In this document: positions 1 to 23,616 of the stretch, piece after piece
Layout: each line of letters starts with the position of its first letter
How positions within the stretch are numbered: the first letter of the stretch is position 1
Virus genome (UHGV): UHGV-1378242
Length of the DNA: 23,616 bases
Reading direction: 5' to 3' (one strand)
DNA from: a virus
The notes under the pieces: generated by a model
Databases searched by the model: none
What the model was told of the DNA's origin: nothing
The model's input: the letters and a program-made list of their open reading frames with translations, nothing else
Program-made: the position numbers and the translations under genes

Positions 1-2
1 GC

Positions 3-155
3 CTGATTATCACAAAGGGATATCCGAAGCGCGACGATTCCAGCCGCAGAATTGATATTCCGTATGACGGATATGAAATCAAGACAATCACACATCCCCA
101 CTTCGGCGATAAACCGGTAAAGGTGTTCGCGATAAAGGTGAATATTGATGGCTAA
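3..155 (+). CDS. 3' fragment of an upstream gene whose 5' end lies outside the window; hypothetical protein
   Basis: Frame 3 is open from the window edge to TAA at 153-155 (…GYEIKTITHPHFGDKPVKVFAIKVNIDG*). Its end overlaps the ATG at 148 of the next gene, suggesting translational coupling. Function not recognised. Confidence 0.3.
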   Translation: MIITKGYPKRDDSSRRIDIPYDGYEIKTITHPHFGDKPVKVFAIKVNIDG

Positions 156-486
156 ATCAGCAGCAGAGCGCAAAGCCGCTCAGAGAGCCAGACAAGCTGC
201 ATCTGGTGTGCGTAAGCTGGAAATTGTGCTTGATGCTCAGGAAATTGAAATGCTGGAGCGTAACTGTGCCACGCGTCGCCCCGGGCGTGCGCCTTACGAA
301 TTTGGTGAGTATATAGCGTTACTGATCCGCCAGGATGATGCACGCGTGCACGGGCGTATAAAATCGATCAGCAGAAAACGTTGCGGTAAGTGCGGCGAGA
401 GAGTTCCTGTGAATTCATGCCCGTGTGATGGTGACTCGCAATGCTGGGTGACTAAAGGCTGGCATGAAACGAAATTAATAGTGTGA
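148..486 (+). CDS. Hypothetical small basic protein with a C-terminal Cys cluster (CxxC-x8-CxC-x5-C), putative zinc ribbon
   Basis: ATG at 148 with GGTG 7 nt upstream; the track ORF 145..486 starts 3 nt earlier at TTG. 112 aa. Stop TGA 484-486 lies inside the palindrome GTGACATGTCAC. An intrinsic terminator follows at 536-561. Confidence 0.55.
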   Translation: MAKSAAERKAAQRARQAASGVRKLEIVLDAQEIEMLERNCATRRPGRAPYEFGEYIALLIRQDDARVHGRIKSISRKRCGKCGERVPVNSCPCDGDSQCWVTKGWHETKLIV

Positions 487-494
487 CATGTCAC
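483..494. repeat. Copy 1 of the perfect 12-bp palindrome GTGACATGTCAC
   Basis: Exact 12-mer also at 2748-2759 and 20073-20084. Each copy lies at the 3' end of a transcription unit, next to an intrinsic terminator hairpin. Confidence 0.6.
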
Positions 495-535
495 GAGTAG
501 ATTATGCATGATGAATTTGATGGGGTTTGAATACT

Positions 536-561
536 GCCGCCAACTATGGCGGCTTTATTTT
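536..561 (+). terminator. Rho-independent terminator
   Basis: GCCGCC (536-541), loop AACTAT, GGCGGC (548-553), then TTTATTTT. It sits inside the 5' extension of track ORF 527..1201, arguing that extension is not coding. Confidence 0.65.
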
Positions 562-568
562 GCATGGT

Positions 569-597
569 ACTATTACCACAACGGTAACTATTACCAC
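569..597 (+). repeat. Tandem direct repeat ACTATTACCAC (569-579 and 587-597) in the terS leader
   Basis: Two 11-bp copies 18 bp apart, between the terminator and the likely terS start at 605. Candidate promoter, activator or packaging-recognition element. Confidence 0.4.
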
Positions 598-604
598 GGT
601 GGTT

Positions 605-1201
605 ATGATGCCTGCTGAACCTAAAGCCTATAAACGCAAATCAACGCAATTTAAGCCACTAACAGCAATGCAGGAGGCTTATTGCCAGTCATACATCAAA
701 ACGCCTGAAAACCAGACTCAGGCAGCGATTAACGCAGGATTCTCCCCAAATACAGCGGCAGTTAAAGCCAGTGTCATGATGCGCGATGAACGCATTCAAA
801 AACGGATTGCCGAGTTGATGGAGGAGCGCAACAAACGAATGCGCGTCAGTGCTGATTACGTTCTCATGCGCCTGGTGGAGATCGACCAGATGGACGTGAT
901 CGACATCCTCAACGACGATGGGAGCCTTAAGCCAATCCGCGAGTGGCCGAAAATCTGGCGCACTACGCTTAGTGGCTTTGATCTGTCATCGACCATCATG
1001 AACATGAACGAGGATTCGATAGAGACAATCCTCAAAAAAATTAAATGGCCTGACAAGGTGAAGAACCTCGAACTGATTGGTAAGCACGTCGACGTCAACG
1101 CATTCAAAGAACGCCTGGATGTTAATGTGAATGTGACAATTGCTGATCGCATAGCGGCAGCCAGGAAGAGACTGAAAGAACGTCAGGATGGCAATCAGTG
1201 A
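605..1201 (+). CDS. terS: Terminase small subunit
   Basis: Immediately upstream of terL, with its stop overlapping the terL GTG start. About 198 aa with a helical N-terminal region. Start placed at ATG 605 (GGTGG just upstream) rather than track start 527, because of the terminator and repeats at 536-597. Family assignment is by position and size, not a verified motif. Confidence 0.7.
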   Translation: MMPAEPKAYKRKSTQFKPLTAMQEAYCQSYIKTPENQTQAAINAGFSPNTAAVKASVMMRDERIQKRIAELMEERNKRMRVSADYVLMRLVEIDQMDVIDILNDDGSLKPIREWPKIWRTTLSGFDLSSTIMNMNEDSIETILKKIKWPDKVKNLELIGKHVDVNAFKERLDVNVNVTIADRIAAARKRLKERQDGNQ

Positions 1202-2673
1202 CAGATACAGCGTTATCTCCTGAAGAGCAGTTAATCGAGGATATTGCAGGGTTCACTCACGATCCGCTTGGCTATGCCCTCTATGCGTTCCCGTGGGGGG
1301 AAGAGGGGACTGAACTGGCACATGCCACCGGCCCACGTCAGTGGCAGGCTGATGCGTTCCGAGAGATACGTGATCACCTGCAGAATCCAGAGACGCGCTA
1401 TCAGCCGCTTATGCTGGCACGCGCTTCTGGTCACGGTATTGGTAAATCCGCATTCATCTCAATGCTGATCAACTGGGGCATGTCCACTTGCGAGGATTGT
1501 AAGGTCGTGGTGACCGCCAACACCGACAACCAGCTACGAACGAAGACCTGGCCGGAAATTATCAAGTGGTCGAACCTTGCTATCACGAAAGACTGGTTTA
1601 CCTGTACCGCTACCGCGATGTACAGCAATGACCTAGGGCACGACAAGCGGTGGCGGGCTGACGCAATACCCTGGTCTGAGCACAACACCGAGGCATTCGC
1701 CGGACTACACAACGAGCGCAAACGCATCATCGTGGTATTCGATGAAGCGTCGAACATTGCGGATCTGGTGTGGGAAGTTGCTGAGGGTGCGCTTACGGAC
1801 GAAGACACGGAAATTATCTGGGTGGCGTTTGGGAACCCGACGCGTAACACCGGGCGCTTCCGCGAATGCTTCCGCAAGTACAAGCACCGCTGGAAGTGCG
1901 CGCAGATTGACAGCCGCACCGTGGAAGGCACAAACAAGCAGCAGCTGCAGAAATGGGTTGACGACTACGGCGAAGACAGCGACTTCGTGAAGGTCCGCGT
2001 GCGGGGGATCTTCCCTGACGCGTCAGAACTCCAGTTTATCCCAACAGGCCTTACAGACGAGGCCATGAAGCGGGTGGTTACCGCTGCGCAGGTTGCACAT
2101 GCTCCGGTGATAATCGGTGTTGACCCGGCATATTCAGGCGTTGATGACGCGGTGATATACCTGCGGCAGGGGCTACACAGTAAGGTGCTGTGGACTGGCA
2201 ACAAGACTACCGACGATCTGATTATGGCGAAGCGTATCGCTGACTTTGAAGACCAGTATCAGGCTGACGCGGTGTTCATCGACTTCGGTTACGGAACCGG
2301 TTTGAAGTCAATCGGTGATGGCTGGGGACGTACATGGCAACTTGTTCCGTTCGGTGGCGCGTCTACTGACCCGCAGATGCTCAACAAGCGTGGGGAGATG
2401 TTCAACTCATGCAAGACATGGCTGAGGCTCGGCGGCATGCTGGATGACCAGGAAACTGCAGACGACCTGTCGGCGGCAGAGTACAAAGTTCGTGTGGACG
2501 GTAAAATCGTTATCGAACCGAAGGAAGATATCAAGGAGCGGCTTGGGCGTTCGCCGGGTAAAGGCGATGCGCTACTGCTGACGTTTGCGTTCCCTGTGTC
2601 TAAGCGTCTGCGAATTCCCGGGCAGCAGAACCAGCAAGGCAAGGCCATTACAGATTATGATCCCTATGCTTAA
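1198..2673 (+). CDS. terL: Terminase large subunit (ATPase/nuclease)
   Basis: 491 aa. Walker A-like ARASGHGIGKS, Walker B-like IIVVFDEAS, and nuclease-domain acidic motif IIGVDPAYSGVDD. GTG start overlaps the terS stop (GTGA). Confidence 0.9.
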   Translation: MTDTALSPEEQLIEDIAGFTHDPLGYALYAFPWGEEGTELAHATGPRQWQADAFREIRDHLQNPETRYQPLMLARASGHGIGKSAFISMLINWGMSTCEDCKVVVTANTDNQLRTKTWPEIIKWSNLAITKDWFTCTATAMYSNDLGHDKRWRADAIPWSEHNTEAFAGLHNERKRIIVVFDEASNIADLVWEVAEGALTDEDTEIIWVAFGNPTRNTGRFRECFRKYKHRWKCAQIDSRTVEGTNKQQLQKWVDDYGEDSDFVKVRVRGIFPDASELQFIPTGLTDEAMKRVVTAAQVAHAPVIIGVDPAYSGVDDAVIYLRQGLHSKVLWTGNKTTDDLIMAKRIADFEDQYQADAVFIDFGYGTGLKSIGDGWGRTWQLVPFGGASTDPQMLNKRGEMFNSCKTWLRLGGMLDDQETADDLSAAEYKVRVDGKIVIEPKEDIKERLGRSPGKGDALLLTFAFPVSKRLRIPGQQNQQGKAITDYDPYA

Positions 2674-2723
2674 TCCGTTAGCGGGGATAATGACGGAGAT
2701 ATCCTCTGGTGAGGATAAAACAA

Positions 2724-2743
2724 AGCCAGCTCATCGGCTGGCT
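2724..2743. terminator. Intrinsic terminator hairpin, likely bidirectional and more convincing for the minus strand
   Basis: AGCCAGC (2724-2730), loop TCATCG, GCTGGCT (2737-2743). On the minus strand it is followed by TTGTTTTAT; on the plus strand by GTTTGTG. It lies between the convergent terL and the 123-aa minus ORF. A second hairpin ATCCTC-TGGT-GAGGAT is at 2701-2716. Confidence 0.5.
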
Positions 2744-2747
2744 GTTT

Positions 2748-2759
2748 GTGACATGTCAC
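2748..2759. repeat. Copy 2 of GTGACATGTCAC
   Basis: Exact 12-mer, 4 bp past the terminator hairpin and 5 bp from the end of the minus-strand ORF 2764..3135. Confidence 0.6.
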
Positions 2760-2763
2760 GGTG

Positions 2764-3135
2764 TTATTGCTCGCTTAACTTCTGCTTCAGCAAGTAACCT
2801 TCAAGCATCCAGATTTTGTTTACAGCATTCTGCCGGGCAATCTTCCGACCAATTTCCGCATCAAAGTTTTCCGGGCTTGCACAGGCGCTCTCTCCGGTGA
2901 CGGTGAAGCCGTTGCGCAGCACCAGGACGCAGAACGTCAGCAGAGAAAGTGATTCGTGCGGCTGGTAGTTTACCTCTCCGCCAGTATGTTTCGCTTTTAT
3001 GGCTACGCCAAAGGCACCATCTTCTGCTGTGAAATATGCCTCCTGAGCAATAATGCTCTCGATATGGTCTGGCGTAACGCGCGGCGCGGCTAAACCTTTA
3101 GCCTGAATTTCAGATTCAATGTCTTTGTCACTCAT
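2764..3135 (-). CDS. Hypothetical protein (123 aa), minus-strand moron between terL and portal
   Basis: ATG at 3135 with AAGGTGAG upstream. Opposite orientation to the flanking late genes and downstream of the tRNA on the same strand. Terminator hairpin just past its stop. Family not recognised. Confidence 0.6.
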   Translation of the reverse strand: MSDKDIESEIQAKGLAAPRVTPDHIESIIAQEAYFTAEDGAFGVAIKAKHTGGEVNYQPHESLSLLTFCVLVLRNGFTVTGESACASPENFDAEIGRKIARQNAVNKIWMLEGYLLKQKLSEQ

Positions 3136-3329
3136 AGTCTAATCTCACCTTAAAAAAATGCCCGGCGAACCGGAAGCAATGAGTTATGCCTTCCGTGGCT
3201 GTACTGGTTTACAGCATGAAGTCATCGCAATGGCGTCCTGCTGTAAAAAGGGCGGTGATAGTCCTTCAAGGGAAACCATCACCGCCAAGCACCTGGAACT
3301 TCTGGCATCACGGTCCTTAGGCGTGATTC

Positions 3330-3406
3330 TGGCGTGGCATGCAGGATTCGAACCTGCGACCAACCGCTTAGAAGGCGGTTGCTCTGTCCAACTGAGCTAA
3401 TGCCAC
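3330..3406 (-). tRNA. tRNA-Arg (anticodon UCU, reads AGA), phage-borne argU-like
   Basis: Minus-strand 77 nt: GTGGCAT-TA-GCTC-AGTTGG-AC-AGAGC-A-ACCGC-CTTCTAA-GCGGT-TGGTC-GCAGG-TTCGAAT-CCTGC-ATGCCAC-G-CCA. Perfect 7-bp acceptor stem, D-loop, T-loop GGTTCGAATCC, anticodon loop CU-UCU-AA and encoded CCA. It resembles E. coli argU as I recall it, with compensatory stem changes. Confidence 0.9.
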
Positions 3407-3728
3407 AACGCTGAGAGCACTTAGCCTGTTAAGGCGCCACACTTTGTCGCGGCTCCATAAATGCTCTCATCGTTGTACCCTCGTCTCTTCCGAGGCGTCA
3501 CACCGAATCGCCGGGATGGTGAATCCCCGTGCGCGGAATAAAACCGCTCGACTTGCACATTCCGGCTACCTGGTTCGTTTGCCCGAGCAAGGGAGGGTGC
3601 CCCTTAAACGTATCCAGACCGCTATCGGCGCATGTGCCATACGCCGTACTGCTCAAAATAAAAGCTCACTCCACCTGTTCAATTTAACGACAAGCCAGTC
3701 AGGTTAGTAACCGGAATGAACTCTTTGG

Positions 3729-3744
3729 TTACCTGAAAGGTAAT
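3729..3744. promoter_or_regulatory. Operator-like inverted repeat TTACC-TGAAA-GGTAA (16-mer TTACCTGAAAGGTAAT)
   Basis: The same 16-mer recurs at 22646-22661. It sits in the 430-bp non-coding region between the tRNA and the portal operon, next to palindrome GGTTAGTAACC (3702-3712) and direct repeat GGTAATAATTT (3739-3749, 3801-3811). Confidence 0.45.
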
Positions 3745-3833
3745 AATTTGTGCGTTAAATGTCAACTATCTACGATAAATAAATCATATGTGGTTAAATT
3801 GGTAATAATTTAATTGCGTACGGAGTCATTGAT

Positions 3834-4040
3834 ATGTGCATGGGTAGCTCACCATCAGTGCCTGCAACACCAGAAGTTCAGGCAGCACCACAGGAGCAGG
3901 ATGCCGCCGTTGTTGATGCCCGCGACGAAGAAACACGTCGCCGTCGCGTTGCTGCTGGTCGTAGTTCTACGCTGCTTACCGGTTCTCAGGGCGACACATC
4001 AACCGCTAATACCAGCGGTAAAACGCTGCTTGGTCAGTAA
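3834..4040 (+). CDS. Hypothetical small protein (68 aa) just upstream of portal
   Basis: ATG at 3834 preceded by CGGAGTCATTGA, the same context that precedes the portal ATG. Codon usage is host-like and the stop lies 14 nt before the portal start. Overlapping track ORF 3814..4053 judged spurious. Confidence 0.4.
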   Translation: MCMGSSPSVPATPEVQAAPQEQDAAVVDARDEETRRRRVAAGRSSTLLTGSQGDTSTANTSGKTLLGQ

Positions 4041-4054
4041 CCGGAGTCATTGAA

Positions 4055-5734
4055 ATGGCGGAAACAACTAAAGAGCGATTGAACAAACAGTTCGCACAAC
4101 TTGAAAGCGAGCGTCAGTCGTTCGAGCCGCACTGGCGCGAGTTGAGTGATTACATCAACCCGCGTGGTTCCCGCTTTCTGACTTCTGAGGTTAACCGTAA
4201 CGATCGACGCAATACACGCATTATTGATTCGACCGGGACTATGGCGGCGCGCACTCTCGCCAGCGGCATGATGTCAGGCATCACAAGCCCCGCGCGTCCG
4301 TGGTTTCGCCTGGCTACGCCAGATCCTGAAATGATGGATTATGGCCCTGTTAAGTTGTGGCTTGAGGCGGTGCAGAACCGCATGAACGATATGTTCAATA
4401 AGTCGAATCTCTATCAGTCGCTGCCGCAGTTATACGGAAGCCTCGGCACATACAGCACTGGTGCAATGGCAGTGCTGGAGGATGACGAGGACATCATTCG
4501 CACAATGCCATTCCCGATAGGCAGTTACTACCTGGCTAACTCACCTCGTGGCAGTGTGGACACCTGTTTTCGCAAGTTCTCTATGACTGTTCGTCAGCTT
4601 GTTCAGGAGTTCGGACTAAATAACGTCAGCGAATCCGTAAAAAGCATGTGGGAAAGCGGCACCTACGAGAAGTGGATTGAAGTGATGCATTCGGTTTACC
4701 CGAACATTGACCGCGATACATCGAAGCTGGATAGCAAGAACAAGCCATTCAAATCGGTTTATTACGAGGTTGGTGGCGATAACGACAAGTTGTTGCGTGA
4801 GTCCGGATTCGATGAGTTTCCAATTATGGCTCCGCGCTGGGAAGTTAACGGCGAAGATGTTTATGGATCATCATGCCCGGGTATGCTGGCGCTTGGATCT
4901 GTTAAGGCATTGCAGCTTCTTCAGAAGCGCAAGTCGCAGTTGATTGATAAAGCCACCAATCCGCCGATGGTTGCTCCGACTTCCCTCAAGAATCAGCGTG
5001 CCTCCCTTCTTCCTGGCGACATCACGTATATCGATCAGATTACTGGTCAGGATGGTTTCAGGCCTGCTTATCTGGTTAACCCCAGTACAGCAGATTTGGT
5101 GGCAGACATTCAGGACACTCGTCAAATCATTAACAGCGCCTACTTTGTCGATCTGTTCATGATGTTGCAGAACATCAATACCCGCTCGATGCCTGTTGAA
5201 GCGGTGATCGAAATGAAAGAAGAAAAACTTCTGATGTTGGGGCCGGTTCTGGAGCGTCTGAACGACGAATGTCTTAATCCTCTCATTGACCGCTCTTTCT
5301 CGATGATGGTGCGTAAAAACATGCTGCCGCCACCGCCAGACGTGATGGAAGGTATGCCCCTGAAGGTCGAATACATTTCCGTCATGGCTCAGGCGCAGAA
5401 GTCTATCGGCCTGTCCAGTCTGGCGTCCACGGTTAACTTCATTGGTCAACTTGCGCAAGCGAAACCAGAAGCTCTCGACAAACTCAACGTTGATCAGGCG
5501 ATCGATGCATTCGCTGATATGTCCGGAGTGTCTCCAACCGTCATTGTTCCGCAGGAACAGGTTGAGCAGGCTCGCCAGCAACGGGCACAGCAACAACAGC
5601 AGCAACAAATGATGGCGATGGGGATGGCGGCGGCACAGGGTGCCAAGACGCTAAGCGAAGCTAAAACTTCGGATCCGAGTGTTTTGTCAGCTATGGCGAA
5701 TGCAGTTAGTGGTCAGGGTGGGCAATCACAATGA
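4055..5734 (+). CDS. Portal (head-to-tail connector) protein, T7 gp8-like
   Basis: 559 aa, first gene of the coupled structural operon, followed by scaffold and capsid. Gln/Met/Ala-rich C-terminal tail (…QQQQQQQMMAMGMAAAQG…) resembles the T7 connector C-terminus as I recall it. GGAG 9 nt before the ATG. Confidence 0.8.
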   Translation: MAETTKERLNKQFAQLESERQSFEPHWRELSDYINPRGSRFLTSEVNRNDRRNTRIIDSTGTMAARTLASGMMSGITSPARPWFRLATPDPEMMDYGPVKLWLEAVQNRMNDMFNKSNLYQSLPQLYGSLGTYSTGAMAVLEDDEDIIRTMPFPIGSYYLANSPRGSVDTCFRKFSMTVRQLVQEFGLNNVSESVKSMWESGTYEKWIEVMHSVYPNIDRDTSKLDSKNKPFKSVYYEVGGDNDKLLRESGFDEFPIMAPRWEVNGEDVYGSSCPGMLALGSVKALQLLQKRKSQLIDKATNPPMVAPTSLKNQRASLLPGDITYIDQITGQDGFRPAYLVNPSTADLVADIQDTRQIINSAYFVDLFMMLQNINTRSMPVEAVIEMKEEKLLMLGPVLERLNDECLNPLIDRSFSMMVRKNMLPPPPDVMEGMPLKVEYISVMAQAQKSIGLSSLASTVNFIGQLAQAKPEALDKLNVDQAIDAFADMSGVSPTVIVPQEQVEQARQQRAQQQQQQQMMAMGMAAAQGAKTLSEAKTSDPSVLSAMANAVSGQGGQSQ

Positions 5735-6027
5735 CAGATTACGAAGATGATCAACTGAAAGAAGAAAACGCCCGTAAGCAACGTGACATGGCACAGCGTG
5801 AAATTGATGACATTCGCTTTGTCATGAGCAGTGAACAGGGGCGTCGCGTTGTCTGGTCGGTGCTGGAGAAAGGCCGTGTGTTTTCCGCTATCTCACCGAT
5901 GGACGCTATGGCAATGGCATTTAATGAGGGGCAACGCAATCTGGCGCTGGAACTGTTTCAGCGCGTTATGGCGCATTGCCCTGAACAGTATTTGAAGATG
6001 GCCAAAGAGGCCAGTGAACAGGAGTGA
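5731..6027 (+). CDS. Hypothetical protein (98 aa) between portal and scaffold
   Basis: ATG overlaps the portal stop (ATGA). Charged, helical-looking sequence. Confidence 0.55.
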   Translation: MTDYEDDQLKEENARKQRDMAQREIDDIRFVMSSEQGRRVVWSVLEKGRVFSAISPMDAMAMAFNEGQRNLALELFQRVMAHCPEQYLKMAKEASEQE

Positions 6028-6029
6028 TC

Positions 6030-6725
6030 ATGAATTTATTTGAGCGTTTGCTGTATCGCCGTCTTTGCAATGAGCAACCAGTCGATGGTGGAGCAGCTCC
6101 GGCTGCGTCAGAACCGTCAGCGCCTGCAGGTGATAACCCTGCTCCAGTTGGTGATCCATCACAACAGGAAGGTGATAAGCCACAACCTGTTGCTGATGGC
6201 GATAAACCTGCTGATGACAAAAAGCCTGAAAACGATAAGCAGGATGAAAAAAAGGACGGCGATAAACCAGAGGGTGCGCCTGAAAAGTACGAGTTTCAGG
6301 CTGCCGAAGGCGTAGAGCTGGATACAGAAGCGTTGAAGGAATTCGAGCCGGTGGCGCGAGAACTAAACCTGACCAACGAGCAAGCGCAAAAGCTGGTTGA
6401 TGCTTATCCGAAGATTCTGGCAGGTGTGCAGCAGCGCCAGGCAGAAGCCTGGCAGAAAACAACCGAGCAGTGGGCTGCTGATGTAAAAGCTGACAAAGAA
6501 ATCGGTGGCGACAAGTTGATTTCTAACCTTAGCGCCGCACAGCGTGCGCTTGACCAGTTCGGGACACCTGAACTCAAAGAATATCTGAACACCACCGGGC
6601 TGGGTAATCACCCTGATCTGGTCAAAACGTTCGTGAAAATCGGAAAGGCGATGTCTGAAGATGGCATGGTCACCGGTAGTAATGAAGGCCAGCGTAGTGC
6701 GGCCGAAGTGCTCTATGGCAAATAA
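6030..6725 (+). CDS. Putative scaffolding protein
   Basis: About 231 aa, immediately upstream of the capsid gene. Acidic, Pro/Ala/Asp/Lys-rich low-complexity N-terminal half and a helical C-terminal half. Start taken as ATG 6030 (GGAG 5 nt upstream) rather than GTG 6024. Confidence 0.6.
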   Translation: MNLFERLLYRRLCNEQPVDGGAAPAASEPSAPAGDNPAPVGDPSQQEGDKPQPVADGDKPADDKKPENDKQDEKKDGDKPEGAPEKYEFQAAEGVELDTEALKEFEPVARELNLTNEQAQKLVDAYPKILAGVQQRQAEAWQKTTEQWAADVKADKEIGGDKLISNLSAAQRALDQFGTPELKEYLNTTGLGNHPDLVKTFVKIGKAMSEDGMVTGSNEGQRSAAEVLYGK

Positions 6726-6733
6726 GAGAGGAA

Positions 6734-7726
6734 ATGACAATGGCTGTTAAAGGCTTAACTGCGCTAACGCTGGCTGACTGGGGTAAGCGCGTCGATCCAA
6801 ACGGGAAAGTCGATAAGATTATCGAGCTTCTCGGTCAAACTAACCCGATCCTTCAGGATATGCCTTTTGTCGAAGGGAACCTTCCTACCGGACACCGAAC
6901 CACCATTCGTTCTGGTTTACCTTCAGCTACCTGGCGTTTGCTGAACTATGGCGTACAGCCAAGCAAATCAACCACAGTGCAGGTAACCGATTCCGTTGGC
7001 ATGCTGGAAACCTATGCGGAAGTCGATAAGTCACTGGCTGATCTGAACGGCAATACCGCCGAATTCCGCCTTTCTGAAGACCGCGCATTTATTGAAGCGA
7101 TGAATCAGCAGATGGCGCAGACGCTGTTTTATGGTGATTCCAGCGTTAATCCTCAGCAGTTTATGGGACTGTCCTCCCGCTATTCCAGCCTGTCTGCGGG
7201 TAATGCTCAGAACATCATTGATGCTGGTGGCACGGGTACAGATAACACCTCAATCTGGTTAGTGGTGTGGGGCGAAAACACCGTGCATGGCATCTTCCCG
7301 AAAGGGCAGAAGGCTGGCATCCAGATGGAAGATAAAGGCCAGGTGACACTGGAAGATGCTAATGGCGGCAAGTACGAAGGCTATCGCACCCATTACAAAT
7401 GGGATAACGGACTTGCTCTGCGTGACTGGCGTTATGTTGTTCGCATTGCAAACATCGATGTCAGCAATCTTTCAGAACCATCCTCTGCCGCAAATATTGC
7501 GAAGTTGATGGTTAAAGCACTGCATCGCATTCCAAACCGTGGCATGGGCCGCCCGGTGTTCTACATGAACCGCACTGTAGGCCAGGCTCTTGATCTGCAG
7601 TCTCTGGAGAAAACATCTCTGGCTATCAGCGTAAAAGAGACAGAAGGCGAGTGGTGGACTTCATTCCGTGGTGTACCAATCCGTGAAACTGATGCGCTTC
7701 TGGAAACAGAAGCCCGCGTGGTGTAA
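6734..7726 (+). CDS. Major capsid protein
   Basis: 330 aa, directly after the scaffold gene, with a strong RBS (GAGG). Assigned by position and size in the portal-scaffold-capsid order. Alternative start at ATG 6740. Confidence 0.7.
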   Translation: MTMAVKGLTALTLADWGKRVDPNGKVDKIIELLGQTNPILQDMPFVEGNLPTGHRTTIRSGLPSATWRLLNYGVQPSKSTTVQVTDSVGMLETYAEVDKSLADLNGNTAEFRLSEDRAFIEAMNQQMAQTLFYGDSSVNPQQFMGLSSRYSSLSAGNAQNIIDAGGTGTDNTSIWLVVWGENTVHGIFPKGQKAGIQMEDKGQVTLEDANGGKYEGYRTHYKWDNGLALRDWRYVVRIANIDVSNLSEPSSAANIAKLMVKALHRIPNRGMGRPVFYMNRTVGQALDLQSLEKTSLAISVKETEGEWWTSFRGVPIRETDALLETEARVV

Positions 7727-7777
7727 CGCCTGTTATTAACCTGTGGGTCGTAACAGACCCACTAATGGAGAAAGAAG

Positions 7778-8215
7778 ATGATCACCGACAAACTGTTGAT
7801 GTTCTCCGAAGCACAGGCGGTAACTGATACCGCGGCTTCTACTGACGTAATCGATCTCGGTCCAATTGACGGAAAACGTCGTGATATCGGCGTGGGTTAC
7901 CCGCTTGAGTTTTGGGCGCTGGTTAACACAGCCGCCGCAGCAAGCGGTGATGCAACTGTAAACATCCAGTTGCAGACGAGTGAGGATAACAGCTCATGGA
8001 CCACTATTTATGATAGTGGTGCACTGGCAAAGACCGCCCTGACAGCAGGTAAACGAGTTGTTTCTGCAAAGGTGCCTGCCGGTGTTCAGCGATATCTGCG
8101 TGTTAACTACTCCGTCGCAACTGGCCCGCTAACGGCTGGCGAATTCACTGCTGGTATCAGTCTTGATGTTGATGCCAATACGCCGTATCCGATCCGCTCA
8201 AAAGTAACTGGTTAA
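7778..8215 (+). CDS. Hypothetical head-associated protein (145 aa), possible capsid decoration or accessory protein
   Basis: Follows the capsid gene after a GTGGGTC-loop-GACCCAC stem-loop (7744-7763). GGAG upstream of the ATG. Confidence 0.5.
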   Translation: MITDKLLMFSEAQAVTDTAASTDVIDLGPIDGKRRDIGVGYPLEFWALVNTAAAASGDATVNIQLQTSEDNSSWTTIYDSGALAKTALTAGKRVVSAKVPAGVQRYLRVNYSVATGPLTAGEFTAGISLDVDANTPYPIRSKVTG

Positions 8216-8225
8216 GGTGATATCG

Positions 8226-8561
8226 ATGTCAGGTGAGAAACCAAGATACCGCGTTCTGCGCCTCTCTCATATCCATAACACACTGTGGCCGGAGGGGGCA
8301 GAAATCGAATACGAAGGTGAGCCTGGTAGCGCACTGGAACCTGTTAACGATGCAGCCAGACAGGCAAAAGCAAAAGTTGCAGGAAAGGTGTCAATGGCAG
8401 CAACCAGCACCAAAATCATCAACGATGTGTCAGATGATGGTGAACTGGATAAGCTCCGTGAAGAGTACGAATTGCTCTTTAACGAGAAGCCACACCATAA
8501 CGCTAAAGCCGAAACGCTCCGCGAGAAGATCGCAGATAAGCGTAAAGAACTAGGCGTGTAA
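8226..8561 (+). CDS. Hypothetical protein (111 aa)
   Basis: ATG 8226 with AGGTGA 5 nt upstream; the track start GTG 8217 is less likely. Followed by an intrinsic terminator. Confidence 0.5.
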   Translation: MSGEKPRYRVLRLSHIHNTLWPEGAEIEYEGEPGSALEPVNDAARQAKAKVAGKVSMAATSTKIINDVSDDGELDKLREEYELLFNEKPHHNAKAETLREKIADKRKELGV

Positions 8562-8578
8562 GCCTCGCGAATCCGACA

Positions 8579-8600
8579 AGGGGCTTCGGCCCCTTTATTG
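8579..8600 (+). terminator. Intrinsic terminator or attenuator inside the late operon
   Basis: AGGGGC-TTCG-GCCCCT followed by TTATT: a 6-bp GC stem with a UUCG tetraloop and a U-rich tail, lying after the capsid gene block. Confidence 0.6.
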
Positions 8601-8611
8601 CAGGAGTGTAT

Positions 8612-8935
8612 ATGGAACTCGTAAACCTCAAAACCGGCACTGACAGCTACCAGGATGAGAGCGGAGAAACCAGAACTCGCGATGAATACCCGTGGGGGCT
8701 GTGCATCACTCTTAATAACGACACATTGAATAAGCTGAAGGCGCAACCTCAGGGCGTCGGAACAGAAGTGATGATAACTGCAAAAGCTGTTATTCGAGGC
8801 CTGTCTGCCAGAGAAACTGACGATGGTGTTAATCGCAGCGCCGATCTGCAGATCACTGATATGGCGATCGCTCCTGTTTCCGGGGATGTAGAAAAATCAG
8901 CGGCTGAAACCCTGTACGGCAATGGGGGTGAGTAA
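8612..8935 (+). CDS. Hypothetical protein (107 aa)
   Basis: ATG 8612 with AGGAG 5 nt upstream. Its C-terminus …EKSAAETLYGNGGE resembles the scaffold C-terminus …QRSAAEVLYGK. Confidence 0.5.
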   Translation: MELVNLKTGTDSYQDESGETRTRDEYPWGLCITLNNDTLNKLKAQPQGVGTEVMITAKAVIRGLSARETDDGVNRSADLQITDMAIAPVSGDVEKSAAETLYGNGGE

Positions 8936-9540
8936 TGGCCTCTGTAGTAGAGATCTGCAATCGTGCGCTGTCCAATATTGGCAATAGCCGCAGCATTAAC
9001 AGCCTGACGGAAGCCAGCAAGGAAGCGGGGGAATGTTCGCTGCACTTTGAGGCCTGCCGTGATGCTGTGCTTTCTGATTTTGACTGGAACTTTGCTACCA
9101 AACGCGTGGCGCTTGCAGATACGAGCAATCCACCGCCTGACTGGGAATATGCGTATCAGTACCCGTCCGATTGTCTGCGCATTACTGAAATTATGCTTCC
9201 TGGTGTACGCAATCCAACAGCAGCAATGCGCGTTCAGTACGAAGTTGGTGCAGACACCAACGGAACAGGAAAGTTGATCTACACAGACCAGCCGCAGGCA
9301 TGGCTCAAGTATGTCTCTCGCGTTTCAGATGTGAACATGTTTGATGCCATTTTTATGGAGGCGTTGGCCTGGCGTCTTGCGGCAGCTATTAACATGGCGC
9401 TGACTGGGAATGCAGACCTCGGTACGTTTGCCCTCAATATGTACAATCGCGTGATTCTTAGTGCTGGCTCGCATAGCCAGAATGAATCACAGGAACCACT
9501 GCCACCGGTTGACGAGTTTACCATTGCGAGGTTGTCCTGA
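8935..9540 (+). CDS. Putative tail adaptor (T7 gp11-like tubular protein A)
   Basis: 201 aa, start overlaps the upstream stop (TAATG). Size and position match the T7 gp11 slot ahead of an approximately 800-aa nozzle-like protein. Homology not verified. Confidence 0.5.
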   Translation: MASVVEICNRALSNIGNSRSINSLTEASKEAGECSLHFEACRDAVLSDFDWNFATKRVALADTSNPPPDWEYAYQYPSDCLRITEIMLPGVRNPTAAMRVQYEVGADTNGTGKLIYTDQPQAWLKYVSRVSDVNMFDAIFMEALAWRLAAAINMALTGNADLGTFALNMYNRVILSAGSHSQNESQEPLPPVDEFTIARLS

Positions 9541-12011
9541 TGGCTATCAGTTGGATCCAGCCCAGCTTTGCCGGTGGTGAGATTGGACCGTCGTTGTACG
9601 GTCGTATTGACATGGCGAAGTACCAGGTGGCATTGCGCAAGTGCGATAACTTTATCGTGCGGCAGTATGGCGGAGTTGAGAATCGACCTGGTACGCGTTT
9701 TGTCGGTGCCGCCAAATACCCAAATCGGAAATGCCGCCTGATCCCGTTCCAGTTCTCGACGGTTCAGACTTATGCTCTGGAGTTCGGACACCAGTACATG
9801 CGCGTTATCAAAGATGGTGCGTTGGTGCTGAACAGCAGCAATGTTATTTATGAAATTTCCACGCCATATACTGAAGCCGATCTGTTCCGAATTAAATTCA
9901 CGCAAAGCGCAGACGTGCTTACGCTGGTTCATCCGGCATACCCGCCGAAAGAGTTGCGCCGCTATGCGCATGACAACTGGCAACTGGTTGATGTGGTAAC
10001 GAAGAACGGGCCATTTGAAGATATCAATATTGACGAGTCAGTGACGGTTTATGCCAGCGCCAGCACCGGGACAATTACGCTAACGGCAAGCGCCTCTATT
10101 TTTGGCGCGGAGCAGGTAGGCAAATTGTTCTATCTGGAACAGCCTGCAGTGGATTCTGTGCCGGTATGGGAAACCAGTAAGAGTACGTCGATTGGCGATA
10201 TTCGCCGTGCAGACAGTAACTACTATCGCGCCGTTACAGCAGGCAAAACAGGTACTTTGCGCCCTTCGCATACAGAAGGCACATCATGGGATGGCTGGGG
10301 CGGATCCGGTGATGATGATACTGGCATTGAGTGGGAATATCTGCACAGTGGTTTTGGCATTGCCCGTATCACTGCTGCAAATGGAACTACTGCAACTGCC
10401 GAGGTGATTTCCTATATCCCTTCGCAGGTCGTGGGCGAGGATAATGCCAGCTATAAATGGGCTAAATATGCCTGGAACAGTGTTAATGGTTATCCTGGCA
10501 CTGTTGTTTATTATCAACAACGTCTTTACTTCGCCGCATCGACTGCGTTTCCTCAGACTATCTGGGCCAGCCGTACCGGGGATTATAAGGATTTTGGCAA
10601 AAGCAATCCTACGCAGGATGACGACAGAATTATCTACACCTATGCCGGGCGTCAGGTTAATGAGATCCGTCACCTGATTGATGTTGGTTCGCTGGTGGCG
10701 CTGACTTCCGGAGGTGAGTACGTCATCACTGGCGACCAGAACAAAGTGCTTACCCCATCATCATTTGCATTCAGCTCTCAGGGATCAAATGGCTCGAGCA
10801 ATGTCCCACCAATTGCCGTGGCGAATATTGCTCTGTTCGTCCAGGAGAAAGGCAGTGTTGTCCGTGATCTGGCCTACTCATTCGATGTTGACGGCTATCA
10901 GGGGAACGACCTTACTATCCTTGCCAATCATCTTTTTCAGAAGCACAGCATTGTTGACTGGTGCTTCTCGATAGTCCCTTACTCCAGCGCCTTCTGCATT
11001 CGTGATGACGGTAAATTACTGGTGATGACCTATTTGCGTGATCAACAGGTTTTTGCATGGGCACCACAGTCCAGTACCGGAAAATATGAAAGCACATGCA
11101 GTATCAGCGAAGGCAATGAAGATGCGGTGTATTTCGTCATTAACCGAACCGTTAACGGGCAAACAGTGAGATACATCGAGCGACTGTCCAGCCGTTTATT
11201 TACCAGCGATGAAGATGCTTTCTTTGTTGATTCTGGCCTTAGCTATGATGGAAGAAATACGTCTGACAGAACGATGATCATCACTGGTGGTTCTGGCGAA
11301 TGGGATTACCGCGCGGAATATACAATCAGTGTTTCTGGTGGTGCGTACTTCACCAGTAGTGATGTCGGCGCGCAACTACAGTTCCCTTATACCGGAACTG
11401 ATCCTGATACTGGCGATGAGGTGTCAAAAGAATTACGTTGCGACATTATTTCTGTAACCAGCAATACCGCTGTAGTGGTTCGTGCTAACAGGAACGTCCC
11501 GCCATCCCTCAGGAATGTGGCCACCACGAACTGGCAGATGGCGCGCCGGACATTTGGCGGCTTGTCTCATCTTGAAGGCCAGACCGTAAACATCCTCTCT
11601 GATGCGAACGTGGAACCACAGAAAGTGGTTTCCGGAGGTGCCGTCACGCTGGAATCTCCGGGGGCTGTAGTGCACATCGGCCTGCCAATAACTGCTGAAT
11701 TCGAAACACTGGATATCAACATTAACGGACAGGAAACGCTGCTGGACAAAAAACAGGTGATCCCGTCTGTTACTCTGGTTGTGAATGCCAGTCGCGGCAT
11801 CTGGGCGACTACGCCCGGCGGTAAATGGTACGAATATCCACAGCGTGAATTCGAGTTCTACGATGATCCTGTTGATGACGCTACCGGAAAAGTAGAAGTG
11901 AAACTGGACAGTAACTGGGGCAAAAACGGACGTGTAAAAATCCGTCAGCTTGACCCGTTGCCGCTGTCTGTTCTTGCCGTTATTCCTCGCCTTACTGTTG
12001 GGGGATTCTGA
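9540..12011 (+). CDS. Putative tail nozzle (T7 gp12-like tubular protein B)
   Basis: 823 aa, translationally coupled (TGATG). Size and synteny match T7 gp12. Confidence 0.55.
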   Translation: MAISWIQPSFAGGEIGPSLYGRIDMAKYQVALRKCDNFIVRQYGGVENRPGTRFVGAAKYPNRKCRLIPFQFSTVQTYALEFGHQYMRVIKDGALVLNSSNVIYEISTPYTEADLFRIKFTQSADVLTLVHPAYPPKELRRYAHDNWQLVDVVTKNGPFEDINIDESVTVYASASTGTITLTASASIFGAEQVGKLFYLEQPAVDSVPVWETSKSTSIGDIRRADSNYYRAVTAGKTGTLRPSHTEGTSWDGWGGSGDDDTGIEWEYLHSGFGIARITAANGTTATAEVISYIPSQVVGEDNASYKWAKYAWNSVNGYPGTVVYYQQRLYFAASTAFPQTIWASRTGDYKDFGKSNPTQDDDRIIYTYAGRQVNEIRHLIDVGSLVALTSGGEYVITGDQNKVLTPSSFAFSSQGSNGSSNVPPIAVANIALFVQEKGSVVRDLAYSFDVDGYQGNDLTILANHLFQKHSIVDWCFSIVPYSSAFCIRDDGKLLVMTYLRDQQVFAWAPQSSTGKYESTCSISEGNEDAVYFVINRTVNGQTVRYIERLSSRLFTSDEDAFFVDSGLSYDGRNTSDRTMIITGGSGEWDYRAEYTISVSGGAYFTSSDVGAQLQFPYTGTDPDTGDEVSKELRCDIISVTSNTAVVVRANRNVPPSLRNVATTNWQMARRTFGGLSHLEGQTVNILSDANVEPQKVVSGGAVTLESPGAVVHIGLPITAEFETLDININGQETLLDKKQVIPSVTLVVNASRGIWATTPGGKWYEYPQREFEFYDDPVDDATGKVEVKLDSNWGKNGRVKIRQLDPLPLSVLAVIPRLTVGGF

Positions 12012-12475
12012 TGATCTACGTTCAAATTATTCCCGCTACCGAAGAGCATCTTCAGATGATTTTGCCGGATGTTCGTCAGGCTGATATTGACGAATTGTAT
12101 GCGGTATCACTGATGACTACCGAAGATGCACTGCGTGTTGGTCTGCGTACTGCGACTATGGCCTGGTCAGGATTTGCGAACGGAGAACTGGTAACCATGT
12201 TTGGCGTATCTCCGGCGTCAATGATCGGTGGCAATGGTACGCCCTGGCTGGTCGGAACCAGCCGTATTGAAAAATATCAGAAGACATTTCTTCGCCACTG
12301 CCGCCCTGTATTGCAGCAGATGCTGGCAGTTTATCCGCGCCTGGAAAACTACGTCGACGAGCGAAACCATGTTGCCAAAGCATGGCTGCACTGGCTTGGA
12401 TTCAGGCTTGAAGAAGCCGCGCCTTATGGTGCTCTTGGTCTTAATTTCCACAGATTTCACATGGAGAGAAAATAA
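12011..12475 (+). CDS. Hypothetical virion protein (154 aa) in the T7 gp13 position
   Basis: Coupled start (TGATG). Confidence 0.5.
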   Translation: MIYVQIIPATEEHLQMILPDVRQADIDELYAVSLMTTEDALRVGLRTATMAWSGFANGELVTMFGVSPASMIGGNGTPWLVGTSRIEKYQKTFLRHCRPVLQQMLAVYPRLENYVDERNHVAKAWLHWLGFRLEEAAPYGALGLNFHRFHMERK

Positions 12476-13050
12476 TGTGCGATCCGGTTATTGCTGGTGG
12501 CGCAATGCTCGCCATGAGTGGCATTCAGGCATACACCCAGTACCAACAGGGAAAGTATGCCTCGAAGGTTGCAGAAGCGAACGCAGATATAGCCACAGCT
12601 CAGGCAAATGATGCAATAAACAGAGGTAACGCTGAAGCTGAGCAACGACGCAGAGAGACCCGACAGCGGCTTGGTACACAGGCGGCGACAATGGGGGCTA
12701 CCGGCGCTGATTTATCTACAGGTAACGCGCTGGATATATTTGGCGACACTGCCCAGTTTGGCGCTCTTGATTCGCTGACGACGGTGAATAACGCGCAACG
12801 CGAGGCTTACGGTTATCAGGTTCAGGCTGCCAACTATAAAGCAGAAGCCAGTTCAGCCCGTAAACAGGGGAATGTGGGAGCAGCAACAACATTGCTCACT
12901 GCGCCTCTGAAGGCATACGGTGCGTACCAGATGTTTGGTGGGACGTGGAGTCCGTTCTCTAAAGGAAGTACATCTAGTGGTGGGACGCCAATGTTATCTA
13001 ACTCAGGTTTTATGAATTCTGACTCCCGATTCAAAATAGGAGGTTACTGA
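12475..13050 (+). CDS. Putative internal virion protein (191 aa) in the T7 gp14 position
   Basis: Coupled start (TAATG). Ala/Gln/Gly-rich, with a hydrophobic N-terminal segment. Confidence 0.5.
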   Translation: MCDPVIAGGAMLAMSGIQAYTQYQQGKYASKVAEANADIATAQANDAINRGNAEAEQRRRETRQRLGTQAATMGATGADLSTGNALDIFGDTAQFGALDSLTTVNNAQREAYGYQVQAANYKAEASSARKQGNVGAATTLLTAPLKAYGAYQMFGGTWSPFSKGSTSSGGTPMLSNSGFMNSDSRFKIGGY

Positions 13051-15563
13051 TGCCTGTTGTTCCTACTACATCCGGACGCCAGGTGCAAAGTCGTGGAGTT
13101 CAGTCAGCAGGCTTGCAGACGTTTTCTCAGCCAGGTATTGGTAATGCTTTTGTTCGGGCAGGGACAGAGGCAATTGATGTTTTTGGTCAGGAAAAACAGC
13201 GTGCCAATATCGCTCTGGCTCAGGAGGCATCTCTTAACCTCAGTCAGATAAGCAGCGATCTGCTGAATAATCCTGAAACAGGATTGCTTAACCTGAAAGG
13301 GAAAAATGCTATTGGAAAAGGCCATGAGTATACGCAGCAGTTTGATGCTCAGGTCGAACAACTGGCTATGTCGCTGCCGGATGAACAGGCTCGTAATGCT
13401 TTCATGCAGCAGGCGCAGCAGCAGCGCATTCAGTTCACTACGCAGGCCGGGAGGTACGAGATAGGGCAAATAAATGCCTACGAAGAAGGCCAGTTTCAGG
13501 CTACGCTGCTGAACAATGGTAAAAATGCCGCAGCATTGTATGGCGACAACGCCGCATACGTATTGGCTAATAAGCAAACTTTCCAGCAAATTGAGGATTA
13601 CGGCATTGCACATGGCTGGAGTGACGAGCAAATCCAGGCCAAGAAAATCGAGTTTAAAGAAGCAACAGCAAAAGCAACTGCTCAAAATGCTATTGGAGCA
13701 AACTATCTTCAGGTAAGACAGCAAAACGGCGAGTTAAGCGATACTGCTGCTGGATCTCGCCGTGCTGTAGCAGATAGTGGCTCTTCCGATCGTACCCGCG
13801 GTATACGCAACAATAACCCCGGCAATCTTGAATACAGCAAAACTAATCCGTGGGTTGGGCAGACTGGTGATGATGGTCGCTTTGCCAAATTCGAAACCCC
13901 TGAACACGGTATTCGTGCATTAGGGCGGAACCTGATGTCGTATCAGCGGCAGGGTATTGATACCGTCAGCGAGATAATTAATCGCTGGGCACCGCCTACT
14001 GATAAAAATGACACTATGTCGTATATCAAAGCAGTGTGCGAACAACTTGGCGTTTCTGCTGATGAGCCTCTCGATGCATCAAATCCTGATACCCTGAAGG
14101 CGCTTTGTGCAGCCATTATCCATCATGAAAACGGTAGCCAGCCATACAGTGATCAGCAGTTAACTGCAGGTGTTAGTGCTGCGCTGGGGCTTTCTCAGCT
14201 ACCGACAAAAAATAAACGTTATACCGGTGTAGCCTGGTTCGATGCTTTAAGTGAATCAGATCAGGCCAGCGTGTTGCGACAGACTGATGCACTAGCCAGA
14301 CAACAGCAGGCTGAATATAAAACGATGCTCGACAGCCGGGTTCGCGATGCGACGGCTGCGTATATGCGTGGCGTTGAATTTCCTAACCCACCTGGTGAGG
14401 ATGATTTTATTGCAGCTTATGGAGTCAGAGAAGGAAACCTGCGATATACCGAGTTTAAGAATACGCAGATCGCCGGACAGTATATAGGCTCTTTCCGCAA
14501 CATGCCGACAAGCAGCATTACAGCATATGTTGAGCAATTACGCCCGGATACTGGTGAAACAGGGGAGGGGTATGCGGCACGCGCAGCTCTTTATGACAAC
14601 GTTGTTTCGGCTGCAAATCAGGTGATAAAGCAGCGGCAGTCGGATCCTGTGCAGTTCTCTCTTGCCTCCGGACAGACAAAGCCTATCGACATGAGCAATA
14701 AGGATAACTTTGGACAGAGCGTTGCCTTGCGTGCCGCTCAGGTCAGTGACCTTGCTAAGTCATATGGCACTCCACTGACGTTCTTTTCCAAAGACGAGGC
14801 CAATCAGATCGGTGTTTTCTTTCGTGATGCTCCAGTTTCCCAACAGGCAGCATATCTCGATACCATCAGGCAGAGCACTGGTGGTGGGCAGGTGTATATG
14901 TCAGCACTACAGCAGATCAGTGCCAACGCTCCATCTGCTGCCGTTGCCGGGATACTGATGGACAAGCCTGGTGGTATTTTGGCAGAAAAAAACTGGTTTA
15001 ATCCGGATGTTTCCGTGTCTCCTGAAACCGCTGCGCAGACAATTCTTGCTGGCGCGGCGGCTCGTAAAGGTACTGATGATGCGAAAGGTATTCCGATGCC
15101 TAAAGATGCTGATCTTCGCCTTGAGTTTTCTGACATGGTGAAGGATGCATTTGCTGGTGATGCTCAGGGGGCATCAATGGCATACGAGATCGCAAAGGAC
15201 TATTACGCTGGTGTGATGGCGAAAAAAGGCGTGATATCAGGTGAAATTGACACTGATATCTGGAAACAGGCTGTTAACGTAGCTACAGGTGGCGTGCATG
15301 ACTATAACGGAATGGGGAATGTCCTTTTGCCGTGGGGAATGTCTGCAGAGCAATTCGATAAGCAGGTTAATCAGGCTTGGAATGAACAAGTTGTCGGCAC
15401 CGGGATAAAAACACCGCCTGGTCAGTATGGTTTGCAAAGTTACGGCGATAGTCAGTATCTGGTGAAACTTGGTACTGGTTATCTGCTGAAAGATGATGGT
15501 TCTCCTGTTGTTCTTGATCTGACACAGAAGCGTCAGAGATTCTCCGGAGATATTCCGCAATGA
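13050..15563 (+). CDS. Putative internal core/ejection protein (837 aa) in the T7 gp15 position
   Basis: Coupled start (TGATG). Contains a conserved-looking block GIRNNNPGNLEY… (from about 13800) that I cannot assign to a family with confidence. Confidence 0.6.
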   Translation: MPVVPTTSGRQVQSRGVQSAGLQTFSQPGIGNAFVRAGTEAIDVFGQEKQRANIALAQEASLNLSQISSDLLNNPETGLLNLKGKNAIGKGHEYTQQFDAQVEQLAMSLPDEQARNAFMQQAQQQRIQFTTQAGRYEIGQINAYEEGQFQATLLNNGKNAAALYGDNAAYVLANKQTFQQIEDYGIAHGWSDEQIQAKKIEFKEATAKATAQNAIGANYLQVRQQNGELSDTAAGSRRAVADSGSSDRTRGIRNNNPGNLEYSKTNPWVGQTGDDGRFAKFETPEHGIRALGRNLMSYQRQGIDTVSEIINRWAPPTDKNDTMSYIKAVCEQLGVSADEPLDASNPDTLKALCAAIIHHENGSQPYSDQQLTAGVSAALGLSQLPTKNKRYTGVAWFDALSESDQASVLRQTDALARQQQAEYKTMLDSRVRDATAAYMRGVEFPNPPGEDDFIAAYGVREGNLRYTEFKNTQIAGQYIGSFRNMPTSSITAYVEQLRPDTGETGEGYAARAALYDNVVSAANQVIKQRQSDPVQFSLASGQTKPIDMSNKDNFGQSVALRAAQVSDLAKSYGTPLTFFSKDEANQIGVFFRDAPVSQQAAYLDTIRQSTGGGQVYMSALQQISANAPSAAVAGILMDKPGGILAEKNWFNPDVSVSPETAAQTILAGAAARKGTDDAKGIPMPKDADLRLEFSDMVKDAFAGDAQGASMAYEIAKDYYAGVMAKKGVISGEIDTDIWKQAVNVATGGVHDYNGMGNVLLPWGMSAEQFDKQVNQAWNEQVVGTGIKTPPGQYGLQSYGDSQYLVKLGTGYLLKDDGSPVVLDLTQKRQRFSGDIPQ

Positions 15564-17104
15564 GTTACTTTGGCCTTAATCCAGTAAACCAGAATCAGCA
15601 GCTTGACGAAGCAGCATCAAATCCAGCGGGATTTAACAGCGATGTTGGTTTTTTCGACAATGCTGTAGGAGCGGCATTGTCTGGTTTGTACTCCGGGCTG
15701 GTGGCAAAGCCAGACCAGTTGCTATGGGCAGGAATGGATAAAATCGTATCCCCGATTGCTCAGTTTGTTAACGAAAACACCTCGTTCAATGATACTTCAG
15801 TTTCATACATTGCCGAGCAGAGAAAACTAGCAGAGCAGCAGGTTAAGCGGTTGACGCCTGATGCCGCGACAACCGGAACCGCCGGGCAGGTTCTTTATGG
15901 GTTGTTCGATATGGGCGGACAGGCTGTTGTCGGTTCAGCATTAGCAGGGCCGATTGGTGGCGCAGCCGCAGTTACCTCTCTTCAGGGATTCTCTGAATTT
16001 GAGCGCCTGTCCGCTCAGGGTGTTGATTTCAGGACGGCGCAGGAAGCGGGATTAGTGCAGGGTATTACTGCTGGTGCCGGAACACTGATCCCTATGAGCC
16101 TCGGGTTACGTGCTGGTGGTGTCGGCAGATTTATGAACTCTCGCGGCGAGTCTACAAGCGCACCAAATTTTGCACCAGTTGATATCGATGCTGCACTGGC
16201 GGCGAATGCCGCTCATCATGCTGAAATTGATATTGCTCCCGGCGTTCCGATCAACGTGCTTTCGCGTAATTCGCACATTCAGGCTCTGCGAAAAGCCATG
16301 TCTGATGTTAGCCAGGGGAGACCTGTAGACGTTGCCAGCATTGTTGAGTCTGCATCTTTCAGTGAAATTCCTGGGCGCAAGAGTCTGCTGTCTCAGGCAG
16401 TTAATGAGGCTCTGTCATCTGTAGATGATGGAGTAACGGCGCGCGCTATAGAAAATCGGTTGCTTGAAGAACAGGCCGCGCAGCTTTTGCCGCGTGGCGA
16501 TAGACAGGTTTACCAGTCTGAAATCGCTAATAGCCAACGAATTATTGAAAATCTCACTGAACAGCGCGCACAAATTCTTGCAGAAGAGCCAACCGGTAGC
16601 GGTAAGGCTTTATCTCGTGCTCGATCAGATAAACAGGCCAGACTTCGCGATATTGACCAACGAATCCGGCAGGCACAAGAACGCTTGGAATTTTCCCGTA
16701 ACGCGTTGGCACCGCATGAGCCTGGCGGTCAGTTTTTTGAAGCTCGAGCAGAACTGGCACGGCGACAGCAGGCAGAAAGTGAACTTAATGCTCAGGCTGT
16801 TTCATTCTATAAAACAGCAGAGGTCAGGACGCCAGACGAAGTAGCTCCTTTTGAGCCCGGTAAGATATTGCAACAGACAGAACAAAAAATGATGTCAGAT
16901 CAGGCAGGAGATATTGATCTGCGCATAGCTGAAGACTCGCTGCTTGAATCACCTGACATGATAATCACCGTGCTGGATGATGATGGTAATCCACAATCGC
17001 GCAGTGCGCGTGAAGTACTGGATGAAACGAACAGGGAAAGTGAGCAGGCAATACAGGATTCCAGCCTGTTTGATGTCGCTGTGGCGTGTTTCTTGAGAGG
17101 TTAA
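15560..17104 (+). CDS. Putative internal virion/ejection protein (514 aa)
   Basis: Start overlaps the upstream stop (ATGA). Charged, coiled-coil-like C-terminal half. Confidence 0.55.
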   Translation: MSYFGLNPVNQNQQLDEAASNPAGFNSDVGFFDNAVGAALSGLYSGLVAKPDQLLWAGMDKIVSPIAQFVNENTSFNDTSVSYIAEQRKLAEQQVKRLTPDAATTGTAGQVLYGLFDMGGQAVVGSALAGPIGGAAAVTSLQGFSEFERLSAQGVDFRTAQEAGLVQGITAGAGTLIPMSLGLRAGGVGRFMNSRGESTSAPNFAPVDIDAALAANAAHHAEIDIAPGVPINVLSRNSHIQALRKAMSDVSQGRPVDVASIVESASFSEIPGRKSLLSQAVNEALSSVDDGVTARAIENRLLEEQAAQLLPRGDRQVYQSEIANSQRIIENLTEQRAQILAEEPTGSGKALSRARSDKQARLRDIDQRIRQAQERLEFSRNALAPHEPGGQFFEARAELARRQQAESELNAQAVSFYKTAEVRTPDEVAPFEPGKILQQTEQKMMSDQAGDIDLRIAEDSLLESPDMIITVLDDDGNPQSRSAREVLDETNRESEQAIQDSSLFDVAVACFLRG

Positions 17105-17109
17105 ATTAA

Positions 17110-19584
17110 ATGAGACAGGAATGTATACAAGCGGTCCAGCAGGCGGCGCAGCGCACGTTAACGGCGCGAGAAATACAGAACATTGAAGACCGCATTTATC
17201 GCAATATGCGCTCCATTGCTCGTGATGACCCTATGTCGTGGCGACAACTTTCCGAGTCAGAGCGGCTGTATCGTGCAGCACAATTGGCATCTGAAGAATT
17301 ACAGCGAGAAGCGGCATTAAAGAAACGTCGTGTGGCTCTTACTATAGCCGCACGTCAGAGATTGGATAAATTTATCAATAGCTATCAAGGGGCTGATGGG
17401 AAACTTGGCGCTCTTAACCGTACTATTGCTTTTAATGCAGACGGTAAATCGAATTTCCTCTCTGTTGAGTCCAGAACAAAAGCCACTCGTGATTATGCAT
17501 TGAGTCAATTGCAGGAGGCATTCGAAGCAGTTGATCCTCGCTTTTTTGGCCTGTTTGAAGATGAAGCGGGCGTGCGTGACCTGGTATATGAAATGCGAGG
17601 GCAAAATACTGGCAATGCTAAAGCAAGAAAAGGTGCTAAGGCGTGGAGAGAAGTGACAGATCTACTCCGCCGCCGGTTTAATGATGCTGGTGGGGACATT
17701 GGCTATCTCGAAAACTGGGGGATCCCTCAACATCATTCTATGGAAAAGGTTGGGGCGGTATCAAAAGATAAATGGGTTAGCGATGTTATAGGTAAGCTGG
17801 ATCGCAAATATTATACCCGAGCCGATGGACAACTGATGAACGATGCCGAGTTGTCTGCATTTCTTGGAGAGGCTTATAACACGATCGCTACTGGTGGGCT
17901 GAATAAGCTTACTGATACCGGAATGCGAATTTCCGGCGCACGTGCTAACCGTGGTAATGCATCACGACAGATACATTTCAAAGATGCAGATTCCTATCTG
18001 CAATATCAGCAACTTTATGGCGATCGCTCTCTATGGGAAATCATGGTCGGTCACCTGGAAGGTATCAGTAAAGATATTGCACTGGTGGAAACATATGGCC
18101 CAAACCCCGATCATGTTTTCCGCTCCCTTCTTGATCAGGTTAAGGCAGAAACGGCAACAGCTAACCCGAGTAAAACCGGTAAAGTCGAGCGGCTGGCGAA
18201 CAACACAGAGAATCTGTACAACTTTATTTCTGGAAAGACACAGCCTGTAGCGAATCCGCACATCGCGCGATGGTCTGACAATATCCGCAACTGGCTGGTT
18301 GCCAGCAGACTCGGATCCGCGTTGCTGTCATCGTTCTCTGATCTTGGAACCATGTATCTGTCTGCGAAGGTTACCAACCTTCCAATGAACCAGTTATTCC
18401 GCAACCAGCTTGAAGCTATGGACCCAACGAACCGTACAGAACTTGCGCGGGCGCGCCGCGCTGGTCTGGCGATGGAATCTCTACTTGGCAGCGTTAACCG
18501 CTGGGCGATGGATAATATGGGGCCGTCAGTGTCTCGTTGGGCGGCAACGGCCGTAATGCGTGCCAGTGGGCTTACAGCATGGTCAGATGCGCACAAGCGC
18601 GCCTATGGCGTAACCATGATGGGAAGCCTGGGAGAAGTAGTGTCACGGACACCAGACCTTCGTAGCCTCGATGACTCTGATTTTCGTATCCTGAAAAGCA
18701 AAGGGATTACTGACACAGACTGGAGCGTATGGAAGCTGGCGCAACAGGAGGACTGGGGGAACGGTAATAATACGATGCTGACACCGGAAAGCATTATGCG
18801 TATCCCTGATTCAGCAGTTAAACATCTTGGTGAGCCTGAACGAGTGAAATTTGAGGCAATGCGTAAACTGCTCGGTGCCGTAACTGAAGAAGTTGATATG
18901 GCTGTTATTACACCGGGAGCACGTGAGCAACTGATAACCGGTTCTGGTATTCAGCGTGGAACATGGAAAGGTGAATTAACGAGAAGTGTTTTCCTGTTTA
19001 AATCGTTCCCTATCTCGGTTGTTATGCGTCACTGGTCACGCGCTATGGGTATGCCGTCTGCTGGTGGGCGTGCGGCATATATTGCGACGTTTATTGCCAG
19101 TACGACCATTCTTGGCGCTTTGTCGCAGCAACTTAACGACCTTGCGTCTGGTCGTAATCCTCGAGAGATGACAGGAGAAGGTGCCGCAAAATTCTGGCTT
19201 GGTGCTCTACTGAAAGGTGGTGGCCTTGGCCTTTACGGTGACTTTTTATTGTCAGATCACACTAGGTACGGAAGCGGCGCGCTGGCGTCGATGCTTGGCC
19301 CGGTAGCTGGTCTGGTTGATGACGTAGTGAAGATTGCTCAGGGCATACCGTTAAATGCTGTGGAAGGGAAGAGTGAGCAGACTGGTGGTGATCTGGTGAA
19401 GCTGGGGAAAGGTTTGATGCCAGGTGCGAATCTCTGGTACTTAAAGGCGGCTCTCGATCATATGATCTTGAACCAGATGCAGGAGTATTTTTCACCAGGC
19501 TATTTGCGTAAAATGGAGCAACGTTCGAAGAAAGAGTTTAATCAGACATACTGGTGGCGACCTCAGGATGTCACTCCGCAATAA
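17110..19584 (+). CDS. Putative internal virion/ejection protein (824 aa)
   Basis: Together with the 514-aa ORF it totals roughly the length of T7 gp16 (about 1300 aa). Last large gene of the operon. Confidence 0.6.
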   Translation: MRQECIQAVQQAAQRTLTAREIQNIEDRIYRNMRSIARDDPMSWRQLSESERLYRAAQLASEELQREAALKKRRVALTIAARQRLDKFINSYQGADGKLGALNRTIAFNADGKSNFLSVESRTKATRDYALSQLQEAFEAVDPRFFGLFEDEAGVRDLVYEMRGQNTGNAKARKGAKAWREVTDLLRRRFNDAGGDIGYLENWGIPQHHSMEKVGAVSKDKWVSDVIGKLDRKYYTRADGQLMNDAELSAFLGEAYNTIATGGLNKLTDTGMRISGARANRGNASRQIHFKDADSYLQYQQLYGDRSLWEIMVGHLEGISKDIALVETYGPNPDHVFRSLLDQVKAETATANPSKTGKVERLANNTENLYNFISGKTQPVANPHIARWSDNIRNWLVASRLGSALLSSFSDLGTMYLSAKVTNLPMNQLFRNQLEAMDPTNRTELARARRAGLAMESLLGSVNRWAMDNMGPSVSRWAATAVMRASGLTAWSDAHKRAYGVTMMGSLGEVVSRTPDLRSLDDSDFRILKSKGITDTDWSVWKLAQQEDWGNGNNTMLTPESIMRIPDSAVKHLGEPERVKFEAMRKLLGAVTEEVDMAVITPGAREQLITGSGIQRGTWKGELTRSVFLFKSFPISVVMRHWSRAMGMPSAGGRAAYIATFIASTTILGALSQQLNDLASGRNPREMTGEGAAKFWLGALLKGGGLGLYGDFLLSDHTRYGSGALASMLGPVAGLVDDVVKIAQGIPLNAVEGKSEQTGGDLVKLGKGLMPGANLWYLKAALDHMILNQMQEYFSPGYLRKMEQRSKKEFNQTYWWRPQDVTPQ

Positions 19585-19593
19585 GGAAGTGTT

Positions 19594-19767
19594 GTGTTTT
19601 TAATTATTTTGAGTGTGATAATTTCTGGTGGGTTGTTATTTATTGACCGCTACAAATATTTTCTTAACCCTCAGACTCAAGCTATTTGCTGGTTCATCTT
19701 TGTTGTGCAGGGAATAGTTCTTGTTGCAAGCCTTATTGAGGGGAGGCCTCTGATTTTTACTGGGTAA
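19594..19767 (+). CDS. Small hydrophobic protein (57 aa, two predicted TM segments)
   Basis: GTG start 4 nt after AAGGAA. Absent from the ORF track, probably because it is under 60 aa. Start codon and reality uncertain. Confidence 0.35.
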   Translation: MFLIILSVIISGGLLFIDRYKYFLNPQTQAICWFIFVVQGIVLVASLIEGRPLIFTG

Positions 19768-19779
19768 ATAGGTGACTAC

Positions 19780-20076
19780 ATGCAAGCGATAGGATTCATT
19801 GTTTATATCGTCGTTGGCCTTTTTCAGTTGGCAGCAATTATGGCTGGGCTTGAATCATGGTGGGGATTGCACTGGATAATTGCAGCCCCCATTGCTTTCA
19901 TCGTGAGCTATATTCCATTTGTTGGAGCGATTGTTGGTATGGTTGGTGCTGTGGATGTATGGCGGTGGGAGTGGTGGCAGGCTGGCCTTCTCTTCTTTGG
20001 TGGGATCATCTTTGCTATTGTCTGCGGTGGAATGTCATCATTTTTCGAACGGCTATCATTCAGAAAAGGAACGTGA
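19780..20076 (+). CDS. Small integral membrane protein (98 aa, about three TM segments, charged C-terminus), holin-like topology
   Basis: ATG with AGGTGA upstream. Very hydrophobic and Trp-rich. Last gene before the operon terminator. Stop TGA lies inside palindrome copy 3. Confidence 0.55.
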   Translation: MQAIGFIVYIVVGLFQLAAIMAGLESWWGLHWIIAAPIAFIVSYIPFVGAIVGMVGAVDVWRWEWWQAGLLFFGGIIFAIVCGGMSSFFERLSFRKGT

Positions 20077-20084
20077 CATGTCAC
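20073..20084. repeat. Copy 3 of GTGACATGTCAC
   Basis: Exact 12-mer, 2 bp upstream of the late-operon terminator hairpin. Confidence 0.6.
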
Positions 20085-20085
20085 A

Positions 20086-20110
20086 GGCCGCTTTCGCGGC
20101 CTTGTTTTTA
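20086..20110 (+). terminator. Rho-independent terminator closing the late structural operon
   Basis: GGCCGC (20086-20091), loop TTTC, GCGGCC (20096-20101), then TTGTTTTTA. Confidence 0.75.
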
Positions 20111-20269
20111 ACGAATGCCACCGCCGCCCGGGCGGGAATCCGCAGAACGCCCACCGCAGCGGGAGCCGTCAGCGGCGGTATCGCTGTCGTGCTGACAACG
20201 ACCGGCAAAGGCCTGAGTTGAAGCTACCAGAGACAACAAAACGAACAGTGCAGCAAATGCTTTTTTCAT
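20108..20269 (-). CDS. Secreted micro-protein (53 aa) with a classical signal peptide and two Cys in the mature part
   Basis: MKKAFAALFVLLSLVASTQAFA then GRCQHDSDTAADGSRCGGRSADSRPGGGGIR. Charged n-region, hydrophobic core and an AxA-type cleavage site. Host-like codons (CTG, CGT, GGT). Candidate own promoter TTGACG-N16-TATAGA upstream. The track shows it only as part of the longer 77-aa ORF 20108..20341. Confidence 0.45.
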   Translation of the reverse strand: MKKAFAALFVLLSLVASTQAFAGRCQHDSDTAADGSRCGGRSADSRPGGGGIR

Positions 20270-20340
20270 TGTGACATTTCCATCTATAAGCCACCTCAAT
20301 GTGGCGTCAATGAGTGTAGCACTGACTTTTGTTTCGTCCA

Positions 20341-20362
20341 CAAAAAAGCCCGCAGCGCGGGC
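20341..20362 (-). terminator. Rho-independent terminator for the minus-strand operon
   Basis: On the minus strand: stop TAA, then GCCCGC-GCT-GCGGGC, then TTTTTTG. Confidence 0.7.
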
Positions 20363-20911
20363 TTACTTTTCTTCAGGTTTGTTGTCTTCAGATTTCTTCT
20401 TGATGCTTGGTTTTTGTCTAAGAACGAAAATACCAGCCACTGCAACAACTGTACCGATCACTGTGCCAGCTAGAACTTCATGACCTGTTAAACCTAATAA
20501 TGTTGCACAAGCTACTGTAAAAATAGTTGCACTCAGGCCAAACCACTGCCCACGTTTATCTCTATTAATAGCCCCGTCAAGTGCCTTTTCCTCCATTTTC
20601 TGGCGGTGAGCAAACTCCTTCTCCGTCAGCTGGAAGATGCGTTCGGGGGCATCAGGTAAAATATCCTGATACCCGCGAAGCAGATAGGGGGGAGGAAGCG
20701 GACCCTGAAACGCATGGTGAGCGACAACTATCTCCTGAATTTCAGGGCGATCAAGAACTCTTGTGAAGGCATCTGGGTGTTGAATGATCTCGTTACTTAG
20801 CCCTTCCTCAACTTCCTCGAACTCAGTTTCTTCGTTATCACTTGGTTGCCCAATAGATTTTTGCATATTTGTCGAAGGACATTCCTTTAGCTTCTGGTTT
20901 TCCTCTTGCAT
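20363..20911 (-). CDS. Membrane protein (182 aa): acidic soluble N-terminal domain and two C-terminal TM helices; function unknown
   Basis: TM segments WFGLSATIFTVACATLLGL and VLAGTVIGTVVAVAGIFVL, then a Lys-rich tail. Its 5' end overlaps the upstream 108-aa gene out of frame by 74 nt, or 29 nt if Met16 at 20866 is the start. Confidence 0.6.
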   Translation of the reverse strand: MQEENQKLKECPSTNMQKSIGQPSDNEETEFEEVEEGLSNEIIQHPDAFTRVLDRPEIQEIVVAHHAFQGPLPPPYLLRGYQDILPDAPERIFQLTEKEFAHRQKMEEKALDGAINRDKRGQWFGLSATIFTVACATLLGLTGHEVLAGTVIGTVVAVAGIFVLRQKPSIKKKSEDNKPEEK

Positions 20912-21164
20912 TTGAGTTTTTCCCTGTCACTATTGCCCATTTTCCGCCAGCAGGCGCTGCAATTTTTTTTCCGTTCTTTACTATATATTCAGCATAAACA
21001 CGATTTTCTGACCGTCTGAGATCGTCTCCGACCATATTCATGTCTCTTGATATAACTTTGACGACAGAGTCTCGGTTTAAAGCCTTGGCATAGTTGGAGC
21101 CAGGAACGATACCCAAAGGGGTGCCAGACTCTATAGCCAGCTCCTTGACATATCTTCTGCTCAT
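20838..21164 (-). CDS. Hypothetical soluble protein (108 aa), first gene of the minus-strand operon
   Basis: ATG at 21164; the track's TTG start at 21179 is less likely. Basic, Lys/Gly-rich C-terminal half. Operator-like TTACC-N5-GGTAA lies in its leader. Confidence 0.55.
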   Translation of the reverse strand: MSRRYVKELAIESGTPLGIVPGSNYAKALNRDSVVKVISRDMNMVGDDLRRSENRVYAEYIVKNGKKIAAPAGGKWAIVTGKNSNARGKPEAKGMSFDKYAKIYWATK

Positions 21165-21185
21165 ATGAACCTCAACCAATCGACT

Positions 21186-21200
21186 TTACCAATCGGGTAA
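21186..21200. promoter_or_regulatory. Operator-like inverted repeat TTACC-AATCG-GGTAA
   Basis: Same arms as the 16-mer at 3729 and 22646. Sits 20-35 bp upstream of the 108-aa gene start. A TATAAT-like hexamer is at 21214-21219. Confidence 0.4.
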
Positions 21201-21242
21201 TTTTAAACATGAGTATAATGCTTTTAACTGCAACGAGTGTAA

Positions 21243-21277
21243 ACAATTATTGATAATTGTAGGCACATCCATGTGCC
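21243..21277. promoter_or_regulatory. Two adjacent palindromes, ACAATTAT-TG-ATAATTGT and GGCACAT-CC-ATGTGCC
   Basis: Both are perfect inverted repeats, located between the Bro-N gene stop (21286) and the promoter region of the 108-aa operon. Candidate operator and/or weak terminator. Confidence 0.35.
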
Positions 21278-21285
21278 GCCGCTCG

Positions 21286-21996
21286 TCAGAAGAACCCTGC
21301 CTTGTCGTTGATGTACTCCGCGTGGGTCTGGATATCACGCAGGCATTTGCTCACACCGACGATGTAGCAGAACATGGTGGTCAGCTCCGCCGCCGCGCCC
21401 GATACGTCATGCCCGTCTTCCTGTAACTGGTTCAGCAAATTCATCAGCAGTGAGTTCTCCGTCAGGCCGAGAACACCCGACGGCGAGTGAATCAAACTGC
21501 GGTAGCCGGGCTTCAGCGGGGCGCTGTAGGTTTTGTTCTCTATCTTCATCGCCTGCATTACTGCTGATGCTGTGGCGTTGGCTACCTGGTCGGCAACCAT
21601 CTTTATGCGTTCTTCCTGCGGGAGCGAGTTTTTAATGTAGCTTCCGGTGCGGCGGATCTGAGGAAGAACCTCACCTGTAACCCATTTACGAAAGCGGTAG
21701 GGGATAGTGCCTGGTGTCACTGCGTCGCGGCAGCGGAGGATCAGTGTGTAGAGGCCTGACTCGGAGATAATGTTGATCTCTTTTACTCGGCTGTCAAAAA
21801 TTGCACGATGTTCATGCCCTATGTTGAACATAGACCTTTCATCATCATCCAGTTTTTCAAGTGCTTGGGTGACGTTTTGGATACGCAGCGCACTACAAAC
21901 GTCTTGGGCTACAAACCATGGTTGGCCATCGATAATGATGGAACGGATAGGGTTAACAGATTCAAATTTGAAGATGGCAGTTTGAGCATTAGCCAT
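21286..21996 (-). CDS. Bro-N family antirepressor-like protein
   Basis: N-terminal FKFESVNPIRSIIIDGQPWFVAQDVCSALRI… fits the Bro-N pattern. Start taken at ATG 21996 (GGAG 9 nt upstream) rather than GTG 22011. The C-terminal ~65 aa are homologous to the 85-aa protein at 22312..22569. Confidence 0.8.
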   Translation of the reverse strand: MANAQTAIFKFESVNPIRSIIIDGQPWFVAQDVCSALRIQNVTQALEKLDDDERSMFNIGHEHRAIFDSRVKEINIISESGLYTLILRCRDAVTPGTIPYRFRKWVTGEVLPQIRRTGSYIKNSLPQEERIKMVADQVANATASAVMQAMKIENKTYSAPLKPGYRSLIHSPSGVLGLTENSLLMNLLNQLQEDGHDVSGAAAELTTMFCYIVGVSKCLRDIQTHAEYINDKAGFF

Positions 21997-22014
21997 GGTG
22001 GTTATCTCCACTTA

Positions 22015-22028
22015 GTGATTTTAATCAC
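22015..22028. promoter_or_regulatory. Palindrome GTGATT-TT-AATCAC over the putative -10 of the Bro-N gene
   Basis: Perfect 14-bp inverted repeat 19 bp upstream of the Bro-N ATG. The minus-strand TAAAAT hexamer lies inside it. Its GTGA-N6-TCAC core loosely resembles a CRP-type site. Confidence 0.35.
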
Positions 22029-22142
22029 CACCGCAACGCCAATTACTGGTGGTGAACTGGACAAGGTTGGCGTACCGGCCTAAGTGGTACCGGCGTCCTT
22101 TCGGACCCCTGCCCAGCCCACCATAATTCGGATATAGCTGTG

Positions 22143-22164
22143 CTTAACGCATAAAAAAACCACG
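22143..22164 (-). terminator. Candidate intrinsic terminator after the 85-aa gene
   Basis: Minus strand: CCACG-CCAGA-CGTGG followed by TTTTTTT. The stem is short (5 bp). Further hairpins lie upstream at 22181-22225. Confidence 0.4.
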
Positions 22165-22263
22165 TCTGGCGTGGTATGCGCCACTTAGTAACCCGGGACG
22201 CCAATCCCGGCACTGGATTTTGCCAGTGCCCGATTACTATGGCACAAGAGGAGTGCGATGTAA

Positions 22264-22282
22264 ATTTACCGCAAAGGTAAAT
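22264..22282. promoter_or_regulatory. Inverted repeat ATTTACC-GCAAA-GGTAAAT nested in a longer hairpin
   Basis: Variant of the TTACC-N5-GGTAA motif, bracketed by the 8-bp inverted repeat AGGAGTGC…GCACTCCT (about 22244-22292). Confidence 0.4.
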
Positions 22283-22311
22283 ATAAGCACTCCTATTGGT
22301 AATTTCAAATC

Positions 22312-22569
22312 TTATCTGGTTTGTTTTCGTAATTGTTCGGCACAATAGTCGAGATGTGTTTGCAGATCCTGCATAGACATCTGTGAGCTGGTGACGTAGT
22401 TAATCAGTGCAGTCAGTTCGGCAAGTGGGCCATCGACATTAAATCCATCCTTATCGAGATCCCGGAGTAATTTCATCAAGTGCGATCCCTCCACCAGTGA
22501 CCTGACGCCTCCCGGCGTGTGAATCCTTTCGGTAAATCCGTCTTCCAGTGGATAGTGATACTGCTGCAT
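22312..22569 (-). CDS. Small LexA-controlled protein (85 aa), antirepressor-like, paralogous to the C-terminal domain of the Bro-N protein
   Basis: ATG 22569 with GGAGAA upstream; the track ORF is N-terminally over-extended. Aligns with the Bro-N C-terminus on IH-P-GV, LM-LL, AELT and QTH-Y. A LexA box lies 20-40 bp upstream. Confidence 0.6.
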   Translation of the reverse strand: MQQYHYPLEDGFTERIHTPGGVRSLVEGSHLMKLLRDLDKDGFNVDGPLAELTALINYVTSSQMSMQDLQTHLDYCAEQLRKQTR

Positions 22570-22588
22570 CTTATCTTCTCCATGCAAT

Positions 22589-22608
22589 AACTGTATATTT
22601 ATACAGTA
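22589..22608. promoter_or_regulatory. LexA (SOS) box
   Basis: AACTGTATATTTATACAGTA matches the consensus TACTGTATATATATACAGTA at 18 of 20 positions, with perfect CTGT-N8-ACAG. Positioned over the putative promoter of the minus-strand 85-aa gene, in the divergent region shared with the tailspike gene. Confidence 0.7.
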
Positions 22609-22644
22609 GCAAATAATTTGTTTGCTATCCAGCACGTTTTGCAA

Positions 22645-22661
22645 ATTACCTGAAAGGTAAT
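22645..22661. promoter_or_regulatory. Operator-like inverted repeat ATTACC-TGAAA-GGTAAT
   Basis: Contains the 16-mer TTACCTGAAAGGTAAT identical to 3729-3744. About 40 bp upstream of the LexA box. A half-site-like CAGGTAAT follows at about 22706-22713. Confidence 0.45.
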
Positions 22662-22764
22662 ATCTATTCGTATTTACAGTCTTTCTATCCATATGTGGTT
22701 TTTCAGGTAATAGAATAACCAGATATGCGGCGCAACGGGTGCTGCGACTATCTGGAGATTTAAC

Positions 22765-23616
22765 ATGACGGTCTCAACCGAAGTTGACCACAACGAATAC
22801 ACCGGTAACGGCGTTACGACATCGTTTCCGTATACTTTTCGAATTTTCAGAAAATCAGACCTGGTTGTTCAGGTGTCTGACCTGAACGGGAACGTAACAG
22901 AATTGGTTCTGGATACCGGTTATACGGTAACTGGGGCGGGCACTTATAGTGGCGGTTCTGTGGTTCTTCCGTCTCCGCTTGCTACTGGATGGCGAATTAC
23001 GATAGATCGTGTGCTTGATGTAGTGCAGGAGACAGACCTTCGCAATCAGGGAAAATTTTTCCCCGAAGTGCATGAAGATGCCTTTGACTACCTGACGATG
23101 CTGATCCAGCAATGTTTTGGGTGGTTCAGACGTGCATTGATGAAACCATCTTTGCTTGCAAAATATTACGATGCAAAGCAAAACAAAATTTCTAACCTTG
23201 CAGATCCATCATTTGAGCAGGACGCTGTAAATAATCGCTCAATGCGTAATTATGTCGATGCTGCAATCGCCGGGGTTGTTGGTGGTTTTGGTTGGTTTAT
23301 TCAGTATGGTTCTGGGGCTGTGTACCGAACGTTCCAGGATAAAATGCGTGATGCTATTAGCCCCAAAGATTTTGGAGCTGTTGGTGATGGTATAAATGAC
23401 GATTCCACTGCAATAAGCGCGTGCCTTGAAGCCTCATCTCCAGGTTATAAAATTGACGGATTAGGGCTTACTTTTAAAGTATCAACTCTTCCGGATGTCA
23501 GTCGATTTAAAAATGCTCGTTTTTTATTTGAGAGAATACCGGGCCAGCCTCTTTTTTATGCTTCTGAAGATTTTATCCAGGGAGAGTTATTTAAAATTAC
23601 AGATACACCGTGGTAC
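22765..23616 (+). CDS. Tailspike / tail fibre with predicted pectate-lyase-like beta-helix (probable polysaccharide depolymerase); 3' end outside the window
   Basis: ATG 22765 with GGAG 7 nt upstream; open to the window end, so not in the ORF track. N-terminus MTVSTEVDHNEYTGNGVTTSFPYTFRIF… looks like a podovirus particle-binding domain. KDFGAVGDGINDDSTAI is the hallmark start of a pectate-lyase-type beta-helix. Confidence 0.8.
   Translation, partial: MTVSTEVDHNEYTGNGVTTSFPYTFRIFRKSDLVVQVSDLNGNVTELVLDTGYTVTGAGTYSGGSVVLPSPLATGWRITIDRVLDVVQETDLRNQGKFFPEVHEDAFDYLTMLIQQCFGWFRRALMKPSLLAKYYDAKQNKISNLADPSFEQDAVNNRSMRNYVDAAIAGVVGGFGWFIQYGSGAVYRTFQDKMRDAISPKDFGAVGDGINDDSTAISACLEASSPGYKIDGLGLTFKVSTLPDVSRFKNARFLFERIPGQPLFYASEDFIQGELFKITDTPWY

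Follow-up and report, generated by a model that had tools for sequence, protein, structure and literature searches.

A palindrome at operon ends of phiV10/epsilon15-like phages and its probable pairing with a predicted ribbon-helix-helix protein encoded beside it

Why should a phage keep one and the same perfect palindrome at the ends of three of its operons? The question is raised by a stretch of 23,616 nucleotides from the virus genome UHGV-1378242 (hereafter, the window), in which an earlier note, made from the sequence alone, had singled out the 12-mer GTGACATGTCAC. The exact copies are where that note placed them, at 483-494, 2748-2759 and 20073-20084, and nowhere else in the window, and the claimed excess over chance holds as well, with four matches at no more than one mismatch against 0.08 expected from shuffles. 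The copies do adjoin intrinsic terminators, the hairpins of which are located 41 nt past copy 1, 4 nt from copy 2 and immediately next to copy 3, and two of them do overlap stop codons (TGA 484-486 of the open reading frame 145..486 in copy 1, and TGA 20074-20076 of the open reading frame 19780..20076 in copy 3); copy 2 is found 4 nt from the stop of the minus-strand open reading frame 2764..3135. The one-mismatch copy reported inside a coding region is present at 5783-5794; it encodes R-D-M-A and is unconserved in epsilon15 and Tyrion, which identifies it as a coding accident rather than a real site. The half-site at 20271-20277 (TGTGACA) also exists and, being a lone half-site, is without significance. 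The three exact copies share a longer 14-mer, TGTGACATGTCACG, on the plus strand at copies 1 and 2 and on the minus strand at copy 3 (Table 1). When each site is read along the strong-T-tract direction of its terminator, the order is the same in all three cases: stop codon, palindrome, terminator.

The window represents the late region of a phiV10/epsilon15-like podophage (Uetakevirus): besides the terminase genes and the long structural operon, it takes in the tail end of the early-right operon and some of the accessory region. The Escherichia phages HEMP4 and phiv142-3 cover 92% of it at 97-98% identity, phiV10 covers 87%, and Salmonella phage epsilon15 is about 76% identical. Counts in these relatives agree with those in the window: the whole 39-kb genome of phiV10 contains these three copies only (one of them split by the ends of the record), epsilon15 has the 12-mer at all three equivalent places despite diverged flanks, and Tyrion also has three. 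Two other features of the region deserve mention in their own right. A tRNA-Arg gene (anticodon tct) is encoded on the minus strand at 3330-3406, in the variable stretch that separates the terminase genes from the portal gene. Six copies of ATTACC-N5-GGTAAT, a motif that the epsilon15 annotation gives as the repressor operator, are present in the window, where 0.7 would be expected; two overlapping copies directly precede terS, and one precedes the structural operon. A good sigma-70 promoter could not be seen ahead of terS.

Table 1. Positions of the palindrome (dyad), its neighbors and related elements in the window and, where a locus or phage is named, in other genomes
Feature	Position	Strand	Remarks
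Predicted cognate binding protein gene, 112 aa, PHROG 536	148..486	+	TGA inside copy 1
Dyad 1, TGTGACATGTCACG	482..495	.	over the regulator gene's TGA (484-486); mini-ORF ATG 9 nt on; kept in epsilon15 and Tyrion
Mini-ORF MHDEFDGV*, 8 codons	504..530	+	remnant of a 71-aa gene
Intrinsic terminator, end of early-right operon	536..553	+	just upstream of repressor operators and terS
Intrinsic terminator	2724..2743	-	strong T-tract on minus strand; weaker on plus, after terL
Dyad 2, TGTGACATGTCACG	2747..2760	.	between terL terminator hairpin and stop of minus-strand accessory gene; conserved
Accessory gene, PF13876 (N4 gp49 / Sf6 gp66 family)	2764..3135	-	stop 4 nt from dyad 2
Last late-operon ORF, PHROG 3075	19780..20076	+	TGA inside dyad 3
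Dyad 3, CGTGACATGTCACA (14-mer, minus strand)	20072..20085	.	over TGA of last late-operon ORF; abuts terminator; constant island, reassorted flanks
Intrinsic terminator, end of long late operon	20085..20102	+	
ATTACC-N5-GGTAAT	572-588, 590-606, 3728-3744, 21185-21201, 22265-22281, 22645-22661		
GTGACCGGACAC in Aeromonas phage 13AhydR10PP (L089)	116, 809, 2563, 28983		
Recurrence of dyad plus terminator stem	L104 15399-15440; L102 15591-16090; window 2724-2760		
In-frame dyads in PHROG 2479 gene	L102 3890, L098 235, L104 2039, L101 4167, ZF40 5125		siphophage- and ZF40-like prophages

So could the neighborhood itself tell what the palindrome is a site for? The earlier note overlooked the gene whose stop codon is overlapped by dyad 1. 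This gene codes for a predicted ribbon-helix-helix (RHH) protein, and the pair of gene and site is kept in unrelated phages. The protein belongs to the family of epsilon15 gp49, phiV10 gp55 and N15 gp46 (the epsilon15 annotation itself records the similarity to N15 gp46), which is classified as PHROG 536 under the name 'transcriptional regulator'. The family is a small one (213 clusters at 50% identity, out of 1.84 billion representatives) and occurs in phiV10/epsilon15 phages, N15-type plasmid prophages, P2-like phages and vibriophages. The homologues from N15, ZF40 and a Yersinia P2-like phage, all unrelated phages, are only 33-41% identical, and in each case a dyad is located at or by the stop codon: gene 46 of N15 terminates in GTGAC-TG-GTCAC, one of three such dyads in that genome; GTGACATGTCAC follows 2 nt past gp22 of ZF40, which has three copies; and gp14 of the Yersinia phage ends inside GTGAC-GC-GTCAC. 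Vibrio phage K303 also possesses three dyads; in two cases a start codon follows at about 19 nt, one being that of terS.

The same association is seen in prophages. A scan of one genome per species yielded 47 loci, with identities to the window protein of 39-85% among the homologues. The dyad lies over the TGA or no more than 12 nt past the stop in about 31 of them, or about two thirds, the other third or so of the homologues having no dyad at their own stop; chance would put 0.02 dyads within 10 kb, and nearly all loci have at least one there. Across 1.2 Mb of gene-carrying DNA, the arrangement GTGAC-N2-GTCAC was found 83 times against about one expected, an approximately 80-fold excess, compared with 0-3 occurrences for every other spacing and for the everted arrangement. 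The genomes of Lambda, P2 and P22 contain no dyad, with merely about 0.1 expected there.

The collection of 83 sites allows the recognition element to be delineated. The true unit is the 14-mer YGTGAC-NN-GTCACR: 161 of the 166 half-sites have a pyrimidine as their outer neighbor, and the center is AT in 62 of the 83 sites and varies otherwise. Diverged beta-strands go with different central bases (CA in N15, GC in the Yersinia phage), and close relatives tolerate several centers. Versions with one mismatch occur at the chance level (25 against 34 expected in the 1.2 Mb), which implies that recognition is all-or-none. Most of the 83 sites are situated within about 4 nt of a stop codon, and the contexts vary by lineage: ZF40 and N15 have dyads within genes, N15 also has one ahead of a promoter, and sites in Aeromonas come shortly after promoters. 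In N15 (L085), with dyads at 28550-28561 and 33237-33248, one dyad is about 66 bp upstream of the predicted start of the promoter-like element TTGACG-18-TAGAGT of the antirepressor (immA) operon, and another is within the replication gene repA. In several prophages, a dyad is read in frame (…C-D-M-S…) in a conserved early-left gene of about 105 aa, PHROG 2479, beside the exonuclease gene. Locus L093, examined as a candidate for coupled loss of gene and sites, is a recombinant with a different late region. Aeromonas phage 13AhydR10PP, which encodes a divergent homologue, has an asymmetric variant of the site, GTGACCGGACAC, four times against 0.006 expected. Three of these copies lie in the same orientation 2-3 nt ahead of a ribosome-binding site; of the three, the two that fall within the first 3 kb, the part scanned, have a promoter-like -10 box 15-17 nt upstream, and one of the two lies ahead of the gene for the homologue itself.

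What kind of protein might read such a site? Sequence searches of the protein against Pfam, NCBIfam and the PDB returned no significant match, and none of the 73 family members passed the curated RHH models, a few of them giving weak matches with E = 0.013 for RHH_5, 0.028 for RepB-RCR_reg and 0.071 for RHH_1; a match to YbfE is weak (E = 0.05), and the sequence models otherwise give weak hints of RHH and zinc ribbon. The structural prediction is more telling. From a shallow alignment, AlphaFold reached a pLDDT of 65 and the Foldseek matches of that model were meaningless, so the alignment of 73 sequences was used instead, and this yielded a confident model (pLDDT 92.5) that begins with a basic N-terminal helix, continues through an extended stretch into two helices, and closes with the four-cysteine region and one further helix. 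As modelled, with its beta-alpha-alpha succession, the protein is of the ribbon-helix-helix fold, and the C-terminal four-cysteine region is presumably zinc-binding. Foldseek of this model against the PDB produced one weak match, TTHA0139. A literature search on the 12-mer, on epsilon15/phiV10 regulation and on phage regulators combining RHH and zinc found nothing relevant.

Taken together, comparative and structural computation supports both the pairing of site and protein and the predicted fold, and we consider it highly likely that the palindrome is the cognate DNA site of the RHH protein encoded at 148-486. The binding itself and the direction of its effect on transcription are inferred. 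On balance, we would also favor, with less assurance, the fuller statement that the palindrome is a cognate operator at which the bound repressor blocks RNA polymerase, serving in the present phage as a boundary that reinforces termination. Under this scenario, the protein would bind as a dimer of the usual RHH type, one subunit to each half-site of YGTGAC-NN-GTCACR, with the two central bases loosely specified; contact through the paired beta-strands would be in keeping with the symmetry of the dyad and the co-inheritance of gene and site. The three operators would then close three units, namely the early operon to which the regulator gene itself belongs, the accessory gene that faces terL, and the long late operon. 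The bound protein would act on RNA polymerase at these junctions as a roadblock, strengthening the adjacent terminators and limiting how much transcription runs on into what follows, such as the small gene or mini-ORF with its start 9 nt past dyad 1. A repressor that blocks RNA polymerase fits the distribution of the sites, which occupy operon ends ahead of terminators in this phage, gene junctions next to ribosome-binding sites both at site 1 and in N15, and, in Aeromonas, places shortly past promoters. Since these contexts differ between lineages, a single boundary mechanism may not hold throughout. Furthermore, there is no established mechanism by which a protein sitting ahead of a terminator would help it, and anti-termination, repression of the following gene or an architectural role apart from transcription would be equally conceivable effects.

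The link to terminators, as the earlier note had it, is borne out in part. Under a strict hairpin-plus-T-tract rule, 25 of the 83 dyads (30%) lie within 50 nt of a strong terminator, against 6.8% of gene 3' ends and 1.8% of random positions, an enrichment whose p-value is inflated by the common ancestry of many of the sites. The association is not universal, given that the sites of other lineages are found just before a ribosome-binding site or just past a promoter. The succession of stop codon, dyad and terminator also recurs in other phage types: in Serratia and Symbiopectobacterium prophages with lambda-like head modules, the dyad is 4 nt past the stop and 3 nt before the terminator. The dyad of site 2 together with its terminator stem, AGCCAGCC…GCTGGCT, recurs in those lambda-like head modules.

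Among known systems, RHH repressors (Arc and Mnt of P22, MetJ, CopG, AmrZ, the antitoxins TacA and ParD) are one point of reference. The resemblance consists in the short dyad operator and in the site of the Aeromonas relative just past the promoter of its own gene. Unlike these repressors, the phage protein has an additional C-terminal four-cysteine region and passes no Pfam RHH model, and the operators in the window are at operon ends beside terminators and over stop codons, not at promoters. In this latter respect, the dyads are reminiscent of the stoperators of mycobacteriophage L5 and other cluster A phages, which are short operator copies away from promoters, in tiny intergenic gaps and often over stop codons. 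Stoperators are thought to halt the elongating polymerase; they are asymmetric and oriented, number 20-30 per genome and are bound by a helix-turn-helix immunity repressor. The phage dyads are likewise located at gene ends or over stop codons and away from promoters, but they are symmetric, number about three per genome and have as predicted binder an RHH protein that is not the immunity repressor, the repressor operators of this phage group being the different motif ATTACC-N5-GGTAAT. Lambda Q and tR' also come to mind, as the regulator gene is directly followed by a terminator beyond which lie the terminase and late genes; in contrast to that system, the phage protein shows neither homology to Q nor any Pfam family, there is no convincing promoter between dyad 1 and the terminator (a 9/12 match only), and homologues from PHROG 536 coexist with a Q of their own in N15 and ZF40.

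A different possibility is suggested by the half-sites, whose likeness to matS the earlier note missed. The matS site of MatP has the form GTGAC-RNY-GTCAC (PMC3603311, PMC3116907), with the consensus GTGACATTGTCAC in E. coli (PMC8669397), is bound by MatP via a ribbon-helix-helix domain (PMC12756933), and in its true form is avoided by prophages (PMC3603311). Compared with GTGACATTGTCAC, the phage site differs by one T: the half-sites are identical, and the phage spacer is one base shorter. Accordingly worded, the alternative holds that the dyads are architectural sites of a mini-MatP, or of the host MatP itself, and have no part in transcription control, the bound protein bridging or positioning the phage DNA, or keeping MukBEF or the division machinery off or on it. 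Beyond the identity of the half-sites and the use of an RHH domain, which in both proteins comes after a basic helix, several observations are compatible with this view. The HMM of the PHROG 536 family aligns collinearly with MatP 69-139, weakly (6.5 bits), a value matched by 18 of 2000 shuffles, and the sites are stringent, few per genome and scattered, some of them within genes, for which the single matS present in a 108-kb sample of E. coli K-12, of which 100 kb is Ter sequence, offers a comparison, as it lies inside trpE. Every listed phage that has the gene comes from a host among the Enterobacterales, Vibrio or Aeromonas, a host range that we take to be roughly the MatP clade.

Against this stand the spacer, which is 2 bp in 83 sites and 3 bp, as in matS, just twice in the 1.2 Mb; the modelled protein, which has a four-cysteine region in place of the four-helix bundle and coiled coil of MatP; the lack of any match of the 73 members to the MatP Pfam models (PF06303, PF17414); the marginal sequence similarity, with E = 0.17 when the family is compared to MatP by hhalign; and the preference of the phage sites for gene junctions, terminators, ribosome-binding sites and promoters, which points to gene regulation. 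We therefore regard the architectural alternative as quite unlikely. A search for MatP homologues gave near-identical sequences only. Homology with MatP is possible judging from the sequences, and the functional analogy is a lead, not a result. As a separate observation, Vibrio phage K303 (L088) has at 19491-19503 a perfect 13-bp site of the matS type, GTGACACCGTCAC, over the TGA stop of an open reading frame.

Could the dyad instead be primarily a recombination site, used for swapping accessory-gene cassettes between phages? That it marks module boundaries had been proposed in the earlier note, and it does lie exactly at mosaic junctions. At site 1, a 71-aa gene begins 9 nt past the dyad in 23 of 80 related contigs and is absent in others, the window retaining its last codons. 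Site 2 is bordered, in one phage or another, by at least six different minus-strand gene ends, always with the stop at precisely 4 nt from the dyad. Around the constant island of dyad plus terminator that makes up site 3, three left and three right flanks reassort. In addition, comparison of the Enterobacter prophage L102 with L104 reveals a PF13876 gene, of the same family as the site-2 neighbor in the window, inserted exactly between dyad and terminator. Several points speak against a primary role in recombination: no recombinase, nuclease or other catalytic domain was found in the linked protein, the cassettes are not bounded by two dyads, other variable junctions of these phages have no dyad, and purifying selection on a short island, with RecE/RecT-type recombinases using it as homology, would give the same pattern. 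A recombination site is thus very unlikely, and the junction pattern is probably a by-product of a selected island that doubles as homology for exchange. Conserved boundary or linker sequences at mosaic junctions are familiar from the lambdoid linkers and the PeSL cassettes of T4-type phages. Like these, the present element is short and conserved, includes a stem-loop and is located exactly where accessory genes swap; unlike them, it comes with a linked protein of its own and is conserved far more stringently than a terminator requires.

The remnant next to dyad 1 merits a comment. The 71-aa gene ends in …YDEFDGL*, and the mini-ORF in the window is its 3' remnant; mini-ORFs of the form MK[D/Y]EFD[R/G]F* abut dyad 2 in epsilon15 and L043. 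Their third-codon positions vary, which suggests that the conserved thing is the peptide or its translation, and the acidic tail of the peptide resembles the C-terminal tip of SSB.

It could further be imagined that the palindrome acts as RNA, as a small hairpin in the 3' UTR or before the ribosome-binding site that tunes terminator folding, mRNA stability or translation, with or without a protein. Indeed, it is always transcribed at gene junctions, lies 0-4 nt from the terminator stems at sites 2 and 3, and has a start codon 9-15 nt downstream in N15, in Aeromonas and at site 1; some of the natural single-base variants fall in the would-be loop or form G-U pairs. Yet the RNA hairpin of the dyad amounts to only -1.2 to -2.7 kcal/mol, no better than shuffles, and the Aeromonas variant GTGACCGGACAC cannot form one at all; the asymmetric flanks are opposite in sense in the mRNA of site 1 as compared to those of sites 2 and 3; and the linked protein is predicted to have a DNA-binding fold. 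For these four reasons, action at the level of DNA rather than RNA is favored, and we consider the RNA alternative highly improbable. Finally, a host factor target (CRP-like or SlmA-like), a restriction-modification target or a chance repeat is scarcely credible: the element is palindromic and its outer GTGA/TCAC is common to CRP, SlmA and MatP sites (PMC3116907), but chance is excluded, the N6 spacing of CRP sites (TGTGA-N6-TCACA, against TGTGA-N4-TCAC(G/A) here, a misfit already noticed in the earlier note) is not there, the some 80-fold enrichment, where avoidance would be expected, and the 10-12 specified bases, too many for a kind of target that usually spans 4-8 bp, dispose of the restriction/modification role that had been suggested, and the site is co-inherited with a phage gene across host genera and missing, in what is a weak test, from the 108 kb of E. 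coli K-12.

Coming back to the preferred reading, in which the dyad is the operator of the PHROG 536 protein, it proposes a testable function and a precise DNA target for a protein family that has no Pfam entry and for which no literature was found, and it would account for three non-coding islands that are among the best conserved in phages of the phiV10/epsilon15 type. These phages serve in O157 typing and in the engineering of reporter phages, and the dyads flag safe and unsafe places for the insertion of cargo. The identity of the half-sites with those of matS raises the further question whether the host system that organizes Ter and the phage regulator derive from a common stock or the phage imitates the host. 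It appears unlikely, albeit of obvious interest, that a portable mini-MatP, an RHH protein with a C-terminal four-cysteine region, travels with matS-like sites of its own in temperate phages of enterobacteria, vibrios and aeromonads and shares ancestry with the host MatP. If that were the case, the spacer shorter by one base would let the phage escape the host MatP while leaving the logic of recognition unchanged, and the purpose of the system would be to organize or insulate the phage DNA, for instance by blocking polymerases or SMC/MukBEF at unit boundaries.

What the first reader, a model, noticed from the sequence alone, without database searches (positions are those of the whole stretch)
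2764..3406. tRNA-Arg(UCU) plus reverse-oriented ORF inserted between terL and portal
A complete argU-like tRNA and a 123-aa gene form a minus-strand unit with its own terminator, splitting the packaging and head genes. Phage-borne AGA-decoding tRNAs are known as codon-usage supplements. Such a tRNA could also act as a decoy or replacement against tRNA-cleaving defences, since anticodon nucleases targeting tRNA-Arg exist (for example colicin D). The adjacent protein is unrecognised and could be functionally linked.
Basis: partly seen in the sequence, partly recalled or inferred. Interest (0 to 1): 0.5.

Follow-up and report, generated by a model that had tools for sequence, protein, structure and literature searches.

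The report
Phage tRNA, anti-CBASS gene, unannotated RNA
The tRNA is a real arginine tRNA that helps read a codon rare in E. coli, and the neighbouring gene is an already catalogued inhibitor of a bacterial immune system. The new item is an unannotated, conserved folded RNA directly upstream of the tRNA, also found in about a third of complete E. coli genomes.

Summary
tRNA-Arg(UCU) lies at 3330-3406 (-) and a 123-aa ORF at 2764-3135 (-), between terL and portal of a phiV10-like podophage. The tRNA derives from argU and keeps its identity elements. AGA codons are 8-fold enriched in the phage genes, so a codon-supplement role is supported. Nothing supports a decoy role. The ORF is not unrecognised. 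It belongs to Pfam PF13876, the Acb4 anti-CBASS sponge family, and its phiV10 orthologue is already listed in the Acb4 paper. tRNA and ORF are inherited independently and two terminators separate them, so no functional link is supported. The tRNA is instead joined to a ~240-nt unannotated RNA (3407-3646, -), here called E-RNA. It has five covarying helices, one of them a pseudoknot, and no Rfam match. It occurs in 1,840 of 5,426 complete E. coli genomes, in P1-like plasmids, lambdoid prophages and podophages. It always shares the strand of adjacent tRNAs, often follows P_L, and lies upstream of all 21 nearby Acb4/Tad2 genes. Its function is unknown. It is dispensable, is not a put homologue, and is probably an accessory stable RNA or a read-through leader.

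The parts
3737..3765 (-). Candidate sigma-70 promoter of the leftward unit: TTGACA (3760-3765), 17 nt, TACCTT (3737-3742)
   Evidence: My own scan, the sequence and coordinates. It is conserved about 90 nt upstream of the E-RNA in 18 phiV10-type loci. It was below the threshold of the standard scan. This is a prediction only.
3407..3646 (-). E-RNA: an unannotated structured RNA. P1 hairpin 3626-3646. P2 (3614-3618 with 3569-3573) encloses a variable domain at 3574-3613. Conserved 19-mer GGUAGCCGGAAUGUGCAAG at 3552-3570. P4 variable hairpin 3529-3551. P5 3513-3527, whose loop CACC pairs with GGUG at about 3500-3503 (pseudoknot). P6 3479-3495. The 3' domain at 3406-3475 has a closing stem that uses tRNA G1.
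   Evidence: Alignments A1, A2 and A5. Covariation: 13 of 27 and 14 of 23 pairs change on both sides, reached by 0 of 500 shuffles. Covariance model score 150.9 bits, a single copy in the window. No Rfam match at E<=10. Not coding. Pairing is 95.6% on the minus strand against 82.4% on the plus strand.
3330..3406 (-). tRNA-Arg(UCU), argU-derived, with CCA encoded
3245..3286 (-). Terminator-like hairpin T1 (14-bp stem followed by CUUUUU) after the tRNA
   Evidence: All 26 tRNA-Arg-type loci have a terminator after the tRNA.
3152..3174 (-). Terminator-like hairpin T2 (CCGG-UUCG-CCGG followed by a U-run), about 25 nt before the acb4 start codon. It marks the boundary of the swappable ORF slot.
   Evidence: Similarity to TL-2011b begins at about window 3161.
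2764..3135 (-). acb4-family gene, 123 aa (Pfam PF13876, predicted cyclic-dinucleotide sponge against CBASS). The Shine-Dalgarno sequence AAGGUGAG lies just upstream.
   Evidence: Pfam E=2.4e-35. PDB 9e4w matched by sequence at E=0.007. The AlphaFold2 model's top 13 Foldseek hits are all 9e4w. The phiV10 orthologue Q287B5 appears in Table S3 of the Acb4 paper.
2724..2743 (.). Bidirectional terminator hairpin shared by terL (+) and the leftward unit (-)
   Evidence: Annotated as a terminator in phiV10.

Best explanation
The finding is the downstream two-thirds of a leftward accessory cassette in a phiV10/epsilon15-type temperate podophage. The cassette is built from three independently mobile modules. 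(1) A predicted promoter at 3737-3765 drives a ~240-nt pseudoknotted RNA of a family not in Rfam, which I call E-RNA. (2) The E-RNA runs directly into an argU-derived tRNA-Arg(UCU); the last pair of its closing stem uses tRNA G1. RNase P cleavage at the tRNA 5' end would therefore free both RNAs (inferred). The tRNA supplies AGA decoding for the phage's AGA-rich tail/injection and accessory genes; the sequence features and codon bias are shown, while expression and charging are inferred. (3) After two terminator-like hairpins comes acb4, a member of the published Acb4 sponge family. It should sequester CBASS cyclic dinucleotides early in infection; family membership is shown, while ligand binding is inferred. 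tRNA and Acb4 share a recombination hot-spot and are not functionally coupled. For the E-RNA, I commit to an optional accessory RNA that is matured with the tRNA and acts as a stable RNA, probably by binding a protein through its conserved single-stranded blocks. A cis role in transcriptional read-through is the main alternative.
For: Phage identity: 98.7% identical to phiV10. tRNA. Codon bias: AGA 6.13 against 0.76 per 1000, p=3e-12. Acb4. Modularity: TL-2011b carries a different ORF with the rest 99% identical. A Klebsiella phage has a Tad2-like gene in the slot. phiv142-3 has the tRNA and E-RNA but no ORF. epsilon15 has Acb4 but no tRNA and only a degenerate E-RNA. Tyrion has the E-RNA but no tRNA. 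An Stx2a phage has the ORF alone at 95% identity. E-RNA is real: covariation, strand asymmetry, non-coding. E-RNA is widespread and unannotated: 1,840 of 5,426 E. coli genomes, more than 120 IMG/VR contigs and 24 stretches in species-representative genomes, nearly all Enterobacterales. tRNA coupling: in 46 of 129 loci a tRNA adjoins the E-RNA, always on the same strand (29 Arg-UCU at the 3' side, 17 Ile2-CAU at the 5' side). Accessory and dispensable: SfV is 95-97% identical to cdtI on both sides but has the E-RNA precisely replaced. A Stenotrophomonas phage has the arrangement promoter, E-RNA, strong terminator.
Against: There are no expression data. The promoter, RNase P processing, tRNA charging and Acb4 ligand binding are all inferred. 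Three Acb4 ligand contacts are conserved (F48, F62, I66 align to F77, F91, I95) but three differ (E49, Y57, T70 align to T78, A86, I99), so ligand specificity is uncertain. The head genes contain no AGA at all, so the tRNA is irrelevant to the most abundant late proteins. A trans-acting role for the E-RNA is not a demonstrated mechanism. In most P_L-type loci the E-RNA has no terminator of its own (6 of 50 by my scan). All 21 neighbouring sponge genes lie downstream on the same strand, which fits a cis role at least as well. The E-RNA copies were gathered through an exact 19-mer, so that block's invariance in A2 and A5 is partly circular. It was, however, invariant in the seven BLAST-derived copies of A1.
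Confidence: 0.72

Rival explanations
1. The E-RNA is a cis-acting processive antiterminator or read-through leader that works like HK022 put. The nascent RNA modifies RNA polymerase so that it passes T1 and T2 and reaches acb4. In lambdoid carriers it would let polymerase transcribe the early-left operon without an N protein.
For: In cdtI-type phages the E-RNA starts about 50 nt downstream of a near-consensus, operator-bearing promoter just after cI, which is the nutL/putL position. This is the arrangement in 56 of 129 loci. These phages have no N gene (PMC3851460). In the window, acb4 sits behind two terminator hairpins with only about 25 nt before its ATG, leaving no room for its own promoter. 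All 21 Acb4/Tad2 genes near an E-RNA lie immediately downstream on the same strand, in three independent architectures. In L027 the P_L operon must cross reverse-oriented morons.
Against: SfV has the same promoter, the same downstream terminator-like hairpin and the same early-left genes, but neither the E-RNA nor N. epsilon15 keeps T2 and acb4 with only a degenerate E-RNA. No second copy lies downstream of P_R. There is no sequence or structure similarity to put. In P1 it sits about 3 kb from the ban promoter. Only 6 of 50 P_L-type loci have a canonical intrinsic terminator within 600 nt.
Confidence: 0.3
2. One reading: the tRNA is a decoy or replacement for host tRNA-Arg cleaved by an anticodon nuclease such as colicin D, and it works together with the adjacent protein as a counter-defence pair.
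For: Phage tRNAs that rescue infection from tRNA-cleaving defences are well documented (PARIS, PMC11464382; retron Ec78, PMC11555353; P2 OLD, PMC12445682; hypothesis paper PMC10264068). The neighbouring gene is an anti-defence gene. The anticodon stem differs from argU at positions 29-30 and 40-41.
Against: The anticodon loop is identical to argU, which is unlike the loop changes proposed for nuclease evasion (PMC10264068). The defence papers I read report Lys-UUU, Tyr-GUA and Thr-UGU as targets, not Arg-UCU. tRNA and ORF assort independently. Acb4 targets cyclic-nucleotide signalling, not tRNA cleavage. Strong AGA enrichment is a sufficient explanation for the tRNA.
Confidence: 0.08
3. The E-RNA is a ligand-sensing leader (riboswitch) or a self-cleaving ribozyme that controls or processes the downstream tRNA and anti-defence transcript.
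For: It has a pseudoknotted fold with highly conserved unpaired blocks. The 19-mer can alternatively pair with the P1 apex (GCACAU with AUGUGC) and with the P2 strand, giving two mutually exclusive folds. It lies upstream of sponge genes. Small ribozymes are common next to phage tRNAs (my own knowledge).
Against: In the phiV10 type a whole tRNA separates the E-RNA from the terminators, which does not suit a conventional expression platform. The alternative pairing involves only invariant bases, so it has no covariation support. There is no match to any Rfam riboswitch or ribozyme. No candidate ligand or cleavage site was identified.
Confidence: 0.1
4. The conserved block next to the tRNA is not an RNA gene. 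It would instead be a small protein-coding ORF, as annotated in several records, or a double-stranded DNA site such as attP or a recombination site. Relatedly, the tRNA would be an attP remnant.
For: ORFs of 52-87 aa overlap the block and are annotated as hypothetical proteins in some records. Host argU is a prophage integration site, with intD lying next to it. Mosaic junctions coincide with the element's edges.
Against: Lengths show no mod-3 preference (37, 32, 13), substitutions have no 3-periodicity, and 19 of 82 versions have no open frame. Compensatory changes occur in every helix. 13.9% of paired cells are G.U, which would be A.C mismatches on the other strand. The tRNA is full length with its own compensatory stem changes, and no integrase lies beside it.
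Confidence: 0.02

Closest known systems
SPO1 Acb4 and the Pfam PF13876 family (anti-CBASS 4; Chang et al., bioRxiv 10.1101/2024.12.30.630793; PDB 9e4w)
   Same: The ORF matches PF13876 at 121 bits. The predicted fold matches 9e4w (probability 1.0, target-normalised TM 0.60-0.69). The ENF(D/N)xEIGR segment and the aromatic or hydrophobic contacts F48, F62 and I66 are conserved. The phiV10 orthologue is in the paper's list of 1,331 homologues.
   Different: Only 23% identity to the SPO1 protein. It has a longer N-terminal region (123 aa against 96 aa). The guanine-reading E49 and the phosphate contacts Y57 and T70 are replaced. This protein has not itself been tested. The paper reports that homologues from Gram-negative phages additionally bind 3'3'-cAA.
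Phage-borne rare-codon tRNAs, such as the P1 tRNAs and other argU-like tRNAs in temperate coliphages
   Same: A full-length tRNA that should be chargeable. It decodes AGA, a codon rare in E. coli, in a phage whose genes are 8-fold enriched for that codon. The tRNA is annotated as tRNA-Arg in several related phage records.
   Different: It is fused at its 5' end to a structured RNA. It lies between terL and portal on the opposite strand. The head genes beside it use no AGA at all.
HK022 putL/putR antiterminator RNAs (PMC9378689)
   Same: In 56 loci the E-RNA lies just downstream of the early-left promoter of lambdoid phages that lack N. It is a folded nascent RNA in the position of nutL or putL.
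   Different: No sequence or covariance-model similarity. It is 170-240 nt with five helices including a pseudoknot, against about 70 nt and two stem-loops. There is a single copy and no P_R partner. It is dispensable in SfV. It also occurs in P1 and in podophages, outside early operons.
ROOL and GOLLD RNAs (PMC12286853), and the T4 tRNA-cluster stable RNAs species 1 and 2 (the T4 RNAs from my own knowledge)
   Same: Phage or prophage structured non-coding RNAs of unknown function that sit next to tRNA genes, supported by covariation.
   Different: There is no Rfam match to ROOL or GOLLD. The E-RNA is much smaller (about 240 nt against 580 to over 800 nt). It is restricted to phages of Enterobacterales. 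It is often not next to a tRNA at all, being a P_L leader in 56 of 129 loci.

Membership tests
Bacterial elongator tRNA-Arg (argU type) | Canonical cloverleaf scored by tRNA models | tested here: met
   ARAGORN. Rfam RF00005 at 73.3 bits against a gathering score of 29.
Bacterial elongator tRNA-Arg (argU type) | Anticodon UCU and the ArgRS identity elements A20, C35, U36 and G73 (the element list is from my own knowledge) | tested here: met
   Alignment to K-12 argU. The anticodon loop CUUCUAA, the D-arm with A20, and G73-CCA are identical. All stem differences are compensatory.
Bacterial elongator tRNA-Arg (argU type) | Expressed, processed and aminoacylated | not testable with these tools
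   There is only a predicted promoter and terminators.
Acb4 / Pfam PF13876 | Match to the family HMM above the curated cut-off | tested here: met
   121.3 bits against a cut-off of 27, E=2.4e-35. PF13876 is equated with Acb4 in two papers.
Acb4 / Pfam PF13876 | Protomer fold: a three-stranded antiparallel beta core flanked by N-terminal helices and a long C-terminal helical extension | tested here: met
   AlphaFold2 model with pLDDT 79.8 and strands at 29-36, 66-73 and 78-84 plus a long C-terminal helix. The top 13 Foldseek PDB hits are all 9e4w; the next unrelated hit has E=0.19.
Acb4 / Pfam PF13876 | Ligand-contact residues of SPO1 Acb4 (K36, F48, E49, V56, Y57, F62, N63, I66, T70, K81) | tested here: inconclusive
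   From the phmmer alignment and the residue list. F48, F62 and I66 are conserved as F77, F91 and I95. N63 aligns to D92, a backbone contact. E49, Y57 and T70 align to T78, A86 and I99. K36 and K81 fall outside the aligned stretch.
Acb4 / Pfam PF13876 | Homotetramer that binds 3'3'-cGAMP or cUA and blocks CBASS | not testable with these tools
   Only a monomer was modelled. The paper reports that 8 of 8 tested homologues bound 3'3'-cGAMP, but this protein was not among those named.
HK022 put antiterminator RNA | Sequence or structure homology to putL/putR (about 70 nt, two stem-loops) | tested here: not met
   nhmmer and the covariance model, with filters off, found nothing in the HK022 genome. 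The only 16-mer match lies inside nun.
HK022 put antiterminator RNA | Located just downstream of P_L, with a second copy downstream of P_R | tested here: inconclusive
   The P_L position is met in 56 loci. No second copy was found within 1.6 kb of P_R in cdtI.
HK022 put antiterminator RNA | Confers terminator read-through on RNA polymerase | not testable with these tools
   The anatomy is suggestive (the order is E-RNA, T1, T2, acb4), but SfV lacks the element.
Any Rfam 15 family (including ROOL, GOLLD, riboswitches, ribozymes, known enterobacterial sRNAs) | Covariance-model match | tested here: not met
   Nothing in 3407-3833 at the gathering score or at E<=10 with permissive filters. NCBI's RefSeq annotation of 2,474 places in E. 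coli genomes lists no feature there.
Structured non-coding RNA (generic) | Base pairs maintained by compensatory substitutions beyond controls; not coding; strand-specific | tested here: met
   A2: 13 of 27 pairs change on both sides, against 7.2 +/- 1.3 in shuffles (0 of 500) and at most 6 in slid controls. A5: 14 of 23 pairs (0 of 500). Coding test negative. Pairing 95.6% on the minus strand against 82.4% on the plus strand.

The most novel reading that the evidence does not exclude
The E-RNA would be a new class of phage regulatory RNA that heads accessory and anti-defence transcription units. It would act either as an RNA-only processive antiterminator unrelated to put, or as a leader that senses an infection or immune signal. 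Either way it would control expression of sponge genes (Acb4, Tad2) and of the early-left operons of N-less lambdoid phages.
Probability: 0.25. Interest if true: 0.85.

Novelty: new variant of a known kind. Interest (0 to 1): 0.6.

Why it matters
As written, the finding is ordinary. It is a codon-supplement tRNA next to a catalogued anti-CBASS sponge gene. It does show that the terL-portal junction of phiV10/epsilon15-type phages is a swappable anti-defence slot, holding Acb4, a Tad2-like gene or unknown ORFs in different phages. That makes it a place to look for new counter-defence genes, such as the 115-aa phrog_3163 ORF of TL-2011b. The more valuable result is the E-RNA. It is a covariation-supported, pseudoknotted RNA present in about a third of complete E. 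coli genomes, in P1-type plasmids and in Stx-converting prophages. It is absent from Rfam and from genome annotation, and in several records it is mis-annotated as small hypothetical proteins. Its fixed position upstream of tRNAs, of sponge genes and of the early-left operons of N-less lambdoid phages yields hypotheses that can be tested directly in standard E. coli systems. K-12 lacks it, at least at its CPS-53 prophage, which may explain why it was overlooked.

Tried and rejected
(1) Homology to HK022 put: nhmmer and the covariance model found nothing. A 16-mer match lies inside the nun coding sequence and is chance. (2) Known RNA family: Rfam at the gathering score and at E<=10 found nothing. 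(3) Small-ORF explanation: rejected. (4) A second, putR-like copy: none in the window or in cdtI. Only L027 has a tandem, degenerate second copy. (5) The rule 'a terminator always follows the E-RNA': true for the tRNA-Arg class (26 of 26) but for only 6 of 50 P_L-class loci in my scan, which misses long-loop hairpins. (6) The E-RNA as an obligatory N substitute: rejected, because SfV has neither. (7) Presence in the K-12 CPS-53 prophage: absent. (8) Literature: no paper contains the 19-mer. Searches on put/HK639, SfV antitermination and the P1 ban/trnI transcriptome found no description of this RNA. The searchable library is limited, so prior description cannot be excluded. (9) A tRNA-Arg(UCU)-specific defence nuclease: none found in the papers read. 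(10) Pfam on other slot occupants and on the first genes downstream of P_L gave mostly no hits: DUF551 in Tyrion and Tad2-like in a P1-like locus. (11) A resemblance of the P6 loop (GAAGAGA) to the lambda nutL boxB loop, and of UGCUCUC to boxA, is recalled from memory only and was not tested. The boxA-like string is base-paired in the 3' domain.
Full report
OBSERVATION. The window is a phiV10-like Uetakevirus, 98.7% identical to NC_007804 over 2600-4100. ARAGORN finds one tRNA, tRNA-Arg with anticodon tct, at 3330-3406 on the minus strand. Rfam tRNA scores 73.3 bits. The 123-aa ORF at 2764-3135 (-) is real. It lies between terL (1198-2673) and portal (4055-5734; Pfam Head-tail_con, E=7e-188). 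A hairpin terminator at 2724-2743 follows the ORF.

THE tRNA. Its closest host gene is argU, at 85.9% identity in K-12 W3110 (563,947-564,023). In the alignment every difference is either a compensatory change in the acceptor or anticodon stem, or lies in the variable loop or at position 20a. The D-stem, the T-arm, the anticodon loop CUUCUAA, A20, C35, U36 and the G73-CCA end are all identical. It therefore looks like a functional tRNA under purifying selection. It shows none of the anticodon-loop changes proposed for nuclease evasion (PMC10264068).

CODON USE. In 22 credible genes of the window (6,685 codons) AGA is 6.13 per 1000 and AGG is 2.54 per 1000. In 48 annotated K-12 genes (14,482 codons) the figures are 0.76 and 0.62 (Fisher p=3e-12 for AGA). 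The bias is uneven. There are 0 AGA codons in 1,924 head-gene codons (terL to major capsid), 25 in 3,544 tail/injection codons, and 16 in 1,217 codons of small accessory and regulatory genes. The acb4 gene itself uses no AGA or AGG. The defence papers I read report Lys-UUU, Tyr-GUA and Thr-UGU as targets, not Arg-UCU. The decoy or replacement idea remains possible but has no evidence here.

THE ORF. It matches Pfam PF13876 (Phage_gp49_66) at E=2.4e-35. Two papers equate PF13876 with the Acb4 family of anti-CBASS cyclic-dinucleotide sponges, founded on Bacillus phage SPO1 Acb4, a 96-aa tetramer that binds 3'3'-cGAMP and cUA. By sequence the ORF hits PDB 9e4w (Acb4) at E=0.007. An AlphaFold2 model (pLDDT 79.8) has 9e4w chains as its top 13 Foldseek PDB hits (probability 1.0, target-normalised TM 0.60-0.69, 23% identity). 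The next unrelated hit has E=0.19. Table S3 of the Acb4 paper already lists the phiV10 protein Q287B5, which differs from this ORF by two residues, together with the epsilon15, Sf6 and N4 proteins. Of the SPO1 ligand contacts, F48, F62 and I66 are conserved, while E49, Y57 and T70 are not. The ligand range is therefore uncertain. The ORF is a known kind of gene and is already catalogued.

ARE tRNA AND ORF A FUNCTIONAL PAIR? The evidence says no, because relatives show every combination:
- TL-2011b is 99% identical from about 3161 onward but carries a different 115-aa ORF (phrog_3163).
- Klebsiella phage ST512-KPC3phi13.3 has a Tad2-like (PF11195) anti-Thoeris gene in the slot.
- phiv142-3 has no ORF there.
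- SPN1S has a 64-aa ORF and Tyrion has several small ORFs.
- epsilon15 keeps Acb4 but has no tRNA.
- An Stx2a phage carries the ORF alone.
The slot between terL and T2 is thus a recombination hot-spot that collects anti-defence genes.

WHAT THE tRNA IS ACTUALLY ATTACHED TO. The stretch 3407-3833 is unannotated or carries dubious small ORFs in every record. Yet 3407-3647 is about 80% identical to unannotated DNA in unrelated phages: lambdoid phages (cdtI, mEp460, 2H10, Stx2c and Stx2a prophages), P1, P7, D6 and SJ46, and Klebsiella and Stenotrophomonas phages. An alignment of seven divergent copies shows invariant blocks separated by hairpins whose stems change in a compensatory way. I call this element the E-RNA.

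E-RNA STRUCTURE. Using the conserved 19-mer GGTAGCCGGAATGTGCAAG I collected more than 120 viral contigs and 24 stretches from bacterial genomes, giving 101 distinct versions. A hand-drawn structure (P1, P2, P5, P6 and a pseudoknot between the P5 loop and a downstream GGUG) was counted on a MAFFT alignment of 24 representatives sharing under 90% identity. It pairs 94.9% of cells, against 85.6% in shuffles. Thirteen pairs change on both sides, against 7.2 +/- 1.3 in shuffles (0 of 500) and at most 6 when partners are slid. On 82 distinct model-aligned sequences, 14 of 23 pairs change on both sides (0 of 500). G.U pairs make up 13.9% of paired cells. Pairing is therefore 95.6% on the minus strand but only 82.4% on the plus strand, which identifies the transcribed strand. 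The element is not coding: lengths show no mod-3 preference, there is no 3-periodicity, and 19 of 82 versions have no open frame. A 3' domain (3406-3475) has a conserved closing stem and a hypervariable interior. The last base pair of that stem uses tRNA G1, and tRNA-less copies keep the same GUGG junction. There is no Rfam match at E<=10. No paper in the searchable library contains the 19-mer. One caveat: collecting copies by the exact 19-mer makes that block's invariance partly circular and narrows the apparent host range.

E-RNA DISTRIBUTION AND CONTEXT. It occurs in 1,840 of 5,426 complete E. coli genomes. Of the 2,474 places found, 554 are on plasmids, and none is annotated. Among species-representative genomes it is found almost only in Enterobacterales. 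K-12 lacks it at CPS-53. Across 129 loci there are three main contexts:
- 29 loci have tRNA-Arg(UCU) abutting the 3' end.
- 17 loci have tRNA-Ile2(CAU) about 18 nt upstream, as in the P1 ban operon. Adjacent tRNAs are always on the E-RNA's strand.
- 56 loci have the E-RNA directly downstream of a cI-type repressor gene.
In cdtI the order is cI, terminator, near-consensus promoter with an operator-like palindrome (P_L), about 50 nt, then the E-RNA. That is the position of nutL or putL. These phages have no annotated N gene (PMC3851460). Among 156 loci, all 21 Acb4-like or Tad2-like genes within 3.5 kb lie immediately downstream on the same strand, in three independent architectures. One of these is a P1-like variant with the order trnI, E-RNA, Tad2-like gene.

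WHAT THE E-RNA DOES. Its function is not shown. Two models fit best.

(a) A cis-acting read-through leader that works like put. This model explains several things: the P_L position, the downstream orientation of all the sponge genes, and the fact that acb4 in the window sits behind T1 and T2 with no room for its own promoter. The evidence against it is as follows. There is no homology to put and no copy on the P_R side. SfV is 95-97% identical to cdtI through cI and the promoter, and again from a shared terminator-like hairpin into the early-left genes, yet has the E-RNA cleanly replaced by other cargo. epsilon15 keeps T2 and acb4 with only a degenerate remnant of the E-RNA.

(b) An optional, moron-like stable RNA that is released with the tRNA by tRNA-processing enzymes and acts in trans. 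This fits its dispensability, its movement as a discrete module between P1, lambdoid phages and podophages, its fusion to tRNAs, and the arrangement promoter, E-RNA, strong terminator in a Stenotrophomonas phage. It also fits the precedent of ROOL and GOLLD, which lie near tRNA islands.

I rate (b) slightly above (a), at roughly 0.4 against 0.3. A riboswitch or ribozyme reading is about 0.1.

VERDICT. The tRNA and ORF are individually ordinary: an annotated tRNA-Arg with real codon-bias support, and a catalogued Acb4 homologue. They are not a functional pair. The novel element lies just outside the stated coordinates. It is a widespread, unannotated, covariation-supported RNA that heads the same transcription unit.

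Noticed in passing
window 22045-22229 (-): Rfam hits to C4 antisense RNA (22045-22128, 66 bits) and to isrK Hfq-binding RNA (22153-22229, 67.7 bits) lie side by side next to small minus-strand ORFs. This looks like a P1-c4/immI-type antisense immunity module in this podophage.
   Followed up: no
window 1198-8215 versus 8935-19584: The head genes (terL to major capsid) contain no AGA codons in 1,924 codons. The tail/injection genes have 25 in 3,544 (p=2.5e-5), and small accessory ORFs (145-486, 22312-23181) are even richer. This suggests a mosaic origin or differing dependence on the phage tRNA.
   Followed up: partly
window 3158-3400 (+) and 3444-3707 (+); phiV10 PhiV10p04; mEp460_036/037; cdtI orf40: Public records annotate 'hypothetical protein' ORFs that lie antisense to the tRNA or overlap the E-RNA. 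These are probably mis-annotations. RefSeq phiV10 lacks the tRNA feature altogether.
   Followed up: partly
L002 2526-2873 (TL-2011b); L157 1052-1246 (SPN1S); L159 740-1621 (Tyrion): Other occupants of the slot that holds acb4 in this window: a 115-aa phrog_3163 protein, a 64-aa ORF, a DUF551 protein and a 123-aa ORF with no family. Because Acb4 and Tad2 occupy the same slot in relatives, these are candidate anti-defence genes.
   Followed up: partly
L027 3986-4966 (IMGVR_UViG_2791355294_000005): Two E-RNA copies, one intact and one degenerate (its 19-mer reads GCTGGAAGCTGGAATGTGCAAG), flank a reverse-oriented 166-aa membrane-protein moron just downstream of P_L.
   Followed up: partly
L043, L066, L072, L103, L112 (P1-like contigs): A 191-aa protein with a Tad2-like domain sits directly downstream of trnI and the E-RNA, where classic P1 has ban. 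P1-type plasmid prophages therefore also use this position for an anti-Thoeris-type gene.
   Followed up: partly
L104, region 3' of the E-RNA core: The 3' domain is replaced by sequence containing a tRNA-like T-arm (GGTTCGATTCC) and an acceptor-like end. ARAGORN reported no tRNA near the element at this locus. It may be a tRNA fragment or an att-site junction.
   Followed up: no
L008 1135-1656 (Klebsiella phage) and PHROG phrog_9467: The Klebsiella slot protein combines an N-terminal domain (matching phrog_9467 profile positions 1-65) with a Tad2-like domain. The same PHROG profile's C-terminal part matches the Acb4 domain of the window ORF. This suggests domain shuffling between sponge families, as reported for Acb4-Tad2 fusions.
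   Followed up: no
window 3834-4040 (+): A 68-aa ORF just upstream of portal (the epsilon15 gp3 homologue) ends in a conserved ...STLLTGSQG...GKTLLGQ motif that is also present in the Klebsiella phage homologue. Its function is unknown.
   Followed up: no

Follow-up and report, generated by a model that had tools for sequence, protein, structure and literature searches.

The stretch of phage DNA analysed here (the window; 23,616 nucleotides of the virus genome UHGV-1378242) contains the 16-mer TTACCTGAAAGGTAAT at 3729-3744 and, letter for letter, again at 22646-22661. This raises the question of what recognises one palindrome at two loci 19 kb apart, and what the two loci share. A sequence-only reading had reported this pair together with variants at 21186-21200 (TTACCAATCGGGTAA) and 22264-22282 (ATTTACCGCAAAGGTAAAT). 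All four sites were found again, and they are intergenic, as that reading had stated, by the PGAP annotation of the matching prophage. Its list was incomplete, however, as it missed a site with perfect arms at 573-587 and a further one at 591-605, in which one arm position is mismatched. The pattern TTACC-N5-GGTAA thus has five perfect sites in the window (573, 3729, 21186, 22266, and 22646), where 0.03 would be expected, and in two shuffle runs each shuffled sequence contained at most one or two. A chance origin was rejected on the grounds of this over-representation. The spacing is strict: perfect arms separated by 0-4 or 6-11 nucleotides gave no match in the window, where only the 5-nucleotide spacer occurs. 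From these sites the operator consensus is a 17-bp palindrome, aTTACC-t-n-W-n-a-GGTAAt. Between the 3729 and 22646 loci the identity covers 17 nucleotides (TTACCTGAAAGGTAATA) and then ends, so that the pair does not represent a duplicated segment, and this is the sole repeat of at least 16 nucleotides in the window. Chance alone would produce about 0.13 pairs of identical 16-mers, which is less extreme than the earlier reading had judged, and the statistical weight therefore lies with the family of sites and not with one exact pair. TGAAA is the commonest spacer at portal-type and tail-type sites alike across the relatives, which explains why the 3729 and 22646 sites are identical in the window. 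The only sites that are not intergenic in the PGAP annotation are the pair near terS, which falls inside a long terS model with a TTG start, yet upstream of the ATG start that is used in epsilon15, SPC32H, Tyrion, and phiv142-3. Text searches on the letters of the motif returned only primer lists.

The window belongs to an epsilon15/phiV10-like (Uetakevirus) prophage of E. coli, of which it spans the arm from terS to the tail fibre. In megablast searches, the Escherichia phages HEMP4, phiv142-3, phiV10, and ZX5 were 97% identical to the window, and Enterobacter phage Tyrion and Salmonella phage epsilon15 were 76-81% identical; all six belong to the genus Uetakevirus. The left end of the window carries the last early-right gene (145-486), followed by terS/terL and a tRNA-Arg gene (Table 1). 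To the right of the latter follow the gp3-portal-head-tail operon, a variable accessory island, and the start of the tail-fibre gene at 22765. Positions 19500-23616 are 100% identical to prophages of several human extraintestinal E. coli strains, which include SF-468 and the cerebrospinal-fluid isolate EC69. Their tail fibre is an endosialidase, and their integration site is the 3' end of guaA. The phage of the window is a member of the E. coli phiV10 branch, with K1-type extraintestinal E. coli as its host.

Table 1. Predicted operators and neighbouring features of the window (positions counted from its first nucleotide).
Feature	Position	Strand	Remarks
113-aa Cys-rich protein	145-486		Just upstream of terS; phrog_536 'transcriptional regulator' family, 1.4e-54
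Strong terminator	536-553		The 573/591 pair falls between it and the terS ATG
Predicted Rep operator TTACCACAACGGTAA, perfect arms	573-587		Upstream of terS ATG at 608
Second predicted operator TTACCACGGTGGTTA, one arm mismatch	591-605		Tandem to 573, 18 bp centre to centre
tRNA-Arg	3330-3406	minus	
Predicted Rep operator TTACCTGAAAGGTAAT	3729-3744		90 bp upstream of gp3-like ATG at 3834
Conserved box AATCATATGTGGTTAAATTGGTAATAA, candidate late-promoter element	3782-3808	plus	Centre-to-centre distance to the 3729 operator 53 bp
DUF2335 membrane protein	20363-20911	minus	Same leftward accessory operon as the 108-aa ORF
108-aa ORF	20838-21164	minus	
Predicted Rep operator TTACCAATCGGGTAAT (TTACCAATCGGGTAA at 21186-21200)	21186-21201		22 bp upstream of the 108-aa ORF
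Predicted leftward promoter TTTACA-17-CATTAT	21243-21215		At the 21186 site
Predicted leftward promoter TTAAAA-16-TAAAAT	21227-21200		At the 21186 site
Second antirepressor, Bro-N plus C-terminal Ant-like domain	21286-21996	minus	Pfam Bro-N 9.6e-20
C4-type antisense RNA	22045-22128	minus	Rfam RF01695, 66 bits (gathering score 45)
isrK-like Hfq-binding sRNA	22153-22229	minus	Rfam RF01394, 67.7 bits (gathering score 50)
Predicted Rep operator ATTTACCGCAAAGGTAAAT	22264-22282		Upstream of the isrK/C4-RNA/Bro-N module
ant, 85-aa antirepressor, predicted Rep-inactivating partner	22312-22569	minus	PDB 5D50 chain E, 'Anti-repressor protein' of SPC32H
LexA (SOS) box CTGTATATTTATACAG	22591-22606		Overlaps the predicted ant -10
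Predicted Rep operator ATTACCTGAAAGGTAAT	22645-22661		Divergent region between ant (minus) and the tail-fibre gene (plus)
Conserved box, second copy ATCCATATGTGGTTTTTCAGGTAATAG	22687-22713	plus	Precedes the tail-fibre gene; distance to the 22646 operator 41 bp
Tail-fibre gene	ATG 22765	plus	

The sequence-only reading did not recognise the palindrome as a known operator. However, the RefSeq record of epsilon15 (NC_004775.2) contains seven 'protein_bind: repressor / lysogeny' features, each of which reads ATTACC-N5-GGTAAT, and for the repressor and antirepressor of phage SPC32H solved structures are available (PDB 5D4Z, 5D50). Three of the seven annotated epsilon15 sites are syntenic with sites of the window: the one upstream of terS (annotated as 'repressor' at 12-27) with the 573 site, the one upstream of gp3 (2931-2947) with the 3729 site, and the one in the gap between gp19 (ant) and the tail-fibre gene (19895-19911) with the 22646 site. 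The others are grouped next to the repressor gene and behind the replication genes. The equivalent of the second, tandem site near terS reads TTACTTCGGTGGTAA in epsilon15. Being 17-bp palindromes with a strict 5-bp spacer at positions that match the annotated epsilon15 sites, those of the window group with the epsilon15-like Rep operators. The motif search across the prophage and its relatives that the earlier reading had proposed showed that the motif is not absent from homologous loci. Complete genomes of six relatives (phiV10, epsilon15, SPC32H, phiv142-3, Tyrion, and HEMP4) contain 8-11 perfect sites each, in the same places, and the arms are invariant across these genomes while the letters of the spacer vary. 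The sites stand ahead of nearly every transcription unit and on either side of rep, and the predicted PL and PR promoters overlap with them as well. Besides its counterpart in epsilon15, the 573 site is kept in phiV10, SPC32H, Tyrion, and HEMP4, and the 22266 site in phiV10 (20497), phiv142-3 (5138), HEMP4 (34783), and Tyrion (21393). The site between ant and the tail-fibre gene has one arm mismatch (TCACC) in phiV10 and HEMP4 and hence is not indispensable. In alignments of the portal and tail-fibre regions, the similarity among Escherichia, Enterobacter, and Salmonella phages starts exactly at the operator. An unbiased footprint of the 3729 site was obtained from IMG/VR sequences retrieved solely by a 30-mer located 56 bp downstream of the operator, which yielded 82 distinct upstream sequences. 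All 82 have perfect arms at a fixed offset, and here too conservation begins exactly at the operator.

The full extent of the putative regulon became apparent in the complete 40-kb prophage of strain SF-468, which has 10 perfect sites and four with one mismatch, all intergenic save the terS pair as noted above. No site was found in about 7 kb of chromosome flanking this prophage. Two sites, 62 bp apart, lie upstream of the leftward early operon (OL), and the proximal one overlaps the -10/+1 region of a predicted promoter with a perfect TTGACA. Two more occupy the gap between rep and the cro-like gene, one of them within the spacer of a predicted promoter (TTGTTA-17-TATTAT). A further site follows the cro-like gene, one is located upstream of int, and another two, again 62 bp apart, follow the replication genes; the window holds the other six. 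Outside the rep/cro region there are at least 10 of the 14 sites, some of them ahead of structural and accessory operons. The regulon is much larger than the link between portal operon and accessory island that the earlier reading had proposed.

The presumed binder, Rep, is encoded outside the window, about 5 kb to its left, and is a two-domain HTH protein (194 aa in the SF-468 prophage; WP_000836290.1). The phiV10-type Rep aligns over its full length to the repressor of SPC32H (PDB 5D50_A; 4e-42). The Reps of the phiV10 branch, including SF-468, and of epsilon15/SPC32H are 42% identical and retain the stretch NLVNRW in the N-terminal HTH. In the SF-468 prophage, rep has four sites around it that overlap the predicted PL and PR promoters, an arrangement typical of an immunity repressor (and of Cro). 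Around rep, the TTACC/GGTAA arms persist in elements whose Reps are 42-61% identical (epsilon15/SPC32H, Klebsiella BUCT711, Pseudocitrobacter, and Pseudescherichia; 45-61% for the last three). A tblastn search of phage records provided one informative distant case, the cI of a Pseudomonas phage (PseuP_224), whose N-terminal domain is 39% identical and whose gene is flanked by three TTACC-N4-GGTAA sites. This points to a half-site that follows the DNA-binding domain and a spacing that follows the rest of the protein. The N-terminal domain of Rep alone, used as a homology query, returned 12 near-identical fragments. The location of the sites around rep, their overlap with the predicted PL and PR promoters, and the epsilon15 annotation support the earlier idea of a regulon under a single protein that recognises a specific DNA sequence, and this protein is most probably the prophage repressor. 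It had been assumed that the binder is dimeric, but Rep is described as binding palindromic DNA as a tetramer, which is broken up by tetrameric Ant (PMC9638917, a secondary source). In phage ZX5, which is 97% identical to the window and has an identical Rep, overexpression of Rep decreased holin and endolysin mRNA by 99.97-99.99%; that study defined no operators (PMC9782041).

Several of the operators coincide with predicted promoters. The 21186 operator overlaps or just follows the -10 elements of two overlapping leftward sigma70-like promoters, which are predicted to serve the 108-aa ORF (20838-21164) and the DUF2335 protein (20363-20911). The operator at 22266 overlaps the -10/+1 region of a predicted leftward promoter, TTGAAA-17-TATATT (22308-22280; 10/12 matches), and abuts the -35 element of another one, TTTACA-17-CATAGT (22264-22236). 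The 3729 site precedes the gp3-like gene (ATG 3834), which is the head of the portal/structural operon, and is associated with a predicted promoter in the leftward direction. This promoter has a perfect -35 element TTGACA (3765-3760), a 17-bp spacer, and a -10 element TACCTT (3742-3737, minus strand) that falls inside the right arm of the operator, and the corresponding TGTCAA (3760-3765) is kept in at least 98% of the 82 distinct IMG/VR sequences. These predicted hexamers suggest a Rep-controlled leftward promoter towards tRNA-Arg. As the operator overlaps the predicted core promoter at PL, PR, 22266, and 21186, simple occlusion is likely at these four places.

A candidate for the protein that releases Rep is encoded between two of the operators. 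The Ant of the window matches PDB 5D50 chain E over 83 aligned residues with few substitutions (E 4.1e-47), and its gene is syntenic with the ant of SPC32H (19676-19936). The putative ant promoter consists of a -10 element TACTGT (22608-22603) and a -35 element TGGATA (22631-22626). The LexA box (CTGT-N8-ACAG) and a TATCCAG block are invariant in all seven genomes (7/7). It has been described that ant is under LexA control and that Ant production follows LexA cleavage (PMC7380047, citing Kim & Ryu 2013). Prophages of the phiV10 type within Uetakevirus are induced by a DNA-damaging microcin (bioRxiv 10.64898/2026.05.26.727859). Homology and the invariant LexA box suggest that the Ant of the window likewise is a partner of Rep under LexA control. 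In the neighbouring module, the isrK-like sRNA is the first element downstream of the operator-controlled predicted promoter at 22266, and the C4-type RNA, which resembles that of the P1/P7 immI region, sits between the operator-overlapped predicted promoter (22308-22280) and the Bro-N gene. The Bro-N protein matches phrog_130 'anti-repressor Ant' (8e-57) and, with its residues 153-234, the Ant family phrog_450 (4e-36), and it shares 42% identity with the small Ant over 74 aa. Because this protein has an Ant-like C-terminal domain and its gene sits behind a Rep operator, its role may be that of a feed-forward step in induction, as these features suggest.

These observations would best be explained as a whole if the palindromes are operators of Rep, the lysogeny repressor, in the Rep-Ant-LexA circuit of an epsilon15/phiV10-like prophage, a reading to which we assign a probability of about 0.85. 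The present analysis established the motif with its statistics, positions, and conservation, showed that Rep and Ant are homologous to the proteins of SPC32H, and located the LexA box; that the motif is a repressor site, and the mode of action of Ant, are taken from annotation and the literature. We infer the promoter assignments, that late operons are repressed directly, and that the Bro-N protein acts in a feed-forward manner. In the lysogen, Rep would occupy one or two sites heading nearly every phage transcription unit. Within the window, these units would comprise terS-terL, the gp3-portal-structural operon, the predicted leftward promoter towards tRNA-Arg, the 108-aa ORF/DUF2335 operon, the isrK/C4-RNA/Bro-N module, and the divergent region between ant and the tail-fibre gene. 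Outside the window, Rep would bind at PL, PR, the region after cro, and the region after the replication genes. Where the operator overlaps the -10/+1 region or lies within the promoter spacer, as predicted for PL, PR, 22266, 21186, and the leftward promoter at 3729, Rep would block RNA polymerase. Upon DNA damage, LexA would leave the SOS box in front of ant and Ant would be made, bind Rep, and remove it from the DNA, so that all units would be derepressed together. Among these would be the Bro-N-type second antirepressor, which might reinforce the switch.

A different distribution of roles would result if the sites were bound mainly by the 76-aa Cro-like protein, which would then damp the early and accessory promoters during lytic growth. 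Its gene is divergent from rep, with operators in between, and the product belongs to the phrog_35 'transcriptional repressor' family (5.6e-13). In lambdoid switches, Cro and CI share operators. Binding by the Cro-like protein would, however, be compatible with binding by Rep and complement it. Moreover, the Pseudomonas phage cI shows the half-site going together with a Rep-type N-terminal domain, and the annotators of epsilon15 assigned the sites to the repressor. We therefore regard the Cro-like protein as the main binder as somewhat unlikely but worth serious consideration. That it shares the same sites with Rep is probable, and an assignment to Rep only would be too narrow. Much less can be said for an activator of late genes, for example the Cys-rich protein encoded at 145-486, acting on the portal, tail-fibre, and accessory operons, although the sequence-only reading had offered a late regulator as its alternative to the repressor. 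Three sites are indeed located upstream of late operons (terS, portal, and tail fibre), and the 145-486 product falls into a 'transcriptional regulator' family and is encoded where late regulators often sit. However, the motif occurs at early and antirepressor promoters as well as at late ones: it is present on both sides of rep and after the cro-like gene, and it overlaps core elements of the predicted promoters PL and PR and the -10/+1 region of the predicted promoter of the antirepressor module, all of which are places for a repressor and not for an activator. The element that is specific to late operons is another one, CATATnnGGTT-N5-GGTAATA. A late-activator site was rejected, as the motif is neither restricted to late promoters nor placed upstream of the promoter core, and this role is very improbable.

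The palindromes could also act as RNA, in the form of hairpins in 5' leaders that serve processing, attenuation, or translational control. Each site is able to fold into a hairpin of 7 bp (-5.5 to -5.9 kcal/mol; z -1.9 to -2.7), and several are close to start codons (573/591 and 21186). Yet these hairpins are weak, and several sites are located upstream of or inside predicted core promoters, so that no transcript would carry them in one piece. In addition, the arms are invariant in the 82 distinct relatives and across genera with zero compensatory changes, which points to base-specific recognition. The weak folds and the lack of compensatory change led us to reject an RNA-hairpin role, which appears even more improbable than a late activator. 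The least probable reading of all is that a host protein binds the sites or that they are an artefact of chance or composition. To our knowledge, no E. coli regulator has a TTACC-N5-GGTAA consensus. Both versions were rejected, being at odds with the number of sites in the window (5 against 0.03 expected, at strict spacing), with the contrast between 10 perfect sites in the 40-kb prophage and zero in the sampled flanking chromosome, and with the co-occurrence of the motif and the Rep family in Escherichia, Salmonella, Enterobacter, Klebsiella, Pseudocitrobacter, and Pseudescherichia.

Operators of Rep in a Rep-Ant-LexA circuit add nothing new in principle, as both the motif and the circuit are already known from epsilon15 and SPC32H. 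The genome paper of epsilon15 is Kropinski et al. 2007 (Virology 369:234), and the Rep-Ant switch of Salmonella phage SPC32H is attributed to Kim & Ryu 2013 (J Virol 87:11775) and Kim et al. 2016 (PNAS 113:E2480). With epsilon15, the phage of the window shares the palindrome ATTACC-N5-GGTAAT, its syntenic positions, and the clusters beside the repressor gene. In contrast, the Rep of epsilon15 is only 42% identical to that of the window's branch, and epsilon15 has neither the isrK/C4/Bro-N module nor the 108-aa/DUF2335 operon, both of which are predicted to be operator-controlled in the window. As far as could be ascertained, the epsilon15 sites are annotations and not footprints. SPC32H resembles the window in its homologous Rep (4e-42) and Ant (4e-47), in the location of ant beside the tail-spike gene and behind a LexA box, and in its 10 perfect TTACC-N5-GGTAA sites in the same places. 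However, SPC32H has the small Ant only, whereas the prophage of the window adds a Bro-N/Ant fusion under a predicted operator of its own. What is added here are homologous instances in an E. coli K1 prophage and two extra operator-controlled accessory units. The palindromes would mark the predicted Rep-controlled promoters of a phiV10-like prophage, which chiefly settles annotation and flags accessory genes that would be silent in the lysogen, namely those of the DUF2335 operon, the Bro-N antirepressor gene, and those of the isrK/C4 RNAs. Such information helps to predict immunity groups and whether prophages that share a cell will induce each other.

Dispersed operators of this kind are not without precedent. 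In phage P1, the C1 repressor acts through many operators scattered over the genome, and the immI region has the order c4-icd-ant. The window resembles P1 in that one repressor would use scattered sites and not only OL/OR, and it resembles immI in having an antirepressor gene preceded by a C4-type antisense RNA and a predicted repressor-controlled promoter. In P1, however, the operators are 17-mers without symmetry whose sequence is unrelated, and C1 has no kinship with Rep, whereas the operator of the window is a symmetric palindrome for an HTH repressor and lacks the asymmetry of the P1 sites. Coliphage 186 (Tum) and the Gifsy prophages also have an uncleaved repressor that responds to SOS through a small, LexA-repressed antirepressor (PMC7380047), but their repressor and antirepressor families and their operator sequences are unrelated. 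Lambda-type CI/Cro sets differ from the prophage of the window in that their operators are confined to OL/OR.

How Rep might affect the late units is less clear than its predicted action at the early and accessory promoters. By eye, no convincing rightward sigma70 promoter overlaps the 3729 or 22646 operators; candidates at both sites were rejected, as they had only 2-4/6 hexamer matches and were unconserved between genera. Both operators are accompanied by a conserved box, which is not a Rep operator. At 3782-3808, about 40 nucleotides are 100% identical in seven genomes whose coding DNA is 76-97% identical. The gap between operator and box is 41 bp at the portal operon, fixed in 46 distinct sequences, and 29 bp at the tail-fibre gene (50/51 distinct sequences). 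The box, whose consensus CATATnnGGTT-N5-GGTAATA is specific to late operons, consists of a near-palindrome, AACCATATATGGTT, followed by GGTAATA; it is not a sigma70 promoter and has no annotated binder. A diverged third copy is located upstream of the lysis genes in phiV10, epsilon15, SPC32H, and Tyrion. If the box serves as a late promoter, the operator would precede the start by roughly 65-80 bp, a distance that does not correspond to classical occlusion. Given this distance and the lack of an overlapping rightward sigma70 promoter, direct repression of the late operons remains our inference, and Rep might affect these units by acting as a roadblock at terS, by looping to the box, or only indirectly. 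One speculative and rather doubtful scheme is that operator and box form a two-part switch of fixed geometry, in which the box would represent a late-promoter or activator site of a kind not yet described, perhaps for the 145-486 protein, and Rep tetramers would silence it from a distance by bridging the operator to the GGTAA half-site of the box. If so, the repressor would control late genes directly by looping, unlike in lambda-type phages. The 145-486 protein gave no Pfam match and no PDB sequence match, and its AlphaFold2 model is poor (mean pLDDT 62, pTM 0.40). A further conserved palindrome, GTGACATGTCAC, is present in three copies, which are located at the 3' ends of transcription units.

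The Rep operators (TTACC-N5-GGTAA palindromes) are accompanied by another conserved element, in which the near-palindrome AACCATATATGGTT precedes GGTAATA; its spacing to the operators is fixed. The copy upstream of the portal operon is 100% identical across approximately 40 nt in all seven epsilon15-like genomes compared, and further copies lie 44 bp (centre-to-centre) from the Rep operator at the epsilon15 lysis locus and 42 bp from that at the isrK/Bro-N promoter. When up to three mismatches are allowed, phiV10 contains eight matches to the element versus 1.8 expected. Unlike a sigma70 promoter in appearance, the element may serve as a late promoter or as the site of an activator.

The operators themselves also occur in pairs. 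A distance of exactly 62 bp (centre-to-centre) recurs both at OL and in the region that follows the replication genes, and the pair in the rep/cro-like intergenic region is separated by 48 bp. Such spacing is consistent with a tetrameric repressor that bridges two sites. Similar sites, TTACC-N4-GGTAA, flank the cI repressor gene of Pseudomonas phage PseuP_224 (positions 1422, 1461, and 2323). They share the half-site of the Rep operators, but their spacer is shorter by one base; the N-terminal domain of the PseuP_224 cI is related as well (39% identity). A predicted leftward promoter that overlaps the portal operator precedes the gene of a tRNA-Arg, which may be under Rep control.

Features of the window and related genomes (spacings are centre-to-centre)
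Feature	Genome	Position	Remarks
AACCATATATGGTT element, portal copy	window	3782-3808	53 bp from Rep operator
AACCATATATGGTT element, tail-fibre copy	window	22687-22713	41 bp from Rep operator
AACCATATATGGTT element	phiV10	24736	
AACCATATATGGTT element	epsilon15	24748	
AACCATATATGGTT element	SPC32H	24826	
AACCATATATGGTT element	Tyrion	26452	
62-bp operator pairs	SF-468 prophage (L009)	10007/10069, 13068/13130	
62-bp operator pairs	phiV10	31953/32015, 35070/35132	
62-bp operator pairs	Tyrion	34195/34257, 37265/37327	
Predicted leftward promoter, TTGACA-17-TACCTT	window	3737-3765	-10 inside 3729 operator
tRNA-Arg(UCU)	window	3330-3406 (minus)	~320 nt downstream of predicted leftward promoter
LexA box CTGTATATTTATACAG, consensus	window	22591-22606	overlaps predicted -10 of ant promoter
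GTGACATGTCAC copy 1	window	483-494	overlaps stop codon of 145-486 gene; beside intrinsic terminator 536-553
GTGACATGTCAC copy 2	window	2748-2759	after terL, just beyond stop of minus-strand Gp49-family gene; adjoins intrinsic terminator 2743-2724 (minus)
GTGACATGTCAC copy 3	window	20073-20084	overlaps stop of ORF 19780-20076; adjoins intrinsic terminator 20085-20102
Tail fibre, K1-capsule-specific endosialidase	window	22765-23616	
Tail fibre, K1-capsule-specific endosialidase	SF-468 prophage (L009)	38321-41440	

The LexA box in front of ant is invariant in all seven genomes. The C-terminal domain of the Bro-N antirepressor (21286-21996, minus strand) is homologous to the small Ant (22312-22569, minus strand; 42% identity over 74 aa, family phrog_450), and the prophage therefore encodes two Ant-type proteins, one controlled by LexA and the other by a Rep operator. 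Between the predicted promoter under this operator and the Bro-N gene, Rfam models identify two RNAs in tandem (22045-22229, minus strand), an isrK-like sRNA of the Hfq-binding type and an antisense RNA of the C4 type, and a terminator-like hairpin is found within this stretch (22175-22159). The isrK/C4/Bro-N module resembles the arrangement in immI of P1, here in an epsilon15-like podophage.

A perfect 12-bp palindrome, GTGACATGTCAC, is present three times in the window, in each case at the 3' end of a transcription unit and beside an intrinsic terminator. It is kept at syntenic sites in epsilon15, SPC32H, Tyrion, phiV10, HEMP4, and the SF-468 prophage, and the epsilon15 annotation lists no feature for it. 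Read in either direction, the palindrome contains the -35-like hexamer GTGACA. The palindrome may be bound by a regulator close to terminators, or it may mark the boundaries of modules.

The gene at 145-486 is located directly upstream of terS, a frequent place of late regulators. Its 113-aa product has a basic N-terminal helix and belongs to phrog_536, a family labelled "transcriptional regulator". Sequence searches against Pfam and PDB retrieved no matches, and the AlphaFold2 model is poor (pLDDT 62). Five invariant cysteines (C80, C83, C92, C94, and C100) together with H107 suggest that the protein may bind zinc.

The homologue of phiV10 gp19 (15560-17104) has 514 aa, versus 600 aa in phiV10, phiv142-3, and the SF-468 prophage. 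Over this gene, the offset of window coordinates relative to those of the SF-468 prophage changes by 258 bp, which is consistent with an in-frame deletion. E. coli isolates from human blood and cerebrospinal fluid carry the prophage integrated at the guaA 3' end.

Follow-up and report, generated by a model that had tools for sequence, protein, structure and literature searches.

A small-peptide gene in a terminator-bounded cassette of an epsilon15/phiV10-like Escherichia coli prophage

Genes and features of the locus

The window, i.e. the whole 23,616-nt stretch of viral DNA that was analyzed, is an epsilon15/phiV10-like (Uetakevirus) E. coli prophage. Between the end of its late (virion) operon and the antirepressor region lies a small gene on the minus strand, whose product reads MKKAFAALFVLLSLVASTQAFA|GRCQHDSDTAADGSRCGGRSADSRPGGGGIR. 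The gene, the signals that surround it and an overlapping open reading frame of the plus strand are listed in Table 1.

Table 1 Features of the small-gene locus (positions are those of the window).
Feature	Position	Strand	Basis or remark
Mobile moron cassette, 293 bp	20072..20364	-	Comprises terminator hairpin, predicted promoter, 5' leader, small gene, and terminator hairpin with palindrome
Bidirectional terminator hairpin, ending the upstream DUF2335 gene and insulating the cassette	20346..20364	both	8 pairs, 6 of them G-C; right-hand homology breakpoint
Weak -35-like element TGGACG	20335..20340	-	16 nt upstream of the -10 element; 4/6 consensus matches
Predicted extended -10 element TG-c-TACACT	20313..20321	-	TACACT at 20313-20318; conserved hexamer
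Inverted repeat GCCAC-N6-GTGGC	20290..20305	-	Read as a stem-loop at or near the mRNA 5' end
Shine-Dalgarno-like GGAA, 8 nt before the ATG	20278..20281	-	Purine-rich GGA/AGG at equal distance in 13 aligned homologues
Protein-coding gene, 53 aa plus stop (pre-peptide)	20108..20269	-	ORF list, annotations, substitution pattern
Part coding for the predicted Sec-type signal peptide, MKKAFAALFVLLSLVASTQAFA; predicted signal peptidase I cleavage after Ala22	20204..20269	-	Features conserved in 79 homologues
Predicted mature 31-aa peptide GRCQHDSDTAADGSRCGGRSADSRPGGGGIR, invariant Cys25 and Cys38	20111..20203	-	Computed 3060 Da, pI 8.1
Late-operon intrinsic terminator	20085..20110	+	T-run ends on the small gene's stop codon; annotated terminator in phiV10
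47-aa ORF, read as a shadow and not a gene	20078..20221	+	Replacements, stops and broken frame in homologues
Palindrome GTGACATGTCAC at the cassette edge	20073..20084		Overlaps the 98-aa gene's stop codon (gene at 19780-20076)

The substitution pattern identifies the minus-strand frame as the coding one. Among 34 distinct E. coli-type alleles we found 19 variable sites, of which 18 are synonymous and 18 fall at codon position 3. Relative to the Buttiauxella homologue, differences occur at 15/19 synonymous sites and at 0/56 non-synonymous sites; in the 25-codon core, pS ranges from 0.67 to 0.97 and pN from 0.00 to 0.39, and the pN/pS ratio against the enterobacterial homologues is 0.00-0.20. 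The minus frame is protein-coding and under strong purifying selection. Its residues 1-53 align with all 53 positions of the phrog_14503 profile (E 2.3e-40), it has homologues in 57 clusters by single-sequence search and 658 by profile search, and it occurs in 532 of 5426 complete E. coli genomes (~10%), which places it far beyond a chance ORF. E. coli SF-468 has a copy without any difference across the 273-bp region 20073-20345. A sequence-only reading of the locus had favored this gene over the plus-strand ORF, and rightly so, given the purifying selection on the minus frame and the broken plus frame. All the sequence features that it described are present in the window, with two corrections that both concern the plus ORF.

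That ORF does start at an ATG inside the palindrome GTGACATGTCAC and does encode 47 aa, as had been proposed, but its true coordinates are those of Table 1, and its supposed good ribosome binding site, AAGGAA (20066-20071), consists of the final codons (K-G-T-stop) of the 98-aa gene. Substitutions silent in the minus gene alter residues of the plus ORF (A>T, R>W, G>S, I>V), several alleles carry premature stops, and in most distant homologues the frame is broken. The ORF matches phrog_25977 at E 1e-27. In an antisense frame of this register, stops arise only opposite the Leu codons TTA/CTA or the Ser codon TCA. The mature peptide contains no Leu and four Ser, and with the six Ser codons taken as equal the genetic code gives about a one-half chance of an open antisense frame, so the plus ORF is close to what is expected by chance from so few codons able to give antisense stops. 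It is best read, from this pattern, as a non-functional shadow of a Gly/Arg/Ala/Asp-rich coding strand. The late-operon terminator had been said to cross the plus ORF, and we indeed found it there, beginning 7 nt after the ATG; in the phiV10 record, too, this sequence is listed as a terminator. Transcripts of the late operon are expected to run no further than the minus gene's stop codon.

The overlap of small ORFs on opposite strands had also been likened to small toxin/antisense loci. Read in this way, the locus would be a type I toxin-antitoxin-like or sense/antisense pair, with the plus ORF or an antisense RNA keeping a small toxic peptide in check. The SD-like AAGGAA and the existing phrog_25977 annotation of the plus ORF speak for such an arrangement, as do three traits shared with the type I loci hok/sok, ldr/rdl, ibs/sib, and tisB/istR: a small ORF, a hydrophobic N-terminus and an overlapping opposite-strand ORF. 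Nevertheless, the analogy is largely refuted by the replacements and stops that the plus ORF gathers in its homologues, and we regard it as extremely unlikely. A strong terminator cuts the plus ORF just past its ATG, and our scan found no plus-strand promoter between this terminator (20085-20110) and the gene start, leaving the terminator that ends at the gene's stop codon as the single plus-strand signal. Rfam searches matched no family, and thus no known sRNA, in the region; the sole sub-threshold match was to a Trp leader, on the upstream terminator. Unlike the hydrophobic type I toxins, which have no conserved hydrophilic domain, the minus product has a near-invariant Gly/Arg/Asp/Ser-rich mature part, being by prediction a hydrophilic, exported two-Cys peptide with a conserved folded core, and its gene is stably carried in about a tenth of complete E. 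coli genomes.

The mobile cassette and its promoter region

We compared 142 fetched loci by BLAST. The homology blocks start at about 20072 (20064-20085) and stop at 20347-20375 irrespective of the flanks, and these breakpoints coincide with the two terminators. In 85 loci the flanks fell into 9 promoter-side and 8 stop-side clusters, occurring in at least 45 combinations, while phiV10 and the O157 typing phages lack the gene and retain the terminator with ~20 nt of the gene's 3' end. These many flanking contexts (9 x 8), together with the absence from phiV10, mark a classic moron. The gene is present in some and absent from other related phages that are otherwise collinear, terminator hairpins flank it on both sides (20346-20364, on both strands, and 20085-20102), and GC content reaches 0.70 in the mature-coding part (20095-20184) versus 0.38-0.49 around it and 0.41-0.47, on average about 0.44, in the flanks. 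Part of this high GC content reflects the Gly/Arg/Ala/Pro-rich composition of the peptide.

The gene travels as a terminator-bounded 293-bp cassette through many unrelated contexts, and the earlier suggestion of a self-contained unit with its own regulatory signals agrees with its position between two terminators. No conserved partner gene emerged when all ORFs in 57 genomic loci were clustered; the top neighbor clusters were antisense artefacts or phage structural genes common to related prophages. Taken as a whole, promoter, 5' hairpin and export included, the explanation of 20072-20364 as a phage moron with a small exported-peptide gene is one that we consider quite probable.

At the stop-side edge, the late-operon hairpin (20085-20110) would also close the mRNA of the small gene on the minus strand. 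In other contexts, homologues follow this hairpin with a proper T-run on the gene strand. In the present copy the U-run on that strand is weak or missing, and termination of the small transcript is therefore uncertain. The palindrome GTGACATGTCAC has 3 exact copies in the window against 0.08 expected, and in 78 of the 142 loci it is present once, ~27 nt past the stop codon. A CRP site was considered for it and rejected because of the wrong spacing.

The cassette would be transcribed alone, separately from the late operon, with TG-c-TACACT (20313-20321) as a sigma-70 promoter of the extended -10 type. In 13 homologues from 13 genera, the T, the A, and the final T of a hexamer TAnnnT are invariant, 6-7 nt upstream of the inverted repeat, which in this window starts 7 nt after TACACT. 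The TGGACG/TACACT pair agrees with the consensus at 8/12 positions, below the threshold of our consensus scan. Transcription probably starts at ~20305-20307, as judged from the position of this hexamer.

Another promoter had been proposed by the sequence-only reading, namely TTGACG (20305-20310) and TATAGA (20283-20288) separated by a 16-nt spacer that holds the palindrome. With such a promoter, the inverted repeat would be the operator of a dimeric repressor. TTGACG matches the -35 consensus at 5/6 positions and, judged on this window alone, is a better -35 than TGGACG; the spacing is acceptable, and E. coli-type copies conserve the entire region. However, neither hexamer is kept in the 12 other genera, in contrast to the upstream TAnnnT. 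TATAGA misses the near-essential final T, which is why the consensus scan did not report it, and a start 7 nt past it would give a leader of ~7 nt, cutting into the GGAA Shine-Dalgarno sequence. We consider this promoter and its operator improbable.

The inverted repeat itself is present at 20290-20305 as had been described. In 11 of the 13 genera the local fold of highest stability at the corresponding position is a hairpin, and RNAalifold returned four pairs, all of them showing compensatory double changes. Between genera the arms vary in sequence and the loops in length with pairing kept, which is not how operators evolve; since pairing is retained while sequence and loop length change, the repeat fits a 5'-terminal mRNA hairpin rather than a protein operator. 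Stabilizing 5'-terminal stem-loops have reportedly been found on E. coli mRNAs, the ompA leader among them. The present hairpin resembles that leader as a short G+C-rich stem at 0-2 nt from the predicted start, conserved in pairing and not in sequence, and differs from it in being shorter (5 bp) and in that the mRNA 5' end is here a predicted one. The mRNA would open with a GCCAC/GUGGC stem-loop guarding its 5' end against decay in the manner of the ompA leader, and translation would begin at the ATG of MKK with the GGAA Shine-Dalgarno sequence ahead of it.

The presequence and the mature peptide

The N-terminus consists of MKK (charge +2), a 14-residue hydrophobic core and then TQAFA|G; A-F-A occupies positions -3 to -1, and the Kyte-Doolittle mean of the best 10-residue stretch is 2.9. 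The 79 homologues share a positively charged n-region and a hydrophobic core, in accordance with the n-, h- and c-regions of a signal peptide; position -1 is Ala in 71/79 and position -3 is A, S, V, or T in 79/79. Identity across homologues is 34% in the presequence versus 74% in the mature core. The first 22 residues thus keep signal-peptide properties while their sequence drifts, and the signal-peptide call of the sequence-only reading stands, the -3/-1 rule, the charge and the hydrophobic core being kept despite the low identity. Following from this, we propose that the pre-peptide is exported and trimmed to a 31-residue two-Cys peptide: Sec would export it, signal peptidase I would cut after Ala-Phe-Ala22, and DsbA would link Cys25 to Cys38 to give a 3.06-kDa periplasmic loop peptide.

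In NCBI and phage records the family goes by the name "transmembrane anchored protein", and AlphaFold2 predicts a single confident helix over residues 2-22. Some relatives tether the same module by a real transmembrane helix or a lipobox. These observations are compatible with an uncleaved signal, i.e. a 53-residue membrane-anchored micro-protein with a short periplasmic two-Cys tail that would modulate a host sensor kinase or transporter as MgrB does. We think this rather unlikely. The canonical AXA|G is kept at the frequencies given above, the short hydrophobic stretch spans ~14 residues before a polar c-region, and a freely evolving presequence next to a near-invariant tail is the pattern typical of cleaved signals.

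A lipobox, [LVI][ASTVI][GAS]C with Cys at +1, is not found in the window, where AFAG-R-C places the Cys at +3. Cyanobacterial, Beijerinckiaceae, and other relatives have a lipobox-like VTSC or LTAC instead of AXA, and a Ser/Gly linker occurs in cyanobacterial and other members. The substitution of this site and linker for AXA suggests that an extracytoplasmic location is the conserved property.

The mature part contains 8 Gly, 5 Arg, 4 Asp, and 2 Cys in 31 aa. In an alignment of 80 sequences, the invariant columns are C, A, G-S-R-C, R, R, and G-G, and both Asp residues of D-x-A-x-D are kept in at least 90%. The resulting 27-residue core motif is C-x3-4-D-[RT]-A-[AS]-DGSRCG-x-R-x4-[RK]-P-GG. 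This two-Cys core hardly varies across its range, which reaches from enterobacterial phages to Rhizobiales and cyanobacteria. It is also common outside phages in the latter two groups. The wider family comprises 386 clusters at 50% identity, and its architectures include signal peptide-domain-TM-cytoplasmic proteins, one SH3_3 fusion, and two- or three-fold repeats.

Searches with the peptide, 29 diverse members, and 10 larger fusion proteins left the domain unmatched in Pfam, NCBIfam, and PADLOC, the sole real match to a curated family being the SH3_3 domain of one fusion protein. Sequence searches of the PDB with the family profiles A3 and A5 gave no match. A weak hit (E 0.002) of the three-repeat, four-Cys relative P0186 to the Nanos zinc-finger protein was set aside as cysteine-pattern bias. 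AlphaFold2 modelled the full pre-peptide as the signal helix alone (pLDDT 65) and the mature peptide, from 80 sequences, with moderate confidence (pLDDT 75), as a one-residue beta bridge and a short turn. Foldseek found no match to the latter model in the PDB below E 3.9.

Possible functions and existing annotation

With no conserved neighbor and no Pfam, NCBIfam, PADLOC, or PDB relative, any functional reading rests on architecture. Elsewhere the same module carries a lipid anchor, is fused to membrane anchors or to an SH3b wall-binding domain, or is repeated in tandem. We tentatively suggest that the peptide is a small extracytoplasmic module that binds a conserved envelope component or a divalent cation and may serve the lysogen as a conversion factor, protecting the envelope or excluding other phages. 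More speculatively, and with a somewhat lower likelihood, the core could be an extracytoplasmic mini-domain not described before, which occurs free, lipid-anchored, membrane-tethered, or repeated from Enterobacterales to Rhizobiales, cyanobacteria, and beyond; temperate phages would spread its free form for lysogenic conversion, in which it would bind a universal envelope component or cation and thereby alter phage susceptibility or envelope robustness.

Morons for small exported envelope proteins include those encoding lambda Bor and Lom, HK97 gp15, phi80/N15 Cor, T5 Llp, and T4 Spackle and Imm. The cassette resembles them in being an extra gene between conserved modules, with flanking terminators and a predicted promoter of its own, variable presence, deviating base composition, and a predicted N-terminal signal directing the product to the envelope. 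In contrast to those proteins, to which it has no sequence or profile similarity, the mature peptide is much smaller at 31 aa, its E. coli form has no lipobox, and its core domain also occurs outside phages.

Excalibur is an extracellular calcium-binding domain (Pfam PF05901) with the motif DxDxDGxxCE. It is likewise a short extracytoplasmic module, and D-T-A-A-D-G-S-R-C-G overlays D-x-D-x-D-G-x-x-C-E at D1, D5, G6, and C9. However, the middle Asp is replaced by the invariant Ala and the Glu by Gly, so that canonical calcium ligands are missing, and none of 29 family members matched PF05901 even at E 1. We treat the resemblance as a lead only. In the relative P0185, an Excalibur-like segment can be seen by eye upstream; P0185 itself had no Pfam match at E 0.1.

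With its Sec signal, its length of 50-53 aa and a conserved C-terminus that ends in PGG-x, the pre-peptide might also be the precursor of a secreted signaling or antimicrobial peptide, arbitrium-like or a Sec-dependent bacteriocin, and two members gave weak sub-threshold matches to a Phr pheromone model. These matches sit in the signal peptide, far below the family cut-offs, and genes for a receptor, immunity, processing, or export are not linked to it, the flanks differing in nearly every context. AimP-type systems combine an adjacent AimR-type receptor with a short variable peptide; here there is no conserved neighbor, and the whole 27-residue two-Cys core is conserved, well beyond a short C-terminal tag, and is embedded in larger envelope proteins as well. 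A signaling or antimicrobial role is accordingly very unlikely, and both the bacteriocin and the arbitrium-like readings were rejected. An Ivy-type lysozyme inhibitor was likewise dismissed, the CKPHDC-like "CQHD" not being conserved in distant members.

The gene is already annotated in three phage records and in RefSeq, including phiv142-3 Orf11, TL-2011b gp43, and WP_000708858.1. In the phiv142-3 study, which examined orf6 and orf10, orf11 is absent from the 14 serum-induced genes and from the mutants. Our literature search found no functional study of the family and no paper with its motif strings or family name. The phrog_14503 label is "membrane associated protein" (53 aa, moron category), and identical or near-identical proteins carry the NCBI name quoted above; we found no experimental basis for either label. 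The wording "anchored" conflicts with the conserved signal-peptidase site and is probably a misnomer for a cleaved, exported peptide.

The practical result is a clean-up of the annotation: the minus gene is real and both alternative ORF calls are spurious. The phrog_25977-type 47-aa plus ORF is an artefact, and so is the 77-aa phrog_3117, an over-extended version with a GTG start inside the upstream terminator and an unconserved extension. The cassette shuffles between phage types and is found in roughly a tenth of complete E. coli genomes, ExPEC and APEC prophages included; few parts of these mosaic genomes are as conserved as the peptide core. Should an effect on the envelope or on phage susceptibility prove true, the peptide would count as a further conversion factor, very small and widespread. 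For structural and binding work, the family provides a 3-kDa domain that is easy to synthesize.

The overlapping frames and their coding strand

The phage is an epsilon15/phiV10-like podovirus of E. coli, genus Uetakevirus. Positions 19780-20420 share 98% identity with phages phiv142-3 and HEMP4, and the 273 bp under study (20073-20345) have a perfect match (100% identity) in a prophage of SF-468, a bloodstream isolate. The plus-strand virion operon ends just before this region with an 824-aa protein and two small membrane proteins (57 and 98 aa); beyond it lies a minus-strand accessory block encoding a DUF2335 membrane protein, a 113-aa ORF and a Bro-N antirepressor-like protein. The minus ORF, inverted repeat, palindromic ATG, 47-aa plus ORF and terminator described in the sequence-only reading were all found, with the coordinates of the plus ORF corrected here. 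The ribosome-binding site assigned to that ORF did not survive: its AAGGAA belongs to the final codons of the 98-aa gene, which ends with a TGA within the palindrome.

Features of the small-gene region and of other parts of the window
Feature	Position	Strand	Remarks
tRNA-Arg, anticodon TCT	3330-3406	-	ORF-poor stretch from large terminase (1198-2673) to portal-like gene (4055-5734)
Small ORF, 57 aa	19594-19767	+	very hydrophobic; near late operon's end
Small ORF, 98 aa	19780-20076	+	very hydrophobic; last of late operon; phrog_3075
Plus ORF, 47 aa	20078-20221	+	opened by ATG within palindrome GTGACATGTCAC (20073-20084)
Intrinsic terminator of late operon	stem 20085-20102, T-run to 20110	+	annotated as terminator in phiV10 record
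Minus ORF (small gene)	20269 to 20108	-	product MKKAFAALFVLLSLVASTQAFA/GRCQHDSDTAADGSRCGGRSADSRPGGGGIR
Shine-Dalgarno GGAA	20278-20281	-	purine-rich
Inverted repeat GCCAC-N6-GTGGC	20290-20305	-	kept as pairing, not as sequence
-10-like TACACT, preceded by TG	20313-20318	-	conserved TAnnnT
DUF2335 membrane protein	20363-20911	-	PF10097, E 2e-15; phrog_3996, moron category

Gene sequences were gathered from 142 loci. The E. coli-type copies comprise 34 distinct nucleotide alleles with 19 variable sites, 18 of which fall at the third codon position of the minus frame; 18 of the 19 are also synonymous. The plus ORF lies exactly antisense to the minus gene and in register with it, so the same changes strike its first codon positions: across the alleles it undergoes A>T, R>W, G>S and I>V replacements, and several alleles gain premature stops in it. 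Among more distant homologues the plus frame is usually interrupted. For the 25-codon core, comparison with other genera gave pS values of 0.67-0.97 and pN values of 0.00-0.39; against Buttiauxella, synonymous differences occupy 15 of 19 sites and non-synonymous differences none of 56. On these comparative grounds, the substitution pattern is decisive evidence that the minus frame is translated.

The plus ORF is an artefact. Only Leu TTA/CTA and Ser TCA codons can place a stop in the antisense frame, and the ORF exists because the mature peptide contains no Leu and only 4 Ser. Its stop lies directly opposite the TCA codon of Ser17, and alleles in which Ser36 changes from TCC to TCA gain a plus-strand stop. 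A longer 77-aa version of the minus product (phrog_3117) was rejected, as its upstream GTG falls within the tail of the terminator that precedes the gene and the extension is not conserved.

The likeness to toxin/antisense loci that had been suggested did not hold up. No plus-strand promoter was found from the late-operon terminator to the small-gene start, and Rfam gave no family match in the region. The terminator crosses the plus ORF 7 nt past its ATG and ends on the stop codon of the small gene, so that the convergent late operon and small gene barely overlap.

The predicted exported peptide and its family

Presequences of 79 homologues have a median length of 22 residues, a net positive charge over the first six and a strongly hydrophobic core, with Ala at -1 in 71 and A/S/V/T at -3 in all 79, which upholds the signal peptide called earlier. 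Presequences share 34% identity, compared with 74% for the mature core. This is the pattern expected of a Sec signal peptide that is cleaved, and not of the membrane anchor implied by the database name. We infer that the pre-peptide is exported and cleaved after Ala22, and that the mature peptide (31 aa, 3060 Da, pI 8.1) contains a Cys25-Cys38 disulfide. Both cysteines are invariant within the motif C-x3-4-D-[RT]-A-[AS]-D-G-S-R-C-G-x-R-x4-[RK]-P-G-G. AlphaFold2 predicted a loop of moderate confidence (pLDDT 75) without structural neighbour. In some distant relatives the AXA site gives way to a lipobox-like VTSC/LTAC with a Ser/Gly linker behind it, so that the conserved property appears to be the extracytoplasmic location.

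A single-sequence search returned 57 clusters from Enterobacterales, named 'transmembrane anchored protein' or unnamed. Scanning one genome per species gave 57 loci, among them loci in Mesorhizobium, Rhizobium, Agrobacterium, Devosia, Methylobacterium and Bradyrhizobium, and also in several cyanobacteria, Vibrio and Bacteriovorax. A profile search reached 658 clusters at 90% identity and an exhaustive HMMER search 386 clusters at 50% identity. Of the representatives listed, about half are stand-alone pre-peptides of 45-70 aa. In the rest the module is part of larger proteins: between a signal peptide and a transmembrane helix with a cytoplasmic domain of ~150 aa, at the C-terminus, or in tandem as two or three copies. 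There is also a four-cysteine variant, CxCPY...CGxRSAYSxPGGxxPxCY, once adjoining a bacterial SH3 domain (SH3_3). In larger secreted proteins (P0165, P0185, P0186, P0203 and P0126) its pattern is CxCPY...[ND]G..CG.RSA[YW]S..GG..P.C[YD], with up to three in tandem and, once, a neighbouring segment that is Excalibur-like by eye. No Pfam family matched this variant, the domain is not covered by any Pfam, NCBIfam, PADLOC or PDB entry, and no neighbour gene is conserved across the family loci.

Neither the motif nor the family name was found in any paper in our literature search. Among phages with the small gene, a functional study was found only for phiv142-3, where it is orf11; the genes analysed were orf6 and orf10, and orf11 is absent from the lists of serum-induced genes and of mutants made (PMC7724020). 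The near-invariant charged two-cysteine core, its occurrence free, lipid-anchored, membrane-tethered, SH3b-fused or repeated, and the lack of a partner gene lead us to a best guess of low confidence: the peptide, as a small extracytoplasmic module, might bind a conserved envelope component or a divalent cation and serve prophages as a conversion or exclusion factor. Its D-T-A-A-D-G-S-R-C-G resembles the Excalibur motif DxDxDGxxCE; the likeness is a lead only, as the Pfam model gives no match and an invariant Ala replaces Excalibur's middle Asp.

Predicted promoter and leader

The promoter proposed earlier (TTGACG at 20305-20310, N16, TATAGA at 20283-20288) would place the inverted repeat in its spacer, and neither hexamer is conserved in 12 homologues from other genera. 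What these homologues share is a TAnnnT hexamer with invariant T, A and final T, which always precedes an inverted repeat by 6-7 nt. The arms of the repeat vary (GCCAC/GTGGC, GCCGC/GCGGC, GCCGTC/GATGGC, CTGC/GCAG, TTGCC/GGCAA) and its loop ranges from 3 to 6 nt, with complementarity kept. In 11 of 13 genera this repeat gives the most stable fold of the local sequence, always in the same place, and RNAalifold, run on a sequence-only alignment, returned 4 base pairs, every one backed by compensatory double changes. These features fit an RNA stem-loop starting 0-2 nt from the transcript 5' end. Thus an upstream extended -10 promoter with a predicted start, followed by a 5' mRNA hairpin, should probably replace the earlier promoter/operator; we put it no higher because the start site is predicted, this promoter scores 8/12 in the window sequence alone and the promoter scan missed it. 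In the ompA leader, a 5' hairpin stabilises the mRNA, and by analogy this one would stabilise the small-gene mRNA.

Downstream of the hairpin comes a conserved CA-rich CUACACAUGG-like stretch and then the Shine-Dalgarno sequence. In many genera (L004-L016) the stretch resembles CUACACA(U/C)GG and is conserved above its surroundings; the window has a divergent UUAUAGAUGG at 20282-20289. It could serve to enhance translation, or be bound by an sRNA or a protein.

A mobile cassette between terminators

The small gene is a real moron gene, already annotated yet uncharacterised. When the surrounding 3.5 kb were compared with all loci by BLAST, homology ran from about 20072 to 20347-20375 whatever the flanks; these limits are two terminator hairpins and nearly match the coordinates first proposed. 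The 85 E. coli-type copies have 9 distinct promoter-side and 8 stop-side flanks in at least 45 combinations, for example at the late-operon end in Uetakeviruses, downstream of ant in TL-2011b and beside lysis genes in other prophages. In phiV10 the gene is missing, and the terminator plus about 20 nt of its 3' end persist (2535-2562 of the phiV10 locus compared, corresponding to 20108-20130), a remnant suggesting that the gene was once present and was lost by deletion or recombination within it, and not that it was absent from the start. GC content reaches 0.70 in the part coding for the mature peptide, compared with about 0.44 in its surroundings. Shared limits at terminators, varied flanks, absence from phiV10 and GC contrast make this a textbook moron.

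The palindrome GTGACATGTCAC has 3 exact copies (483-494, 2748-2759 and 20073-20084) against 0.08 expected, all intergenic or at gene ends, and a one-mismatch copy at 5783-5794. Two of the three adjoin a terminator hairpin in the same layout, AAAACAA-hairpin-T(n)-GTGACATGTCAC. At 78 of 142 loci it is found together with the cassette, at the point where cassette homology breaks off; it may mark junctions between modules or bind a regulator.

Among the neighbours, the DUF2335 gene is common to only 6 of about 85 related loci, so that the promoter-side position is a hypervariable slot for accessory genes; phiv142-3 carries there orf10, reported to affect serum resistance (PMC7724020). The 98-aa ORF has a weak, sub-threshold match to holin family PF16079 (E 0.027). 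In the SF-468 prophage, the next plus-strand gene, from 5693 of the locus compared (about 22765 in the window), encodes an endosialidase-type tailspike, which suggests a K1-capsule-specific Uetakevirus; its counterpart ORF here extends past the window end.

Follow-up and report, generated by a model that had tools for sequence, protein, structure and literature searches.

Five minus-strand genes occupied positions 20108-22700 of the window (the whole stretch of DNA analysed, 23,616 nucleotides of UHGV virus genome UHGV-1378242), where an epsilon15/phiV10-like E. coli prophage has its late-operon terminator on one side and its tailspike gene on the other. The tailspike gene starts at ATG 22765, and every credible gene from the late-operon terminator to that codon was on the minus strand. 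A prophage of E. coli SF-468 was 100% identical to this island, and its RefSeq annotation contained the same five CDS. The isrK and C4 RNA genes and three repressor operators within the island, which a preliminary description had overlooked, were found by Rfam and motif scans. The features were as follows.

20085-20109, plus strand: late-operon rho-independent terminator, hairpin AGGCCGCTTTCGCGGCCT then TGTTTTT
20108-20269, minus strand: pA, predicted 53-aa secreted micro-protein
20283-20310, minus strand: promoter-like site, TTGACG-16-TATAGA, read from the sequence and provisionally assigned to pA
20342-20364, minus strand: rho-independent terminator 3' of pB, AAGCCCGCGCTGCGGGCTT then TTTTTT
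20363-20911, minus strand: pB, 182-aa DUF2335 protein
20838-21164, minus strand: pC, 108-aa basic soluble partner of pB, pI 10
21186-21200, no strand: putative repressor operator near pC, TTACC-N5-GGTAA, 22 nt upstream of the pC start
21196-21243, minus strand: promoter-like sites of pC-pB, TTTACA-17-CATTAT and TTAAAA-16-TAAAAT
21243-21260, no strand: perfect palindrome, ACAATTAT-CA-ATAATTGT
21262-21277, no strand: hairpin, GGCACAT-GG-ATGTGCC
21286-21996, minus strand: pD, 236 aa, Bro-N domain fused to an SPC32H-type Ant domain
22008-22015, minus strand: C4 target b2 in the pD leader, CTAAGTGG, overlapping the pD Shine-Dalgarno GGAG
22036-22042, minus strand: C4 target a2 in the pD leader, TTGGCGT
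22045-22128, minus strand: C4 antisense RNA gene (Rfam RF01695, 66 bits vs a gathering score of 45, E=8e-12)
22153-22242, minus strand: isrK-type leader RNA (Rfam RF01394 isrK, 67.7 bits vs 50)
22236-22264, minus strand: probable isrK promoter, TTTACA-17-CATAGT with an upstream TG, assigned from its position
22266-22280, no strand: putative repressor operator near isrK, abutting the -35 of the isrK promoter
22312-22569, minus strand: pE (ant), 85-aa SPC32H-type small antirepressor
22589-22608, no strand: LexA box TACTGTATAAATATACAGTT, 20 nt upstream of the ant start codon
22646-22660, no strand: putative repressor operator in the ant-tailspike intergenic region, the same site being annotated in epsilon15

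Terminator-like sites were enriched (14 vs 4.0 expected) but promoter-like sites were not (6 vs 5.3 expected), so the promoter calls lean on context. The island had been described as running opposite to its surroundings under its own signals; the strand, terminators, LexA box, and operators bear this out, while the promoters stand by context only. The terminator at 20342-20364 parted the pC-pB operon from pA, and the palindrome and hairpin (21243-21277) were flanked by the pD stop and the pC promoter. The late-operon terminator at 20085-20109 also sat directly beyond the pA stop codon. By its internal terminators, separate promoter-like sites, and operators, the island comprises four or more transcription units.

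The epsilon15 RefSeq record annotates sites of the motif TTACC-N5-GGTAA as bound by 'repressor / lysogeny', and they cluster around the repressor gene there. The window contained six matches (five exact and one with one mismatch) where 0.33 were expected, and three of these lie within the island. Copies other than the one near pC precede lytic operons such as those of terminase, gp3, and tailspike. From this annotation and enrichment we regard the motif as a putative operator of the phage repressor Rep. The operator near pC abutted, or sat just downstream of, the candidate -10 hexamers of pC-pB. The one near isrK shared sequence with the -10 of a further promoter-like site (22280-22308), and it was centred near -44 of the isrK promoter, where it could activate instead of repress.

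pE shared 88% identity with SPC32H_020 ('ant: anti-repressor protein'), whose gene has the corresponding place in its genome, and it matched PDB 5D50 chain E ('Anti-repressor protein') with E=4e-47. CTGT-N8-ACAG occurred three times in the window vs 0.32 expected, and only the copy at 22589-22608 had an AT-rich spacer. pE and pD residues 155-231 were confirmed as paralogues, which upholds the earlier call of a LexA-gated 85-aa paralogue. pE is thus a characterised SPC32H-type LexA-controlled antirepressor, its mechanism here taken by analogy with the SPC32H protein from GenBank and PDB names and secondary citations. The SPC32H Ant is reportedly LexA-controlled and is said to bind the repressor Rep and disrupt its DNA-binding tetramer. 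In the same manner, DNA damage would lift LexA and allow Ant to be produced, and Ant would bind Rep and dismantle its DNA-binding tetramer, leading to prophage induction.

pD contained a Pfam Bro-N domain at residues 17-112 (71.5 bits), its residues 155-231 matched PDB 5D50 chain E ('Anti-repressor protein') with E=1.2e-13, and it belonged to PHROG 130 'anti-repressor Ant'. This agrees with the Bro-N antirepressor of the preliminary description, and pD is probably a second antirepressor of the island whose predicted Rep-binding domain is paralogous to Ant. ZX5 ORF4, which has a C-terminal domain identical to that of pD, showed antirepressor behaviour when overexpressed, with lysogen counts down ~1000-fold and repressor mRNA down 75% (PMC9782041). 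With pE and pD both assigned as antirepressors, the expectation of antirepressor control at this locus held.

The Rfam isrK match spanned 22153-22229, and the position of the probable isrK promoter would set the transcription start at ~22229, the base with which the isrK model begins. The leader scored 44.1 for the Rfam c4-a1b1 family, slightly below the threshold of 46.7, and carried target copies a1 (22198-22204) and b1 (22181-22188) as well as a terminator of its own (stem 22159-22175). In the predicted fold of C4, the b' element CCACUUAG was in a hairpin loop and the a' element ACGCCAA was single-stranded, and a'/b' were complementary to the two upstream (a1, b1) and two downstream (a2, b2) sites. 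Nine loci contained two a' alleles (ACGCCAA and AGACCAA) and three b' alleles (CCACTTAG, CCTTTTAG, and CCTTTGTAG) in five combinations. The a' element matched a1 and a2, and b' matched b2, in 9/9 loci; an exact b1 match to b' was listed in 7/9 and none was reported for L003 and L014. C4 elements thus co-varied with their targets in nearly every case, and the allelic variants probably define specificity classes. Every locus with a pD Ant-domain gene contained isrK and C4, and loci without that gene were missing both.

The proposed order of this module is a Rep operator, the isrK promoter, the isrK leader with its terminator, C4 RNA, and the Bro-N::Ant fusion pD. C4 RNA would derive from the same transcript as pD, and its a' and b' would pair with a2 and b2 in the leader. 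Since b2 covers the pD ribosome-binding site, we propose that this blocks pD translation, while upstream a1/b1 and the isrK terminator would tune the amounts of transcript and free C4. The sign of this regulation is taken by analogy from C4-type pairing only.

pB was a DUF2335 protein (Pfam PF10097, 57.2 bits vs a cutoff of 25; PHROG 3996) for which an acidic N-terminal part in the cytoplasm and two membrane helices (~123-142 and 144-166) forming a C-terminal hairpin are predicted. Its invariant residues included G70-P71-L72-P73, P75, H102, and R120, and its AlphaFold2 model was all-helical with a mean pLDDT of 63. pC belonged to PHROG 10654, had no match in a Pfam search and only ~6 true clusters among 1.84 billion representative proteins, and gave an unreliable structure model (pLDDT 51). 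The two genes overlapped by 74 nt with pB in the +1 frame relative to pC, in agreement with the overlapping soluble/membrane pair noted earlier. pC was found beside pB at 34-51% identity in Klebsiella, Enterobacter, Salmonella, Rahnella, and metagenome loci. The two always adjoined and overlapped (Klebsiella, Enterobacter, Salmonella, a Rahnella lambdoid prophage, and a sipho-type prophage end), and the C-terminal pC motif FDKYAxLYWxTK within the overlap was conserved. Distant DUF2335 genes had an overlapping upstream small ORF with a common [MW]-x-x-[VI]-G-x-D-[LIF]-R motif.

The operator accompanied pC in the Rahnella lambdoid prophage as well, and a -10-like hexamer, read by eye, abutted it in BUCT711, Rahnella, and Enterobacter; the L029 copy was without the operator. 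In TL-2011b the slot of the pair was taken by a YafO-toxin pair, in strain PKF4 by a single DUF4760 gene, and elsewhere by other two-gene cargo, and in Enterobacter the pair adjoined an Abi_2 protein and an uncharacterised 1283-aa protein. Searches of PADLOC, Pfam toxin-antitoxin families, and PDB returned zero matches for pC-pB and pA, as did NCBIfam toxin-antitoxin models for pC-pB. The layout would be a Rep operator and promoter followed by a translationally coupled pC-pB cargo cassette. Our best guess, offered tentatively, is that pC-pB is a toxin-antitoxin-like or abortive-infection/exclusion-type device in which membrane-anchored pB would be the effector and basic soluble pC the regulator or neutraliser. 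The operator suggests that pC-pB is turned on upon Rep inactivation, and a repressor-controlled promoter argues against the expression in the lysogen that a classical exclusion/defence gene needs.

It is conceivable, though rather doubtful, that pC-pB is instead a lytic-phase accessory function that is silent in the lysogen, for example in exclusion of secondary infections during lytic growth, membrane host takeover, or lysis timing. The abutment of operator and candidate -10 of the pC promoter, here and in the relatives above, fits such a role, as do the operator copies before the terminase, gp3, and tailspike operons and the Rahnella trio, which lies in a late-transcribed region with the Q antiterminator gene on one side and lysis genes on the other. 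ZX5 carries the same pC, pB, and pA as the island, and its lysogen had no growth, stress, biofilm, or virulence phenotype (PMC9782041), which also fits and counts against our preferred reading of the cargo genes. However, Pfam and PHROG searches gave no similarity of pC-pB to holins, to antiholins, or to takeover proteins already known. Copies of the pair also sit beside Abi_2 and beside housekeeping genes, away from any recognisable phage, and many close relatives are without it, indicating that it is dispensable for phage growth.

pA contained an N-terminal hydrophobic signal peptide ending AFA|G and a mature part of ~30 aa with two Cys, matching the secreted micro-protein first described. 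It belonged to PHROG 14503 (E=2e-40) and to an NCBI family named 'transmembrane anchored protein' that is spread across Enterobacterales. The mature motif C-x-H-D-x-D-T-A-x-D-G-S-R-C-G-G-R-S-x-D-S-R-P-G-G was (near-)invariant while the signal peptide varied. pA occurred without pC-pB in Cronobacter, TL-2011b, HEMP4, and Klebsiella ST512, and also in unrelated Pectobacterium and Dickeya prophages, 3' of a giant MuF/LPD virion protein gene. Its promoter-like site enclosed the hairpin GCCAC-N6-GTGGC (20290-20305), a GCCAC...GTGG-type hairpin was found 5' of pA in four contexts, and a repressor operator sought at this site was not there. pA would thus be an independently mobile gene behind its own promoter, and its product may be a secreted, disulfide-bonded ~30-aa peptide acting in the periplasm. 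The foremost guess for its function, though an unlikely one, is that it excludes incoming phage at the envelope.

An equally speculative reading is that pB (with pC) and/or pA are SieA analogues, expressed in the lysogen for superinfection exclusion by blocking the DNA delivery of related podophages at the envelope. pA-pB-pC directly follow three large ejection/internal-virion protein genes, as sieA does in P22, and pA is repeatedly directly 3' of giant virion/ejection protein genes in unrelated prophages. The predicted locations (pB anchored in the inner membrane, pA periplasmic) and the pA promoter-like site free of a Rep operator are also consistent with it. Against it, pC-pB has a Rep operator, a tblastn search of 50,697 phage records revealed no sequence similarity of pB to P22-like phage genes, and gene position by itself is weak evidence.

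Comparison of the locus in related phages revealed the high cassette variability that had been anticipated. SPC32H and epsilon15 contained ant only; Cronobacter prophages ant and pA; and Klebsiella phage BUCT711 ant, pC, pB, and pA without Bro or C4. phiV10 contained ant, the RNAs, and a disrupted Bro-ant gene (its alignment split in two) without pC, pB, or pA. TL-2011b had a true P22-type immI (Arc-like repressor, Ant, and sar RNA) inserted at the island's locus, which supports the likeness to the P22 sieA-immI position drawn in the preliminary description. By these presence/absence patterns the four modules assort independently, and the island, a mosaic of four separable modules, is apparently an accessory locus prone to recombination in a temperate podophage of the epsilon15/phiV10 kind. 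We are fairly confident of this architecture and the readings of the ant and isrK-C4-pD modules taken jointly; the functions guessed for pC-pB and pA stand outside that judgement.

That pA, pB, pC, Bro-N, and pE form one integrated undescribed superinfection-exclusion/defence system, as was initially suspected, is highly improbable. The genes share a strand, are grouped between two structural transcription units in a position paralleling sieA-immI, and include three proteins without assigned function. However, the presence/absence table already contradicts a single system, with ant alone, ant with pA, ant with pC-pB-pA without Bro, and ant with Bro without pC-pB all represented; the signals divide the island into its several transcription units; and pE and pD are antirepressors of known kind. 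It is scarcely credible that pA, pB, and pC are decaying or spurious ORFs without function: pC is often unannotated (BUCT711, Salmonella L027, Enterobacter) and models poorly, but all three frames are intact at 34-82% identity across genera and different phage types, the pC motif is kept within the overlap, and the mature pA peptide is near-invariant beside its varying signal peptide.

The preliminary interpretation was therefore partly supported. Its statement that no non-Bro protein was recognisable did not hold, as pE has a solved structure and pB is a Pfam DUF2335 protein, and the single undescribed system gave way to modules that occur independently among relatives. About 60% of the island is biology already known, and only pC-pB and pA are candidates for novelty. 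In the island, three small conserved mobile genes are joined to two understood lytic switches, one responding to DNA damage and one to a small antisense RNA. Its right-hand 1.4 kb is of well-described kinds: an Ant of the SPC32H type, for which a crystal structure exists, and C4/isrK control of a Bro-N antirepressor as in P1 and Gifsy-1. The control logic proposed for the latter is that of P1/P7 immI and Gifsy-1 isrK-anrP, and its layout is shared by the Gifsy-1 isrK-orf45/STnc1160-anrP locus (PMC4825925). No icd/orf45-like leader ORF was conserved between C4 and pD, so the coupling step of P1 and Gifsy-1 is either missing here or takes another form. The short IsrK RNA of Gifsy-1 is a translational activator, in contrast to the C4-type block that we propose for pD.

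The window corresponds to the late region of a temperate podophage that is epsilon15/phiV10-like (Uetakevirus-type). Its stretch at 20108-22700 matched an E. coli SF-468 prophage with an endosialidase-type tailspike at 100% identity, and phages ZX5, HEMP4, and EC.W1-9 patchily at ~97–98%. Epsilon15-like prophages occurred in 560 of 5,426 complete E. coli genomes (~10%). The minus strand carried every credible gene from the late-operon terminator to the tailspike ATG (22765), and RefSeq annotates an identical set of five CDS, so the anatomy given in the preliminary description is correct: the 74-nt pC/pB overlap, secretion of pA, the Bro-N assignment of pD, the pD/pE paralogy, and the LexA box were all confirmed. 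ORFs of 100 aa and 126 aa that run across the RNAs and the ant leader were discarded as artefacts of ORF listing.

Genes, terminators, and LexA box of the island and its flank
17110-19584, last large virion-protein gene, 824 aa
19594-19767, plus strand, small membrane-protein gene, 57 aa, at the late-operon end
19780-20076, plus strand, small membrane-protein gene, 98 aa, PHROG 3075, at the late-operon end before the terminator
20085-20109, late-operon terminator, hairpin and T-run
20108-20269, minus strand, pA, 53 aa
20342-20364, strong terminator at the pB/pA boundary
20363-20911, minus strand, pB, 182 aa
20838-21164, minus strand, pC, 108 aa
21286-21996, minus strand, pD, 236 aa
22312-22569, minus strand, pE (ant), 85 aa
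22589-22608, predicted LexA box TACTGTATAAATATACAGTT, near-consensus, 20 nt upstream of the ant ATG

The two small membrane-protein genes (19594-20076) were kept in E. coli and Klebsiella relatives, and a Salmonella prophage had a Rap1a-family gene (PF18602) at the equivalent position (L027, 5596-5979). On the other side of the island, the tailspike N-terminus (22765-23616, plus strand) was of the conserved Uetakevirus type. The full tailspike in RefSeq is an endosialidase beta-propeller protein whose distal part matches K1 phage CUS-3, and K1-capsulated E. coli are therefore probably the target of the prophage.

The island had been proposed as a candidate undescribed system. It holds up as a variable accessory and immunity region; it is a mosaic, not one system, and the larger half of it belongs to known kinds.

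The first known kind is the small antirepressor gene behind the LexA box. pE was 88% identical over its full length to SPC32H_020 ('ant: anti-repressor protein'), and its residues 2-84 aligned to residues 3-85 of PDB 5D50 chain E ('Anti-repressor protein', E = 4e-47). In the window as in SPC32H, ant sits between the end of the late operon and the tailspike gene. By sequence, pE is an antirepressor of a known type. SPC32H-type antirepressors are, in the account available from PMC7380047, made after LexA self-cleavage and inactivate the repressor through protein-protein contact, and in the mechanism as quoted in PMC9638917 binding of Ant to the prophage repressor Rep dissociates the Rep tetramer. 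pE would be expected to bind Rep and dissociate the tetramer in the same way.

The Ant domain recurs in pD. Residues 17-112 matched Pfam Bro-N (PF02498, 71.5 bits against a threshold of 25.6), while C-terminal residues 155-231 matched the Ant structure 5D50 (E = 1.2e-13). Domain content and neighboring RNA genes identify pD as a second, RNA-controlled antirepressor. Overexpression of ZX5 ORF4, whose C-terminal domain is identical to that of pD, lowered lysogens ~1000-fold and repressor mRNA by 75% (PMC9782041). An Rfam scan placed isrK and C4 RNA genes, missed in the preliminary description, directly upstream of pD.

RNA genes upstream of pD and the targets of the C4 recognition elements a' and b'
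22153-22229, isrK RNA, Rfam RF01394, 67.7 bits (gathering score 50), 3' terminator hairpin included
22159-22175, isrK terminator
22045-22128, C4 antisense RNA, Rfam RF01695, 66 bits (gathering score 45), full model length
22198-22204, a1 target in isrK (upstream), exact complement of a'
22181-22188, b1 target in isrK (upstream), exact complement of b'
22036-22042, a2 target in the pD leader (downstream), exact complement of a'
22008-22015, b2 target in the pD leader (downstream), exact complement of b', overlapping the pD ribosome-binding site GGAG

The fold of the C4 RNA agreed with the Rfam model, with b' (CCACUUAG) in a loop and a' (ACGCCAA) single-stranded; all element/target matches in the window were exact over 7–8 nt. 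Across nine loci, C4 came in two a' and three b' alleles forming five combinations. The a' element matched both a1 and a2 in 9/9 loci and b' matched b2 in 9/9, while exact matches to b1 were listed for seven loci, with none reported for EC.W1-9 (L003) or locus L014. This matching of a'/b' alleles to their targets is strong comparative evidence that the predicted pairings are functional. Both RNAs were present in all loci with the Ant-domain (pD) gene and absent where that gene was missing. We found no conserved icd/orf45-like leader ORF upstream of pD, only a non-conserved 14-codon ORF within C4, and for this reason C4 seems to act directly on the ribosome-binding site of the antirepressor itself. 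An 'ash family' ORF annotated in ZX5 (L005, 3455-3568) overlaps the C4 gene, as does the 100-aa ORF at 22043-22345 of the window; ORFs across C4 such as these are probably a translated RNA gene and not real proteins. Current annotation presents the isrK and C4 genes as 'ash family' or hypothetical ORFs, or omits them. Epsilon15-like prophages would stack two antirepressors that share a repressor-binding domain, one SOS-responsive and one held by C4. The C4 recognition loops exist in at least five matched allele combinations, which probably set cross-induction among co-resident or incoming relatives.

Further links to the repressor came from the motif TTACC-N5-GGTAA, marked in the epsilon15 RefSeq record as 'repressor / lysogeny' binding sites. 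In epsilon15 these flank the repressor gene in clusters on either side, and they also stand ahead of several lytic operons. The window had six copies, five of them exact and the sixth with a single mismatch, where 0.33 would be expected.

Predicted repressor operators in the window
573-587 and 591-605, tandem pair just past a terminator, ahead of the small-terminase start
3729-3743, ahead of the gp3-like/portal block
21186-21200, adjoining a candidate -10 hexamer and lying 22 nt ahead of pC
22266-22280, adjoining the -35 hexamer of the isrK promoter candidate
22646-22660, ant/tailspike intergenic region

The sites at 573-605 and 3729-3743 suggest direct control of the late genes by the repressor, in line with the epsilon15 annotation. 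The isrK promoter candidate (TTTACA-17-CATAGT) would start transcription at the first isrK base. The cargo slot is bounded by the Bro-ant gene and pA, and in relatives the motif also preceded the cargo that replaces pC-pB there, namely in TL-2011b, HEMP4, phiv142-3, Phi05_1387, and strain L2_E1649; the PKF4 cargo was one case without it. We infer that the prophage repressor is wired both to the isrK-C4-ant operon and to the cargo slot. Since the motif accompanies pC in Rahnella and Enterobacter, we considered that it might instead be a pC autoregulatory site. This was rejected as the main reading because phages that have no pC carry the motif as the annotated epsilon15 repressor site, and because it was missing from the L029 copy. 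In a Rahnella lambdoid prophage, an epsilon15-type operator (L007, 4339-4353) stood with the pC-pB-pA trio past the Q antiterminator gene, as the single operator copy in ~10 kb.

The contents of the slot varied among relatives. TL-2011b carried a 59-aa ORF with a YafO_toxin protein (gp44), while HEMP4, Phi05_1387, and Klebsiella ST512phi13.3 carried other ORF pairs, the last including a protein with a C-terminal hydrophobic stretch. E. coli chromosomal copies contained a DUF4760 protein, and one E. coli island copy had a DUF1778 gene outside the slot, just upstream of the Bro-N gene. EC.W1-9 had an extra gene pair between Bro-ant and ant (L003, 3840-4755, plus strand) whose 168-aa product was 31% identical (E = 7e-24) to the YafO-family toxin of TL-2011b, and YafO-like pairs therefore occupy two different island slots. 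In Enterobacter, the neighbors of pC-pB were an Abi_2 protein and an uncharacterised one of 1283 aa. PADLOC-DB v2 gave no match for the alternative slot cargo. The pattern is that of a typical cargo hotspot for selfish or conflict-related two-gene modules: usually with a repressor operator, the slot exchanges YafO-type pairs, DUF4760, DUF2335, and other small cargo among relatives. TL-2011b also had a P22-type immI inserted at the same locus (L001, 1280-2464 and 1451-1518), with an Arc-like repressor, Ant, and a sar RNA match of 44.8 bits. This phage therefore has three antirepressor genes under two control types. As had been proposed, the island is analogous in position to the sieA-immI region of P22.

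In the window, the slot is filled by pC-pB. pB belongs to DUF2335 (PF10097, residues 73-122, 57.2 bits against a threshold of 25), with an acidic N-terminal part and two hydrophobic membrane-helix segments at 123-166 in the C-terminus. The family alignment gave a conserved core with invariant GPLP-P, H102, and R120 and near-invariant G121 and Q122. The AlphaFold2 model of pB (pLDDT 63) had 0 Foldseek matches in PDB, and a BFVD search returned two viral proteins that are probably DUF2335 relatives. The only literature mentions of DUF2335 (10.1101/2023.07.16.549128, PMC6267618) list it among T6SS toxin domains, as a 'phospholipase'; DUF2235 was probably meant, and the label was not transferred to pB.

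pC is basic (pI 10) and soluble, with PHROG 10654 as its sole family assignment and no match in Pfam, NCBIfam, or PADLOC. Its AlphaFold2 model (pLDDT 51) was unreliable and too poor for a fold search. A word-indexed search returned seven close relatives, and in a full HMMER scan pC was rare, with ~6 true clusters among 1.84 billion representative proteins. Multi-stretch phmmer matches of residues ~50-90 to long repetitive proteins (P0039-P0048, up to 3,245 aa and 17 stretches) probably reflect a compositional or short repeat motif. The pC frame was kept next to pB at 34–51% identity in Klebsiella phage BUCT711, Enterobacter, and Salmonella, and likewise (34–51%) in the Rahnella lambdoid prophage, just past the Q antiterminator gene, and at a sipho-type prophage end; pC was often unannotated in the Klebsiella, Enterobacter, Salmonella, Rahnella, and sipho-type loci. 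Within the pC/pB overlap, the pC C-terminal motif FDKYAxLYWxTK was conserved and the pB N-terminus was not. Conservation of this kind marks pC as a real gene. A programmed frameshift from pC into pB was rejected, as pB lies in the +1 frame and each ORF has its own start, and a pC-pB 'fusion' on a short contig (P0004) is better explained as an artefact of assembly or gene calling.

A small ORF also lay upstream of four distant DUF2335 genes (28–36% identity to pB), overlapping or abutting their starts (L031 4220-4402, L032 2-337, L033 1561-1857, and L029 4685-5035). These ORFs and pC had in common a motif of the [MW]-x-x-[VI]-G-x-D-[LIF]-R type, from which DUF2335 appears to have a conserved, unannotated partner. 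The architecture of the window pair comprises the small upstream gene, the 74-nt overlap, and palindromes at 21186-21200 (the phage-repressor motif) and 21243-21260. Within 21243-21277, a perfect 8+8 palindrome, ACAATTAT-CA-ATAATTGT, overlapped the -35 hexamer of a pC promoter candidate and was partly kept in the Enterobacter copy, and a hairpin, GGCACAT-GG-ATGTGCC, lay past the pD stop codon.

What the pair does can be read in several ways. Because the slot is a hotspot for conflict-type two-gene modules, our tentative first guess is that the pair forms a cassette of toxin-antitoxin-like or abortive/exclusion type, in which pB would be the membrane effector. pB and pC were without a toxin-antitoxin domain match in Pfam and NCBIfam, and none of pA-pE had a significant match in PADLOC-DB v2 (best E = 0.039). 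Neither these searches nor the fold comparisons tied the pair to a known mechanism. A role in the lytic phase is a possibility nearly as likely, because the slot carries a predicted repressor operator and ZX5 lysogens were without host phenotype (PMC9782041). The same two observations count against a defence role expressed in the lysogen.

pA, past a strong terminator, has its own promoter-like sequence (TTGACG-16-TATAGA) and no repressor operator. Several relatives in E. coli and Klebsiella had it in the absence of pC-pB; it directly adjoined ant in Cronobacter prophages, and was also present in unrelated Pectobacterium and Dickeya prophages, just past a gene for a 2,600–2,800-aa MuF/LPD virion protein. 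The mature sequence C-x-H-D-x-D-T-A-x-D-G-S-R-C-G-G-R-S-x-D-S-R-P-G-G was invariant or nearly so across genera while the signal peptide drifted, which points to a specific, conserved target. From its recurrent placement past ejection or virion-protein genes, a role in the envelope or in phage entry is our leading guess, held with little confidence. A lipoprotein was ruled out, as pA has no lipobox and the cleavage context AFA/G is of the signal peptidase I type; a 77-aa GTG-start version was an artefact of ORF listing. A GCCAC...GTGG(C) hairpin stood 15–25 nt upstream of the pA start in four genomic contexts (window 20290-20305, L006, L007, and L015) and may serve to regulate the pA transcript or promoter.

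In the boldest reading of the island, translational coupling would join small, basic pC, bearing the conserved [MW]xx[VI]GxD[LIF]R motif, to the two-helix membrane effector pB, and the pair would be an undescribed, widespread module acting as a membrane-directed toxin-antitoxin-like, abortive-infection, or exclusion device. In epsilon15-like phages it would occupy a repressor-wired slot and so fire on induction. pA would represent a new class of near-invariant, ~30-aa secreted peptide acting on the envelope. This reading, with pC-pB as one new conflict module and pA as another, acting at the membrane or envelope, is rather unlikely, and the island evidence has so far demonstrated no new mechanism. 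The interest of the island is modest and lies in the dual antirepressors with allelic C4 specificities, the repressor-wired cargo slot, and the unannotated DUF2335 partner.

Among known systems, the sieA-immI region of P22 (mnt-arc-ant, sar RNA) resembles the island in lying between ejection-protein genes and the tailspike gene and in combining antirepressor control with neighboring accessory genes. In contrast to P22, the island has no protein similar to those of P22-like phages, and its control would be by LexA, Rep operators, and C4 RNA; there was no sar RNA match in 19400-23000 (E-value scan), and Arc/Mnt domains were absent from all island proteins.

Prophage pairs of a soluble and a membrane protein include lambda RexA/RexB and gp30/31 of the mycobacteriophages Sbash and Butters. 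Like these and YafNO, pC-pB is a mobile prophage cargo pair, and like RexA/RexB-type pairs it would couple a small soluble-protein gene translationally to a small membrane-protein gene. It has no sequence or fold similarity to RexA/RexB, the Sbash and Butters pairs, or YafNO, and pB is set apart from these systems by a conserved cytoplasmic domain combined with no more than two membrane helices.

The RNA-controlled part resembles the immI locus (c4-icd-ant) of P1/P7, whose antisense immunity was reportedly described by Citron & Schuster (1990) and in later reviews. Both match the C4 model, with a'/b' and duplicated a1/b1 targets upstream and a2/b2 downstream, b2 over a ribosome-binding site, and an antirepressor gene downstream, and both have allelic a'/b' variants with matching targets, as between P1 and P7. 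The predicted repressor operator at the isrK operon promoter has its P1 analogue in Op51. Unlike P1, the window has no icd-like leader gene, has a Bro-N::SPC32H-Ant fusion in place of P1 Ant1/2, and comes from a podovirus with a different repressor.

Gifsy-1 isrK-orf45(STnc1160)-anrP (Hershko-Shalev et al. 2016, PMC4825925) is like the window in having an isrK-family RNA with its own terminator, then a stable RNA region and an antirepressor-like gene, with one promoter and terminator read-through. Translation in Gifsy-1 is switched on by the short IsrK RNA by way of coupling to orf45, with AntQ toxicity as the result (PMC4825925), whereas the window has no conserved orf45.

The closest counterpart of pE is the Ant/Rep system of SPC32H, a Salmonella Uetakevirus (Kim & Ryu 2013, as represented in PMC7380047 and PMC9638917), which is like pE in sequence, locus, and LexA box and shares the identical repressor operator motif in the ant/tailspike intergenic region. 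In SPC32H and epsilon15, ant is the sole gene at the locus, whereas in the window it is accompanied by another Ant-domain protein and by three cargo genes.

Follow-up and report, generated by a model that had tools for sequence, protein, structure and literature searches.

A small basic protein and a DUF2335 membrane protein encoded by out-of-frame overlapping genes: an accessory module with a probable role in phage/host conflict in a Uetakevirus genome

The locus

The Uetakevirus (epsilon15/phiV10-like) genome UHGV-1378242 carries a self-contained cassette of ~0.9 kb in which two genes, here called ORF1 and ORF2, overlap out of frame (Table 1). The window, as the term is used below, is the whole stretch of DNA that was analysed, 23,616 nucleotides in length. 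An earlier note on this DNA had described an overlap of 74 nt, or 29 nt from an alternative Met, between different frames, with a terminator 3' of the pair and an operator-like palindrome 5' of it. That description was confirmed in every element, coordinates included, on the minus strand. In the terminator, a stem of 8 bp, 6 of them G-C, closes a loop of 3 nt and is followed by a T-run. The palindrome (21243-21260) is real as well, and the inverted repeat at 21186-21200 is a better operator candidate.

The overlap shrinks to the shorter length if ORF2 begins at the internal ATG at 20866 (Met16), for which the closest Shine-Dalgarno-like sequence is 15 nt off. Met16 is the sole ORF2 start in the Rahnella and L028 lineages; no ATG occurs at the equivalent position in Klebsiella, Enterobacter and Salmonella, because the homologous Tyr codon there is TAC.

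Table 1. Coordinates of the genes, signals and protein segments of the cassette in the window
Feature	Position	Strand	Remarks
ORF1, 108 aa	20838..21164	-	ATG at 21164, stop TGA at 20838-20840; ORF listing
ORF2, 182 aa	20363..20911	-	ATG at 20911, stop TAA at 20363-20365; ORF listing
Out-of-frame ORF1/ORF2 overlap, 74 nt	20838..20911	-	ORF2 in the +1 frame relative to ORF1
Alternative ORF2 start (Met16)	20864..20866	-	Arises from TAT GCA, which encodes Tyr-Ala in the C-terminal motif of ORF1
AGGGA, Shine-Dalgarno-like, 8 nt 5' of the ORF2 Met1 codon	20921..20925	-	Duplex energy -5.1 kcal/mol with the 16S rRNA 3' end
GAGG Shine-Dalgarno of ORF1	21170-21173	-	
ORF1 conserved core, residues 10-56	20997..21137	-	Motifs AIESGTPLGI.P.S.Y and DM..VG.DLRR; alignments, hhalign
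ORF1 C-terminal motif FDKYAKIYWATK, residues 97-108	20841..20876	-	Within the overlap; kept in enterobacterial long forms (alignments)
DUF2335 Pfam domain proper, ORF2 residues 73-122	20546..20695	-	Pfam match, alignment
ORF2 membrane hairpin, residues about 123-166	20414..20545	-	Two hydrophobic helices; hydropathy/charge analysis, AlphaFold model
Inverted repeat TTACC-N5-GGTAA, best operator candidate	21186..21200		Abuts the -10 hexamer; kept in otherwise different promoters
Promoter-like site TTAAAA-16-TAAAAT	21200..21227	-	Last T of the -10 is the first T of the repeat
Second, upstream promoter-like site TTTACA-17-CATTAT	21215..21243	-	Kept in E. coli, Cronobacter and Enterobacter cassette types
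Palindrome ACAATTAT-TG-ATAATTGT	21243..21260		Adjoins the upstream -35
Intrinsic terminator	20339..20364	-	Stem-loop 20346-20364, T-run 20339-20345; stem takes in the ORF2 stop codon

Conservation of the gene pair

The pairing seen here is referred to as a "small-partner + DUF2335 module", a definition coined in this analysis. The cassette has the GS.l.l.P..Y and DW/M..VG.D motifs, the adjacency of the two genes, and the start at or inside the partner 3' end that make up this definition. The pair is no chance overlap of reading frames: the same arrangement, with an intact ORF1, an ORF2 in the +1 frame and the internal ATG, was found in 56 loci (23 distinct), the sole exception having a broken ORF2. 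By tblastn, ORF1 was found upstream of every DUF2335 homologue fetched. A small upstream ORF is also present in 25 of 26 distant viral loci, in the +1 frame in 21 of those 25, and the ORF2 start always falls within or beside the ORF1 3' end, usually in the +1 frame. Partners lie directly upstream of DUF2335 in Escherichia, Klebsiella, Leptospira, Streptococcus and Arthrobacter phages, in a Methylococcaceae genome and on plasmids. Independent annotations record overlaps of 29 nt (Leptospira LE1), 17 nt (Streptococcus Javan433) and 11 nt (Arthrobacter Gusanita), and in Klebsiella RAH1 and a Methylococcaceae genome the pair is present yet unannotated. Such conservation of the overlap, in phages and plasmids of several distant bacterial groups, argues for an accessory module and against a gene that is broken or carries a frameshift.

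Public assemblies have the identical ORF2 in 2,240 indexed blocks, and the 108-aa gene with the same overlap accompanied it in 10 of the 10 places displayed. The cassette is present in 72 of 5,426 complete E. coli genomes, where it is annotated as two genes, and RefSeq likewise annotates the pair as two genes in the same arrangement. A search of genome contigs with the ORF2 profile returned two loci only.

ORF1 has evolved 4-10 times as fast as ORF2. When the window is compared with L041, dS is 1.2 for ORF1 and 0.2 for ORF2, which points to a shuffling of alleles. The faster first gene and slower second gene form an asymmetry that is sensor/effector-like.

Two genes or one

ORF1 and ORF2 are two real, separately translated genes. 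The earlier note had also considered that they might form a single gene, either read by way of a programmed frameshift or broken up by pseudogenisation or an error of sequencing; such a gene would span ~266 codons and require a +1 shift, and this reading is now hardly credible. What speaks for it is an A5 run (GGG AAA AAC, 20917-20921) just 5' of the ORF2 ATG, on which tRNA-Lys could re-pair after a +1 slip, together with a database protein, P0004, that is a fusion of this kind. The run is missing, however, in L041, L048, L034, Streptococcus and Arthrobacter. P0004, the only "fused" homologue, comes from one 1.4-kb read-assembly contig that has 3-nt and 1-nt homopolymer deletions and another frameshift downstream; no truly fused homologue was present among the loci and proteins examined.

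Since the needed shift is +1, classical -1 slippery heptamers are irrelevant, and the slippery-site search that had been proposed for the overlap showed that the 17 lineages compared have neither a homopolymer nor a slippery site in common within the shift window. That window is just 17-23 nt in Arthrobacter and Streptococcus. In several lineages a stop closes the ORF2 frame 0-3 codons ahead of the ORF2 start, and four lineages have ORF2 in the +2 frame, or a gap in place of the overlap. The overlap is without RNA structure (folding z = -0.18 for 20820-20960), the ORF1 tail past the putative site is conserved at the protein level, and the downstream frame has its own start codon in every lineage examined. 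The last point also separates the locus from programmed +1 frameshift genes of the prfB type and from the -1 G/GT pairs of phages, which it resembles in having overlapping frames with the downstream one out of frame; unlike them, it lacks a conserved shift site, a stimulatory structure and, at the point of the shift, an in-frame stop.

A split by sequencing error or pseudogenisation fares no better, as the sequence is identical across many independent E. coli assemblies and both reading frames are under purifying selection. For the part of ORF1 outside the overlap dN/dS is 0.18-0.33, and for ORF2 dN is 0.02-0.10 with dS high or saturated. Within the 25 codons of the overlap, comparisons of close pairs show the ORF1 frame to be constrained (dN/dS 0.28-0.30) and the ORF2 frame not (1.1-3.5). 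The earlier proposal of a coupled two-gene exclusion or abortive-infection module thus stands in its architecture: the genes are real and always adjacent, the second start is nested in the ORF1 3' end, and the pair comes with a promoter region and a terminator of its own and occupies a swappable slot. Its functional half agrees with the context and is taken up below as the best inference.

The small partner

ORF1 is a soluble, basic, largely disordered protein, with a pI of 10.0 and, by hydropathy and charge analysis, no hydrophobic segment. It matches phrog_10654 over its full length (9.5e-66, PHROG) and is without a match in Pfam, NCBIfam, PADLOC or PDB. When 16 members of the family were scanned against Pfam, and PDB sequences were searched with a profile, the matches were at chance level only. 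An exhaustive search of 1.84 billion representatives with the ORF1 profile returned 12 proteins only, and the AlphaFold model built from a 12-sequence alignment (pLDDT 45) is unusable.

The conserved core of ORF1 is common to ~65-aa partners encoded upstream of distant DUF2335 genes. An hhalign comparison of A2 with A6 gave 95.4% probability and E = 1.8e-8 over 47 columns, and the small ORF of L100 matches phrog_10654 at 2.4e-5. ORF1 is the enterobacterial long form of a ~65-aa small partner that has no Pfam family. A likeness by eye of its G-T-P-L-G-I-V-P...ALN stretch to the MazE/AbrB looped hinge was set aside, since the ALN varies within the family and the likeness has the backing of no search.

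A DUF2335 membrane protein

ORF2 is a DUF2335 inner-membrane protein, with an N-terminal cytoplasmic helical domain followed by a C-terminal two-helix membrane hairpin. It scores 57.2 bits against DUF2335 (PF10097; cutoff 25, E = 1.6e-15), with the full 50-position profile covered, and matches phrog_3996 ("membrane protein") at 8.2e-60. It carries the family motif GPLPPP...H-R...RGQ, and G70, P71, L72, P73, P75, Y81, H102 and R120 are invariant. The first 45 residues are acidic (pI 4.1). Membrane-topology prediction, which the earlier note had called for, gave two C-terminal hydrophobic helices, centred near residues 132 and 155 and located after the conserved domain, as in DUF2335; K/R-rich stretches at both ends of the hairpin predict an N-in/C-in topology. 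The AlphaFold model (pLDDT 63) has helices at 88-141 and 145-165.

Compared with PDB structures this model had no match, with a viral structure set it matched two unnamed proteins only, and its best holin-like fold match had E = 9.5. Searches of both proteins against PADLOC-DB 2.0 gave one chance-level match to a methyltransferase model (0.039) and nothing else, and neither matches a known toxin, antitoxin, abortive-infection or exclusion family in PADLOC, Pfam, NCBIfam or PDB. The literature searched gives no function for DUF2335, PHROG 3996 or PHROG 10654, and no description of an obligatory small upstream partner of DUF2335 was found in the sources searched. A "DUF2335 phospholipase" in two papers on T6SS was discarded, as it seems to be a slip for another DUF. 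In the literature searched, PF10097 is mentioned in one unrelated paper only.

Promoter, candidate operator and terminator

The inverted repeat TTACC-N5-GGTAA, which is found again and again in phages of this type, occurs 6 times in the window, where 0.33 copies are expected, and 14 times in a prophage with the identical cassette. The same fusion of the -10 hexamer to the repeat is present in L016, L017, L026, L089, TL-2011b and phiv142-3. The upstream palindrome is unchanged in L001, L004-L014, L041 and L042 and partly altered in the Cronobacter and Enterobacter types. It is identical even between lineages in which ORF1 synonymous sites are saturated. An 8+8 palindrome is expected by chance ~0.75 times in 1.2 kb by estimate, so it is not rare. 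By eye the palindrome is a poor Fur box (9/19); it contains an IHF-consensus string.

The repeat invites a regulatory reading, in which ORF1 would be a DNA-binding protein that recognises TTACC-N5-GGTAA and ORF2 its membrane tether or sensor, the pair tuning lysis-lysogeny or silencing incoming phages with the same operator. ORF1 is basic, the repeat abuts the -10 of the module promoter in at least five unrelated promoter backgrounds, and in a Rahnella lambdoid prophage its sole copy in 13.8 kb (CI/Cro region included) is at the module. This reading is nevertheless unlikely. The candidate operator at the module promoter is a conserved inverted repeat, yet it is phage-wide and also present in relatives without ORF1: TL-2011b and phiv142-3 have it at the slot promoter and elsewhere. 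Copies of the repeat are concentrated near the gene for the phage's own HTH repressor, a protein of 194 aa (ORF21 of ZX5), and none lies 5' of the modules of phage-plasmids and distant phyla. ORF1 matches no DNA-binding family. A related idea, that a domain common to the first genes of all slot cassettes binds the repeat, was rejected, as the 59-aa (TL-2011b) and 55-aa (phiv142-3) products are, by eye, unlike ORF1. Because the promoter bears what appears to be an operator of the phage repressor, the cassette might be silent in lysogens, which might suit a role in the lytic cycle better than a prophage-borne defence.

A swappable slot

Homology with the sister phages TL-2011b and phiv142-3 breaks at 20363-20375 and at about 21238-21263, and the terminator is the left boundary of the swappable cassette. 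The whole cassette is exchanged for others in this slot, which in TL-2011b holds a 59-aa gene and a YafO_toxin gene. Elsewhere, modules follow the antiterminator Q, a plasmid rep gene or a lysin gene, lie between integrase genes, or adjoin insertion sequences. One module adjoins an apparent Abi-like gene, as read from its sequence. The isolated phage vB_EcoP_ZX5 carries a near-identical cassette, and its lysogeny, studied in one published work at the level of the whole prophage, gave no growth, stress or virulence phenotype (PMC9782041).

In the window the cassette directly follows the ejection/internal-protein genes and adjoins an antirepressor gene. P22 SieA and T4 Imm are superinfection exclusion proteins that stop DNA entry at the inner membrane. 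SieA, from a short-tailed temperate phage, is a small inner-membrane protein whose gene lies between the ejection-protein genes and the antirepressor/tailspike region (PMC10883804). ORF2, too, is a small inner-membrane protein, and its slot is the equivalent of P22 sieA/immI (PMC10883804), so that ORF2 with ORF1 as cytoplasmic cofactor might stop the entry of incoming phage DNA at the inner membrane. Superinfection exclusion is nonetheless a fairly unlikely reading. SieA works without a partner. It is 162-164 aa long, has three transmembrane helices by prediction, lacks a long cytoplasmic domain and is specific to ejection proteins of the P22 type (PMC10883804). By these described features ORF2 differs in its two C-terminal helices, its ~120-aa cytoplasmic domain and its obligatory partner, the module always being two genes, and it matches a different PHROG, labelled only "membrane protein". 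The soluble domain of the module is cytoplasmic. The module is also carried by phages of Gram-positive bacteria, spirochaetes and actinobacteria that differ in tail type, a spread that points to a general rather than an injection-specific mechanism.

A role in phage physiology, be it in the timing of lysis, in anchoring replication or assembly to the membrane, or in early host takeover, is another reading. Class II holins have a two-helix N-in/C-in hairpin topology, which the ORF2 hairpin is like; the candidate operator at the module promoter is common to lytic promoters, e.g. those of terminase and replication, and in some phages the module is near lysis or terminase genes. Against this, the phage's own holin and endolysin genes are ~5 kb from the cassette, past the tailspike gene, which places ORF2 outside the lysis cassette, unlike a holin. 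The module position is fixed in no phage type, sister phages without the module hold unrelated cassettes in the slot, and modules occur on plasmids and beside insertion sequences outside phages. A purely physiological function is therefore distinctly unlikely.

Likely function and comparison with known systems

The locus is an uncharacterised accessory module, probably with a role in phage/host conflict. In function the pair would best be seen as a conflict module that acts at the membrane and is coupled in translation, akin either to abortive-infection/toxin-antitoxin systems or to exclusion systems. A self-contained cassette of two coupled proteins acting as a conflict module is the best explanation of the locus as a whole, with about an even chance of being right.

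Judging from the geometry of the overlap, ribosomes that end ORF1 would start ORF2 within it, and this translational coupling would fix the ORF1:ORF2 ratio. The membrane protein, ORF2, would act as effector, by perturbing the inner membrane or by stopping a step that takes place at a membrane, and the small, fast-evolving ORF1 its regulator, neutraliser or sensor. ORF1 may bind the cytoplasmic part of ORF2, which is a guess because the structure model of ORF1 is unusable. The pair would then follow toxin-antitoxin or abortive-infection logic, and the TTACC-N5-GGTAA repeat at the promoter may tie its expression to the regulatory circuit of the phage.

Several known systems resemble the pair in part. 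Its kinship with DUF2335/PHROG 3996 and PHROG 10654 is one of family, seen in the score, family motif and C-terminal hairpin of ORF2 and the full-length match of ORF1. With type II toxin-antitoxin operons, such as the 59-aa gene and YafO of TL-2011b, it shares a small first gene that overlaps a larger, co-oriented second gene, a promoter of its own that has an inverted repeat where transcription begins, a terminator of its own, mobility among prophages and plasmids, and a faster-evolving first gene. In the TL-2011b YafO cassette the slot and the promoter architecture, with the -10 fused to TTACC-N5-GGTAA, are literally the same. The second protein here, however, is a 182-aa membrane protein and not a cytoplasmic enzyme, and there is no homology to toxin or antitoxin families. 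RexA/RexB of the temperate phage lambda, a two-component abortive-infection system, consists of a soluble sensor (RexA, 279 aa) and an inner-membrane effector (RexB, four transmembrane helices). The upstream soluble partner and small inner-membrane protein recall that system, which the conserved effector and variable partner found here would fit, but there is no sequence similarity (no PADLOC match), the core of the partner is only ~65 aa long, and a large domain of the membrane protein is cytoplasmic.

A broader proposal is put forward more tentatively, with somewhat less than an even chance of holding in full. The DW-motif small protein and DUF2335 would form an undescribed two-component system of phages, prophages and plasmids of Proteobacteria, Spirochaetes, Firmicutes and Actinobacteria, with a hallmark +1 overlap that enforces co-translation, and would be a new membrane-acting abortive-infection, toxin-antitoxin or exclusion family. 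The enterobacterial partner would have acquired two additions, a linker that is disordered and a C-terminal peptide whose coding sequence is overprinted on the beginning of the membrane-protein gene.

Implications

Pairs of this kind are often missed by annotation pipelines or taken for frameshifts, and at several loci the partner has no gene call. The long, conserved out-of-frame overlap is a natural case for work on translational coupling and overprinting. DUF2335 has so far been without a function in Pfam or in the literature found; the present analysis shows its obligatory pairing with a small unclassified partner, as mobile cargo of phages and plasmids in very different bacteria, in a slot that in one phage is shared with a toxin-antitoxin cassette. 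What had been a "hypothetical protein" thereby becomes part of a specific gene pair that is a candidate for a new phage-conflict system and is open to direct cloning.

Organization of the gene pair

The out-of-frame pair described in the earlier note, with a terminator after it and a palindrome before it, is present on the minus strand as tabulated. ORF1 and ORF2, the soluble-protein and membrane-protein genes of the cassette, overlap by 74 nt (29 nt if counted from an internal ATG at 20866), with ORF2 in the +1 frame relative to ORF1 and its stop codon contained in the terminator. Just downstream of the terminator lies a 53-aa ORF (MKKAFAALFVLLSLVASTQAFA...) with a signal-peptide-like N-terminus and no Pfam match, kept in nearly all Uetakevirus loci irrespective of the cassette in the slot. 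The right edge of the swappable cassette is marked by a G+C-rich hairpin without a T-run, 9 nt past the antirepressor stop and preserved in related loci with base changes on both arms.

Features of the cassette and its surroundings, in window coordinates
Feature	Position	Strand	Remarks
ORF1	ATG 21164 to TGA 20838-20840	minus	108 aa
ORF1 Shine-Dalgarno	21170-21173	minus	GAGG
ORF2	ATG 20911 to TAA 20363-20365	minus	182 aa
Intrinsic terminator, strong	20346-20364	minus	8-bp stem, 6 G-C pairs, T-run
Palindrome	21243-21260		ACAATTAT-TG-ATAATTGT
Inverted repeat TTACC-N5-GGTAA	21186-21200		fused to proximal promoter -10 hexamer (TAAAAT/TACC)
Copies of TTACC-N5-GGTAA	573-587, 591-605, 3729-3743, 21186-21200, 22266-22280, 22646-22660
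T8 homopolymer	20963-20970	plus	A8 in ORF1
A5 homopolymer	20917-20921
53-aa ORF	20183-20341	minus
Hairpin	21262-21277		GGCACATCCATGTGCC
Bro-N antirepressor gene	21289-22011	minus
85-aa gene	22315-22569	minus	adjoins antirepressor gene
tRNA-Arg gene	3330-3406	minus	anticodon TCT; between Gp49-family and portal genes
Internal-protein ORF	15560-17104	plus	514 aa

Two genes rather than one

A single gene, joined by a frameshift or split by error or pseudogenisation, had also been proposed. Public assemblies contain the identical ORF2 protein in 2,240 indexed blocks, and in all ten places listed for it the 108-aa gene is present with the same overlap and differing neighbours. The cassette is carried by 72 of 5,426 complete E. 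coli genomes, and RefSeq annotates it as two genes overlapping by 74 nt. The only fused protein in a collection of 5.8 billion (P0004) comes from one 1.4-kb read assembly and has a 3-nt deletion in the A8 run, a 1-nt deletion in the A5 run and a further frameshift downstream; its siblings P0005 and P0006 have other A8 indels. These differences are homopolymer errors, the runs in ORF1 accounting for several such truncated or fused read-assembly "proteins", and complete genomes give no sign of true phase variation.

Slippery heptamers of the -1 type are irrelevant here because fusing the frames needs a +1 shift. The A5 run could in principle permit a +1 slip of tRNA-Lys, but it is not conserved; in a comparison of 17 lineages no run keeps a constant position within the shift window, which is only 17-23 nt in Arthrobacter and Streptococcus phages. 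RNA structure is absent from the overlap region (z = -0.18), and an ORF2 start codon lies inside or beside the ORF1 3' end in every lineage examined. A frameshifted single gene is thus exceedingly improbable, and artefact and pseudogene readings are likewise set aside, given the many identical assemblies, the lack of a conserved shift site and ORF2's own start.

Both ORFs are under purifying selection. For the non-overlapping part of ORF1, dN is 0.22-0.48 and dS 1.2-1.7 (ratio 0.18-0.33); for ORF2, dN is 0.02-0.10 and dS is either high or saturated. When close pairs are compared over the overlap, which has only 25 codons, the ORF1 frame is constrained (dN/dS 0.28-0.30) and the ORF2 frame is not (1.1-3.5). 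It would seem, then, that selection there acts on the ORF1 C-terminal peptide and that ORF2 residues 1 to ~25 are passengers. In the comparison of the window with locus L041, dS is 0.2 for ORF2 and 1.2 for ORF1, so alleles of the two recombine; ORF1 is the faster-evolving, recombining member of the pair.

Met1 of ORF2 (20911) has AGGGA 8 nt upstream, is the RefSeq start and is conserved in E. coli, Cronobacter, Klebsiella, Enterobacter and Salmonella lineages. Met16 (20866) arises where TAT GCA encodes Tyr-Ala in the C-terminal motif of ORF1 and is the only ORF2 start in the Rahnella and L028 lineages; this ATG is not formed in Klebsiella, Enterobacter and Salmonella because the homologous Tyr codon is TAC. 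Met1 is the favoured start here, and both may be in use. The constant feature is not any given codon; it is initiation of ORF2 within the last 10-140 nt of the partner gene, a geometry that would be expected for translational coupling.

ORF1 and a widespread partner family

ORF1 is basic (pI 10.0), without a hydrophobic segment, and matches only phrog_10654, a PHROG without known function; nothing was found in Pfam, NCBIfam, PADLOC or PDB sequences, and an exhaustive profile search of 1.84 billion representatives returned 12 proteins. Its N-terminal part holds a conserved core (AIESGTPLGI.P.S.Y ... DM..VG.DLRR). After it come a basic linker, which varies in length, and, at the C-terminus, a further conserved motif, F-x-K/R-Y-A-x-L-Y-x-x-T-K. 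In Cronobacter, Enterobacter and Klebsiella, each DUF2335 gene of ~80% identity is preceded by an ORF1 homologue (48-55% identity by tblastn), including loci at which gene callers had overlooked it.

A small ORF of 60-100 aa precedes the DUF2335 gene at 25 of 26 distant loci taken from viral contigs (28-46% identity). ORF2 lies in the +1 frame in 21 of the 25 (20 with an 11-140-nt overlap, one with a 1-nt gap) and in the +2 frame in the other four, with a 4-nt overlap or a 2-nt gap. The small ORFs have two motifs in common with the ORF1 core and align to ORF1 residues 10-56 in profile-profile comparison (95.4% probability, E = 1.8e-8, 47 columns); one matches phrog_10654 directly (2.4e-5). Cultured phages in which the pair was independently annotated are Leptospira LE1 (small gene 85 aa, 29-nt overlap), Streptococcus Javan433 (68 aa, 17 nt) and Arthrobacter Gusanita (66 aa, 11 nt); in Klebsiella RAH1 and a Methylococcaceae genome it is present and unannotated. 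ORF1 is thus the long, enterobacterial version of a small partner protein that is widespread and belongs to no Pfam family.

ORF2 has a PF10097 (DUF2335) score of 57 bits, where the cutoff is 25, and also matches phrog_3996; on this profile evidence it is assigned to DUF2335. Residues G70, P71, L72, P73, P75, Y81, H102 and R120 are invariant, and residues 1-45 are acidic (pI 4.1). The membrane character reported for the 182-aa product is upheld by two C-terminal hydrophobic segments, near residues 132 and 155, with K/R-rich flanks; the structural model (pLDDT 63) consists of helices throughout, a long one spanning residues 88-141 and another 145-165. Model and charge distribution together predict an N-in/C-in hairpin with a cytoplasmic domain of ~120 aa.

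Source phage and mobility of the cassette

Escherichia phages EC.W1-9 and vB_EcoP_ZX5 (ZX5) match the region at 99.4-99.5% identity, and prophages of complete E. coli genomes match it at 100%. These carriers are Uetakevirus-type (epsilon15/phiV10-like) short-tailed temperate phages integrated beside guaA (PMC9782041 and this analysis). Large internal/ejection-protein genes flank the cassette on one side and the antirepressor gene on the other, with a tailspike gene downstream. The 85-aa gene matches the last 74 antirepressor residues (42% identity, E = 1e-19) and is a free-standing copy of that C-terminal domain, equipped with a promoter and a TTACC repeat of its own. In the MS15052 prophage and at other loci the counterpart of the internal-protein ORF has 600 aa, which with the coordinate offsets suggests a ~258-nt difference or a different start.

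Two sister phages, TL-2011b and phiv142-3, lose homology to the window at 20363-20375 and ~21238-21263. The slot holds a 59-aa gene overlapping a YafO-family toxin gene in TL-2011b, and a 55-aa gene plus what seems to be an unannotated ORF of ~146 aa in phiv142-3. The latter ORF (locus L003, ~3165-3602, minus strand, TTG start) lies downstream of the 55-aa gene and has no Pfam match; the deposited annotation has instead a 52-aa ORF in another frame. Elsewhere the DUF2335 module has many different locations. In a Rahnella lambdoid prophage it immediately follows the antiterminator Q gene; it is also found at a prophage end adjoining tail genes; phage-plasmids have it 10 nt past rep; and in Enterobacter and Klebsiella it neighbours insertion sequences. 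It lies, further, between tail and baseplate genes, beside what we read as an apparent Abi-like gene, after the lysin gene in Streptococcus prophages and, in an actinophage, with an integrase gene on either side. The cassette is accessory and mobile.

A repeat at the module promoter

Two promoter-like sites precede ORF1. The palindrome adjoins the upstream -35 and is identical in E. coli-type cassettes and altered in other types; more informative is the TTACC-N5-GGTAA repeat. Its junction with the -10 recurs at otherwise unrelated module promoters, those of the Klebsiella, Rahnella and L089-type loci, and upstream of the TL-2011b and phiv142-3 cassettes, which differ from the module. The window has five exact copies and one with a single mismatch, where 0.33 would be expected, and they are usually fused to a -10-like hexamer. 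An identical cassette is present in the E. coli MS15052 prophage, whose 14 sites (10 exact) cluster around a 194-aa HTH repressor-like gene, with two to either side of it, and stand ahead of most transcription units, among them the genes for terminase, replication, integrase, antirepressor and the 85-aa protein. In ~17 kb of host DNA flanking that prophage there is no exact copy. Overexpression of the corresponding ZX5 repressor lowered holin and endolysin transcripts by >99.9% (PMC9782041). This effect and the distribution of the repeat suggest a putative immunity operator of the phage, and a cassette wired, like the neighbouring antirepressor, to the lysis-lysogeny switch.

A simple phage-repressor operator conflicts with the copies confined to the module: in the Rahnella lambdoid prophage (L146) the sole repeat in 13.8 kb, the prophage's own CI/Cro region included, is at 9637-9651, at the module promoter. 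A single copy at the module promoter, with an own immunity region free of the repeat, is also seen in L022, L017 and L089-L099. Candidates for binding the repeat are the phage repressor, ORF1 or a host factor. The sequence resembles the MqsA palindrome, ACCT-N3-AGGT. A regulatory pair acting at this repeat is quite unlikely.

Possible function and significance

The structural part of the earlier proposal of a coupled two-gene module has held up, with two selected genes in constant adjacency and overlap; that they form a coupled, conserved module is nearly certain, the coupling being deduced from geometry. An abortive-infection, toxin-antitoxin-like or exclusion function is uncertain, and the explanation as a whole, a coupled conserved module with a conflict function, has about an even chance of being right. 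Beneath it stand a small, basic, largely disordered ORF1 protein, an ORF2 membrane protein with a cytoplasmic domain, the obligatory adjacency and overlap of the pair, and a slot shared with a toxin-antitoxin cassette. The ORF1 partner would be made first and coupled ribosomes would then translate ORF2, fixing the stoichiometry; the partner would bind the ORF2 cytoplasmic domain as a regulator, neutraliser or sensor, and the membrane protein would be the effector of the conflict function.

The cassette is likened to, rather than demonstrated to belong to, type II toxin-antitoxin and two-component abortive-infection systems; tests of homology of ORF1 and ORF2 to known families of either kind failed. 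An exclusion system that blocks injection is suggested by the position shared with SieA, but the architecture and the requirement for a partner are unlike SieA (PMC10883804), and this reading is unlikely; a role in phage physiology is very unlikely.

The genes themselves are already in databases as hypotheticals. New here are the recognition of the partner family, the apparent conservation of out-of-frame coupling across distantly related bacteria, and the behaviour of the pair as cargo, and we rate the locus as one of the two-gene mobile accessory/conflict cassettes.

Follow-up and report, generated by a model that had tools for sequence, protein, structure and literature searches.

Background

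Tum of coliphage 186 and GfoA/GftA of the Gifsy prophages are small LexA-repressed proteins that bind non-cleavable repressors (PMC3121763). Reviews describe Ant, the antirepressor of Salmonella phage SPC32H, as being under LexA control with Rep as its target (PMC7380047), as tetrameric and able to take the Rep tetramer apart (PMC9638917), and as being bound through the CAD domain (PMC9986798). For phage P1, ant is described as being under both C1 repression and C4 control (PMC8198154), and the C1 operators as dispersed (PMC8546580). In Gifsy-1 of Salmonella the IsrK RNA has been shown to switch translation on, the regulation of the locus having been tested experimentally (Hershko-Shalev et al. 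2016, PMC4825925). As Gifsy-1 also carries, beside the isrK locus, a separate LexA-controlled small antirepressor, GfoA (PMC3121763), a design with two routes has a precedent.

Here we describe a locus in a stretch of viral DNA of 23,616 nucleotides (UHGV virus genome UHGV-1378242, hereinafter the window), the late part of an E. coli prophage that belongs to the Uetakevirus genus (epsilon15/phiV10/SPC32H-like). The locus comprises a small gene, ant, and a neighbor encoding a Bro-N protein, Bro-N-AntC; the presence of these two antirepressors under different gates is real, with the antirepressor role of Bro-N-AntC being a function that we infer. In our favored reading, which we consider fairly probable, they constitute adjacent, co-oriented antirepressor modules, namely a LexA-gated ant and an immI-type, RNA-gated Bro-N-AntC, both acting against a non-cleavable Rep. 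Judged by homology, the design is that of SPC32H Ant joined with a P1 immI or Gifsy-1 isrK-type module (Table 1). The first module can be taken as established by orthology and the RNA part of the second, as far as sequence comparison goes, by homology and covariation.

The region is present in about 10% of complete E. coli genomes, and the prophage of E. coli SF-468 is 100% identical to the window across the entire locus. RefSeq calls the small gene product a 'hypothetical protein', and RNA genes are absent from the features under the match. Some prophages of this family carry K1-capsule endosialidase tailspikes or O-antigen-modifying genes.

Table 1. Features of the two-gene antirepressor locus, in window coordinates
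Feature	Position	Strand	Basis or remark
Rep-operator-like palindrome TTACCTGAAAGGTAA	22646..22660	.	Divergent ant/tailspike intergenic region
LexA (SOS) box AACTGTATATTTATACAGTA	22589..22608	-	19 nt upstream of ant ATG
ant, 85-aa free-standing antirepressor, SPC32H Ant ortholog	22312..22569	-	tblastn, PDB 5D50, PHROG
Upstream promoter-like site TTGAAA-17-TATATT (10/12)	22280..22308	-	Consensus scan; putative function
Rep-operator-like palindrome TTACCGCAAAGGTAA	22266..22280	.	Overlaps -10/+1 of upstream promoter
IsrK-type promoter, predicted	22236..22264	-	-35 TTTACA 22259-22264; -10 CATAGT with TG 22236-22241
a1b1/IsrK-like leader RNA	22153..22242	-	Rfam isrK; terminator scan
b1 UUGGCGU	22198-22204	-	a1b1 leader
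a1 CUAAGUGG	22181-22188	-	a1b1 leader
Intrinsic terminator of a1b1 leader	stem 22159-22175 + U run	-	Terminator scan
C4-type antisense RNA	22045..22128	-	Rfam C4
a' CCACUUAG, C4 hairpin-2 loop	22080-22087	-	Complementary to a1/a2
b' ACGCCAA of C4	22067-22073	-	Complementary to b1/b2
C4 target in Bro-N leader	22006..22042	-	Complementarity and covariation
b2 UUGGCGU	22036-22042	-	Bro-N leader
Palindrome GTGATTTTAATCAC	22015-22028	.	Leader RNA between b2 and a2; no conserved operator
a2 CUAAGUGG	22008-22015	-	Bro-N leader; overlaps Shine-Dalgarno
Bro-N-AntC fusion antirepressor, 236 aa from ATG	21286..21996	-	Pfam, PHROG, PDB 5D50_E
Bro-N domain of fusion	21661-21948	-	Pfam Bro-N (PF02498), aa 17-112, E 9.6e-20
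Ant-like C-terminal domain of fusion	21304-21534	-	PDB 5D50_E, E 1.2e-13, aa 155-231

The small gene and its LexA box

The product of the small gene shows full-length homology to SPC32H Ant (PDB 5D50 chain E, 'Anti-repressor protein', E = 4e-47), with 88% identity between the two in tblastn, and matches phrog_450 with E = 9e-48. A longer ORF of 126 aa, starting at 22692, represents an in-frame upstream extension and was rejected for the 85-aa form, because the crystallised protein has 86 aa and the GGAG-ATG context is conserved.

The upstream element AACTGTATATTTATACAGTA agrees with the LexA consensus TACTGTATATATATACAGTA at 18 of 20 positions. The loose form of the LexA pattern shows no enrichment in the window (8 matches against 8.6 expected), and perfect CTGT-N8-ACAG occurs three times, the element upstream of ant being the only one with an all-A/T spacer. 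As the pattern count alone is insufficient, the box owes its significance to the unvarying distance from the start codon at which SPC32H, phiV10 and five of the eight enterobacterial loci keep it, measured in those five as a constant offset of -45 between the box and the start of the ant tblastn match. The box of the window aligns with that of SPC32H and occupies the position mutated in the SPC32N variant: the difference between SPC32H and SPC32N at record position 19960 alters the CAG of the SPC32H box. A scan for consensus sigma-70 promoters gave no match at the box; it presumably overlaps the ant promoter, an arrangement reportedly described by Kim and Ryu 2013.

The initial annotation had proposed a near-consensus LexA box upstream of the 85-aa gene and a LexA-controlled antirepressor as its product. 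The first proposal holds, and the second is supported by orthology to a characterised protein and by the placement of the box as in SPC32H, so that the gene product can be described as a probable LexA-gated antirepressor. This half of the locus, ant with its box, is already known from SPC32H.

A Bro-N protein with an Ant-like domain

In the list of open reading frames the Bro-N ORF is extended to a GTG at 22011. The protein read from the ATG matches several 'anti-repressor' families of PHROG, among them phrog_130 'anti-repressor Ant' (E = 8e-57), and it also matches phrog_450 (E = 4e-36), which is the family recovered with Ant. Direct comparison by BLASTP aligns Ant with the Bro-N protein without gaps over 74 aa at 42% identity (E = 9e-16), and the shared homology, at about 77 aa, takes in essentially all of Ant; the earlier observation that the small protein is homologous to the C-terminus of the Bro-N protein is hence correct in substance, its estimate of about 65 aa being too short. 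Identity between the two Ant-like domains lies at 37-42%, with 19 positions invariant across both subfamilies. The match to 5D50 already settles the homology of both domains at the sequence level, and we regard AntC as a paralogous copy of the Ant domain. BLASTP and the 5D50 matches thus agree with the earlier suggestion of an effector domain duplicated into a free-standing and a Bro-N-fused copy, and the presence of an Ant-like domain in both proteins is the modestly new point here. Neither Pfam nor NCBIfam holds a model of the Ant domain; a match to DUF724 (17.6 bits against a cut-off of 38.4) was discarded as noise.

The AntC domain is found in every Bro-N protein of such cassettes, Nitrosomonas included. 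At an identity of only about 40% between the two Ant-like domains, it is possible that the fusion recognizes another repressor or no repressor at all. Given that Ant acts as a tetramer (PMC9638917), AntC might alternatively co-assemble with free Ant and tune it, poison it or tether it to DNA through the Bro-N domain, with no action of its own on Rep. The location of the two genes side by side and the full-length homology of the domain common to their products would accord with such modulation, but Nitrosomonas possesses a C4-Bro-N-AntC cassette with no free ant seen within the 6.2 kb examined, and PHROG families with such fusions are annotated as antirepressors, making this a very unlikely role.

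The antisense RNA cassette

The evidence from sequence and predicted structure shows the Bro-N gene to be placed under a P1/P7 immI-type antisense RNA cassette, which is homologous to the Gifsy-1 isrK locus. The leader scores 67.7 bits with the Rfam isrK model (RF01394; gathering cut-off 50) and 44.1 bits with c4-a1b1, just under the cut-off of 46.7, whereas the C4 RNA reaches 66 bits (RF01695; gathering cut-off 45), folds with a z-score of -5.0 and shows compensatory changes in 8 of 26 consensus pairs. Matches above the gathering cut-off were obtained with both isrK and C4 for the window and for all relatives carrying the Bro-N gene; in SPC32H the Rfam search found neither. The IsrK-type promoter aligns with the TTGACA/TATATT of Gifsy-1, and its predicted start at about 22229 coincides with position 1 of the isrK model; the upstream promoter-like site is partly conserved in our alignment A2. 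In the enterobacterial loci the cassette always lies downstream of ant and in a Rep-type prophage, directly adjoining ant in most of them and separated from it by an insertion in two.

The a' and b' segments of C4 are exactly complementary, over 8 and 7 nt, to the a1/b1 and the a2/b2 sites alike, and a2 overlaps the Shine-Dalgarno GGAG (22006-22009), which lies 9 nt upstream of the Bro-N ATG. The Bro-N leader is predicted to form a hairpin with the stem GGUGGU/ACCACC (z-score -3.7). Matching copies of both segments (a1/a'/a2 and b1/b'/b2), with some G.U pairs, co-vary in 10 of 10 loci. The a segments come in four alleles among nine enterobacterial loci, and the b segments in three alleles in the same number of loci plus a fourth in Nitrosomonas; in Superficieibacter, b' was read by eye as GUCUCAA, which pairs with UUGAGAC. 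The allele of the window reads AGUGG where that of ZX5 reads AAAGG. A matrix of cognate against non-cognate RNAduplex energies failed to discriminate (-28.7 vs -25.4 kcal/mol) because conserved stems are common to all loci, and the block-complementarity counts substituted for it gave a similarly noisy cross-matrix; the usable evidence on alleles is therefore the table read from alignments A2 and A4.

The upstream ORF (orf45/icd-like), through which translation is coupled in Gifsy-1 and P1, has just 14 codons in the window and ends inside C4. Among relatives its length ranges from 14 to 47 codons, and in one it continues in frame into the Bro-N ORF. With a uORF of only 14 codons, the activation mechanism of IsrK cannot be carried over unchanged. 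Two annotated or predicted reading frames were set aside: a 100-aa ORF at 22043..22345, which overlies the structured RNAs, and the 37-aa CDS 'ash family protein' of ZX5, which is the C4 uORF (35 codons from the first AUG), the length of which is not conserved. The Gifsy-1 'orf45/STnc1160' coincides with the C4 RNA.

The initial annotation had instead proposed that the Bro-N gene is gated by a DNA-binding protein at the palindrome GTGATTTTAATCAC, which would provide a second protein-operator induction input. A 14-bp palindrome directly upstream of the Bro-N start does invite this reading, but an exact GTGATTTTAATCAC occurs only once in the window, matches under relaxed criteria show no enrichment (5, with 2.3 expected), and phiV10, ZX5, TL-2011b, Tyrion and a Klebsiella phage retain just the 5' half, GGTGGTGATTA, and have lost the palindrome. 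The single copy and the unconserved 3' half argue that it is not an operator. It further lies downstream of both candidate promoters, within the transcribed C4-target leader, where the predicted fold uses its bases in the hairpin that presents a2. We accordingly consider an operator at this site highly improbable.

Putative Rep operators and the target of Bro-N-AntC

A second palindrome, TTACC-N5-GGTAA, has a very different distribution. It is found 6 times in the window against 0.33 expected, 14 times in ZX5 (0.53 expected), 18 times in SPC32H (0.48) and 10 times in the early region of the SF-468 prophage (0.27), and in the last three it clusters on both sides of rep. The copy between ant and the tailspike gene (TTACCTGAAAGGTAA) is conserved in SPC32H, phiV10 and all eight enterobacterial loci. 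At the cassette promoters, compared across six phage loci, the half-sites are invariant and the spacer variable. The motif was not found in the cassettes of Gifsy-1 and Nitrosomonas, whose phages have other repressors. This distribution makes TTACC-N5-GGTAA the probable operator of the main repressor Rep. The rep gene itself lies outside the window; in the SF-468 prophage it encodes a protein of 194 aa (WP_000836290.1) related to 5D50_A (E = 4e-42), with only HTH matches in Pfam and no S24 peptidase. In the cassette, TTACCGCAAAGGTAA abuts the -35 element of the IsrK-type promoter with its center near -44, a position compatible with activation as well as repression.

These observations bear on the target of Bro-N-AntC. 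It could hit the repressors of co-resident or superinfected prophages rather than its own Rep; the second module would then be a weapon of anti-immunity comparable to P22 Ant or Fels-1 FsoA and no part of the induction of this prophage. Antirepressors acting in trans on repressors other than their own are known (PMC3121763), and the wide occurrence of the region in E. coli would make encounters between prophages frequent. Consistent with such a role, besides the modest identity of the two Ant-like domains, phages that differ in Bro-N domain and C4 allele have Bro-N-type C-domains of 100% identity, and TL-2011b carries this C-domain on a P22_AR_N protein as well. However, the positions invariant in both subfamilies suggest a shared type of partner, the cassette bears the phage's own operator-like site, and its constant placement downstream of ant in Rep-type prophages likewise speaks for the resident repressor. 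We regard action against foreign repressors alone as unlikely and favor Rep as the target of both proteins.

Proposed mechanism and its implications

In the first module, LexA at its box would repress ant; upon DNA damage the removal of LexA would permit synthesis of Ant, which would bind Rep via the C-terminal tetramerisation (CAD) domain of the latter, break the Rep tetramer and induce the prophage. In the second, transcription from the IsrK-type promoter would yield the leader with a1/b1 and the intrinsic terminator, and read-through past this terminator would yield the C4 antisense RNA together with the Bro-N-AntC mRNA. The a' loop and single-stranded b' of C4 are proposed to pair with a2 and b2 of the Bro-N leader and, since a2 overlaps the Shine-Dalgarno, to block translation of Bro-N-AntC. 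As the a1b1 RNA bears the sequences of the target itself, it could titrate C4 or remodel the leader and so turn translation on. The interchangeable a/b alleles might then act as immunity specificities at the RNA level, as in P1 versus P7, and the putative Rep operator on the cassette promoters would tie the second module to the state of Rep, much as the immI operon of P1 is tied to C1. Under this scheme the second module is not an operator-gated copy of the first but would offer a second, RNA-gated way to inactivate Rep, be it for anti-immunity, for the lysis-lysogeny decision or for reinforcement of induction.

The earlier claim of two separate induction inputs is accordingly plausible in view of the differing controls, but overstated, as the purpose of the second module could be anti-immunity or the lysis-lysogeny decision. 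Nor need the inputs be separate, since read-through may couple the second module to the first. The terminator scan found no terminator between the ant stop (22312) and the a1b1 leader, and with ant upstream of the cassette, SOS-induced ant transcripts could enter a1b1; the a1b1 RNA would then sponge C4 and unlock the translation of Bro-N-AntC. It is conceivable that both modules form one such coupled switch and, more broadly, that the SPC32H-Ant fold is a portable Rep-binding module, although we hold this extended proposal to be quite unlikely. Were the modules coupled, the small and fast Ant would be triggered via LexA, and induction would become irreversible through a second, RNA-latched antirepressor sharing the Rep-binding domain of Ant. 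Were the fold portable, it would be found fused to Bro-N, P22_AR_N or AntA heads and placed under LexA, C4 RNA or Arc/sar; all three kinds of control co-occur in TL-2011b.

Under the favored reading of two antirepressor modules directed against Rep, a list of parts becomes a concrete wiring diagram of induction for a common prophage family of E. coli, Salmonella and Klebsiella, in which Ant is gated by LexA as in SPC32H, a C4 antisense cassette of the P1/Gifsy type forms the second element, and the Ant domain is used again in a Bro-N protein. It links three systems that were studied separately and identifies natural a/b alleles as candidate RNA immunity specificities, while leaving the known principles of prophage control unchanged.

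Comparison with known systems

The closest system is Ant/Rep of SPC32H (PDB 5D50, 5D4Z; Kim and Ryu 2013, J Virol; Kim et al. 2016, PNAS), a phage of the same genus with the highly similar ant in the corresponding genomic slot, flanked by the last virion gene and the tailspike gene, the LexA box at an equal distance from the ant start codon, and a repressor of the same type, combining an HTH with a CAD domain and lacking the S24 peptidase. Unlike the phage described here, SPC32H has neither the Bro-N gene nor the C4/IsrK cassette, and the two Rep proteins are just 42% identical.

The isrK-orf45 (STnc1160)-anrP locus of Gifsy-1 has the three Rfam elements in identical order, with the same promoter position, a terminator after the leader and an antirepressor-like regulated gene. 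It differs in that AnrP is an ORF6N-domain protein, to which BLASTP detected no similarity of Bro-N-AntC (E = 24), and in that its coupling uORF has 45 codons rather than 14. When the complete Gifsy-1 genome was searched with Ant and AntC by tblastn, no match was better than E = 0.48, which suggests that the two Gifsy-1 antirepressors are devoid of the Ant domain; the analogy with Tum and the Gifsy antirepressors drawn in the initial annotation hence applies to function and does not extend to sequence similarity with anything in Gifsy-1.

With the immI operon of P1/P7 (c4-icd-ant1/ant2) the locus shares the C4 RNA fold, the placement of a1/b1 before and a2/b2 after C4, each pair complementary to a'/b', the position of the target over a ribosome-binding site, an antirepressor as the regulated product, and a/b alleles as candidate determinants of specificity. 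A further likeness would be that the main repressor has operators both at the promoter of the operon and dispersed over the genome, the assignment to Rep being our inference. In contrast to P1/P7, the window has no coupled icd-like ORF, C4 would target the ribosome-binding site of the antirepressor itself, an intrinsic terminator separates a1b1 from C4, and the effector combines Bro-N with an SPC32H-Ant-like domain. As gating by LexA and by antisense RNA are both known in other phages, the locus is a clear but fairly ordinary example of the two.

Ant and its LexA box

The product of ant, the 85-aa ORF, is 88% identical (tblastn) to 'ant: anti-repressor protein' of Salmonella phages SPC32H and SPC32N, and aligns with chain E of PDB 5D50 ('Anti-repressor protein') at E 4e-47. 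SPC32H carries its ant in the equivalent slot, with virion genes on one side and the tailspike on the other, and the upstream regions of the two genes can be aligned, with the LexA box (AACTGTATATTTATACAGTA) and the GGAG-ATG context conserved. The initial annotation had correctly recognized this box, which equals the consensus at 18 of 20 positions; the window holds three perfect matches to CTGT-N8-ACAG, and only the one in this box has an A/T-only spacer. The loose LexA pattern by itself is not enriched in the window (8 matches versus 8.6 expected); it is conservation that makes the box significant. These comparisons also favor the earlier proposal that the small gene encodes an SOS-gated antirepressor. 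At record position 19960 the sequences of SPC32H and SPC32N diverge by a C to A change on the ant strand, in the CAG half-site of the LexA box. This fits the finding, reportedly made by Kim and Ryu in 2013, that Ant becomes constitutive when the LexA site carries a point mutation.

LexA self-cleavage is known to result in Ant synthesis and inhibition of the repressor (review, PMC7380047). Tetrameric Ant breaks up the tetramer of Rep, the main repressor (PMC9638917), and the interaction involves the C-terminal CAD/tetramerisation domain of Rep (PMC9986798). The Rep of the Escherichia coli SF-468 prophage (194 aa; E 4e-42 to 5D50 chain A) has HTH domains and lacks an S24 peptidase domain. Given this Rep homolog and the orthology to the SPC32H Ant system, the SOS-gated reading is right but already known: the LexA-gated half is the system characterized in SPC32H. 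The parallels previously drawn with Tum and the Gifsy antirepressors hold only as analogies, because Ant shows no similarity to anything in Gifsy-1.

In the Superficieibacter, Kluyvera and Klebsiella pneumoniae loci the box, ~45 nt 5' of ant, has the form ATGT-N8-ACAG and so lacks the essential C of CTG; the SOS gate may be weaker in these lineages.

A shared, portable Ant domain

The Bro-N protein aligns with the 85-aa protein over 74 residues without gaps (42% identity, E 9e-16). The homology noted in the initial annotation is thus real, but its extent is ~77 aa rather than ~65, essentially the entire small protein. This C-terminal domain (AntC) is present on every Bro-N protein of such cassettes, the phiV10 copy being frameshifted, and 19 invariant positions are common to the free and fused forms. 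The fused-type domain is 100% identical among the window, ZX5 and TL-2011b despite their differing Bro-N domains and C4 alleles, and a partial AntA-domain fusion (P0071) also carries an Ant-type domain. Since the domain recurs both free and behind different N-terminal domains, the Ant fold appears to behave as a portable effector module. The PHROG families phrog_130 and phrog_1760 ('anti-repressor') already cover the AntC region, and the free form is phrog_450, 'unknown function'. We infer that the fused copy binds Rep; at ~40% identity to Ant it could also have a different partner.

In phiV10 (2512-3191) the Bro-N gene is annotated as CDSs of 194 aa and 29 aa; because the frameshift lies within the Ant-like domain, this second antirepressor is probably inactive. 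TL-2011b encodes a third antirepressor (166-1350), a P22_AR_N protein encoded behind an Arc-like repressor and a sar antisense RNA; its C-terminus shares 89% identity with the window Bro-N C-domain.

An antisense RNA cassette upstream of the Bro-N gene

An Rfam scan of the 315 bp between ant and the Bro-N gene gave three matches, all on the minus strand (table). In C4, a' (CCACUUAG) occupies the loop of the second hairpin and b' (ACGCCAA) the neighboring single strand, and exact complements of both occur twice in the same transcript, in the leader (a1, b1) and just 5' of the Bro-N start (a2, b2). The predicted fold of the C4 segment is that of the Rfam model (z-score -5.0); a predicted GGUGGU/ACCACC leader hairpin (z-score -3.7) displays a2 at its apex and leaves the Shine-Dalgarno sequence partly buried.

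Features of the antirepressor region and its surroundings
Feature	Position	Strand	Details
ant	22569..22312	-	85-aa ORF
LexA box	22589-22608		AACTGTATATTTATACAGTA
Bro-N gene	21996..21286	-	236 aa; Pfam Bro-N E 9.6e-20
c4-a1b1 ('a1, b1 targets of C4 antisense RNA')	22242-22190	-	44.1 bits, just under cut-off 46.7
isrK	22229-22153	-	67.7 bits, gathering cut-off 50
C4 antisense RNA	22128-22045	-	66 bits, cut-off 45
Intrinsic terminator	22175-22159	-	stem, followed by seven U; end of isrK match
b1	22198-22204		UUGGCGU; leader
a1	22181-22188		CUAAGUGG; leader
b2	22036-22042		just 5' of Bro-N start
a2	22008-22015		just 5' of Bro-N start; overlaps Shine-Dalgarno GGAG (22006-22009)
Initially proposed operator	22015-22028		GTGATTTTAATCAC
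Hairpin	22244-22300	-	fold z-score -6.7
Upstream promoter-like site	22308-22280		TTGAAA-17-TATATT; -10/+1 overlapped by 22266-22280 palindrome
Second promoter (predicted)	22259-22264; 22236-22241		-35 TTTACA, abutting 22266-22280 palindrome; TG-n-CATAGT
TTACC-N5-GGTAA sites	573-587, 591-605, 3729-3743, 21186-21200, 22266-22280, 22646-22660		one mismatch allowed
tRNA gene	3333-3406	-	Rfam 73.3 bits
108-aa and DUF2335 genes	20363-21179	-	downstream of Bro-N gene
Bidirectional terminator	20346-20364		end of 108-aa/DUF2335 pair
Tailspike start	22767-23616	+

The initial annotation instead placed the Bro-N gene behind an operator, GTGATTTTAATCAC. The palindrome exists, but the window has a single copy, which falls within the transcribed leader between b2 and a2, and five related phages keep only GGTGGTGATTA, the differing 3' half destroying the symmetry. 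The best interpretation of this sequence is a segment of the RNA leader rather than a protein-binding site, and the predicted control of the Bro-N gene is a C4/IsrK-type antisense RNA cassette. Unlike P1 with icd and Gifsy-1 with orf45, the window cassette has no coupled uORF of this type, so that C4 would have to act directly on the ribosome-binding site of the Bro-N antirepressor. An ORF starting in C4 has 14 codons in the window and 14-47 in relatives, and in the Klebsiella phage it continues in frame into the Bro-N ORF.

Both isrK and C4 exceed their gathering cut-offs in phiV10, ZX5, TL-2011b, Enterobacter phage Tyrion and the Klebsiella phage, all five with a Bro-N gene downstream; Rfam detects neither in SPC32H, which also lacks a Bro-N gene. 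An Ant-domain alignment scan of species-representative genomes yielded nine loci. Six of the eight enterobacterial ones have ant, isrK, C4 and Bro-N-AntC in the same order (in K. pneumoniae with an 850-bp insertion between ant and cassette and the Bro-N ORF not directly listed), and two have ant without the cassette. The Nitrosomonas locus has a1b1, isrK, C4 and Bro-N-AntC, and the 6.2 kb examined there showed no free ant.

The a and b specificity sequences co-vary in all three copies. The a1/a'/a2 alleles are CUAAGUGG / CCACUUAG (window, Scandinavium), CUAAAAGG / CCUUUUAG (phiV10, ZX5, TL-2011b, Citrobacter werkmanii, Kluyvera), CUACA(A/G)AGG / CCUUUGUAG (Tyrion, Erwinia, Superficieibacter) and CUAA(A/G)CGG / CCGUUUAG (Klebsiella). 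Those of b1/b'/b2 are UUGGCGU / ACGCCAA, UUGGUCU / AGACCAA, UUGAGAC / GUCUCAA and, in Nitrosomonas, UUGGAAG / CUUCCAA. The a and b alleles are freely combined, and 8 of 26 C4 stem pairs show compensatory changes.

Candidate Rep operators and possible coupling of the two modules

A different palindrome, TTACC-N5-GGTAA (counted with one mismatch allowed), occurs 6 times in the window versus 0.33 expected, 14 versus 0.53 in ZX5, 18 versus 0.48 in SPC32H and 10 versus 0.27 in the SF-468 prophage early region. Its clusters flank rep on both sides in complete relatives, and single copies are found in front of the terminase, integrase, tailspike and other operons. This palindrome is probably the Rep operator, dispersed genome-wide as are the C1 operators of P1 (PMC8546580). 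Across all six phage loci the half-sites of the 22266-22280 copy stay unchanged while its spacer differs. Rep probably also controls the Bro-N gene. The predicted start of the second promoter is position 1 of the isrK model, and this promoter aligns with TTGACA/TATATT of Gifsy-1. At about -44 of this promoter, the candidate operator would suit either repression or activation by Rep. It is absent from the cassettes of Gifsy-1 and Nitrosomonas, which have other repressors. The 22646-22660 copy, which lies between the divergent ant and tailspike genes, is retained at all ant loci and more probably serves the tailspike promoter.

As the stretch from the ant stop codon to the leader contains no detected terminator, SOS-driven read-through from ant into a1b1 is possible. 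This coupling is not obligatory, because insertions separate ant from the C4 cassette in TL-2011b and K. pneumoniae ATCC 13883. The strong hairpin at 22244-22300 lacks a U tract; it may represent either an extended operator or an RNA element with which the ant transcript ends. The operator-like palindrome lies between the arms of its 8-bp GGAGUGC/GCACUCC stem, and these arms appear to have changed together in the Klebsiella phage (AUGGGUU/AACCCAU). The TL-2011b insertion is ~1.1 kb, possibly an IS element.

Phage identity and setting

The window extends from the small terminase subunit to the tailspike start, and the antirepressor genes lie on the minus strand, flanked by the last virion gene and the tailspike. 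By megablast, 21100-22800 is 91-98% identical to Escherichia phages HEMP4, vB_EcoP_ZX5, TL-2011b and phiV10 (genus Uetakevirus), and the antirepressor region is 100% identical in the SF-468 prophage, which adjoins guaA. Matches to the region occur in 534 of 5426 complete E. coli genomes, 209 of them with coverage of at least 80%. The identical prophage's tailspike is annotated as an endosialidase beta-propeller protein, making K1-capsulated E. coli the probable target.

The tRNA gene corresponds in position to tRNA-Arg of SPC32H. Downstream of the Bro-N gene, a Rep-operator-like site precedes genes for a 108-aa protein (phrog_10654, function unknown) and a 182-aa DUF2335 membrane protein (PHROG category 'moron'), which may have a lysogenic-conversion or exclusion role.

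Relationship to known immunity systems

The cassette has the same design as the immI region of P1/P7, namely a C4 RNA, its a/b targets and an antirepressor product; there C4 blocks antirepressor synthesis and C1 also represses the c4-icd-ant operon (PMC8198154, PMC8546580). The Gifsy-1 isrK locus has the same three Rfam elements as the window. Its 'orf45'/STnc1160 region (34131-34329) is a bona fide C4 antisense RNA (69 bits), IsrK overlaps a c4-a1b1 match (48.1 bits), and orf45 is exactly the 45-codon ORF from the 5' AUG of C4. On this basis the published IsrK mechanism can be re-read as an a1b1 RNA acting on C4. In Gifsy-1, AnrP expression results in prophage induction, and IsrK becomes more abundant in stationary phase and at low Mg2+ (PMC4825925); Bro-N-AntC is unrelated to AnrP. 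Overall, the region is a combination of already known system types. What is modestly new is the presence in one phage of two paralogous Ant domains, one under LexA and the other under C4 RNA, the modularity of a domain joined to several different N-terminal domains, and the coincidence of Gifsy-1 orf45/STnc1160 with C4.

Follow-up and report, generated by a model that had tools for sequence, protein, structure and literature searches.

A probable C4/IsrK-type immunity RNA switch upstream of the antirepressor gene of an epsilon15-like phage

Results

The spacer upstream of the antirepressor gene

The window analysed here is a 23,616-nt stretch of the virus genome UHGV-1378242. On its minus strand it carries the antirepressor gene ant (21286..21996), whose product contains Bro-N and Ant C-terminal domains (Pfam Bro-N, E = 9.6e-20; PHROG 130 'anti-repressor Ant', E = 8e-57). 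Upstream of ant lies the spacer at 22029-22311, followed by an 86-aa ORF on the same strand (22312..22572; phrog_450) that is 42% identical over 74 aa to Ant residues 155-228 and is preceded by a LexA-box consensus at 22591-22606. The first-pass annotation, made from the sequence alone, had placed the spacer between two antirepressor genes; this holds for the downstream gene, whereas the upstream ORF is a paralogue of the Ant C-terminal domain and serves here as context, outside the RNA module. ARAGORN detected no tRNA or tmRNA in the spacer, its sole tRNA being tRNA-Arg at 3330-3406.

Every inverted repeat named in that annotation was found, with small corrections of the coordinates. These are an outer pair of arms, AGGAGTGC (22249-22256) and GCACTCCT (22287-22294), around the inner repeat ATTTACC-GCAAA-GGTAAAT (22263-22281), and three small hairpins formed by GGCACTGG (22209-22216) and CCAGTGCC (22223-22230), by CCGGGA (22193-22198) and TCCCGG (22205-22210), and by CCACG (22160-22164) and CGTGG (22170-22174). 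A T7 run had been described after the CCACG hairpin; the seven-base run indeed exists, but as A7 on the plus strand (22153-22159), with a U7 tail on the minus strand only. Likewise, the repeated word CCACTTAGT occurs exactly twice in the window, against a chance expectation of 0.07, with the first copy at 22008 as given and the second at 22181 rather than 22183. The largest structure within the spacer, an 84-nt fold at 22045-22128, was absent from the annotation.

Two tandem RNA elements on the minus strand

We searched the whole window against Rfam, and two families, isrK and C4, scored above their cut-offs (E = 9e-13 and 5e-11). Both matches are confined to the minus strand, where they follow one another just 5' of ant. 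The predicted fold of the minus-strand RNA (291 nt) has -119.2 kcal/mol (z = -5.4), a value that none of 200 shuffles reached; the plus-strand fold reaches -108.9 (z = -4.3). The earlier impression of more structure than a terminator and a promoter would need is borne out, and so is the suggestion of a small RNA, in the form of a leader of the isrK type together with a C4 antisense RNA. The Rfam scan and the covariation across relatives, both proposed as checks at the first pass, proved decisive. The alternative idea of a structured 3' UTR was not upheld, as the element is the 5' regulatory leader of ant.

The leader RNA, which falls in the isrK Hfq-binding RNA family (Rfam RF01394; 67.7 bits vs a cut-off of 50), occupies 22153..22229 on the minus strand, and the match spans all model positions 1-77, terminator included. 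As the isrK family requires, the leader has three hairpins, of which the last was called as an intrinsic terminator by the terminator scan. Hairpin 1 lies at 22209-22230, hairpin 2 at 22193-22210 and the terminator stem at 22159-22175 with its U-tract at 22153-22159, all on the minus strand, so the three small hairpins of the first-pass annotation are the two leader stem-loops and the leader terminator. Compensatory changes were observed in 5 of the 10 leader consensus pairs, and hairpins 1 and 2 both covary; by eye, an outer helix GCGCAU...AUGCGU around the terminator also covaries in relatives. The leader further overlaps the c4-a1b1 model (RF03163), which missed its cut-off at 22242..22190 (44.1 bits vs 46.7). 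This shortfall is one of model score, not of anatomy: the same bases lie in the isrK match, and the elements a1 (UUGGCGU, 22198-22204, minus strand, in the loop of hairpin 2) and b1 (CUAAGUGG, 22181-22188, minus strand) are both present.

The C4 antisense RNA (Rfam RF01695; 66 bits vs a cut-off of 45) lies at 22045..22128 on the minus strand and covers model positions 1-87 in full. Its minimum-free-energy fold is a long closing stem around two hairpins, as the family requires, and this portion alone reaches -43.1 kcal/mol (z = -4.6). It has a tRNA-like acceptor stem and a 3' tail ACCA, and alignment with the annotated P1 C4 RNA predicts a mature C4 of 22122..22048. In an alignment of 14 sequences, compensatory changes were found in 12 of the 24 C4 consensus pairs; RNAalifold performed poorly on the hairpin-2 stem, for which the Rfam alignment pairs GCCGG with CCGGU. 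Two minus-strand elements of C4 are of special interest: b' (CCACUUAG, 22080-22087) in the loop of hairpin 2, and a' (ACGCCAA, 22067-22073) in the single-stranded linker.

Promoter-like sites and a putative operator

Two tandem minus-strand promoter-like sites were found upstream of or at the start of the leader, both of them consensus matches from a scan that gave 2 sites where 2.6 were expected. The downstream site (22236..22264; TTTACA, 17-nt spacer, (TG)CATAGT) places its predicted start at about 22229, the first nucleotide of the isrK model. Its -10 hexamer is invariant in four relatives, and it stands relative to leader hairpin 1 as do the annotated P51b of P1 and the Stx-phage site TTGACG-17-TATATT. 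The upstream site (22280..22308; TTGAAA, 17-nt spacer, TATATT; 10/12 matches) lies 44 nt upstream of it, with a predicted start near 22273, and both its -35 (TTGNAA) and -10 hexamers are conserved in all four epsilon15-like relatives.

The palindrome TTACC-GCAAA-GGTAA (22266..22280, no strand), the core of the inner hairpin of the first-pass annotation, is located between or over these two sites, and the -10 hexamer of the upstream site overlaps it. This motif is present in the window in five exact copies and one copy with one mismatch, against 0.33 expected. The HTH repressor gene of the phages phiV10 and HEMP4 has a copy on either side, and further copies are dispersed through both genomes; in the phiV10 annotation, several of them lie just 5' of annotated genes. 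The TTACC-N5-GGTAA palindrome is thus probably the binding site of the phage HTH repressor. A search of the repressor of the close relative HEMP4 (ORF 6480-7064) for a Pfam peptidase domain gave no match.

The outer inverted repeat AGGAGTGC...GCACTCCT around the operator (22249..22294, no strand) corresponds in phiV10 to a perfect palindrome with arms of about 18 nt. Since its left arm, in the minus-strand sense, precedes both predicted transcription starts, the arms would be unable to pair in RNA made from these promoters. The nested palindrome had been listed among the RNA hairpins, and it is better read as a DNA operator and promoter region, because no part of it lies beyond the predicted starts and copies of its core are scattered over the genome. 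All of the listed hairpins are part of one known module on the minus strand, to which the nested palindrome would belong as DNA and not as RNA structure.

We also considered other roles for these stretches. A terminator of the upstream ORF in the nested palindrome was rejected, as neither strand has a U-tract after it and the terminator scan did not call it. An internal C4 promoter between the leader terminator and C4 (22129-22152) was likewise rejected, with only a weak TATATC that is not conserved in relatives. On the plus strand, the best promoter candidate in the palindrome, a possible driver of the tailspike gene, was TGTAAA-17-TATAAG, which scored under the scan threshold.

Complementarity and co-variation of the C4 elements and their targets

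The ant 5' leader (22006..22042, minus strand) carries the C4 targets a2 (UUGGCGU, 22036-22042) and b2 (CUAAGUGG, 22008-22015), the latter overlapping the Shine-Dalgarno sequence GGAG (22006-22009), as well as GGUGGUGA at 22025-22032, all on the minus strand. The repeated word CCACTTAG is thus accounted for: its copies mark b1 and b2, both of them targets of the C4 loop CCACUUAG, and a second triplet, a'/a1/a2 (ACGCCAA/UUGGCGU), stands beside the b set. Both kinds of pairing are short: b' is perfectly complementary over 8 nt to b1 and to b2, and a' over 7 nt to a1 and to a2. An 8-nt match was seen in 37 and 63 of 5000 target shuffles. The ant leader forms a local hairpin (-21.1 kcal/mol, z = -3.7), the apical loop of which exposes part of b2.

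The sequences of the b'/b1/b2 sets vary between phages and agree within each of them, as CCACTTAG, CCTTTTAG, CCTTTTTC, TTGAGTAG, CCGTTGAC, CCGATAAC or CACTAAC, and the a' sets likewise differ by phage and agree within it (ACGCCAA, AGACCAA, CTGCGAA, GTAGCAA and CTGTCAA). To quantify this relationship we used the longest perfect complement of the hairpin-2 loop, as an RNAduplex matrix of C4 cores against targets was uninformative, its energies being dominated by GC-rich stems. The mean complement was 8.3 nt between the C4 loop and the b2 of its own phage, vs 4.4 nt with the b2 of another phage, and in 11 of 13 rows the own-phage match strictly exceeded all others. A further set of 30 genomes gave complements to the loop of 7 nt or more at b2 in 24 cases and at b1 in 18; these are the 30 of 45 genome loci at which a simple motif search placed C4 downstream of the leader pattern, the other 15 counting as neither positives nor negatives. 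Across the 13 phages and 30 bacterial genomes, the loop is variable, b2 tracks it in most modules and b1 in the majority. The position of the b2/Shine-Dalgarno overlap is conserved across families. As read from these sequences, such co-variation of loop and target follows the logic by which the P1/P7 c4-ant system sets its specificity.

Distribution of the module

C4 was detected in all 12 related phage loci, with isrK about 100 nt upstream of it in 11; in Aaphi23, a differently named sRNA, AaHKsRNA82, takes the place of isrK. The three Rfam names isrK, c4-a1b1 and AaHKsRNA82 appear to denote pieces of one leader upstream of C4. Among 5426 complete E. coli genomes, 457 gave a match to the spacer itself, with 100% identity in several strains, including the neonatal-meningitis strain O7:K1 CE10 and the cerebrospinal-fluid isolate EC69. 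It carries no annotation in the closest phage record or in the RefSeq genomes, and the practical outcome of this analysis is an annotation fix. In several phage records, protein-coding calls are placed over these RNA genes.

Discussion

A model for control of ant and its alternatives

Sequence elements, family membership, structural covariation and loop/target co-variation form the observed basis of our interpretation, according to which the spacer is very probably a phage "immunity I" RNA switch of the C4/IsrK type on the minus strand, governing the antirepressor. With the same high confidence, we assign to it a predicted promoter with a palindrome that would bind the repressor, a short leader RNA that ends at a terminator, and an antisense RNA of the C4 family directed against the ant ribosome-binding site. 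From these elements we infer promoter activity, expression, RNase P processing, repression, the decoy role and repressor binding, which together would operate as follows. Transcription would start from one or both of the tandem sigma-70 promoters that bracket the HTH-repressor operator, and the first 77 nt would form the leader with its two stem-loops and intrinsic terminator. Terminated transcripts would yield an IsrK-like short RNA with the decoy sites a1 and b1, and read-through transcripts would contain the tRNA-like C4-type RNA, to be excised as a stable RNA of about 75 nt. By extrapolation from the P1 annotation, its 5' end would be matured by RNase P. The b' element CCACUUAG and the a' element ACGCCAA would then pair with b2 and a2 of the ant leader, and since b2 overlaps the Shine-Dalgarno sequence, we propose that C4 blocks ribosome binding. 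The antirepressor would thereby stay silent in the lysogen, and likewise on any incoming phage that shares its specificity. The leader a1/b1 may compete for the C4 sequences, either in cis or, when carried by the short RNA, in trans, and such decoy competition would set the repression threshold, as was demonstrated for IsrK in Gifsy-1. The module would in this way explain the silencing of the Bro-N antirepressor in an epsilon15-like prophage.

A further layer, which we regard as improbable, is that promoter choice gates the switch. Transcripts from the upstream promoter, or read-through from the LexA-box promoter further upstream, would gain a 15-nt 5' extension, UGUGCCAUAGUAAUC, which is predicted to fold back onto the b1 decoy region GGUUACU..GUGGCGCA; those made from the downstream promoter would begin at leader nt 1 and leave b1 unpaired. 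If true, the state of the main repressor and the SOS response would alter the titration of C4 by the leader, and two protein-level inputs would be coupled to the RNA-level immunity threshold, a layer undescribed for P1 and IsrK.

The strongest competitor of the C4 switch, itself unlikely, is a P4-like control, in which the C4/CI-like RNA pairs with the nascent a1/b1 to enforce termination in the leader, so that regulation, together with C4 autoregulation, would be mainly by premature termination rather than at the ribosome-binding site. The position of a1 and b1 directly 5' of the intrinsic terminator fits this idea, as does the by-eye covariation of the GCGCAU...AUGCGU helix, and the IsrK authors liken their locus to P4 seqA/CI/seqC. 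However, we found no alternative antiterminator pairing for C4 to disrupt, the conserved position of the b2/Shine-Dalgarno overlap argues for translational control, and in the IsrK study STnc1160, when made constitutively, did not act like a termination factor. Termination of this kind could nevertheless run alongside C4 repression of translation. Somewhat less probable still is activation of the IsrK type only, with no processed repressor RNA: the leader-ant transcript would be inactive in cis through a1:a' and b1:b' pairing, and the short leader RNA would open it in trans. That mechanism was demonstrated at the homologous Gifsy-1 locus (PMC4825925), and the leader of our phage fits the isrK model end to end, with the terminator. 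The Gifsy-1 mechanism, however, requires translation of orf45 coupled to that of the antirepressor, whereas the equivalent frame here is closed (AUG at 22124, 14 codons, UAG at 22082-22080, 84 nt before the ant AUG). Moreover, b2 and a2 at the ant ribosome-binding site are predicted by repression in trans by C4 and not required by folding in cis, the C4 part retains the P1-like acceptor stem and ACCA tail, and a stable processed RNA, STnc1160, was detected from this position in Gifsy-1 (PMC4825925).

Two other explanations we consider very improbable, to about the same degree. An ordinary intergenic region, with a terminator of the upstream ORF, a promoter of ant and other hairpins arising by chance, would account for the terminator-like and promoter-like sites, but not for two Rfam families over their cut-offs in a search of the whole window, for stems that covary, or for a three-way loop/target co-variation in more than 40 loci. 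The other possibility is a recombination or attachment site, as the first-pass annotation had suggested, a mobile-element remnant, or a small coding gene. Long palindromes can serve as recombination substrates, the 5-bp core of the operator is inverted relative to phiV10, and a mechanical ORF of 100 aa (22043..22345, minus strand) runs through the spacer, in addition to the orf45-like frame. Against this, the region is collinear in relatives, without breakpoints, a published report puts the phage attP in another part of the genome, close to the integrase gene (PMC9782041), substitutions keep base pairs and not codons, and the orf45-like frame is closed. We found no pointer to a recombination site.

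Comparison with known systems

The locus resembles the immI region of P1 and P7 in the order of its elements, namely an operator (putative here), two tandem promoters (here promoter-like sites) spaced by about 40 nt, the leader with a1/b1, C4, and a2/b2 at a ribosome-binding site followed by the antirepressor. In P1, the elements are Op51/Oc4, P51a, P51b, a1 b1, c4, a2 b2, icd and ant1/2, with the function of a1/b1 annotated as 'putative', and our searches found both c4-a1b1 and the annotated C4 in P1. The placement of the putative operator between tandem promoter-like sites parallels the annotated Oc4/Op51, P51a and P51b, with Op51 likewise between promoters. The C4 fold, a' in the linker and b' in the hairpin-2 loop are also shared, and targets that differ between phages and match within a phage are the basis of P1/P7 heteroimmunity. 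Unlike P1, the present locus lacks icd, as no icd-like ORF was found in the 48 nt between the end of the C4 match (22045) and the ant AUG (21996), and C4 would aim directly at the ant ribosome-binding site instead of at icd and translational coupling. The symmetric TTACC-N5-GGTAA also differs from the asymmetric 17-bp C1 operator of P1, and the repressors are unrelated; the genome is that of a 39-kb epsilon15-like integrating podovirus, whereas P1 is a plasmid prophage; and a second ORF with the Ant C-terminal domain and a LexA box lies just upstream.

The likeness to isrK-orf45(STnc1160)-anrP of Gifsy-1 lies in the leader, which matches isrK over 77 positions with the terminator, and an antirepressor lies downstream in both. 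There, the compensatory pairs G28-C162 and G31-C159 were proven (Hershko-Shalev et al. 2016, PMC4825925), and by position, using the nucleotide numbers published in that paper, they fall on the a1:a' pairing here. IsrK activates antirepressor translation in trans in Gifsy-1, and the C4-homologous region was read as mRNA structure and translated orf45, not as a processed repressor RNA (PMC4825925). The AUG found here at nt 106, where C4 has its 5' end, is the counterpart of the first orf45 AUG (A107); because this frame closes after 14 codons, translational coupling to ant is inapplicable in our phage. Positions, together with the fact that 11 of 12 related phage loci carry both isrK and C4, suggest to us that STnc1160/orf45 is the C4 equivalent, an equivalence that the paper does not draw. 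No Gifsy-1 record was among the 14 blastn matches of the isrK consensus to the phage collection, and the genome scan gave no Salmonella enterica locus. A 2025 review lists IsrK and c4 as unrelated items, and stating their equivalence may help readers of that literature.

The seqA-CI-seqC region of P4 offers a further parallel, with a processed, RNase P-dependent small RNA in an untranslated leader and complementary target copies upstream and downstream of it; CI, in contrast, causes premature termination of replication genes and not occlusion of an antirepressor ribosome-binding site. In the immI region of P22, too, a small RNA limits antirepressor translation, and this secondary immunity region adjoins the tailspike gene. 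The sar RNA of P22 is antisense in cis in the strict sense, its transcription crossing the ant ribosome-binding site on the opposite strand, and the Arc and Mnt proteins add a further control of ant, whereas the regulator here lies upstream on the same strand and would act through short loop complementarity, with no arc or mnt. The differences from P1 and Gifsy-1 are minor, and the known workings of such switches are unchanged by our results: the spacer module is an ordinary, hitherto unannotated member of a known family.

A C4/IsrK element in the ant spacer

The spacer between the two minus-strand ORFs (22029-22311) is an ordinary, unannotated member of the C4/IsrK immunity-I family. On the minus strand, it scored above the curated cut-offs of two Rfam models: isrK (RF01394; 22229..22153, 67.7 bits, cut-off 50) and the C4 antisense RNA (RF01695; 22128..22045, 66.0 bits, cut-off 45). 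A third, c4-a1b1 (RF03163), overlapped the isrK match on the same strand at 44.1 bits, slightly below its cut-off of 46.7. The first-pass annotation had considered a structured 3' UTR, a small RNA or a recombination site, to be checked by an Rfam scan, RNA folding and covariance analysis; the small-RNA reading proved right, and the other two found no support. Predicted folding energies were -119.2 kcal/mol (z = -5.4) for the minus-strand RNA of 291 nt and -108.9 kcal/mol (z = -4.3) for the plus strand. All of the inverted repeats described earlier are present, with GGCACTGG/CCAGTGCC forming leader hairpin 1, CCGGGA/TCCCGG leader hairpin 2, and CCACG/CGTGG plus U7 the intrinsic terminator of the leader; the T7 run noted after the last repeat is a U-tract on the minus strand only. 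The largest structure of the spacer, the C4 fold, had been overlooked, and its predicted mature form reaches -43.1 kcal/mol (z = -4.6).

C4 was found in all 12 related loci sampled (epsilon15-like phages, Stx phages, SfV, Hafnia phage yong2 and Aaphi23), with isrK about 100 nt 5' of it in 11 and the named sRNA AaHKsRNA82 at that place in Aaphi23; P1 carries c4-a1b1 together with its annotated C4. With RNAalifold, 12 of the 24 pairs in an alignment of 14 C4 sequences had compensatory changes, as did 5 of 10 pairs in 12 leaders. In the Aaphi23 locus (L012), AaHKsRNA82 (RF02900) matches 1048-1128, immediately 5' of C4, and the a1-carrying hairpin lies just 5' of AaHKsRNA82; judged from this arrangement, a third separately named sRNA family seems to belong to a C4 leader.

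Predicted pairing of C4 with its leader and with ant

The loop of C4 hairpin 2 contains b' (CCACUUAG, 22087..22080, minus strand), the perfect complement of CUAAGUGG, which occurs on the same strand both in the leader (b1, 22188..22181) and just 5' of ant (b2, 22015..22008). The repeated word CCACTTAGT of the first-pass annotation is thus explained, because it marks both targets of the C4 loop; exactly two copies are present in the 23.6-kb window (0.07 expected), one at 22008 as reported and the other at 22181 rather than 22183. The b2 segment overlaps the Shine-Dalgarno sequence GGAG (22009..22006), located 9 nt ahead of the ant AUG. Likewise on the minus strand, a' (ACGCCAA, 22073..22067), in the single-stranded linker of C4, is complementary to UUGGCGU in the loop of leader hairpin 2 (a1, 22204..22198) and 3 nt past C4 (a2, 22042..22036). 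Folded alone, the ant leader gives a hairpin of -21.1 kcal/mol (z = -3.7) with part of b2 in its apical loop, a modelled geometry that would suit a loop-loop contact with C4. Between a2 and b2, GGUGGUGA (22025-22032) complements both UCACCACC, the 3' strand of the C4 acceptor stem (22048-22055), and ACCACC (21997-22002) just 5' of the ant AUG. This pairing covaries as GUGAUGAA/UUCAUCAC in Aaphi23 and AGUGGU/ACCACU in phiV10, and GGUGGUGA could provide alternative pairing in the transcript before processing.

The b' segment varies among phages (CCACTTAG, CCTTTTAG, CCTTTTTC, TTGAGTAG, CCGTTGAC and CCGATAAC, with CACTAAC in P1), and b1 and b2 shift along with it from phage to phage; the a' set co-varies likewise (ACGCCAA, AGACCAA, CTGCGAA, GTAGCAA, and CTGTCAA in P1). 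The longest perfect complement of the C4 loop averaged 8.3 nt at b2 of its own phage versus 4.4 nt at b2 of other phages, and in 11 of 13 rows no other phage equalled the own-phage match; at b1, the corresponding figures were 6.9 and 4.0 nt. We also scanned one genome per species for the leader pattern, which yielded 45 loci, most of them from Enterobacterales and a few from elsewhere, for instance Aeromonas. A simple motif search found C4 in 30 of these. Its loop was hypervariable there, and complements of 7 nt or longer were present at b2 in 24 of the 30 loci and at b1 in 18. On these sequence comparisons, we regard the loop-target co-variation as more telling than that of the stems. In phage PPyecE_EH1910 (L008), the isrK-C4 module occurs twice in complete form (447-635 and 1103-1291, some 650 bp apart), and the two copies differ in their a'/b' specificity (CTGCGA/CCGTTGAC versus ACGCCAA/CCGATAAC).

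Predicted tandem promoters and a putative operator

A promoter-like sequence, TTTACA-17-(TG)CATAGT (22264..22236, minus strand), aligns 5' of leader hairpin 1 at the position orthologous to the annotated P51b of P1 (TTGACC-17-TATAGT) and the equivalent site of Stx phages (TTGACG-17-TATATT), and its predicted start at about 22229 is nucleotide 1 of the isrK model. A second such sequence on this strand, TTGAAA-17-TATATT (22308..22280), lies 44 nt 5' of the first; all four epsilon15-like phages retain it. The core of the palindrome (TTACC-GCAAA-GGTAA, 22266-22280) shares bases with the upstream -10 hexamer and ends 2 bases 5' of the downstream -35 hexamer; the outer arms thus straddle the predicted starts, so that no RNA from these promoters could form the outer pairing. 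The nested palindrome is best read as a DNA element, not an RNA structure.

The window contains five exact copies of TTACC-N5-GGTAA and one with a single mismatch (0.33 expected), at 573-587, 591-605, 3729-3743, 21186-21200, 22266-22280 and 22646-22660. About 14 copies each, with one mismatch allowed, occur in phiV10 and HEMP4, where some stand on both sides of the helix-turn-helix repressor gene (PF01381), with one pair between this gene and a divergent cro-like ORF and another just past its 3' end; the others are scattered across the genomes. According to the phiV10 annotation, several lie just 5' of genes, including the integrase gene, the LexA-box ORF, the lysis/oac divergent region and the early operons. 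Since the motif is dispersed, with copies flanking the repressor gene and several adjoining gene starts, we read it as a putative operator of the primary repressor, and its distribution suggests a genome-wide repressor regulon whose operators are dispersed, recalling that of P1 C1. In phiV10 the outer arms are perfectly palindromic, at about 18 nt each. With the genes in the same orientation, the 5-bp centre of the palindrome is inverted relative to phiV10 (window 22263-22281 versus 20490-20520 of its locus, L015): it reads GCAAA here and TTTGC in phiV10. One outer arm has diverged here by a 3-nt indel, a change that creates the -35 hexamer TTTACA.

Flanking genes, distribution and annotation

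Downstream of the spacer lies the 236-aa Bro-N/Ant antirepressor ORF (21996..21286, minus strand; Pfam Bro-N, E = 9.6e-20; PHROG 130 'anti-repressor Ant', E = 8e-57), and upstream an 86-aa ORF (22572..22312, minus strand), which duplicates the Ant C-terminal domain as a separate gene (42% identity). A near-consensus LexA box (CTGTATATTTATACAG, 22591-22606) is found about 19 nt 5' of the ATG of this small ORF, which may encode an SOS-inducible antirepressor directly upstream of the RNA-controlled one. The Pfam matches of the HEMP4 repressor were helix-turn-helix domains only, with no peptidase domain among them. Taken together, the LexA-box ORF, the RNA-controlled ant and a repressor without a peptidase-domain match make prophage induction via antirepressors plausible, one candidate being SOS-controlled and the other RNA-controlled.

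The window derives from an epsilon15-like phage (Uetakevirus), its spacer being 98% identical to that of Escherichia phage HEMP4 and 80% to that of phiV10. Its tailspike (22765-23616, plus strand) bears an endosialidase N-terminal extension (PF12218), and in the neonatal meningitis strain E. coli O7:K1 CE10 (L016) an identical spacer adjoins an annotated endosialidase gene; the window itself probably represents an epsilon15-like prophage specific for the K1 capsule. A tRNA-Arg gene (anticodon TCT; 3330-3406, minus strand) sits amid plus-strand genes near the 5' end of the window. Matches to the spacer occur in 457 of 5426 complete E. coli genomes; of the 12 best-matching records listed, 11 (CE10 among them) have no PGAP feature there. 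Several GenBank/RefSeq phage records annotate proteins ('hypothetical protein', 'Ash family protein', 'transcriptional regulator') over the isrK/C4 RNAs (988-1671 in locus L003, 1232-1399 in L004, 1263-1436 in L005, 1049-1708 in L008, 738-1574 in L009 and 1044-1706 in L010), which are probably over-calls or over-extended starts.

Proposed mechanism and comparison with known systems

By analogy with P1, transcripts that read through the leader terminator would serve as precursors for the release of C4 by RNase P. Aligned to the annotated P1 RNA, the mature form would lie at 22122..22048, with ACCA at its 3' end and an acceptor stem resembling that of a tRNA. C4 would then pair with a2/b2 to block ant translation, both in the prophage and in superinfecting genomes of the same specificity. 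As in Gifsy-1, the a1/b1 leader may compete for a'/b', either in cis or in trans as the terminated 77-nt RNA. That transcripts from the upstream promoter mask b1 by their 5' extension, an idea beyond the known picture, appears unlikely to us; its basis is a predicted fold and weak one-sided substitutions in Tyrion.

In Gifsy-1, IsrK supplied in trans raised antirepressor translation more than 100-fold, and the compensatory pairs G28-C162 and G31-C159 were described (PMC4825925); these correspond in position to a1:a', which here occupies nt 26-32 and 157-163 from leader nt 1. We infer, by mapping the published Gifsy-1 positions, that STnc1160/orf45 corresponds to C4. The nucleotide sequence of orf45 is conserved and its amino-acid sequence is not (PMC4825925), the pattern predicted for an RNA gene. 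The orf45 frame of Gifsy-1 starts at the AUG at the C4 5' end, and its counterpart here closes after 14 codons, with UAG inside the b' loop; this rules out translational coupling, and C4 would act on the ant ribosome-binding site itself. The putative operator with its two predicted tandem promoters parallels P1, in which Oc4/Op51 lies at P51a, with P51b 40 nt downstream. In contrast to P1, there is no icd ORF here, the distance between the C4 match and the ant AUG being only 48 nt. The loop-target co-variation follows the same specificity principle as the c4 repressors of P1 and P7, which is said to have been established by Citron and Schuster in 1990.
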